The position numbers were made by a program, and so were the translations under genes. A stretch of 40,710 nt of DNA, from NCBI RefSeq assembly GCF_001194135.2, contig NC_068998.1:36945093-36985802 (forward strand), written 5' to 3'. This document shows positions 1-40,710 of this stretch, one piece after another (within the stretch, counting starts at the first letter, position 1; each line of letters begins with the position of its first letter). The notes beneath the pieces were generated by a model. It saw only the letters and a program-made list of their open reading frames with translations. It searched no databases and had not been told where the DNA came from. Source of the DNA: Octopus bimaculoides (Eukaryota).

Positions 1-4
1 TGTG

Positions 5-200
5 ATGTGTACATATATACATAAATACATACAAGTTGTGCATCCATGGACATATAGACACATGTATATATGTATGTCTACAATTATGTATATGCATGTA
101 TATAGATGTATATATATATATATAATATATATATGTGTGTGTGTGTGTTTGTATGTGCGTATGTATGTATGTATGTATGTATGTATGTATGTATGTATTC
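5..200. repeat. Compound microsatellite (TA/TG/TATG)
   Basis: Directly visible di- and tetranucleotide repeats; similar tracts recur throughout the window and flank most N-gaps. Confidence 0.95.
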
Positions 201-320
201 GCGCACACAGACACATAATTACCTGTATGCGTAAGAAATGGAAGCATGACTAATGCTATTTTGTCACTAAGAAATTATCATTCTATAATTACGCCCACGT
301 GCGCGCGCACACATCATATA

Positions 321-352
<32 letters not shown>

Positions 353-459
353 AGTGAGTATGTATAGATATACCTTCTGACACAGATATATGAATAAGCA
401 TACATACATAACTATATATTTATATATAATATATATAATGTATAATATATGTATATAAT

Positions 460-670
460 TTATTCTTTTACTTGTTTCGGTCATTTGACTGCGGCCATGC
501 TGAAGCACCACCTTCAGTCGAACGAATCGACCCCAGGACATATTCTTTCTAAGCCTAGGACTTGTTCTATCGTCACTTTTGCCGAACCGCTAGATTACAG
601 GAACGAAAACTCACCAACATCGGTTGTCAAGCGATGGTGGGGTTCAAACAGAGACACACAGAGACACACA
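460..670 (-). mobile_element. SINE family A, 3' half
   Basis: cttgtttcggtcatttgactgcggccatgc...ggttgtcaagcgatggtggggttcaaacagagacacac is the reverse complement of the 3' half of the full copy at 6659-7115. Confidence 0.85.
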
Positions 671-1242
671 AGCTTCCACTCTCTCAATGCATTGTAACTG
701 TAATGTCATTTCTTCAAACTTAGAGTTTGTCACTGTTTCATTAACATTATCTGTCGTTTACGTTCACATTAACATATTTCATTGCTGTTAGTTGTCTCCC
801 TTATGTTTAACTCTCACCATTTTAACAGTAATTTTATTTCAGTTGAAGATTCTTTGTTACATTGTATGTATCAGTAGTGACACTTAACTGCTGCGTTTCA
901 TATTGATGGCGACTCTTTCGTTTACTTACAAATTCTATCAATATTGAGTGACGTTTCTAATTTGAATGCAGAGCACAAAAAAAAAGACTATAATTAAGAA
1001 ATGAATTGTATATTTTCACAAAATATTTAATATTTTCTATATTTCAATATGTATTTTAGGAAGTTAAAAAGGTTAATTTGAATACGCAATTTAAAAAATA
1101 AATTTGCGAAAATCAAACAGGAATTGACATTTTAAAATTAAAGTATAATATGAGCTAAAAAATTTGTTGCCTAATTATGAAGAAACGAATGCGAGAGAAA
1201 TTCTACGCCGAATGCGTCACAGCTACAAAAATATCATCGTCA

Positions 1243-1405
1243 GAGCTACGTAGTAAGAAGTTTACTTCCCAGCTTCCCAAATACATGATTGCAGATTCAG
1301 CCATACTGCATGACACTTTAGTAAGTGTCTTCTGCTATTGCTTCGGGCTACCAAAGCCTAGGATTTAGTAGACGGAAAATGAAAGAAGGCCGTGGTGAAT
1401 ATATA
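1243..1405 (+). mobile_element. SINE family A, 5' half (tRNA-like head)
   Basis: gtagtaagaagtttacttccc...gtaagtgtcttctgctat...ggatttagtagacggaaaatgaaagaagg aligns by eye to 6659-6820 and ends in (TA)n. Confidence 0.75.
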
Positions 1406-1599
1406 TATATATATATATATATAATCGAAACAGATGTCAGGGATTATGTCTATTTTTGTAATTAATAAATATAATTATTAATTGATTATCTCTATTTTCT
1501 ATTTTTTCTTATATTTATACATACATATATATGAAGAGAGAGGGAGTTAGAGAAAGAGAGCAAGAGAGAGAGATACACGACGAATTCTCTCAGTTTTAT

Positions 1600-1979
1600 G
1601 TTTTCCTCTGTGGATCAGTTACAGGACGCCCAGACCCTGAATCAACTTCAAGACTCTCCGTTCCTCTCCTAAATTCAGCTGCCCCCTTTTGCGTCGTCCT
1701 CTAATGTAGCAACCATGTTAGCATTAATGCCCTTTTCGGACTAAACCCTCTTAATTTCTCCAGGTATTTGATAGCACCACGATACCCACTTTTGTCCATT
1801 TTCAAGAGAAATCGGTACTAGGTACTTCTGAACTCTACTGTGAATCCTCAGATGCCAGTTTACCTGGAAAGAAACAATAAAGTTATTGATAAGAAGACTT
1901 GAAATCAATGTATGCAAGATTTTACAGTTGTAGCATCGCTCCTTCATAGTCAGCCTATGAACTTCCCAGCCCTTCCCTA
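1600..1979 (-). mobile_element. Mariner transposon 5' fragment (TIR region plus transposase N-terminus, decayed)
   Basis: Minus strand from ATG at 1799 reads MDKSGYRGAIKYLEK..GINANMVATLEDDA..AEFRRGTESLEVDSGSGRPVT with frameshifts, matching the mariner HTH N-terminus (..AEFxRGRESLEDDxRSGRP). A TA-flanked TIR-like start gggctgggaagttcataggctgac lies near 1979. It is truncated just before a (GA)n tract. Confidence 0.8.
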
Positions 1980-3269
1980 TATCTTAGTGTTCCTTGAAGG
2001 ATCGAGCAAATTGTTCCCCGTACTTAATGTGGCACTTTTTCTGTCAGCGTTTTATGTGAGACCGCCAATTTAGAGAGGAGTGAACTCGTTTCCAAANNNN
2101 NNNNNNNNNNNNNNNNNNNNNNNNNNNNNNNNNNNNNNNNNNNNNNNNNNNNNNNNNNNNNNNNNNNNNNNNNNNNNNNNNNNNNNNNNNNNNNNNNNNN
2201 NNNNNNNNNNNNNNNNNNNNNNNNNNNNNNNNNNNNNNNNNNNNNNNNNNNNNNNNNNNNNNNNNNNNNNNNNNNNNNNNNNNNNNNNNNNNNNNNNNNN
2301 NNNNNNNNNNNNNNNNNNNNNNNNNNNNNNNNNNNNNNNNNNNNNNNNNNNNNNNNNNNNNNNNNNNNNNNNNNNNNNNNNNNNNNNNNNNNNNNNNNNN
2401 NNNNNNNNNNNNNNNNNNNNNNNNNNNNNNNNNNNNNNNNNNNNNNNNNNNNNNNNNNNNNNNNNNNNNNNNNNNNNNNNNNNNNNNNNNNNNNNNNNNN
2501 NNNNNNNNNNNNNNNNNNNNNNNNNNNNNNNNNNNNNNNNNNNNNNNNNNNNNNNNNNNNNNNNNNNNNNNNNNNNNNNNNNNNNNNNNNNNNNNNNNNN
2601 NNNNNNNNNNNNNNNNNNNNNNNNNNNNNNNNNNNNNNNNNNNNNNNNNNNNNNNNNNNNNNNNNNNNNNNNNNNNNNNNNNNNNNNNNNNNNNNNNNNN
2701 NNNNNNNNNNNNNNNNNNNNNNNNNNNNNNNNNNNNNNNNNNNTGTGTATGTGTGTGTGTATGCATGCGTGCTTCTCGTTGTGATCATGAAGTAAAGTAT
2801 TATTTTCATACTCTATAAATTTACTTTCTTCGATTTATGATAGTGGTTTTGTATGGTGAAAAGGTTAGTTTGTAACAACCTGGATCGTCTTTCAATTCAC
2901 TATTGGTTTAGATGTCATCAGCTGCTGACTGAAGAACGAGAAAATAAACATTGGTGGCAATGGCACTCAGAATCTATAAAACAAAACTAAATAATATAAC
3001 AGAAATAGATTGAAGTGGCTAACGCTGTTTCGACCATCACATCGTTATTGATGAAATATGATTCATTAGTTTTCACCCCTGCGAACGAGCTGTCCTTTCT
3101 GTATGTAACTTTTAACATTAAATCTATCATATAATCACTCATGAGATCTTGACAACTATAGAATGATCAGAAATTCAATACTCTAGTGATACTCCATGTT
3201 GATTTGTCGAGCGACTTGAAAGATCCACTACATAATCTTTTATTGTTTTTCCTGTTTGTTATTTCTTTT

Positions 3270-3455
3270 CGATTTTTCACTTGCTTCAGCCATTTGATTG
3301 GAAGGGTTTATTTGACCACTGTACTGCTAGCTTTTAAGTCCCGTACTTATTCTATAGGTTTCTTTTGGGGAACTACTAAGTTACAAGCACGTAAACAAAC
3401 CAACAGCGGGAGCCAAAAGGTGGTGGAGACAAACACGAAGAAACGCACACGGTCA
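3270..3455 (-). mobile_element. SINE family A, 3' half, degraded
   Basis: cttgcttcagccatttga...gtacttattctatagg...ggtggtggagacaaacac resembles 460-670 and is followed by a (CA)n/(TA)n tract. Confidence 0.7.
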
Positions 3456-3458
3456 CGC

Positions 3459-3489
<31 letters not shown>

Positions 3490-3907
3490 TGCATACACAA
3501 ACACACATATACATATACATATACATTCACACATATATACATTCATATACATTCACACTCACACACACATATACATACACAGATATACTTATATATAAAT
3601 GCACATATATATATATTTATGTATATGTATATATNNNNNNNNNNNNNNNNNNNNNNNNNNNNNNNNNNNNNNNNNNNNNNNNNNNNNNNNNNNNNNNNNN
3701 NNNNNNNNNNNNNNNNNNNNNNNNNNNNNNNNNNNNNNNNNNNNNNNNNNNNNNNNNNNNNNNNNNNNNNNNNNNNNNNNNNNNNNNNNNNNNNNNNNNN
3801 NNNNNNNNNNNNNNNNNNNNNNNNNNNNNNNNNNNNNNNNNNNNNNNNNNNNNNNNNNNNNNNNNNNNNNNNNNNNNNNNNNNNNNNNNNNNNNNNNNNT
3901 ATATATA

Positions 3908-4445
3908 CAGGCATACCTCGGATTAAGTCGTACTCGATTGTGCGTCGGTTTTCAAAAATAATATATGGAAAAATAAAAATCAAATTAAGTCAACTTTACG
4001 TCTGTCCGCCACACAAATATTGGAATCGTAAAATCACTAGAAAACCGTTAAAAGTACATAAAATGAATCCGTGAATGTTCTTAAGTGGTTTGATAATGTT
4101 GCCATCAACAAAGAACCGGAAATGGATTTGGAGGAGGAGGATTTCACAGATCTATTTGAAATAAACAAGCAGCCCCTGACGAACGAAGGTTTGATAGAGC
4201 TTCACGAGCAGCAAAATAAAAAAAAGAAAAAGAAAAAAAGACAAGAGGATGTCGGACCTGAGCCACGTCACTTTACCATTAAGAAAATACAGCAAGCATT
4301 TGCATATATCGAAAAACGTCTTTGTATGTTCGACAATATGAATCCAAATGCTCAACGCTTTTCCAAGATAATGGGGGCTTGCCTCGAAATTTTTCTCCCT
4401 ATAATGTAATCCTTGAGGAAAAGACGAAGAAGAGAGTTCAATGAA
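3908..4445 (+). mobile_element. Tigger/pogo DNA transposon, internally deleted
   Basis: TA|CAGGCATACCTCGG at 3906-3921 is a Tigger-type TIR. ORF 4071-4409 (MDLEEEDFTDLFEINKQPLTNEGLIEL..PRHFTIKKIQQAFAYIEKRLCMFDNMNPNAQRF) matches the C-terminal tail of Tigger1-like transposases. No right TIR was found. Confidence 0.75.
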
Positions 4446-4904
4446 TGAAAAGGTACATTGTAAATAAACAACGAGAGGTAATAAAAAAATACGTATACTG
4501 AGTGTACAACTGGATGGGAGACAGACACAGAACGTCCCTAATTCTTCATCGGTTATCAACTGAATGCTAATACTCAGTTTTGCACCATTAATGATAAGCC
4601 TGAGAACCTCCCATGCTGGCGGTGCCCGCAAAACCTGCAGAGAATGAAAGGTCTAGTCTAGGGTAAACAAAACAACACGGGGTGTACATACGAAAGGGAA
4701 AAATTGTAATCTGTAACGATGGACAAAGACAAAATAAATAAGAAACGAGCAAAATACATCCTCAAGGCCAAACAGACGAGAATGGTGGGTAACACTTAGA
4801 AGACATTCTAAAGGATATAGAAAACAACATCTATATATATGTGTGTGTATATATCTATATATATATGTGTATGTATGTATGTATGTATGTATGTATGCAT
4901 GTAT

Positions 4905-5060
4905 ATATGTATGACGAGGTGCCCGACGGTTTCTGTCATAAGACACTGTTGGGCCCGGAATTATAGCAATAGGCACTTGCCCAAGAAGCCACGTTGCAGG
5001 ATTGAACCTGAAACCACGTTACTGCAAAGCGAGTTTCGTAACCTCACAGCCATACCTGTG
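4905..5060 (-). mobile_element. SINE family A, 5' half, degraded
   Basis: gcacttgcccaagaagccacgttgcaggattgaacctgaaaccacg...cacagccatacc is the reverse complement of the family A head. Confidence 0.75.
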
Positions 5061-5524
5061 AAATTGAGCCAAAACAACAGAAGTTAAAAAAGAAAACAAT
5101 AAACATAAGAACAATATTGATTTCTTAAATAATTTGTAAAAACCGATATGTACGATCGTTTTACGTTCATACAATTCCCAATGAGGATTTGAGACGTAAT
5201 TAAAGTAAAATAACATTAGCTGAAGATCGAAGGCGGATCACCGTTTTTGTCCCCAGAGTGCACAGCAATCTTTTCTATAGACATTGCCATTTTAGTCCAA
5301 TATCGGTTTACTCCAATTAGACTAAAATGTCGATATTTGATGTTCTTGAACATTGTTTAGGCCTAGGTCAGTCCTGTTTCAGTAGACCTGTAACCACTAG
5401 AAGATAGTTTTTTTAGTCACGAACTACATTCTTGGAAGATTCGTCTTCTGTTTTAAGATACTGGGGTGTTATTTCATAGGGAATTTTATTGTTTTATGCA
5501 GCAGATCGAGCAACTGTGGGGCCA

Positions 5525-5859
5525 CCCTTATTCTCTCTGTCTTTCTCTCTCTCTCCCTCTCTTTCCCCCCTCTCTCTCTCCCTCTCTCTCTCCCTCCCTC
5601 TCCCCTCTCTCTCCCCTCTCTCTCCGTCTCTCTCTTTCTCTGGCTCTTACGTATTTCAACACTTTTGGAGGATATTTTGGCATAGATATGTGTGTGCGCG
5701 TATGTGTGTGTGCGTGTGTGTGTATGCGCGTGTGTATGTGCGCGAGTGCGCGTGTCTGCGAGTGTGTATGTATATGTGTGTATGTGTGTTTGTGTGTGTG
5801 TGTGTGTGTGTGCGCGTGTATCTATATACATATATACATTTACATATCTATAAATATGC

Positions 5860-5943
<84 letters not shown>
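5525..5943. repeat. (CT)n polypyrimidine tract followed by long (GT)n microsatellites
   Basis: Directly visible. Confidence 0.95.
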
Positions 5944-5947
<4 letters not shown>

Positions 5948-6658
5948 AATATTTTCGAAACGAAACTAATAAATGTCTAACTCACCTCTGAGTTCAAACT
6001 CAGGTTCATGATAGATTTAAACCTCGTATCAAAAATTGTCATCCTCTTGCTAAGTATCAGCCCGTCTCCGTATAACATTCCACATTTGGCGTGCCTTCGT
6101 TTCCAGAGCCCCATTGAAAGAGAAGTAGTCTTTTGTTTTTTTTCGTTTTGTATCTCTTCAAAATCTGTAAGTATTTCTTATGAGTGGGAAGTGAAAGATT
6201 TATGAATATTTTATTTATTTATTATAGAACGGATCTTAATATCCATCTTCAAGCATTATTGACATCTTCTCCCATCAATTTCAACGACGGCAGGGACGCC
6301 AAGTATATAGATTGCATTTCATATAAAATGAATTGTTTTGCGCTTAAATCACGTTGAAGTTTCTTCCAAGTTGACATAACGAAATACAACAATATTTACG
6401 CTCGCTATAATACATGAAATGATCACTCACACAAAAGAAATGGGTCTATTTTCAATAACTAATTTCTAAGAAAACAAAAATAATAATAATTATAAAATAA
6501 AAATAAGAAACAAACTATTTCACGACTATTTCATAGGACCTTATTTGTACGACGCTGATCTCCAGTGAGCTTGATATCATCATTTCAATCGAGACAAAAA
6601 AGTAATCGTATCTCGTGTATTTGGTGATAATCGTTGAGCCGTTTCTAAACTCTCAATA

Positions 6659-7115
6659 CGGCGTGGTTGTGTGCTAAGAAGTTTGCTTCCCAACTACATA
6701 GTTCAAGGTTCAGTCTCACTGTGTCACACTTTGGGCAAGTGTCTTCTAGTATAGTCCTGGGCCGACCAGAGCTTTGTGAGTGGATTTGGAAGTGGGAAAC
6801 TGAAAGAAACCAGTCGTACATATATGTGTGTGTGTGTGTGTGAGTGTGTGGTGTGTGTGTGCGTGCACGCGTGTTTGAGTGTGTGTGTGTGTGTGTGTGT
6901 GTTTCTGTCAGTGTTTGTTCCCCACCACCGTTTGACAACAGGTTTTGCTGTGTTTACATCCCCGTAACGTAGAAGTTCGGCATATGCGACTGGTAGAATA
7001 AGTGAAAGGCTTAAAAGAATAAGTCTAAGTCTTGGGATCGATTTGTAAAGTCCTTCAAGGAGGTTCTCTAACATGGCTGCAGTCTAATAGCTGAAACATG
7101 TTCAAAATAAAAGAT
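6659..7115 (+). mobile_element. SINE family A, full length (tRNA-derived head, central microsatellite, 3' body)
   Basis: A-box-like gtggttgtgtgctaag and B-box-like ggttcagtc in the head; internal (GT)n at 6825-6902; 3' end gctgaaacatgttcaaaataaaag. At least seven partial copies occur elsewhere in the window. Confidence 0.88.
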
Positions 7116-7443
7116 ACTTGTTTAGTTAATAACCATGCTTTGTTCAAGTTAATTAGGATATGAAGTCTCGAAATAAGTAATGAATCTGATTCGAATAAGT
7201 TGATTTGAGGATGAAGCTGCCACTCTACCGTCCTCTATTTTGTGTCACGTAGTAACTACATTTTAGAGAGTAACTCATTTCCTATTTAGCCTAGAAAACC
7301 TATTTTCGACGAACTCAATACTTTCAAATTCGTGGTGGCCTGTAAACAAAACAAAAACAAATACGCTCTATATACAAATTTGATTACTTTAAATTGCGGA
7401 TTGTCTCTTTACCTTTCTTTTTACTAAAAGTTATCATTTAGAT

Positions 7444-7733
7444 CAGTGCTACTAAAAGTGATGGTCCGCGAACCGGTGCCGGTCCACGAGCCATCAGCTG
7501 CCGGTACGCAACGAGTTTCCAGAAAAGAAAGAAACGTTATAAAATGCTTATGCAATATTGTATTATTTGTTTACAAAATAAATATTCGATAAGAAAAATT
7601 GTCAACTTTTATTATATCCATTATATATAATGTTTCCGGTATAGATTAATATTACTAAGAAATATTACCGGTCCCTGGACATTGGGAAAAAAAACCTACC
7701 GGTACGTCACATGAGGTGGTTTGAGAAGCACTG
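7444..7733. mobile_element. hAT (Charlie-like) MITE
   Basis: TIRs CAGTGCTACTAAA / TTTGAGAAGCACTG, flanked by a perfect 8-bp TSD ATTTAGAT at 7436-7443 and 7734-7741; repeated CCGGT subterminal motifs. Confidence 0.9.
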
Positions 7734-7924
7734 ATTTAGATGTCTTTTTTCTTATCAATAATGTAACGACAATGCTAGTATTAGTAACAACTATGTTAGC
7801 TTTACTAATATATTTACATTATATTACTTCATAACATACATTTCCGTTATAACATATATTCCCCTTAAAATATTATATTAATTGCAAATTATATCGACAT
7901 CTGTACTCAAATTGTATTTATTTT

Positions 7925-8050
7925 ATTAATCCCGATGGCTGAAAAACAAAGTCGACCTCGGGAGAAATTGAACTTAGAAGTAAGGATGGACGAAGAAATG
8001 CTGTAAAGCATTTTGCCTGATGCGGTAACGATTCTGCCATTTGACCACTG
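7925..8050 (-). mobile_element. SINE family B, degraded
   Basis: aaagtcgacctcgggagaaattgaacttagaa...gtaacgattctgcca resembles the family B head and body. Confidence 0.7.
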
Positions 8051-8061
8051 TGTCTTACAAT

Positions 8062-8462
8062 ACTCTTTTCTACTCTAGGCACAAAGCCCGACATTTTGGC
8101 GGAGGGTACCTGTTGATTAGATCGACCCCAGTACGCAACTGGTACCTAATTTATCGACCCCGGAAGGGTGAAAGACAAAATCGACCTCGGCGGAATTTGA
8201 ACTCAGAACATAAAAACAGACGAAATACCTATTTCGTTATTGCCCACAAGGGGCTAAACATAGAGGGAACAAACAAGAACAGACGAACGGATTAAGTCGA
8301 TTACATTGACCCCAGTGCGTAACTGGTACTTAATTTATCGACCCCGAAAGGATGAAAGGCAAAATCGACCTCGGCGGAATTTGAACTCAGAACGTAACGG
8401 CAGACGTAATACCGCTGTGCACTTCGCCCGGCGTGCTAACGTTTCTACCAGCTCACCGCCTT
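8062..8462 (-). mobile_element. SINE family B, dimeric (central domain duplicated)
   Basis: Two copies of gaccccagt..aactggtac..atttatcgacccc..gaaag.caaaatcgacctcggcggaatttgaactcagaac. The head reads ggcggtgagctggtagaaacgttagc (A-box-like) with B-box gagttcaaattcc on the minus strand. Confidence 0.9.
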
Positions 8463-9041
8463 CTTGTCTTAAATCATATTAATGCTTTACTATTATATAT
8501 ACGTACATCTTTCGCCCCTGGGTACTTTTCAGCCGTCAGTCTAATGCCATAAGGTATTTTCTGTCAGTTGAGTTCTAGATATCATAACTACCAACTCGAT
8601 CTATTGTCATATAAAGCGGCATACCTGCTACTGAAGTATGTTTATCCTCATCAGATCGTTTGTTAACACGAGTTAATCTTATATCAGTGATGTTCGTCAA
8701 CTGAAAGAGAGATGTAATGTTTTATTAATGTTCCTACAAATTCTATTCTGAAACTGAGACGTTACGTCTTTGGATTTCAAGATTCTTAAATTATTGACTG
8801 CTGCCGAGTACACACGCACGCATATATACACACAACACACACGCGCGCACACACGCATACACTAACGCAGACATGCTCACAAAACATATGCATACATATA
8901 TTTACATACATCACATACATATTATACATACATACATACATACACACACATATATGTATATGTATGTATATGTATATGCATACACATATGTGCGTATACG
9001 TATATATACACATATACAGATATGTGTGTATGTATATATAT

Positions 9042-9497
9042 CGAGTTGGATGGCGAACAAGGGTGTGGAGTGGAGTGAAAGCATTTGAAGAGGCCAGGAT
9101 GATGCAAGCAGGGCTCAAGAGACATTTAAGGAAAAAGGTGAAGACTGAGAAGATGAATGACAAGGACCTTTTTGTGTGCACAGTCTGTGACAGACCATGT
9201 CTGTCCTTGGCTGGCCTCAAATCTCANNNNNNNNNNTCTTATTATATGTCTGTGCACACGTTTGAATGTGGTGTGTGCCAGAGGGTTTGCAAATCCAATG
9301 GGGGTCTTAAAAGACATGTTAGGATCCATAATGAGCAGAACTTACTTGCAGGTATTGGTAGTGCAAATCAGAGGTGCAATCTGTGTGGGTGTTTTTTCAA
9401 AACACTGTCTGGTTTAAAAAGCCACATCAGACGCCATGAAAGGGCTAAGGTGTAGGTGCAGGAGGTGGTCAAACTCTGTTTAAGGAGTAGACAACCA

Positions 9498-9500
<3 letters not shown>
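9042..9500 (+). mobile_element. RTE LINE 3' end (5'-truncated) encoding three C2H2 zinc fingers
   Basis: WRTRVWSGVKAFEEARMMQAGLKRHLRK is the RTE post-RT motif (WR..V..G...FE..R......KR..RK). It is followed by CTVCDRPCLSLAGLKS(gap), CGVCQRVCKSNGGLKRHVRIH and CNLCGCFFKTLSGLKSHIRRH, a stop at 9455, a short 3'UTR and a (TA)n tail. Confidence 0.85.
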
Positions 9501-9540
<40 letters not shown>

Positions 9541-10868
9541 TTTATAGATATATATGTATGCCTGTGTGTGTGCGTGTGAGTGACCGTGTACGTACGTATG
9601 TATGTTTGTATGTGTGCGAGTGATTATTGCTATTGATTCAGAAGAAAGAAAATTGCGTGTCGTGACGAATATATCTCTTCCAGCCGCACAACTGAAACAT
9701 TTAATCCAATACTTTGATGTCACAGCTTCACACAATCTGTATGATAATGCTTGCTTACTTCAAAAGATTATTTTTCAAATACGGACTGGTTAAAAAGTGG
9801 TTCCTAATTTATCATCCTTTAACGATTTTATAAAAGTTTTCTCTTCAGATCAACGCAAATGAAATTTCCGACTGACGGAGTCGATAAAATGGTAGATTAC
9901 CGCCAGAAATCTCTTCGATTTGTTTACTGTCATCAATATTGCATTTGCGTTCGAGCAAGAAATCTAACTCAGGTCAATCCACTCTATAAGCTGAGAGTAA
10001 ATAATATATGATTGATAGTTACTTTCACCACTTTAAGCAATTGTAGCATTGTAAAACTACATTTTGTATTTTTCCAGAGCCTCGTTATATTTTTCGAGTG
10101 GGTATAGTTGAAAGGCGGAGATAGACTCCACCGTGCTGTGTTGATCCAGGAATTCCACATAAAAAACGAATTTTTCGAATGTGAACCTATAACAGCCATT
10201 AACTTTTAAGACAGCACCGCTTCTCATTACATCTGAATCAATGAAGAAGTTGCTTTAATTCAAGTAGAGTTGCGTAAGATTTGATCCTTTATGAATTTAT
10301 ACCTTTGTTGCAAGATCTATATGTAGACCCAATATCACTGTATCTCTGTATCGACCAGAAGTTGTTATGCAATTCCTCGCACTGTTAAAGCTTTCGACTT
10401 ATTGAATATATCAATCACCATTTTCCATTGTACACCATTACATTTTAGGTTGGAGGAAATTTGGGTGTTATTTCCAGCAAATCACATGCTCCAGCAGAGC
10501 CCTATCTTCGTTGGTTCAACGTAAACTCTGATGCTCATGCATTGTAGATCAGTCGTAGTCTTAAAGCTATGGCGCAAGACGTTTAAACATGCACGAACTA
10601 TATTTGCAATCTAGGCGTAAATGGGATTTGTAAGAGATTTGGCTGCTATTTCCAACAGTATGAGATAGGATTGAATTTTCGTGCCTGATCATCTACCCTT
10701 CACATGTCTAATGATAAGAAAATTTGTTTTTAAGAAGTGTGTTTGTTATGGCTGCAATAGGCCTGTTTTTTATGATCTGGAAACATTTCGATTTCAGATG
10801 CAGAATTCTATAAACACTAAAACATCCGATTATGTTGTGCATTTATTAATTTTGAATATATATATAGT

Positions 10869-11070
10869 AAGGCGGCTAGCTGGCAAAATCGTTAGCATGC
10901 TGGACAAAATGTTTAGCGACATTTCACACGTCTGTCTTTACTTTCTGAGTATAAATTTCTCCGAAGTCGACTTTAGCTTTCGTCATTTCAGAGTCGATAA
11001 AATAAGTACCAGTTAAACACTGGTGTCGATGTAATCAACTATTCCCCCAGCCCAACAGTGGAAATGATTA
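10869..11070 (+). mobile_element. SINE family B
   Basis: aaggcggctagctggcaaaatcgttagc...gaagtcgactttagctttc..gtcgataaaataagtaccagtt. Confidence 0.85.
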
Positions 11071-11295
11071 TTAAATTAGAATGGTATTTTTTCTCTCCTC
11101 ATACTTGATGATTATGGTATATTGTAGTAAAATATGTGTGTACCACCTCGTTTTACTGATGGTACACACACACACATACACACATACACACACACATACA
11201 CACATACAGACACACATACACACATACACACATACACACACACACACACATATATATGCATTGACACATACATACATATATACATACATACATAT

Positions 11296-11326
<31 letters not shown>

Positions 11327-11961
11327 CATACATACATACATGCAAAAGCTTACAAATATAATCTGTAAGCGGAAAAGTAAAATTATCCAAAACTTTTCTA
11401 AGATTTAAAATGTAACATTGATTCAGTTACCTACATTCCAACGGCAGAGCTTTGTATATTTGTTAGAAACCAGTTCCTTCTTCACAGGAAGAATTTAAAT
11501 AATTAAAAGCAAACAATATATATATATATATATANNNNNNNNNNNNNNNNNNNNNNNNNNNNNNNNNNNNNNNNNNNNNNNNNNNNNNNNNNNNNNNNNN
11601 NNNNNNNNNNNNNNNNNNNNNNNNNNNNNNNNNNNNNNNNNNNNNNNNNNNNNNNNNNNNNNNNNNNNNNNNNNNNNNNNGCATGCATATACAAGGATGT
11701 TGCTTAGGCTTACCGATACTAATAAACTGTTTTTAGAACCCAAAATACCTATGCTTCAGAATAAATCGTTAGTTGAGTGCAGAGTGTAATACGAAAATAA
11801 ATGATTGACAATGGAAGAAATTAATTAATCAACTTCATTAGCTTACAGTTCTTTCTGTTATAAAAAGCAGTGTATTTAGAGCATCTTCTTGGATCCTTTT
11901 TAGATATATAAATATATATAAACAAATTACACCCAGCCTTACAAAGCGGAAAAAAATTGTC

Positions 11962-12033
11962 AACAGCCATGGGACGCGAACCAACATCCTTTGAAGATTG
12001 CAGGCAACTGCGTTAACATTATGCTAAACTGTC
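11962..12033 (-). pseudogene. Degenerate tRNA-like sequence (tRNA pseudogene or isolated SINE head)
   Basis: Minus strand GACAGTT-TAGCATAATGTTAACGC-A-GTTGCCTGCAATCTTCA-AAGGAT-GTTGGTTCGCGTCCCAT-GGCTGTT has a plausible acceptor stem and A/B boxes, but the anticodon stem does not pair. Confidence 0.4.
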
Positions 12034-14082
12034 CGCTTACGAATTATTGTGCAATGTTAGATGCTATAAAGCTGAATGCACAACTATGCGTGTATGTGTG
12101 TGTGGGGGGATATATGTGTGTGTGTGCTTTGACCATAGACGATGTACGGCAATAATGACACAATTGGAACTACGAATCCTAAGCTAATTGGTTGCTATCT
12201 TATCTATTCGCCATTCAAATCTTCTTCAACGGGAAAAGGAGAAAATGATATAATTTGACCATGTTAACACTTTACAATGTGAAATTTGAATGTAACAAGA
12301 ATATTCTCATGAGAAAAAGTTGAAGCTAAATTTCCGTTCTTCAAACAAAGATAGTAGTAATAGACATCTATCAAACAGTGGGAAATGTGTTGAATGTTTC
12401 AATTCCGATACTTTCTGGTAATTTTTCTTCTCATTAAAAAGAATTAAAACTATCATACGCTGAGACAGATGACTACTTGTAATCAGTGGATTCTAATCAA
12501 CTAATTTCAACTAATTAATTAATTAATTAATTAATTCCTTCAACCTTCAGAGTTAATTAGCTTAACAGGTTATGGTTATTAATTAAGTTTAAAATTATTA
12601 GGTTTATTGTAGTAATAAGAGACATGCAAAAAGGTTTGGATTCTCATATAATGTCCATGCATTTCAATAATGGGTGTCCTTAGCGGTGCACATTCTATGG
12701 CAACTATTTGAGCCATGTTCTCGTTCTAAAGGTAACCAATTATTTGCAGTTGCTTGTATCATTTCTCTACTGGCCTTGATAGTCTTGTACTACGTCATAG
12801 TAACCGCCCTTCTTAGACACACTAGGCCATAAAAGGAAAGCAATAATGTTGAACAAAATTTAGTTCAGTCCAGGGGTTTTGAAACTGCTCATTCACTTCG
12901 ACGAATTTGACACTGTGAATAGCGCCGCATCAGGGTTTAAAAAGGCAATCATCGAATACCGACAAGAACGACGTAGTTACAGCGCCATTCTGAATTACAT
13001 TACTGTTCTACCTTCTCTATAAATATGCATGCACCTACAAGACATGTTAACGAGATAACACTATCAGTCAGAACTGAGTTTAAAAGATAAAATACAAAAT
13101 TTATGCAGATGTGATTTTAATGGAGAATGTACTGGAGATAGTATGTGGTGTTCAGATAACTTGAGGATGTCTCACCATGTTTGTTGGTTAATGGAACTGT
13201 TATACTTCTCATTGTAGAAACAGCTTTGCAAAATGACTGATCTATACATTCTGACTTTAGTTAGAATTTAGATGATCAAAGTTGTTCGCTAGATATATAT
13301 GCATACATACATACACACATACATATATGCATACATACATGCATAAGTACATATAAAACTATAAAATCAAGAGGTATGAGAGGTGATTGTATATCTATTT
13401 AACCGCGTGGCATCCTGAGGTTACAGGCGTTTCGAAACCTTCTTCACGTAGTACAAAACTCGTTAGTTAGCAGCACAATTCCCTTAGACCACAACTTGTG
13501 CTACTCATTGACATATATACTTACATTCACACACACACACACACACACACATATACATACATACATACATACATACACACACACACACGTATATGCGCAG
13601 AACGTCCTTATGCAATTTCGAATATATTTGTATCAATTGTACGGTATTATTTCAAGAAAAATTAGCTGCTATTTATAGCAGGTTGTATGACTTTATAAAG
13701 CTACTTTAGTTGTCTCTTAATAATAGTAACGTAAGAAGTTGGAGTCAGATCATTTTAGTCATACTGGGTATGACTTACAATTTTTATTATTATAGATTTT
13801 GAATCCAACATGAGGACACGGCTAGCAGTTGTGTGATCAAAGTCATTACGAACAAGACAATTGCCATTTATGTTCCTATAATACATAGTTCAGATCCCCT
13901 GTATGCAATGAATGATAACAAGGAGTGTGATAAGAAGGAGAATTTCTAGAAACTTACACCTTTCGTTACCAACAAAAAGAGTTTCTCGCTGTCTGTGTTT
14001 TACACGGCGCTTAAAGGTACTGGGAAATATGTGGTATGTATTAGCTATGTAAATAATATGCAATATAAAATGACCCAAATAT

Positions 14083-14152
14083 CTAATGTTTTCTTCTAAT
14101 TTTCATTACAGGTAAGTTCAGTTTATTATCCTGCTATTCTAATAAGGTAAGT
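14083..14152 (+). promoter_or_regulatory. Candidate recursive splice site (CAG|GTAAGT) with 35-nt RS-exon and downstream donor
   Basis: CTAAT branch-like motifs at 14083 and 14096, a T-rich tract, CAG at 14109-14111 directly followed by GTAAGT at 14112-14117, and a second AAG|GTAAGT with GTAAGT at 14147-14152. Confidence 0.55.
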
Positions 14153-14366
14153 GATATAACTATATTTCTAAAATAAACACACATGCATATATGCATCTGC
14201 ATGTATATATGCACTCGCAAACATCTATACTTATATGCAAATGCGTATTTGCATTACTTATATATATATATATATATGTATATATAAATATATATTTACG
14301 TATGTATGTATGTATTCCTGTATGCATGTGTATATATATGACCGAGATATATGTATATATACATAA

Positions 14367-14415
<49 letters not shown>

Positions 14416-14636
14416 CACATATGTCTCCGTCATTTAAGCATGCAGTAACCAACTAGTTGAGACAGATTTAATACATTTGTTCACTTCTCTCTCCTCGTTC
14501 TATTCTTTCCGCAAAAGGGCATATGCACGAAACTTAAAGGATTTTCCTTCTATTTTTCGTTCAACGTAAGTCTAATACGTTTTGAATTTATTACCACGTC
14601 TTCAAGTATTTTTATTTTTTTAGTACTATATACATT

Positions 14637-14673
<37 letters not shown>

Positions 14674-15514
14674 TTACACATTTATGAATACATACATATC
14701 TATGTTTATGCATGCGAACGTATGTCGATGTCCATGTTTGTGTATATGTACATATGCATGAATGCAGTTATATAAATGTTGTTCTTGAGCAACTGAAGCA
14801 GTCGCTGCGTCACAGTTGAGCGGAAAATGTTTTTAATTCTTCCTCAAGGGGAAAATATAGTCAATTTACGATGTTTGTGTTTCTCTGATGGCAAATATGG
14901 TTGCAGCCAGAATAGAAATGCTTTGGATACGACATGTACTTATAGATTACACTACTTGCAAAGGAAGTTTCAAATATATTACACTCACACATATAACAGT
15001 ATACATATCTGTTTATCTATATATATACATACATATAAAGACAATGTATAACTTTTTATCACATATCTAAATGAAATGTCCCTGTCAAGTCTTGGCAAAT
15101 GGTTTGCTTTTTTTATTTTACTCCCCTCATGAAATGAATATTAGATATCTAACTGATCTCAGCGTAACGTGATGCAAAGCATCGTTTCCATTATGACAAT
15201 ACACGACCCAGTCCAGGAATCGAAACGCCATCTAACAATCGAGGGTGCAACACTCAAACCCACCCAAACATATATATTTATACATATATTTAATTACATA
15301 TGCTTCTAAACGTATTTATATAAAGCAATATATACTGATGCATACGCATTTGTGATTGCGCAGGTTTAATATTTTGTATAAATAAAATGAATGTGTTGTA
15401 ATAAATGTCAAATTTCCTCTCTAAATTTTCGCCGAACATGCGACACACGCATACGCAAGGCTTCAATATATGTATTTAAATATATTTCAGAAATCAACCT
15501 TTTTATTCGTACAT

Positions 15515-15547
<33 letters not shown>

Positions 15548-18088
15548 NNNNNNNNNNNNNNNNNNNNNNNNNNNNNNNNNNNNNNNNNNNNNNNNNNNNN
15601 NNNNNNNNNNNNNNNNNNNNNNNNNNNNNNNNNNNNNNNNNNNNNNNNNNNNNNNNNNNNNNNNNNNNNNNNNNNNNNNNNNNNNNNNNNNNNNNNNNNN
15701 NNNNNNNNNNNNNNNNNNNNNNNNNNNNNNNNNNNNNNNNNNNNNNNNNNNNNNNNNNNNNNNNNNNNNNNNNNNNNNNNNNNNNNNNNNNNNNNNNNNN
15801 NNNNNNNNNNNNNNNNNNNNNNNNNNNNNNNNNNNNNNNNNNNNNNNNNNNNNNNNNNNNNNNNNNNNNNNNNNNNNNNNNNNNNNNNNNNNNNNNNNNN
15901 NNNNNNNNNNNNNNNNNNNNNNNNNNATATATATATATATATACACCTATATATGCATATAGTTATGTACATGTGTATGTATGTATATATGTATGCATGT
16001 ATGTATGGATGGATGGATGGATGGATGGATGGATGGATCAGTGATTAGTACTGAGACACCCCTCAGCTTTTGTTAATGCCGCTCCCTATGGAAAGATCAC
16101 TCTAATGGAAAACCAGATATGCAGGAAATGGCGTTGAATAATTTGGGCATATGTTGCCTGACCTTCCGAAAATGGTGCCCCTACATTCCTGAGCTTGTGA
16201 CACATATTGGCACTGGATATCTTGCTCTGACTTTTCTGTGGATAATGTCAATACGAAGGAAAGGAACTGTGATGTGTTGTTCAAGCCTTAGGCTTAAAAT
16301 CTTAAGTTGAGCAACCGCCGGCGAGGTGACTTTCCGATTCGCGGTCGAGTAGGAAGGCGCCGCAGCGAGAAGAGAAGCCGCCTGCACGCACTCGGCTGAA
16401 GACGACCACGGCTGCAATAATGTTATTTTTCAAGGGCGATAGTCAGTGTTGGTCTTCCTTAGTCACAAGTGGATAGCTATCATTAGTGACTGTATAAACG
16501 TCAATATCTACTGAATGTGACTCGTTATATAACATATACGATATTTTACTTATTAGTTTAGGTTCCCCTGAATGTGCAAGTAGCAATCTACAGCCACTCC
16601 TGCTCCATAATTTTGTAGAGTACAAATTAATTATTCTAAAACAAGAATGTTGATTACGAAGTTTCGGCCAGCTAAGCAGTACGACAATAGCCTAGATGAC
16701 TGCAACTTTGAAGTCACTGCTTACAACATTTTTTGAGAATAATGAATAGATATCAAGAANNNNNNNNNNNNNNNNNNNNNNNNNNNNNNNNNNNNNNNNN
16801 NNNNNNNNNNNNNNNNNNNNNNNNNNNNNNNNNNNNNNNNNNNNNNNNNNNNNNNNNNNNNNNNNNNNNNNNNNNNNNNNNNNNNNNNNNNNNNNNNNNN
16901 NNNNNNNNNNNNNNNNNNNNNNNNNNNNNNNNNNNNNNNNNNNNNNNNNNNNNNNNNNNNNNNNNNNNNNNNNNNNNNNNNNNNNNNNNNNNNNNNNNNN
17001 NNNNNNNNNNNNNNNNNNNNNNNNNNNNNNNNNNNNNNNNNNNNNNNNNNNNNNNNNNNNNNNNNNNNNNNNNNNNNNNNNNNNNNNNNNNNNNNNNNNN
17101 NNNNNNNNNNNNNNNNNNNNNNNNNNNNNNNNNNNNNNNNNNNNNNNNNNNNNNNNNNNNNNNNNNNNNNNNNNNNNNNNNNNNNNNNNNNNNNNNNNNN
17201 NNNNNNNNNNNNNNNNNNNNNNNNNNNNNNNNNNNNNNNNNNNNNNNNNNNNNNNNNNNNNNNNNNNNNNNNNNNNNNNNNNNNNNNNNNNNNNNNNNNN
17301 NNNNNNNNNNNNNNNNNNNNNNNNNNNNNNNNNNNNNNNNNNNNNNNNNNNNNNNNNNNNNNNNNNNNNNNNNNNNNNNNNNNNNNNNNNNNNNNNNNNN
17401 NNNNNNNNNNNNNNNNNNNNNNNNNNNNNNNNNNNNNNNNNNNNNNNNNNNNNNNNNNNNNNNNNNNNNNNNNNNNNNNNNNNNNNNNNNNNNNNNNNNN
17501 NNNNNNNNNNNNNNNNNNNNNNNNNNNNNNNNNNNNNNNNNNNNNNNNNNNNNNNNNNNNNNNNNNNNNNNNNNNNNNNNNNNNNNNNNNNNNNNNNNNN
17601 NNNNNNNNNNNNNNNNNNNNNNNNNNNNNNNNNNNNNNNNNNNNNNNNNNNNNNNNNNNNNNNNNNNNNNNNNNNNNNNNNNNNNNNNNNNNNNNNNNNN
17701 NNNNNTATATATGCACGTTTATATATATATATAAATATATATATATGCATGTGAATAGGTATAAAGATATATATTCATATATATGCACGTTTATATATAT
17801 ATATAAATATATGATAATAGAGAATCAGTTTTATGTGCATAAAGATTGGCAAAGAGATAAATAGGTAAATAAATATATTAGATTAGATCGTTAAGAAATA
17901 AAATTTGTATGCAAGCCATATAAACAAACATATATATCAGAAACTTCGCACACACTGAGATAGGCACCTACGTACATATTTATATATACATACATATATA
18001 TTCACGCACATGCCATTACACAAATATGAACATTTATTTATCTATCTATCTATCTATTTATCTAAGTATCTATATATATATATATCAA

Positions 18089-18390
18089 TTGGCAGTCCGT
18101 CGCTTACGTCGAAACGGGTTTCACTCGATTCGATCAATGGAACAGCTTGCTCGTGAGATTAACGTGCAAATGGCTGACCACTCCACCGGACACGCGTACC
18201 CCTTCACATCCTTCTCTGAAAGATTCGGCGTGACACAGAGTGTGATCATGCTGGCCCCTTGAAATACAGGTACCACTTATTTCTGCCAGCGGAACCAATG
18301 TGAAATAAAGTGTTTTGCGCAAGGAGAAAACGCACCACGTGGAATCGAACTCGCGACCTTACGATTGCGAGCAGAATACCCTAACCGCGT
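18089..18390 (-). mobile_element. SINE family C (tRNA-derived)
   Basis: Minus-strand head ggttagggtattctgctcgcaatcgtaaggtcgcgagttcgattcc (B-box GAGTTCGATTCC), body ccttgcgcaaaacactttatttcaca, 3' end cgtaagcgacggactgccaa. Confidence 0.8.
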
Positions 18391-18637
18391 ATTTATACAC
18401 GTAGTTGTTTCTACAGATCTGTATGAAACTGAGGTCTGTTATATATTTACAATATGCTTCACCATTATGGCGCTGATCGCGATGGCTATACTACACTGAA
18501 TATTATTTATAACAAAGTATATATTCACAGTTTATATCTTACGTGTATTAATTATTCATCAGCAGTAATGTAGATGTGAAAATATTCTCTATGGGAGAAT
18601 TAGCTCAATCCCTATCGACAACGTTACCGACAATAAT

Positions 18638-18838
18638 CTTTTCTACTCTAAGCACAAGGCTCGAAATTTTGGGGGATTAGATCGAGCCCAGTACGCAACT
18701 AGTAATTAGTTTATCGACCCCAAGAGGATGAAAGGCAAAGTTGACCCCGGCGGAATTTGAACTCACAGCATAAAGCCAGACGAAATACCGATAGGCATTT
18801 CGCCCGGCGTGCTAACGTTTCTGCCAGCTCGCCGCTTT
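18638..18838 (-). mobile_element. SINE family B with 18-bp target site duplication
   Basis: Family B body flanked by a perfect direct repeat AACGTTACCGACAATAAT at 18620-18637 and 18839-18856. Confidence 0.92.
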
Positions 18839-19504
18839 AACGTTACCGACAATAATAGCTAGAGTTCGCAGTTGTATCTTGTCATTTTAATGTTTTACTG
18901 CTTTTAAATATTATAGTATTTCAATATATATATCTCATGGGAATCATGTATAATTCTGAAGCCACTTATACGATTGTCTAACATTATCAAATATCGCAAA
19001 ACATACGATAATTATGACAAGAACAACCTTTGAGAATTACCAATTATTTATTGATGTTAAAAGCTTTTAAATACCAAATTTGGTCATTTACAAACATTAT
19101 ACCTTGAAAATAAGCTAACATTCTTTCCTGAGACTTACACCTCAGTTATTCATTAACTAAATTATAGCGTCTCTGAGTTATTAACTTCATTTAAAAGTAA
19201 AGGATGCATGCCAACTTTTCAAGGCTACAGTTATACATCTACATAATTATTTTCTTATAGTTACTTCAGTAAGTACAGGAAGTCGTATTAGCCCAAAATG
19301 TGTGTGGAATTGCTCCTTGCACTTGTCTGAAGTATCTAAATAATATCAGTTATTAAGGCAATACTGTCTTTTCTTTACTGTATGAGTATTTTAGTAAGGT
19401 TTTTCATGTTCAAAATGCTACAACCAACCTAACTACAGTTTACCATGCTGATGGCCTTACTCTGTTTTCAATATCCCAGATATATTCTGCAATATATAGG
19501 TATA

Positions 19505-19940
19505 TTCTCAGGACGAATACTGTAGGTAATTTGGCCTCCGATGAGTTTTCTCCAATGTTCTCGACTCTGAGCTGTTTTCTTTGTTTCTCTCCAACGGACT
19601 CTGCTTTTGCCAGTGCTGCCTCAGTAACCTGCGTCCTATTATTATTTAGGGCAGATTCTGTTGCACCGCGTTATACGTTTCCTTGGTGGGATGTCTTCTT
19701 TTCCCAGATTTAACTGGTTTTAAATTATCATCGATGCTTCTGTAACTTTGCTTGTTTTTTTTTTTTTTTCGGGTAAGGCTGTTGGCCGTAAGCAAATCCA
19801 TTGTCGCTTCTAGAAAAGGCAGTCTATTCTAGTCTTTCCTTTGACCTGCCCAGCATGAGAGGCTCTATCAGGGGCATACATTCTGCTCTCATAGATCTCA
19901 GGTCATTGAAGGAGACAAACCATGACACCGCAACAAGGAC
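19505..19940 (-). mobile_element. Bipartite RTE-derived element (5'UTR joined to the ORF 3' end)
   Basis: Minus strand 19940-19745 (ccttgttgcggtg..caatgacctgag..atgcccctgatagagcctctcatgctgggcaggtcaaagg..ggccaacagccttaccc-An) resembles RTE 5'UTRs. It runs directly into GKRRHPTKETY..WRETKKTAQSREHWRKLIGG, an RTE C-terminal motif. Confidence 0.65.
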
Positions 19941-20305
19941 TTGACTTTGTAGTGGAAATGAATATTTGGACCATATCGATGGGTTGAAGGATTCGTCTTC
20001 TATTAGTGAATGAAGTCAATGACTTCTACACGGAGACATTTCTCATTAAGTTGGAGATTGTAATTGCAAGTTAAGCTAACGAAGCATTTCACACGACTTA
20101 CCTAAGAATGGGACCGATATTGAAGTTTGCGCTTGCGGTCAACTATTAGGTTGTGATGATGGAAATCTACAATCTGGTTGATTATTCGATAACAACGAAA
20201 ATCTCATTTCCGTGTGGTGTATGAGAAGCAAGTTAGATTGGTAAAGAACGTATATCAGTAAAGTCAGCACCTTAGTGATACGGCCCTGATATTTTTTCTA
20301 TAGTA

Positions 20306-21565
20306 CAGAGTATACAAAACGTCTCTCTACAGTAAGTATTTTATTGCAAAATAAACATTTGTAAGATGGTATAAGACTACAAAAGAACATATTAGACTTT
20401 ACAAGACTTTAAAAACTTTATAAGAGGTGTTGAACGTGTCGTCCTGCATCGACTCTTCTACACATGTTTTGAAATACATCTTGGAGAGTCTGACGCGGTA
20501 TGGACTGTTTGAAGGTTAAGATTGCGTTTTTTAGCTCATTATTGGTTTTCGGGCGATTCGTATACACTGATCCTTTACTTGCTCCACAGAAAAAAATCTG
20601 ACGGTGTTAAATCAGGTGATCTTAGTGGTCAAAGTCCCTTCGAAACAATCCGTTCACCGAAAAACTCTTGAAGTAGCGCCATGGTGATGCGCGAAGTATG
20701 TGCTGTAGCTCCATCTTGCTGAAAGTATGCATTATTAATTTCCCTTTCAGTGAGTTGGCCTACAAATGGATAGACAATATTTGAGCAATATCTCTCGGTG
20801 TTGATGGTGTCTTCAAAAAATGTCGGTCCCACAATTCGCTTTCTCGAAATTGCTATCCATACCCCAACTTTTCGGGATGCAGAGGTTGTTCATGCATCGC
20901 GTGTGGATTCTTAGTGCTCCATAACCTTGTGTTTTGCGAATTTATGTGTCCCGACAGATGAAACCAAGTCTCATCGGTGTAAAGACACCCATCCAACACT
21001 CGTATGCCTTTTTCGGCAACAAAGTTTTGGAACCAATGACAATAATGAAGCCTTTTAGCATGATTTGTAGTCTTCAATTCTTTAATGGCCAGCACGTTGT
21101 ATAGAAAGAAAGTTAATTTATTTTTACTGCCGTGAGAACACGTCCTTAGCTGAATTCCGTTTCCTGTGACAATTTGATTAAGGACTTTGATGAGCTTGCC
21201 AAAAGTTAATCAGAAATATTGGAAAGTGTTTCATCTGAAAGAATTGCAGGCCTACCGCTTGTTGCTGCGTCTTCCACTGAACCTGTTTCTAAATTTTCTT
21301 ATCAAATCCCGCACAGTAACACGATGTGGAACAACAGTATTTGGAAAAGTTTCGCTGAACTTCTGTTTCACAGTATCTGTGTATTTGTTTCCAGCTCAAA
21401 ACACCCATTCAACTAAAGACGTAAGTTCTTCAATGGTTAGCATGTCGACACGCTAAAGGGTACACAATGACTGAGGGACAATGGCTGTCCACGTAGTAAT
21501 AGCCAAGTTGCGCATGCGCCGGATGGAAAAAAAAATCACTGCGGAGAGACTTTTTGAACACCCTG
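20306..21565 (-). mobile_element. Full-length decayed Tc1/mariner-superfamily transposon (rosa/DD41D-like group)
   Basis: 28-bp TIRs cagagtatacaaaacgtctctctacagt and (reverse complement) cagggtgttcaaaaagtctctccgcagt, 22/28 identical, TA on both sides; 1260 bp. Confidence 0.92.
20418..21443 (-). pseudogene. DDD transposase pseudogene
   Basis: MLTIEE..ETGSVEDAATSGRP..YTDETWFHLSGHINSQNTRLWSTKNPH..YFQQDGATAHT..VSKGL*PLRSPDLTPSDFFLWS..GRHVQHLL*; several stops and frameshifts. Confidence 0.9.
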
Positions 21566-22779
21566 TAGTATATATACGTACGACTAGTTACACAGGGTAC
21601 TATTATATTTAAATGTTAGTCACTTGCAAAATGTTGTACTGTCGATGACAATGTACGAACCGATGTCGTATCCATTTGTTGTTAGGTCTGTATCAATTTG
21701 TTCTCTGTACACACAAATTAAGAAGACTACTGCTCGAATAATTAGCACAATTTCGTTGACAGAGCAAAATCTATGTTCAACGTAATTGAATGGGAATCAT
21801 GCTTATGAATGTGGAACAGACAGTAAGTAACAACATAGATACTTGGATAAAATTAGATCATCTAATTGAAGCTGATTTTATGTTCTAATGGCCGATCATT
21901 ATCACTAGATCAGACATCTATTGGGAAACTATTTCTCTAGAGCAGTCTGTCTTTTATACCGATGTCTCCACGAGAGGATATGTTAATCTAGCTGTCAGAG
22001 CAAAGTCACAGAAATATCATACACACAAACATACATGTATACATTTTTACGTAAACACATGCATAAACGCAAAGATAAACATATCTCCCCTACATACACA
22101 CACATATAATCATAAATATATAGGGATTGACAGTAACCTGCTTCTCCAACATACTGAGAATTCAGAAATAGCAGTCAAAGAACTACTGATTTCAAAACTA
22201 CAAATTATTACTCCAGATTGATAGCGATATTTTTGATACACACAGAACAAAAAACAATAGAGATGAGTAAAAAACACTTGCCTTTTAGTTAATTTAGTAC
22301 AATTGTTTCACAGTTAAGAGTACATAATACTCCATTCTGATCTTCAGCTAAATATTCTAATAAATTTGTTAATGTCTAAATAACTCACGTCAATTTTGAC
22401 CATGTGAACATCAATACCACGTGAAGAAGACGTTAAGAAATGTTGGAGTTAAGCATGTTGGAGTTAAGTACGTTAAGTATGTTGGAGAAGCAGGTTACTG
22501 TCAATCCCTATATATTTATGATTATAAATTATTTACCGAAAAGGGTTTTTTCATGCTGAGCTACCCGGCAGAAATTGTTAATTATTAATTTTATTACTAA
22601 TTGATGATTCCCTGCCCTGCATATCTACACACACATATATGTAAAAATTATAGGCATATAGTTGAAAAGATGCATGATAAAAAGAGATAGGAGAAATTTG
22701 CGGTATAAAGGAACTCGAAAGTGTCCAGTCAAATCTAACGACTGAGCCGTTCCAAATGCTGCTCGTATTACTACTCAAG

Positions 22780-23032
<253 letters not shown>

Positions 23033-23216
23033 TTTCTACTATAGGCACAAGGCCTAATATTTTGGGGAGTGGACTAGTAGACTACATCGACCACAGTGTT
23101 TCGGTGGTACTGGCAAAGTCGACCTTGGCAGTATTGGAATTCAGAACGTAGCGACGGTCGAAGTGCCGCTAAGCATTATTGCCGGCGTGCTAACGATTCT
23201 GCCAGCTCACCACCTT
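23033..23216 (-). mobile_element. SINE family B, degraded
   Basis: ttttctactataggcacaaggcc...aaagtcgaccttggcag...gccggcgtgctaacgattctgccagctcaccacctt. Confidence 0.85.
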
Positions 23217-23364
23217 AACAATAATAATAACAATAAGCGATTTCTTGTATTTGTTACATATCTACGGATGGGAAATATTTTGATGGCTTATAATGCCAGT
23301 GGTATTACAACCAGGCAAAGGGAAAATCAAAGAAAACAGCTATAATATCACGAGGTTTTTATGC

Positions 23365-23570
23365 TTTATCTGTTTTCGTCATTGAACCGTGGACATGCCA
23401 GGGGCAGCGCTTTGAAAAGATCGAGCGTAGTACTTATTTTTTAAACTGATGCATAGTTTCTTAGAATATTCGTCCAGCCCTTTAGTCATGTAGACGTAAA
23501 TAAACCGACACCAGCTGTCAAGTATTGGTGGAGGACAAACACTAAGGCAGAGACACACAGCCATACACAC
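23365..23570 (-). mobile_element. SINE family A, 3' half, degraded
   Basis: cgtcattgaaccgtggacatgcc...gctgtcaagtattggtggaggacaaacac. Confidence 0.7.
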
Positions 23571-23949
23571 ACTTACATATGTATATGCATCCGTATATCA
23601 TGCACACACACACACACACACACACTATACACACACATGCACATTGAAACAATACGTATTGAAACAAATCTAGTTTTCTTGGGAGAGTCATTACGCCAAT
23701 GATAACATACGCACTGGTTCATTTACACTTCTTTATTGTTACTCAACCGGTTAAATATCCAACCAACTAATCGAATATGTGTTTAATATGTCGGTTAAAC
23801 AAATGATTGACTATTTGTCATTGAACCAGTGGTTGCGTTAATATTATTGTAGTAATGACCCTTCAAATATAAATATATATAGGGTAATAAATTAAAATAC
23901 TTTATTACCAGTGGTTACCATGCAGGAATAAAAGTCATAGGACATAACA

Positions 23950-24336
23950 TATTTTACAAATATAAAGTGCATAAAATATTTTTATACACAGATAGGAGAC
24001 CTTACACAGGACTCCTTACATGCTAGAAAGGGGAGTTAAAACCCAAACCATGAAAAAAAAAGAATTCATGTACACACTGTTATTACACCGGAAAGAAAGA
24101 AAAAGCTAATTAGTTAATCTCGAATTCGAGTTTGTCGGTAATTTATAGAGAAACTCGAGTTTGAGATTAACTAATTAATTTTTTGTTCCTTCTAGTGTTA
24201 TAGCAGCGTGCCTTATAAATTCTTTTTTTTTTTCGTGGTTTAGTGTTTAACTACCCTTTCTAGCATGTAAGGAGTGGTGTCAAGCGTCTTCTCTCTGTGT
24301 ATAAAACCATTTTATGCACTTTACATTTTATAAATA
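23950..24336. repeat. Long imperfect inverted repeat (foldback/MITE)
   Basis: Arms of about 180 bp (23950-24133 and 24151-24336) around a 17-nt spacer; e.g. aaagtgcataaaat..actccttacatgctagaaaggg..taattagttaatctc recur as reverse complements. Confidence 0.9.
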
Positions 24337-25599
24337 TATATATATATATAGTAATATAGGTGTATAAAAGTTGAATATGGATTTTTCCTTGAATTGTAGG
24401 TTTCCAAAAAAGATTTCTAATGTTGATTCTTCATACTCTGCTGGGAGTTTACAGGCGTAAATTTGCAAAGATATGAAAGTAGTACTTGTATATAATGTAT
24501 GGTGAATTTATGGAATGAAGTTCCATAAATCCAACCAATTTTGTTACAAGTGGAGGAGACAGGTTGTTAAAATTTGTAAGAAGTTTAATTCTTGCAGACA
24601 ATCGTTTCGTACAGAGCTATAATAATAATATAAATTCGTGACTGAATTAAATTAAAATAATGAAATATCAACGTACTCTTCAGTGCTGGAAGGAAAGGAA
24701 CCATAATACCAGGAACTTAAGGAATATAGCAGAAAAAATTGGATCTAGGAGACTCATATTGGTATCCGTGTGAGAAAGAGATGGATGTCATGTCGTACAT
24801 TGGACCATAACTAACGGCTTCAACGGTTATTTGATGATATAAGTAAAGAGGGATCGGAGATGTTCCCTCTAAAGATGAGTATGGAAATTAGAATTTTAGC
24901 TCTATATACGTAGCGTAGGGCAAATAAGTATTAGAAATGTCCAATGGAGAACCGATACAGAATTTAAATTAAAATTAGAAGTAGCCGTTGAAATCAGTTC
25001 GTAGTATAATGTATTTTTGAAAAATTCTATACGTAAGAATGAAGTATAACGTGAGGAAGTAGTATATGAGAAGCTAGATAGTTCGTGTAAACAAAAGGCA
25101 GAAGAAATAAAGGAATGAAAATGAGTTAAAGACCATATTAGGCAACACATATTAATGATAAGGTAGAAAAAATAAGTAAAAACAGAAAAGCAGTTGTTAA
25201 TATTACAATTAAAGTAGTATTTACTTGCTGTGTTTATAAATTCGAGAAAGAGAATTTGAAAATGTTAGATACACAAAAATAAATGTAGGGGAGATAATGA
25301 GCGGAGAAAGAGAAGAGAAAAAAATAAAACTTTGGATAGGGATGTGTTGGTAATACAGAGGTTGTGTTTTAGTAGATATAAAAATATTATTTAAGAGGTA
25401 ATAATCCAGCTTAGTATTATGTAGAAGGATATGGAAGTGCAGTATGGTCGTTATGACATTCTTGTTGTAGGGGTACGTGCCGGTATGAATATAAGAATAA
25501 TACAAGTGTACAAAAGTTTACATATAATATAGAAAGACAATCTAATAAAAAGAGCGTGTATGTGTGTGTGTACGTGTGTAGATGCATATATATATTCGA

Positions 25600-25745
25600 C
25601 TGGCTTCCACAAACGTCGATCGAATTTATTCACAAGGCATTGGTCAGCCTAGGATATAGTAGGGAACTTGCCCAAGATGCCTCTCAGTTGAACTGGATCC
25701 AAACTCCCATCGTTGCAAAGCGATATTAAATACATACACAGGCCT
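25600..25745 (-). mobile_element. SINE family A, 5' half, degraded
   Basis: ttcacaaggcattggtcagcctaggatatagtag..acttgcccaagatgcc. Confidence 0.7.
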
Positions 25746-25789
25746 ACGCCTCTATCGGATAGCCAAACATTTTACCTGTATGTTGTAGA

Positions 25790-26140
25790 AGTCTTAAAAA
25801 GTGATCTAATTTTGGGCCAACCACTTGTCTCCGAATTTTGTTAATTACTAAATCGTGTGGGATTTTTTTATTGTGATGTTCTATAAGGTAATTAAGAGTG
25901 AAGACAAACAGCATAGGAAACACGCCATTCTTATTCTCATCCAATTTGTAGTAAATTAACTGGAGAGAATATTTCTTTTTCCGTCCATATATCCTCATTA
26001 AGTAGTGCTTGATAAAATTTATATGGAATTGGCTGTAATAGGGCATACCTCTGCTCGTTCCATACCCTGCCACTCTCGCTACTGTTATCACTTGAAGGGG
26101 AAAAACTGCTTACATTTCCTTGCGAAAGAATAAACCTCAC
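25790..26140 (-). mobile_element. Decayed CR1/L2-like LINE reverse transcriptase fragment
   Basis: Minus frames GRVWNEQRYALLQ and KLDENK..KKIPHDLVINKIRRQVVGPKL resemble RT segments ERxVNEQLY..L and FDKVPHDLLIxKL..YGVG. Confidence 0.5.
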
Positions 26141-26444
26141 TGGAGCGATCTTTATGATCGATTTGGTTGATCTACTCGAACTGCCCTAGGGGAATTATCA
26201 GATGTTAAACTAACTCCGCAAGAAAAGAATGCTCGCACAGTGATTGCAGAATGGTTTCATTACACTCCATAGTGCGCGGAGAGGACTAACTGCTTGCACT
26301 AATTTCTACTAAAGCGACTTTGCCAGGCTAAGCTCAGCATGACTTCTGGAAGTTCTCCATAATCCTGACATCGAAAGCTTTGTGAAAGAAACTGCTCAGT
26401 TGATTAATGTCCAGAACGTCATGACAAATGCCTATTTAAAGTAG
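26132..26444 (+). pseudogene. Possible decayed death-domain-like coding relic
   Basis: One frame reads KPHWSDLYDRFG*STRTALGELSDVKLTPQEKNARTVIAEWFHYTP*CAERTNCLH*FLLKRLCQAKLSM, then a shifted frame reads LLEVLHNPDIESFVKE. The W..L..xG / W / LL..L spacing resembles the death fold. Three in-frame stops. Confidence 0.3.
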
Positions 26445-27041
26445 AGAGTTAAGGTAGATGAGGAGGTTGAGAGAAAGAGAAAGTGAGAGGGAGGTGGTGG
26501 GTGAGAGACGGATGAAACCAAATAAATTTATTCATTTAGTCTGGTTTTCTGTAATGTCTGCCAATTCATAAGATAGAGGAATATGTAAACATATACAGAG
26601 TAAATAAGTAAATGTTAGACAGCGAGAGAAAGAGAAAAGGATAAAGAAAGAGAGAGAGAGAGAAATTGAGACAAACAGTGAAAGATAGAGTTAAGGGGAG
26701 AGAGAGGGGAGAAAGAGATATAAATAGGCAGTCAACAGCCAAACTTATAAGGTAAACGGGTGAAAGCAACCAAAGATAAATTGATAGACAGACAGACAAA
26801 CAGACAAAAAAAATAGACACAAAGATAGACGGATAGAAAAACAAAGAAATAAGACAAGCGTACCGTGAGAGGGAGAGGGACAGACAGACAGAGACAGAAG
26901 GAAAGAGAGAAAGTCAGCAGTTCAAACCAGTATTTAAGAACGCAGACACACGTTGACAGGTAGGAACAGACTGAAGGATAGCAGACGTACTGGGCTTTAT
27001 AAGATACGTAAGCGTTTTCATTTAGTTGATTTAGTGGATTT

Positions 27042-27152
27042 ATGAGGAGTAGCTTGACGCTTCGGAGAAAAATCCTTCGTCGGAGAAAGATGCACAGTTA
27101 CGAGAGTGAGAAAGTAAGGAGAAAAAGGAGACCGAAGTGGAGGAGAAAAAAG
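27042..27152 (+). CDS. Candidate first coding exon, 37 aa basic peptide (unknown gene)
   Basis: ATG at 27042, open frame MRSSLTLRRKILRRRKMHSYESEKVRRKRRPKWRRKK, ending at AAG|GTAAGT (27153); non-repetitive context. No homology recognised. Confidence 0.25.
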
Positions 27153-27386
27153 GTAAGTTAACAAGTGTTTATGGAGAGGGATAACATTGAGGAAGATGAG
27201 AAAAACGAAAATTCAAAATATTTAAAATTTTAGTGACAACACAATGGTTGCTCTTGGCTAAACCGGACTTTCATTGTATATATTTACCATAGAAACATGT
27301 ATGGCTGATTTAGCGAAATGTTAATGTATTTATTAAAAATTAATATAAACAGCTAGGCGCAATATAAGACTGATAAAATTTTTCAC

Positions 27387-27425
<39 letters not shown>

Positions 27426-29182
27426 AATTCAAAAAGGGCTAAAGCTCTTTTACAAGAATTTTATCAAGAAGCCAGTGTGTAAAAAAAATTCATAAGGGAA
27501 ATTTCTATTCCCAAGAATATAATTATTCGTTTATATTTATATAAGGGCATTACTACAGAAAAATAATGCCAAACACTGGACTTCTCAAAATAACCACATT
27601 TAGTACCGAATGCGAGTTATTTAAAAGAAAGTTGGTCGTCTTCTGTTGGTTGTTTTTCCNNNNNNNNNNATATATATATATATATATATATATACATATG
27701 CCATTGCTCACATGTGGCTGCACGTTGTAGACCAATAGTTAATTAACCGAAAAAAGAACGCAGTCCTCCTCCTATCAAAATGCAATTAAACTTCTTTGCT
27801 TCCTTCTTTTTTATTGATGAGAGAACAAAACTTTAGTTTCCGTATAATTCTTCTAACTTAAATATGGTTTGAACAAGTTTAGAAAGTTTGGTTTCGTCTT
27901 AATTTTATTAATGGTAGTAATTTGTTCGCTCCTTGAAAATTCTCACAGAACCACCCCGTAAAAAATGTTTAAAATACAAAAAAATCTGTTGTACACCACA
28001 TCCGAGAAAGAAACCAATTAACTAAAGTATCTTTTTTCATTAACTAGTTTCATTCATGAAAAAGCCATCGTTTGCAAACATCTTTAAAGTGGAACGAAAT
28101 AAAAGCAAATATTTGTTTCTTTTCTCCTTCAGTTTCATTCCTCAGTTTCATTAGTTTCAATTAGATGACGACCATGCGGGAGCATTACTACTGAAATGAT
28201 GTATTTGTTTAAATTGACTGCTGTACTTGTATGGCACTTATTTCAGCTACAACCGCGTAAAGGTTGTATCCAACGAAAGACCTTACAAATGTTCGCTTGG
28301 CTTATAAGAAATAGAAGCCAAATCTCCCTCAAATTACTCTATAATTTCTCAAAATCGTAGTGGTAGGCATAGACTAAGGTAGTCGATGATACCGCCCACT
28401 CCAAACATACATAAAATAGAAGAGGATAGCCATGGCAAGAATATCTTCAATCATGTGAGAATTGAACTATAACCCGATGAGAGGACTGACATATTGCAAG
28501 CAGCAACAACAAGAACAACAATAAAGACAACAGGACAATGACAGCTAAAAACTATATTAACAACATTCCCTTCTACATTACATGCCAGTGGTCTTGTTAC
28601 ATTTGAAATGCCTGCAAACGTAAAGCATATTTCGAATAAAGTAATTGACATTTCTTTTAGTGTCACACATGAATGAAAATTGGTGCATTTAAAAAAATTT
28701 AGGAAAACTGAAGATGAGCGTTTCCTTTAAATTTCGACACTGCTACAGTTTATAGAACTCAGCAAGGCTGTGATGTTCATACCTTTCCAATACATGAATG
28801 TCAACCGCTCTTTCATCTCAGAGTCAGATAACTATCATTTTACATCAGTTAGGTTAGCAAGCTGGCAGAATCGAAAGAGCGGTATTTTGTCTGGACCTTT
28901 AAGTTTGATATCCAAACCTTGCCGAATCCAGCTTGACTTGTCGCAAATTTAGGATCGATAACAGAGAATGTTAGTCAAGTACTATGGTCGAGAAGATCGA
29001 GAAACTTAAGTCGCACAACGTGGTGGCTTTGTGTCTAAATTAGAAACCGTATTTTGCGTCACTTGTTACTATGACACCGGTACCTCAATCGTTGTCTTGA
29101 AAAAAATTGTTGCGTAAGCGAATTTCCGGTAACAACGCCTATTATTTGTACATGAATACATGCATTACATACATCTATATAT

Positions 29183-29226
<44 letters not shown>

Positions 29227-29799
29227 NNNNNNNNNNNNNNNNNNNNNNNNNNNNNNNNNNNNNNNNNNNNNNNNNNNNNNNNNNNNNNNNNNNNNNNNNN
29301 NNNNNNNNNNNNNNNNNNNNNNNNNNNNNNNNNNNNNNNNNNNNNNNNNNNNNNNNNNNNNNNNNNNNNNNNNNNNNNNNNNNNNNNNNNNNNNNNNNNN
29401 NNNNNNNNNNNNNNNNNNNNNNNNNNNNNNNNNNNNNNNNNNNNNNNNNNNNNNNNNNNNNNNNNNNNNNNNNNNNNNNNNNNNNNNNNNNNNNNNNNNN
29501 NNNNNNNNNNNNNNNNNNNNNNNNNNNNNNNNNNNNNNNNNNNNNNNNNNNNNNNNNNNNNNNNNNNNNNNNNNNNNNNNNNNNNNNNNNNNNNNNNNNN
29601 NNNNNNNNNNNNNNNNNNNNNNNNNNNNNNNNNNNNNNNNNNNNNNNNNNNNNNNNNNNNNNNNNNNNNNNNNNNNNNNNNNNNNNNNNNNNNNNNNNNN
29701 NNNNNNNNNNNNNNNNNNNNNNNNNNNNNNNNNNNNNNNNNNNNNNNNNNNNNNNNNNNNNNNNNNNNNNNNNNNNNNNNNNNNNNNNNNNNNNNNNNN

Positions 29800-29844
<45 letters not shown>

Positions 29845-30259
29845 ATAGATAGATTGATAGATAGATGGACAGATAGATAGATGTGTATTTTCTTTCTCTT
29901 GTTAACAATTAACACGGAAAGAATATATAAATAGTTACCAGGGTAACAAAAATCACACAAGTAAAAAGTTGTAACTCCTTGTTTTTAAAGGAAGAAACTC
30001 CAGGTTTACGTGAAATATTTTGTATAATATATATGAATAAATAAATGGAGTTAAACGCAGGTCTTATTCAAATTCTTTTACTTCAGACACATATTTTGAA
30101 GATATAGCTGGTATTATTCCAATGGAATAAAATGGTGTAAGATCACATTATTTTACATCATTTTATTCCCTCTGGAAAAATACCAATGTTTTCTTCGAAA
30201 CATGTCGGAAGTATAAAGATTTGAATAACGCCTGCGTTTAACTCCATTTCTTTATTTAC

Positions 30260-30290
<31 letters not shown>

Positions 30291-30360
30291 TGTATGTATG
30301 TATGTGTGTATATATGTATGCATGTATGTATGTATGTATGTATGTATGCATGGTATACTG

Positions 30361-30550
30361 TTCTACTCTAGACACAAGGCCCGAATTTTTTGGGGACGGG
30401 TCCAGTTGATTAGATTGACCCCAGTACGGAAATGGTAGTTAATTTATCGACCCCGAAACGATGAAAGGCAAAGTCGATCTTGGCGAAATTTGAGCGCAGA
30501 ACGTAAGCATTTCCTCCGGCGTGCTAAAGTTTCTACCAGTTCGCCGCCTT
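30361..30550 (-). mobile_element. SINE family B
   Basis: ttctactctagacacaaggcccg...atttatcgaccccgaaacgatgaaaggcaaagtcgat...ccggcgtgctaa..ccagttcgccgcctt. Confidence 0.88.
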
Positions 30551-31212
30551 GCGCACGTATATGGTATGGCGATTGCTCCATCTTCACAGACGATTACCGT
30601 CAATTTATGCTTCCCCGTTGTCAGTGGCATCTCTGATTTTCCGCCCTTGACTTTTAAGATGACTATTCAGTCCAATTGCAGATCTGTATAGTTTGGAAGC
30701 ATAGGTGGCAGACAAAAGCTGTCACTTGCAGTTACTTAGGTCTATACACCTTGCGAATCTTCCTTCGCCATAGCGTTTTTTAGTAGATAGAATAACAAAT
30801 GAGGTCACCATAAAGCGACATGTGTCAATCATTGGATTACAGTGGAAAACGTTTATACAACAGGTGTACCACTCTCTTGATATCGCAGCGAGTGGATACT
30901 CGTGTTTCACATTAAACATCTCAAAATAACGCATTCTTTGAAAATATTGAACAAAATCTGTGAGGAGGAAATTAAATGAAATGGAAGAATGTTGAATATA
31001 TTCTGCAAGCACCATATGCATATACACACATATATGTGCGCGTGTGGGTAAGTATATATATATATGTGTATATGTGTGTGGTTATATGTGTGTGTGTATA
31101 TATATGTATATGTATATGTGTGTGTGTGTGATTTGTGCGCGTATGTATGTATATATACCTATGCATATGTATACGTATGTGTGTGTGTATATATATATGT
31201 ATGTATACACAC

Positions 31213-31243
<31 letters not shown>

Positions 31244-32709
31244 TATATNNNNNNNNNNNNNNNNNNNNNNNNNNNNNNNNNNNNNNNNNNNNNNNNNNNN
31301 NNNNNNNNNNNNNNNNNNNNNNNNNNNNNNNNNNNNNNNNNNNNNNNNNNNNNNNNNNNNNNNNNNNNNNNNNNNNNNNNNNNNNNNNNNNNNNNNNNNN
31401 NNNNNNNNNNNNNNNNNNNNNNNNNNNNNNNNNNNNNNNNNNNNNNNNNNNNNNNNNNNNNNNNNNNNNNNNNNNNNNNNNNNNNNNNNNNNNNNNNNNN
31501 NNNNNNNNNNNNNNNNNNNNNNNNNNNNNNNNNNNNNNNNNNNNNNNNNNNNNNNNNNNNNNNNNNNNNNNNNNNNNNNNNNNNNNNNNNNNNNNNNNNN
31601 NNNNNNNNNNNNNNNNNNNNNNNNNNNNNNNNNNNNNNNNNNNNNNNNNNNNNNNNNNNNNNNNNNNNNNNNNNNNNNNNNNNNNNNNNNNNNNNNNNNN
31701 NNNNNNNNNNNNNNNNNNNNNNNNNNNNNNNNNNNNNNNNNNNNNNNNNNNNNNNNNNNNNNNNNNNNNNNNNNNNNNNNNNNNNNNNNNNNNNNNNNAT
31801 ATATACATGTATGGTTTATAGATATTTATAAACAGTCATATATCTCTATATGTCTATGTACATAACTACATGGTCACATATGCCTACTTTCATGTATATA
31901 TATTCATATAGTCATATATATGTATGTGTGTGTGTGAGCACGCGCACACACACACACACACACACGCACACACACACACACACTCACATACATATATGAT
32001 AAAATGTTTAGAAGTAGAGGGTGAAGACCAAAAATTATTAAATACAATACATCACTAAATTAATTTTAGATAACACTGCCTTTGTCTCTTTGTCTTTTCT
32101 AAACATTTATCATAATGTTAATATTCTCCTGTAGCTTTTTTTTCCTATCGAAACAAGACTGTCTGGCGATGCTCCTATTCTATTTTAATAGTGTCTCTCT
32201 TTTTTGTAATCAATGAAATATAATTCTTGAAAGAAGACAGTAACGTGATAAATTATGTCTTTACCCTGTGCAAGCTACTTTCGGATGTATATAAGAGAAA
32301 TGTACGAAACACAGGTTAGGAAATTGGATTAAGATTTATCTTGGAAAACGGAACAAATTTGTATGTTTTGACAATCGCCATTTGTTGCTTTGAGAGAAAG
32401 TAAAAGCTATATTTTATCTTTGGTAGTCGCAGTTAGTGTATATATGCGATATTGTGTTACCCATGAGATTTACAACAATTCTGTGCCATTGTAATAATCA
32501 TATGAGTGTGGTAGTTATCATAAGAGAGTGAGTAGTACTTATTTTTCAGAGTGAGATTGATATTGTGAGTGTTACAATAATCATATAAGAAACACAATTG
32601 CTTTCTGAAAATCAAATGAAGGTTCCAGTTATCTTTTGTACTAAAAGTTATAGTATAAGAGTTACAAGTACACTTGAAAGCAAAAGTTAGCACAGCTATT
32701 TAAGTGCTG

Positions 32710-33293
32710 TGATTTGTGGGTTGAGCGTTACTGAGACATATGGAGAAATTTAAGTATCTCGAGACTAATAAGAGACAGGAGGCTGAATTGAATGCTAAAA
32801 TTGCAGGTGCCGGTACAGTCATGCACCAGCTCCTAGATTCGATCCTCAGAAGAAAAGAGCTTGATAAAAAGACCGAACTCACAACCTTCACTTCGGTTTT
32901 CACGGCAATGCTCACCTATGGTCATGAATGTTGGTTTATGACAGAGAGTACGAAACGGGGTTCCTCTGAAGGATTTTTGAAATTATGTTACTCGACAGGT
33001 TGTGTAACCTGAAGATCAGGGTGTCTTCCTCTCCGGGTTGAGAGATCACAGCTCCAGTGCTTCAGATATGTGATAACAATGTCTCAAGAAAGAATCGCAA
33101 GACAATTAGTTCAAGTCAAGCCAAGCGAAGCGGCAAGAGACCAAAGAGCAGACTAAGAACGAAATGGCTGGAAAATATCCATGATCACTTTTGGTCACCG
33201 TTGGGAGTCCTGCTAGTAAATTTAATGACTGTTGCTTCTGAATTGATAGCACGTAGGACGTGCCTAAAGACTCTAAACTCAGGACCCTCCTAG
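32710..33293 (+). mobile_element. RTE LINE (Rex3/Expander-like) RT C-terminal fragment, decayed
   Basis: EKFKYLE..RQEAELNAKIAGAGTVMHQL..RKELDKKTEL..MLTYGHECWFMTE and SGKRPKSRLRTKWLENIHDHFWSPLGV match Expander/Rex3-type RTE C-termini. Confidence 0.85.
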
Positions 33294-33960
33294 GTATAGT
33301 GGGCGGACAAGACAGATTTATGGTTACAGGTATATCGTCCGACACCCCTACTGATATTGCATTTATCAAAAACAGAGTTATTATGAACTATTACACTCAA
33401 ATCCGAAGTAGGGTATACCTCTAGACTACATATATTCAACATATTTTCTTTCTATAAGATGGAGCAACGCAATGTTTAACCAGAGACAAACAATTCAATG
33501 GAAGAAAATATATTCGTTTTGACATGAATATGGTGACATATATTTCAAGGAGAAATATAATTGATACAGAAATTTTCTTCAGTTTCCAATATGGAAAAAT
33601 GGTTGGTTTCCAAGAGATTAATTACTTAAGAATGGTATTTATATAATCGATATTCGACAGAATGTTATATATGTTTCCCCGTCGACTGACTTTCGTCGTC
33701 AATTTAGTCTGATTATAGCATTCATGACCGTTGTGGTGTTCAATGTATGGTTATTAAAATTACGATCATTATAGGTGCATATGTATTTTCATTTGTATAC
33801 ATTTCTGCATAGGACGACTGTATGAAGATACATGCATACTCCCACACACACATACACATATATACACACATGCATATATGTATATATGTGTGTGTGTATT
33901 TATGTATATATGTATTTATGTATGTATGCGTAGGCGTTGTATTACACATACACAGATACG

Positions 33961-34260
33961 TAGGCGTGGTTGAGTAGTAAGAAGTTTTCTTCTCATCCAC
34001 ATGATTCCGGGTTCGCTCTAGCTGCGTAGAACGTTGACCAACTGCTTTCTAATATAGCGCCCGGACGACCAAAGACTTTTGAGTGAATTTGGCAGAAGGA
34101 AAATGAAAAAAAAACTGTTACACACACGTATGCATACATACATACATACATACATGCATGCATACATACATACATACATACATACATACATACATACATA
34201 CATACATACATAAAGGTGTTACCCAAGCATGACAGCAGTCCAATGAGAAGGTGTAAAAGA
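33961..34260 (+). mobile_element. SINE family A with internal deletion
   Basis: ggcgtggttgagtagtaagaag..ccgggttcg head, (TACA)n centre, and 3' end acccaagcatgacagcagtccaatga. Confidence 0.75.
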
Positions 34261-34303
34261 GAAATGGAGGGAACGGAGTATAAACGGAGCTAGGGAAAGA
34301 AAT

Positions 34304-34347
<44 letters not shown>

Positions 34348-34348
34348 T

Positions 34349-34392
<44 letters not shown>

Positions 34393-34424
34393 TTAGAGAG
34401 ATTGCTTATTTTGCCTTCCCATTG

Positions 34425-34665
34425 TTGAATTCACATACATCGGAAGTAAAATCACAAAGGAAGTTCAGCCTGCAGGTGATGCTCCTATCCCAATCAGCAA
34501 AGCCTGGGTGACTTAAAATGAATTATCAACGGTCTGGAAATATAAATGTCCATTAAATTTGAAACGAAATTTCTTTCAGGCGATTGTGCAGTCAGTTTTG
34601 AAATATGGATGAACATTGACTCTAACAAAAAGTCTTGAAAAGAAAATTGACGGAACGTCTTACTA
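34425..34665 (+). mobile_element. RTE LINE RT fragment, decayed
   Basis: VEFTYIGSKI..ISKAWVT*NELSTVWK..LKRNFFQAIVQSVLKYG*TLTLTKSLEKKIDG matches the RTE motif FKYLGS..IGKAW..LK..FF.A.VESVLLYG.ETWTLTK.LEK.LDG. Confidence 0.8.
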
Positions 34666-35265
34666 TAACGGACGTTATGTCCGTCTGTCTGGCCATCTAT
34701 CCGTCTGTCTGTCTGTCTGTCTGTTCCCTCTTCACGGTCAAACAGTTGGACCAATGGTCACGATGTTTTGGGGGGATTACGGAGGTAATCAGGAAGGTTT
34801 TTAGCGAAAAAAGATGTGAAAAAGTATCATTATTTAGTGGATATTTTGTTTTGTATTAATAAATCACCATTGATTTTTTGGTTAAAATACCAGCAATGAG
34901 GATTAACTCTGGTTTCCCCCTGTATAGTTTGTGAATTTAGAGGGTTTAGATTTGCAATACTATTCCCTTATTTCCGATCGTAGATGGGCAGATTTGCTAT
35001 TGTACTACAATAGGCATTATGTCCATTTGTCTGCCCGTCTCTTTGTCTGTTCCCTCTTCATCGCCAGACGTTTGCACCAATGGTTACGTCATTTCTCGGG
35101 ATTAGAAAGTCAATCATCAGGAAGGATTTTAGCATTAAAAAAATAAGAACGTATTATTATTTCGTGAAATCGATTTTTGAATTGATAAACTACCTGCGCA
35201 TTTTTATTAAAAATACACCGACCACGAGTAACTCTGAATTTTCATTGTATAGTTTGTGGCCCCAT
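34663..35265 (+). mobile_element. Diverged tandem pair of a roughly 340-bp Helitron/Helentron-like non-autonomous unit
   Basis: Units at about 34663-34940 and 35005-35265 share ttatgtcc..tgtctg..tctgttccctcttca..accaatggt.acg..tcaggaagg.ttt.tagc..taactctg..tgtatagtttgtg. The (GTCY)n near the 5' end is typical of Helentron-derived elements. The duplication is seen in sequence; the class is inference. Confidence 0.55.
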
Positions 35266-35428
35266 TGTAGATACGAAGGGGATCTCGAGGGCGGTTAAGA
35301 GTGAAAATAAAATGGAAAAAGTGTGGGTCAGTATATAGTGTGTGCGATTATTTAGTGGTTGTTGAAGTGTGTCAGTCTTGAGCAGAGTTCGAAACGGCTA
35401 ATCGAAGCGGCTGTTGTTTACATCTCAG

Positions 35429-35494
35429 TTTTGTCAACCATAATAAGCCCTGGTACCAGAACATCCAGACACCATTCGCAAAGAACAATGAGAG
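35429..35494 (+). CDS. Candidate 66-nt exon (unknown gene)
   Basis: tgtttacatctcag| acceptor and GAG|GTAAGT donor (35495); two frames open (FVNHNKPWYQNIQTPFAKNNE or LSTIISPGTRTSRHHSQRTMR). Confidence 0.25.
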
Positions 35495-36286
35495 GTAAGT
35501 CGTACTTTGAATTTTTGCAAGCCTAATATATATATATATATATATATATANNNNNNNNNNNNNNNNNNNNNNNNNNNNNNNNNNNNNNNNNNNNNNNNNN
35601 NNNNNNNNNNNNNNNNNNNNNNNNNNNNNNNNNNNNNNNNNNNNNNNNNNNNNNNNNNNNNNNNNNNNNNNNNNNNNNNNNNNNNNNNNNNNNNNNNNNN
35701 NNNNNNNNNNNNNNNNNNNNNNNNNNNNNNNNNNNNNNNNNNNNNNNNNNNNNNNNNNNNNNNNNNNNNNNNNNNNNNNNNNNNNNNNNNNNNNNNNNNN
35801 NNNNNNNNNNNNNNNNNNNNNNNNNNNNNNNNNNNNNNNNNNNNNNNNNNNNNNNNNNNNNNNNNNNNNNNNNNNNNNNNNNNNNNNNNNNNNNNNNNNN
35901 NNNNNNNNNNNNNNNNNNNNNNNNNNNNNNNNNNNNNNNNNNNNNNNNNNNNNNNNNNNNNNNNNNNNNNNNNNNNNNNNNNNNNNNNNNNNNNNNNNNN
36001 NNNNNNNNNNNNNNNNNNNNNNNNNNNNNNNNNNNNNNNNNNNNNNNNNNNNNNNNNNNNNNNNNNNNNNNNNNNNNNNNNNNNNNNNNNNNNNNNNNNN
36101 NNNNNNNNNNNNNNNNNNNNNNNNNNNNNNNNNNNNNNNNNNNNNNNNNNNNNNNNNNNNNNNNNNNNNNNNNNNNNNNNNNNNNNNNNNNNNNNNNNNN
36201 NNNNNNNNNNNNNNNNNNNNNNNNNNNNNNNNNNNNNNNNNNNNNNNNNNNNNNNNNNNNNNNNNNNNNNNNNNNNNNNNNNNNNN

Positions 36287-36317
<31 letters not shown>

Positions 36318-37243
36318 GGTTACAGCACTAAACATTGATATGTCCAAATACTTGTTGCAAATTCAAATGTACTTGACACATATTCGAGCCCGTAAGAAAG
36401 ACATTCATTGTATTTCGTAATGGACAAAATGTTTTCGCTGTTGACGAATTGGTGCAAACTAACCCAGTCAGCTCACAGGTGCCTCTGACCAGACTGTAGG
36501 GTGCATGCGTTTTGGAGTGGTTATCTCCAGTTTAGCCACAGACACCGGAAAGGAAGACGCTGAGGAGTGACACGAAAGTAAGGTCTCTCTTATGATGTTC
36601 CCGTCATCGTTCAATAACCATTTGCGTTATTCAGTAGCACGCCGAATTTAAAAAAAACGTGGAATTTCATTTCTTGAAATACTTATAGATTTCGACAATA
36701 TCTAAATGTAGACCTTTGATGGAGCTCATTTTTAACCAATGAGCAGCCATGGCAGAACTTGACTAATGTGTTATTTCAGCCTATATGAAAATTCCGAACG
36801 GTTACGACTACATGTGAATATACATATATAGACAAACTCTTGTTTAACTGTTAGCGTTATGGAATTAGACACCCAGTTATTAAAACTGACATCAATAAAT
36901 TCTAATTCAGTCTAACTGATCAATTATATTCGGCAGTTAATAACCTTTGATGGTATATCTGTCGCAATCAATTTATTGATACATTTATCTATGTATGTAT
37001 GTATCTGTCTATCTATCTAGCAAACACTCTCTCTTTCTTTCTATCGCTCTCCCTCTCTGTCATATTTCTCTTTCTCTCTCTCTCTGTCTCTCTCACTTTA
37101 TATATATATATATNNNNNNNNNNNNNNNNNNNNNNNNNNNNNNNNNNNNNNNNNNNNNNNNNNNNNNNNNNNNNNNNNNNNNNNNNNNNNNNNNNNNNNN
37201 NNNNNNNNNNNNNNNNNNNNNNNNNNNNNNNNNNNATATATAC

Positions 37244-37298
<55 letters not shown>

Positions 37299-37920
37299 GA
37301 TAAAATATGAACATAAAACACACATATGAGTTGAAGGTTCACTACATCTGTTTCAGACGCATTTTTTTATTGATGAAACTATCGATTACATAATGAAGAA
37401 AACGTTTTCTTCAGAAGATTAAAAATTTGGTTCGGAGAAAAAATGCCACAGGATGTGGATTGAGTCTCTCAGTTAGGAATCATTGAAGGGAGTGAAAACA
37501 CATCGACGTTTAGCTAGATGTAACCGGTTGTGATATCAGTAGTCAATGGGCTATAAAACAGTTACCGGACAGGGCCACAACTAATTTCTTTCTTCAAACA
37601 GAACGAGACATGTAACTAGATATATATTTATAAAAATAGGAAGAAGATAGAGAGAAACAATACAGAAGAGAGGGAAAGGAGGATGGAATAAGAGTTAGCA
37701 ACGTAATATTGCCAAGGTGAACGTTCAAACGACAAAACAACTACCTCTACTCCCCACCCACAATCGAATCGAAAAGAGAACGTACATGATAACACATACT
37801 TACATACAATCGTACGAGTCACACCTACATGTATTTTTATACAGCTGCATATATGTACACCCACACACACACACATATATAATTTATTAATATATTAATA
37901 TATTATTTATCGACAGAACT

Positions 37921-38135
37921 AGGGTGGTGAGCTGGCAGAGTCATTAGTACGACGGATAAAATGCTTAGCGCCATTTCGTCCGTCCTTACGATCTGACTTC
38001 AAATTACGAGGTGGACATTGCCTGTCGACTTTTCAGGGTCGATAAAATAAGTATCAGTTGGACACTGGGGTCGATGTAGTCGACTTACCTTTACCCTCGA
38101 AACTGCTGGTCTTGTACCTAACTTTGAAATCATTA
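37921..38135 (+). mobile_element. SINE family B, degraded
   Basis: gggtggtgagctggcagagtcattag...ggtcgataaaataagtatcagttggacactggggtcgatgtagtcgactt. Confidence 0.85.
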
Positions 38136-38208
38136 AGCGACAGAACTTACAGTGTGACTCAAGTGTTGAAATTTTCGTTCATTCGTACTTATCAAACATC
38201 TCTCTCGC

Positions 38209-38239
<31 letters not shown>

Positions 38240-38737
38240 GCATCATATTTGTCTGTATGTGTGTGTGTGGGGGGGTGTCTTAATCTGTCTGCCTGCCTAA
38301 GTTTCAGTCTATCAACTTGTCTGCCTACCTTCCAGTATGTTTATCTATCTCCTCAACAACTGACAAAACACAGAACGTGTTTTTCTCATAACGTTGCCAC
38401 ACTATACTAGACTCCAACAGTATCCTTTTCACCATGGACTTCTAAATTTCCTCTCTTAAATTTGGTACACGTATTTATCTGATGCTACACTGATTTATCT
38501 GATGTTTATTTCAAAACCGCACTCGAATGATGGTTCAGAATCTCACACAACAACTTGTCGCACCAAAATAAGCAAGTTCTTCTAAAGTCTAACACTTAAA
38601 AGCTATATTATGTTGATTTTTTTGCATAAACTAAGATTAACCCTGAAGTTTATACATAAATTACGAAAAATAATTAAATTTACAATTTGCGTGTATTAAC
38701 GTCAAACGGTAATAGTCAATTCTGGGTTTCATCCCAG

Positions 38738-38868
38738 GAGTGGGGTGCAACCGTTCACGCGAACAGCTCAACCTGGAAGGAAATGCACTGCCAAATGTTT
38801 GATATAATTAAAATATCTGTCGACTCTACCCAACGATTTGAGTTTATATCAGATAATGTTCGCACTAG
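38738..38868 (+). CDS. Candidate 131-nt exon (unknown gene)
   Basis: gggtttcatcccag| acceptor and TAG|GTAAGC donor; only one frame open, EWGATVHANSSTWKEMHCQMFDIIKISVDSTQRFEFISDNVRT. Confidence 0.25.
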
Positions 38869-39238
38869 GTAAGCATATATTTTTGTTTACTTTACAACAT
38901 TTACATGACGATATGCATACATGTATAGTGGGAGTTGCCATGTGCATTCGTGAAAACTTCACGTTCCATTTCATTTTGTCATACTCACACACGTGCGTGA
39001 AACACTAACTGTACATATATGACAACTCGATATAGTTATATGTACCACTTATCACCCACCAGATGCTCCATGACACATAGGTCTATTCAAAGACTGTCTT
39101 GCAAACAGAACTCTTAAAGAGTTGTAATGGCTGGAACGCCTTTGATCAGCTAAAGGTTAAGGAACAGCAATTAGCTTAGGTTTTCATGTAGTTATTTCTT
39201 TTATCTGGATCTAGCTTAAATTAAATATCGTTTTGAAC

Positions 39239-39472
39239 CAGTGGTTCTCAACCGGAATCGCTATAAGATTTTGTTGCTAAATTTACTGCTAATAAATTAG
39301 TTGTATTCTATTATACACAATATGTTTTAACAATCTTTTTTATACAATTCCTAATAATATTTTATTATAAAAGCATAATAGGATTTTAAAACATCGCATA
39401 AGTTTGGGGCTCTGTCAGGGTAAAACAGAAATCAATGGGAGTCCATAGGCAAAACTTGGTTGGAAAACACTG
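39239..39472. mobile_element. hAT (Charlie-like) MITE
   Basis: TIRs CAGTGGTTCTCAACC / GGTTGGAAAACACTG; flanks TTTTGAAC and TTTTAGAT look like a decayed 8-bp TSD (5/8 identical). Confidence 0.75.
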
Positions 39473-39558
39473 TTTTAGATCACAGTTATACATCACAGAC
39501 AGACTATTTTGAGCTCAGTACTGCATGTTGACGAAAACATTATCTAATGTTAGATGGC

Positions 39559-39617
<59 letters not shown>

Positions 39618-40297
39618 TGTGAGAGAGGCGGGGGAGAGAGGCGGGGNNNNNNNNNNNNNNNNNNNNNNNNNNNNNNNNNNNNNNNNNNNNNNNNNNNNNN
39701 NNNNNNNNNNNNNNNNNNNNNNNNNNNNNNNNNNNNNNNNNNNNNNNNNNNNNNNNNNNNNNNNNNNNNNNNNNNNNNNNNNNNNNNNNNNNNNNNNNNN
39801 NNNNNNNNNNNNNNNNNNNNNNNNNNNNNNNNNNNNNNNNNNNNNNNNNNNNNNNNNNNNNNNNNNNNNNNNNNNNNNNNNNNNNNNNNNNNNNNNNNNN
39901 NNNNNNNNNNNNNNNNNNNNNNNNNNNNNNNNNNNNNNNNNNNNNNNNNNNNNNNNNNNNNNNNNNNNNNNNNNNNNNNNNNNNNNNNNNNNNNNNNNNN
40001 NNNNNNNNNNNNNNNNNNNNNNNNNNNNNNNNNNNNNNNNNNNNNNNNNNNNNNNNNNNNNNNNNNNNNNNNNNNNNNNNNNNNNNNNNNNNNNNNNNAT
40101 ACATACATACATACATCATGCACACACACACACATGTATGCATATATTTGAACATATATAAATGTATAAATATATGTGCCTTTGCTTATATACATACATG
40201 CATACACATATGTATACACAGATATGTATACACACATATGTATACACACATGCACATATACATACATACACACATACACATAGACAGACAGGCTGAC

Positions 40298-40330
<33 letters not shown>

Positions 40331-40710
40331 TGTATGCCTCTATACGTGAGCACAAATTACACAGATATTGTAAATATGCATATTTAAATACACACCTTTA
40401 CAAATGGTCAGGTTTGCGTAAGTAAATGGATACCGAGTTACGTAAGTAGGAATATACACCTGCTTCTATGTATACCTGATTTAAATCATCTCATACGCAC
40501 ACATAATTAGATATATCGTGATTATTAAGACATATACAATTATATTATCTGCATGTGTGTATGTGTACAATTAGATGAGGGTTTCTGACAAACCAAACAC
40601 ACACACACACACACACACACACTCTTACACACACATATAAATATATACATACACGCACACAAATACACACAGATGCAGGTATGCGTAAGGCCAGAGTATA
40701 TATATATATA

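What the first reader, a model, noticed from the sequence alone, without database searches (positions are those of the whole stretch)
14083..14152. Complete recursive-splicing cassette: 3'ss/5'ss junction plus a 35-nt RS-exon
Seen: branch-like CTAAT twice, a T-rich tract, and CAG immediately followed by consensus GTAAGT; 35 nt later a second AAG|GTAAGT. The surrounding sequence is non-repetitive. Known: recursive (ratchet) sites in long Drosophila and vertebrate introns have this YAG|GTAAGT form and are defined by a short downstream cryptic RS-exon. Inference: the window lies in a very long intron of a + strand gene that is removed stepwise. The 35-nt exon would shift frame if included. I know of no description of recursive splicing in cephalopods.
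Basis: partly seen in the sequence, partly recalled or inferred. Interest (0 to 1): 0.72.

Follow-up and report, generated by a model that had tools for sequence, protein, structure and literature searches.

The report
Candidate recursive splice site, usage unproven
The sequence really does contain a textbook "splice-in, then splice-out-again" signal followed by a 35-base mini-exon. It is too good to be a routine coincidence, but nothing available here can show that it lies in a gene or is ever used.

Summary
On the + strand there is CTAAT (14083-87), a T-rich tract, CAG|GTAAGT (junction 14111|14112) and, 35 nt later, AAG|GTAAGT (14146|14147).

- **Bare core:** YAG|GTAAGT alone is not unusual (2 found, 0.5 expected).
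- **Whole arrangement:** it is rare. It is the best of 184 AG|GT junctions in the window. Core plus pyrimidine tract is expected 0.003-0.008 times per window. With a second perfect donor 20-110 nt downstream, the expectation falls to about 3e-5 or less.
- **Not a repeat:** it is not a tandem repeat, a dispersed repeat or a local duplication.
- **Fly-type features:** it has the TT at -5/-6 of fly ratchet points, a 65-nt AG-free zone and an out-of-frame short exon.

The interpretation could not be tested. No gene, exon, strand of transcription, RNA evidence or orthologous sequence could be obtained. The searchable collections showed no cephalopod data, and even the taxon is unconfirmed. The downstream donor is as strong as the ratchet donor, so the 35-nt exon might be included as a poison exon rather than always skipped.

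My estimates are about 0.4 for a used recursive-type cassette, about 0.4 for an unused pseudo-exon and the rest for other splice-related readings. If real, it is a new member of a known kind.

The parts
14083..14087 (+). CTAAT, candidate branch point (branch A at 14086, 25 nt upstream of the 3' splice junction)
   Evidence: Sequence read. The distance is my count. Matches the yUnAy/CTRAY branch consensus (established knowledge).
14096..14100 (+). Second CTAAT (A at 14099, only 12 nt from the junction; probably too close to serve as a branch point)
   Evidence: The distance argument is inference from general spliceosome geometry.
14045..14109 (+). AG-exclusion zone: 65 nt without any AG upstream of the acceptor AG
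   Evidence: the last upstream AG ends at 14044. Only 3.9% of AGs in the window have a zone of at least 65 nt.
14089..14108 (+). Polypyrimidine tract, 16/20 Y (TTTTCTTCTAATTTTCATTA), with TT at -6/-5
   Evidence: 1.2% of AG sites reach 16/20. TT at -5/-6 is found in 99.5% of fly ratchet points (10.1101/006163).
14109..14117 (+). Ratchet-point core CAG|GTAAGT: acceptor and donor juxtaposed, junction 14111|14112
   Evidence: Top-scoring of 184 AG|GT junctions on both strands.
14112..14146 (+). 35-nt putative RS-exon (GTAAGTTCAGTTTATTATCCTGCTATTCTAATAAG). Not a multiple of 3; a stop (TAA) in one of three frames
   Evidence: frame analysis by reading the sequence. [quoted passage not shown]
14144..14152 (+). 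Downstream donor AAG|GTAAGT that would define the RS-exon; same GTAAGT hexamer as the ratchet donor
   Evidence: 5'ss score identical to the first, 4.6 bits.
14172..14177 (+). AATAAA hexamer 26 nt downstream of the second donor. A possible cryptic poly(A) signal, relevant only to a rival reading
   Evidence: Such hexamers are frequent here (A[AT]TAAA: 72 on +, 55 on -), so this may be coincidence.

Best explanation
The most likely single mechanism is a recursive-splicing cassette on the + strand, at about 40%.

**Proposed steps.**
1. During transcription of a long intron, the segment 14112-14146 is recognised by exon definition. U2AF/U2 bind the tract, the branch point and CAG at 14083-14111. 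U1 binds AAG|GTAAGT at 14147.
2. The upstream exon is spliced to 14112. This removes the first part of the intron and places GTAAGT (14112-14117) directly after that exon, re-creating a donor.
3. Either this regenerated donor is used, so the 35 nt leave with the rest of the intron and the mRNA keeps no trace. Or the equally strong donor at 14147 is used, so the 35-nt frame-shifting exon is kept and the mRNA is probably destroyed (poison exon).

**Shown:** the signals, their exact juxtaposition, their quality relative to the rest of the window and their statistical rarity.

**Inferred:** everything about use, namely transcription on the + strand, an upstream exon, both splicing steps and the skip-or-include outcome.
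For: - Exact motif and spacing.
- Best AG|GT junction of 184 in the window by a wide margin.
- Acceptor quality in the top 0.7% of AGs and donor in the top 1% of GTs.
- 65-nt AG-free zone and a branch consensus at -25.
- TT at -5/-6, as in 196 of 197 fly ratchet points.
- A short out-of-frame exon closed by a strong donor, as required by the exon-definition model.
- Composite expected at about 3e-5 or less per window under Markov nulls.
- Not explained by repeats or by a duplication.
- The RNA around it is less structured than shuffled controls, so the signals would be accessible (z=+1.96).
- In published counts, ratchet-point motifs occur at about 0.07-0.12 per 100 kb on the antisense strand of large introns. 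On the sense strand they are 4-22 times more frequent in insects and 8 times more in sea urchin (PMC2773006). In non-vertebrate animals a good motif in a sense intron is therefore usually real.
Against: - No gene, exon or transcription evidence for either strand.
- No strand bias of poly(A) or donor motifs; if anything there are more A[AT]TAAA on + (72 against 55).
- No conservation data.
- Vertebrate large introns show almost no sense/antisense enrichment of such motifs (ratios 0.9-1.5). If this organism behaves like a vertebrate, most such motifs are unused.
- The pyrimidine tract is interrupted by A's, less 'prominent' than the fly tracts.
- The downstream donor is not weaker than the ratchet donor, unlike most cryptic fly RS-exons.
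- 35 nt is short for exon definition.
- A second core, TAG|GTAAGT, sits on the opposite strand at 20096-20104, which shows that cores do arise by chance here.
- The site was picked because it looked good.
Confidence: 0.4

Rival explanations
1. Unused pseudo-exon: a coincidence of good-looking splice signals in AT-rich, T-tract-rich non-coding DNA. The DNA is either intergenic, antisense to a gene, or intronic but ignored or repressed by the spliceosome. The sequence has no function.
For: - The bare core occurs at the chance rate, and a second core lies on the other strand (20096-20104).
- AGGTAAGT is about 5-fold over-represented in this window for unknown reasons. One copy lies inside a SINE-like repeat at 38083-38090, so nulls based on composition may understate chance.
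- Roughly 0.4-2 perfect composites are expected by chance in a 2-3 Gb genome, and a scan that flags the best-looking sites will find them.
- No gene evidence at all.
- Vertebrate-type genomes carry such motifs without enrichment.
Against: - The per-window probability of the full composite is at most about 3e-5.
- Several independent acceptor features coincide: tract, TT at -5/-6, branch consensus at -25 and a 65-nt AG-free zone.
- No duplication or repeat accounts for the two donors.
Confidence: 0.4
2. An ordinary short exon or alternative-donor arrangement of a + strand transcript, for example a 35-nt cassette, UTR, lncRNA or poison exon at 14112-14146. The GTAAGT start would be incidental and is not re-spliced. 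Alternatively an exon ends at 14111 and has a second donor 35 nt downstream.
For: - The acceptor, the 35-nt body and the perfect donor form a complete exon unit.
- Two of the three frames are open across the 35 nt (sequence read).
- Mammals may carry thousands of expressed exons that begin with a donor-like sequence (PMC8605326).
Against: - All three frames carry stops just upstream of 14111, so no long coding exon ends there.
- An exon that starts with a perfect GTAAGT would be expected to re-splice unless actively repressed. This reading therefore shades into the main one.
- No transcript evidence.
Confidence: 0.12
3. A U1 snRNP landing pad. Two perfect donor motifs 35 nt apart recruit U1 to suppress premature cleavage and polyadenylation at the AATAAA 26 nt downstream (14172-14177), or to control a cryptic terminal exon that starts at 14112.
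For: Two perfect U1 sites lie immediately upstream of AATAAA. That U1 suppresses nearby poly(A) sites is established knowledge (telescripting).
Against: A[AT]TAAA occurs about every 560 nt per strand in this window, so one within 60 nt is about a 10% coincidence. The reading does not explain the strong acceptor directly abutting the first donor. No 3'-end data are available.
Confidence: 0.05

Closest known systems
Drosophila intronic ratchet points with cryptic RS-exons (Ubx, kuz, Bx; 197 to more than 500 sites)
   Same: - (Y)n-N-CAG|GTAAGT core and TT at -5/-6.
- A short downstream exon closed by a donor.
- Exon length not a multiple of three.
- Non-repetitive setting.
   Different: - In flies the sites lie in known introns of 11-133 kb, are ultraconserved and are backed by junction, lariat and saw-tooth data. 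None of that is available here.
- Fly tracts are more uniformly pyrimidine.
- In most fly cases the ratchet donor is stronger than the RS-exon donor. Here the two are equal.
- 35 nt is shorter than the typical ~50 nt.
Vertebrate recursive sites and expressed RS-exons (Sibley 2015; Blazquez 2018, PMC6224609)
   Same: An RS-exon that begins with a donor motif and competes with a strong downstream donor. Inclusion would introduce a frame shift or premature stop, giving a 'binary switch' or poison exon.
   Different: The vertebrate cases are defined by RNA data in long brain-expressed genes, and skipping or inclusion depends on the exon junction complex. No host gene is known here. Vertebrate genomes show little motif enrichment.
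Computationally predicted RP-sites in sea urchin, bee, beetle and mosquito large introns (Shepard et al. 2009, PMC2773006)
   Same: A motif-only prediction in a non-model invertebrate. The consensus (y)nncag|gtaagt is identical.
   Different: Their evidence is a genome-wide sense/antisense excess of 4-22 fold. This is a single site with unknown orientation relative to any gene.
Intronic pseudo-exons (decoy splice-site pairs)
   Same: A good acceptor and donor at exon-like spacing with no evidence of use.
   Different: Decoys rarely combine a perfect donor abutting the acceptor with a second perfect donor. The expectation here is at most about 3e-5 per 36 kb.

Membership tests
Intronic recursive splice site (ratchet point) with cryptic RS-exon, Drosophila type | Juxtaposed acceptor and donor: (Y)n N YAG|GTAAGT | tested here: met
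   CAG|GTAAGT at 14109-14117, with a perfect 6/6 donor hexamer. Top of 184 AG|GT junctions.
Intronic recursive splice site (ratchet point) with cryptic RS-exon, Drosophila type | Prominent pyrimidine tract with TT at -5/-6 (99.5% of fly sites) | tested here: met
   TT at 14106-14107 and 16/20 pyrimidines. The acceptor score is in the top 0.7% of 3777 AGs. The tract is interrupted by A's, so it is weaker than typical fly tracts.
Intronic recursive splice site (ratchet point) with cryptic RS-exon, Drosophila type | Usable branch point and AG-free zone upstream of the acceptor | tested here: met
   CTAAT with its A at 14086 (-25). No AG in 14045-14109. Sequence-level only; no lariat data.
Intronic recursive splice site (ratchet point) with cryptic RS-exon, Drosophila type | Downstream donor delimiting a short RS-exon (~50 nt, generally out of frame) | tested here: met
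   AAG|GTAAGT 35 nt downstream, and 35 is not a multiple of 3. The chance of such an 8-mer 20-110 nt downstream is at most 0.004.
Intronic recursive splice site (ratchet point) with cryptic RS-exon, Drosophila type | Ratchet donor stronger than the RS-exon donor, so that the RS-exon is always skipped | tested here: inconclusive
   Both donors are GTAAGT with equal scores. The ratchet donor's -3 to -1 positions would come from an unknown upstream exon. The downstream donor already has the optimal AAG.
Intronic recursive splice site (ratchet point) with cryptic RS-exon, Drosophila type | Located inside a long intron (more than about 10 kb), on the sense strand | not testable with these tools
   No annotation or cephalopod proteome was reachable. 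Pfam over 526 ORFs found only transposon-type domains. No strand asymmetry. The negative results are void because their positive control failed.
Intronic recursive splice site (ratchet point) with cryptic RS-exon, Drosophila type | Splicing intermediates: exon-to-ratchet junction reads, saw-tooth coverage, recursive lariats | not testable with these tools
   No RNA data are accessible.
Intronic recursive splice site (ratchet point) with cryptic RS-exon, Drosophila type | Strong conservation of the acceptor|donor motif against poorly conserved flanks | not testable with these tools
   No related eukaryotic genomes are in the collections. An exact 27-mer scan of metagenome contigs found nothing.
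Vertebrate-type RS-exon / poison exon | Exon begins with a donor motif, has a competing downstream donor, and inclusion disrupts the reading frame | tested here: met
   35 nt, with TAA in frame 2. Inclusion, NMD sensitivity and EJC dependence were not testable.
U1-dependent suppression of a cryptic poly(A) site | Strong donor motif(s) shortly upstream of a poly(A) hexamer with downstream U/GU-rich sequence | tested here: inconclusive
   AATAAA at 14172-14177, but such hexamers are frequent enough for about a 10% coincidence. No 3'-end data.

The most novel reading that the evidence does not exclude
This is a working ratchet point with an RS-exon in a cephalopod. It would be the first recursive splice site outside insects and vertebrates. 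It would imply that stepwise removal of giant introns is an ancestral bilaterian solution still used in the very long genes of octopus. With two equal donors, it might also act as a regulated on/off (poison-exon) switch.
Probability: 0.35. Interest if true: 0.55.

Novelty: new member of a known kind. Interest (0 to 1): 0.3.

Why it matters
Recursive splicing has been shown experimentally in flies and vertebrates. It has been inferred from motif excess in other insects and sea urchin (PMC2773006). No paper in the searchable library links it to cephalopods.

Cephalopod genomes are large and rich in long neuronal genes (my own knowledge). How their giant introns are removed accurately is therefore a fair question. 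One validated site would extend the mechanism to Lophotrochozoa.

A single motif proves nothing, however. The useful outcome of this finding is a concrete, cheap test: sense against antisense motif counts in long introns, plus junction reads at 14111|14112. As it stands, this is a well-formed candidate and not a discovery.

Tried and rejected
1. **Host gene by exact look-up.** Ten window ORFs, five of them flanking the site, were looked up exactly. None is in the collection.
2. **Host gene by concatenated queries.** All longer non-repeat ORFs were joined into two 4.7-4.9 kaa queries, and both returned nothing. I reject these as evidence. The transposase-like ORF included finds six relatives when searched alone, so long queries lose sensitivity.
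3. **Taxon.** The relatives of the transposase-like ORF are unnamed metagenome proteins at 46-68% identity. 'Octopus' could not be confirmed.
4. **Pfam over all 526 ORFs of at least 30 aa on both strands,** using alignments as containers.
   - The only significant hits are C2H2 zinc fingers (9237-9452, +) and a DUF4817 helix-turn-helix (21255-21395, -).
   - A MyTH4 hit at E=0.0013 is at noise level after 526 tests and was not pursued.
5. **RNA genes.** Rfam and tRNA scans found nothing.
6. **Local duplication as the source of the two donors.** Rejected: alignment score 16, shuffle p=0.35.
7. **Membership of a dispersed or tandem repeat.** Rejected within the window.
8. **Inferring the transcribed strand** from poly(A)-hexamer or donor-motif asymmetry. 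No signal.
9. **Orthologues by exact 27-mer** in metagenome contigs. None.
10. **RNA structure that would hide or present the sites.** None; the region is less structured than shuffled controls.
11. **Other AGGTAAGT sites** at 27151 and 35493 (+), 20096 and 38083 (-) were inspected as possible real exon ends. Nothing convincing was found.

Full report
**1. Observation.**
The + strand reads ...tatCTAATgttttcttCTAATtttcattaCAG|GTAAGTtcagtttattatcctgctattctaatAAG|GTAAGTgat... The junctions lie at 14111|14112 and 14146|14147, so the interval 14112-14146 is 35 nt.

The site lies in an uninterrupted 3.9-kb contig between N-gaps at 11535-11680 and 15548-15926. Within that contig it sits in a roughly 590-nt unique island between microsatellites.

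**2. Is it more than chance?**
The bare 9-mer is not. YAGGTAAGT occurs twice on the two strands against 0.50 expected, and 10 of 100 shuffles reach two. The other copy is TAG|GTAAGT on the minus strand at 20096-20104.

The acceptor side, however, is of high quality.
- 16 of the 20 bases upstream are pyrimidines.
- The last upstream AG ends at 14044, which leaves a 65-nt AG-free zone.
- Of 1753 YAG sites in the window, only 20 have such a tract and only 7 also have an AG-free zone of at least 40 nt.

I scored all 184 AG|GT junctions with a generic acceptor-plus-donor matrix. The matrix values are approximate and recalled from memory. Site 14111 scores 10.5 bits and the runner-up 6.3.

I then simulated 180 Mb under each of two Markov models trained on the window.

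| Model | 'Core + tract' sites per window | Chance of a second AGGTAAGT 20-110 nt downstream |
|---|---|---|
| Order 3 | 0.0030 | 0 of 593 |
| Order 5 | 0.0077 | 0.0038 |

The full composite is therefore expected at about 3e-5 per window at most. That is of the order of one chance instance in a 2-3 Gb genome.

Two cautions apply. The definition is post hoc. AGGTAAGT is itself enriched in this window (6 against 1.12 expected; no shuffle of 100 reaches 6), and one copy lies in a SINE-like repeat. Conditioning on four + strand copies, a pair within 35 nt has p of about 0.01 (my arithmetic).

**3. Trivial origins excluded.**
- There is no dispersed copy of the 13.6-14.2 kb region elsewhere in the window. 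The only similarities are microsatellites.
- No tandem repeat covers the site.
- The two halves share nothing beyond the 8-mer (local alignment score 16; p=0.35 by shuffling).
- The RNA is, if anything, unusually unstructured (z=+1.96).

**4. Surroundings and gene context.**
The window has about 34% GC, carries 13 N-gaps and is full of microsatellites. It also carries transposon debris:
- a broken transposase-like ORF set on the minus strand at about 20.4-21.4 kb, with a DUF4817 helix-turn-helix;
- a C2H2 zinc-finger ORF at 9237-9452;
- at least seven copies of a roughly 160-nt SINE-like repeat.

No Rfam family and no tRNA was found. Pfam scans of all 526 ORFs of at least 30 aa on both strands found no other significant domain.

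Attempts to find an annotated host protein failed for technical reasons.
- Exact look-ups found none of ten window ORFs.
- Two long concatenated searches returned nothing but missed hits that a single ORF recovers. They are therefore not evidence of absence.
- The hits are unnamed metagenome proteins. The collections showed no cephalopod proteome, and I could not confirm the taxon.

Strand-asymmetry indicators are flat. A[AT]TAAA occurs 72 times on + and 55 on -, and GTRAGT 22 against 21. Whether position 14111 is intronic, and on which strand, remains unknown.

**5. Comparison with what defines recursive sites.**
Fly ratchet points are (Y)nNCAG|GTAAGT and carry TT at -5/-6 in 196 of 197 cases. 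They sit in introns of 11-133 kb, are conserved, and were proven by junction reads, saw-tooth coverage and lariats (10.1101/006163).

They are recognised through a short cryptic RS-exon. That exon is about 50 nt, generally out of frame and poorly conserved, and it is closed by a downstream donor. The stronger of the two donors usually wins (PMC8605326; PMC6110457).

The present site meets every sequence criterion, including TT at 14106-14107, with one exception. The two donors are equally perfect, and the downstream one already has the optimal AAG. Skipping is therefore not guaranteed, and inclusion would shift the frame.

This resembles the vertebrate 'binary switch' or poison RS-exon picture (PMC5126111; PMC6224609). 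The context, RNA and conservation criteria are untestable here.

**6. How likely is it to be real?**
Shepard et al. (PMC2773006) counted ratchet-point motifs in large introns. On the antisense strand they found about 0.07-0.12 per 100 kb in all animals, which is the chance level. The table gives the sense-strand excess over that level.

| Group | Sense-strand excess |
|---|---|
| Fly | 22-fold |
| Beetle | 8-fold |
| Sea urchin | 8-fold |
| Bee | 4-fold |
| Vertebrates | 0.9-1.5-fold |

No mollusc was analysed. Suppose this genome behaves like the invertebrates and 10-20% of strand-positions are sense long-intron. A generic motif of unknown context would then be real about one time in three. 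If the genome is vertebrate-like, it would almost never be real.

The exceptional quality of this site and the matching downstream donor raise the odds a few-fold. The equal donor strengths, the interrupted tract and the selection effect lower them.

I settle on these estimates:
- about 0.4 for a used recursive-type cassette;
- about 0.4 for an unused pseudo-exon;
- about 0.12 for an ordinary short exon or alternative-donor arrangement;
- about 0.05 for a U1/poly(A)-control element, given AATAAA at 14172-14177.

These numbers are judgement, not computation.

**7. Verdict.**
The interpretation cannot be decided with the tools at hand. If real, this is a new member of a known kind and the first for cephalopods, since the library holds no paper linking the two. 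The decisive tests are simple and are listed separately. Interest is modest (0.3): this is a good candidate, not a result.

Noticed in passing
window 8065-8229, 8293-8462, 10869-11040(-), 18675-18835, 23112-23216, 30358-30506, 37923-38087(-): At least seven copies of a roughly 100-170-nt dispersed SINE-like repeat at 75-88% identity, two of them adjacent at about 8.1-8.5 kb. ARAGORN finds no tRNA and Rfam finds no family in them.
   Followed up: partly
window 20421-21395 (-): Degenerate transposase-like element, which I read from memory as Tc1/mariner-like. Its ORFs are split across frames, and it carries a DUF4817 helix-turn-helix at 21255-21395. The nearest relatives are unnamed metagenome proteins at 46-68% identity, and Pfam finds no DDE domain.
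   Followed up: partly
window 9100-9452 (+): ORF with several C2H2 zinc fingers (Pfam E=1e-10), interrupted by the 10-N gap at 9227-9236 and embedded in microsatellite sequence. It could be transposon-derived or a zinc-finger gene fragment.
   Followed up: partly
window 20096-20104 (-): A second ratchet-like core, TAG|GTAAGT, on the opposite strand, with a poorer pyrimidine tract (acceptor score -1.1 bits). It is a useful reminder that the bare core arises by chance.
   Followed up: yes
window 14110, 14145, 27151, 35493 (+); 20096, 38083 (-): The 8-mer AGGTAAGT occurs 6 times against 1.12 expected (0 of 100 shuffles reach 6). One copy is inside a SINE-like repeat and one is in a purine-rich low-complexity stretch. 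The reason for the excess is unexplained.
   Followed up: partly
window 26000-27200: A strongly purine-skewed stretch on the + strand (GC skew +0.23, AT skew +0.27) made of GA-rich low-complexity sequence.
   Followed up: no
window 32725-33290 (+): ORFs that look to me like the C-terminal end of a LINE reverse-transcriptase ORF (a recollection of typical sequences). Pfam gave no hit, so this is unconfirmed.
   Followed up: partly
window 4062-4406 (+): A 115-aa ORF with an acidic and lysine-rich middle that reminded me of the C-terminus of a pogo/Tigger-type transposase. The only match is a sub-threshold DUF4023 hit (E=0.005).
   Followed up: partly
window 1-10528 (one ORF, not located): One ORF gave a weak Pfam MyTH4 match (E=0.0013). 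That is noise level after 526 ORFs tested. If real, it would point to a myosin-type gene exon.
   Followed up: no
tool behaviour: Concatenating many ORFs into one query of up to 5000 aa for the search for homologous proteins lost hits that the single ORF recovers. Negative results from such queries should not be trusted.
   Followed up: yes
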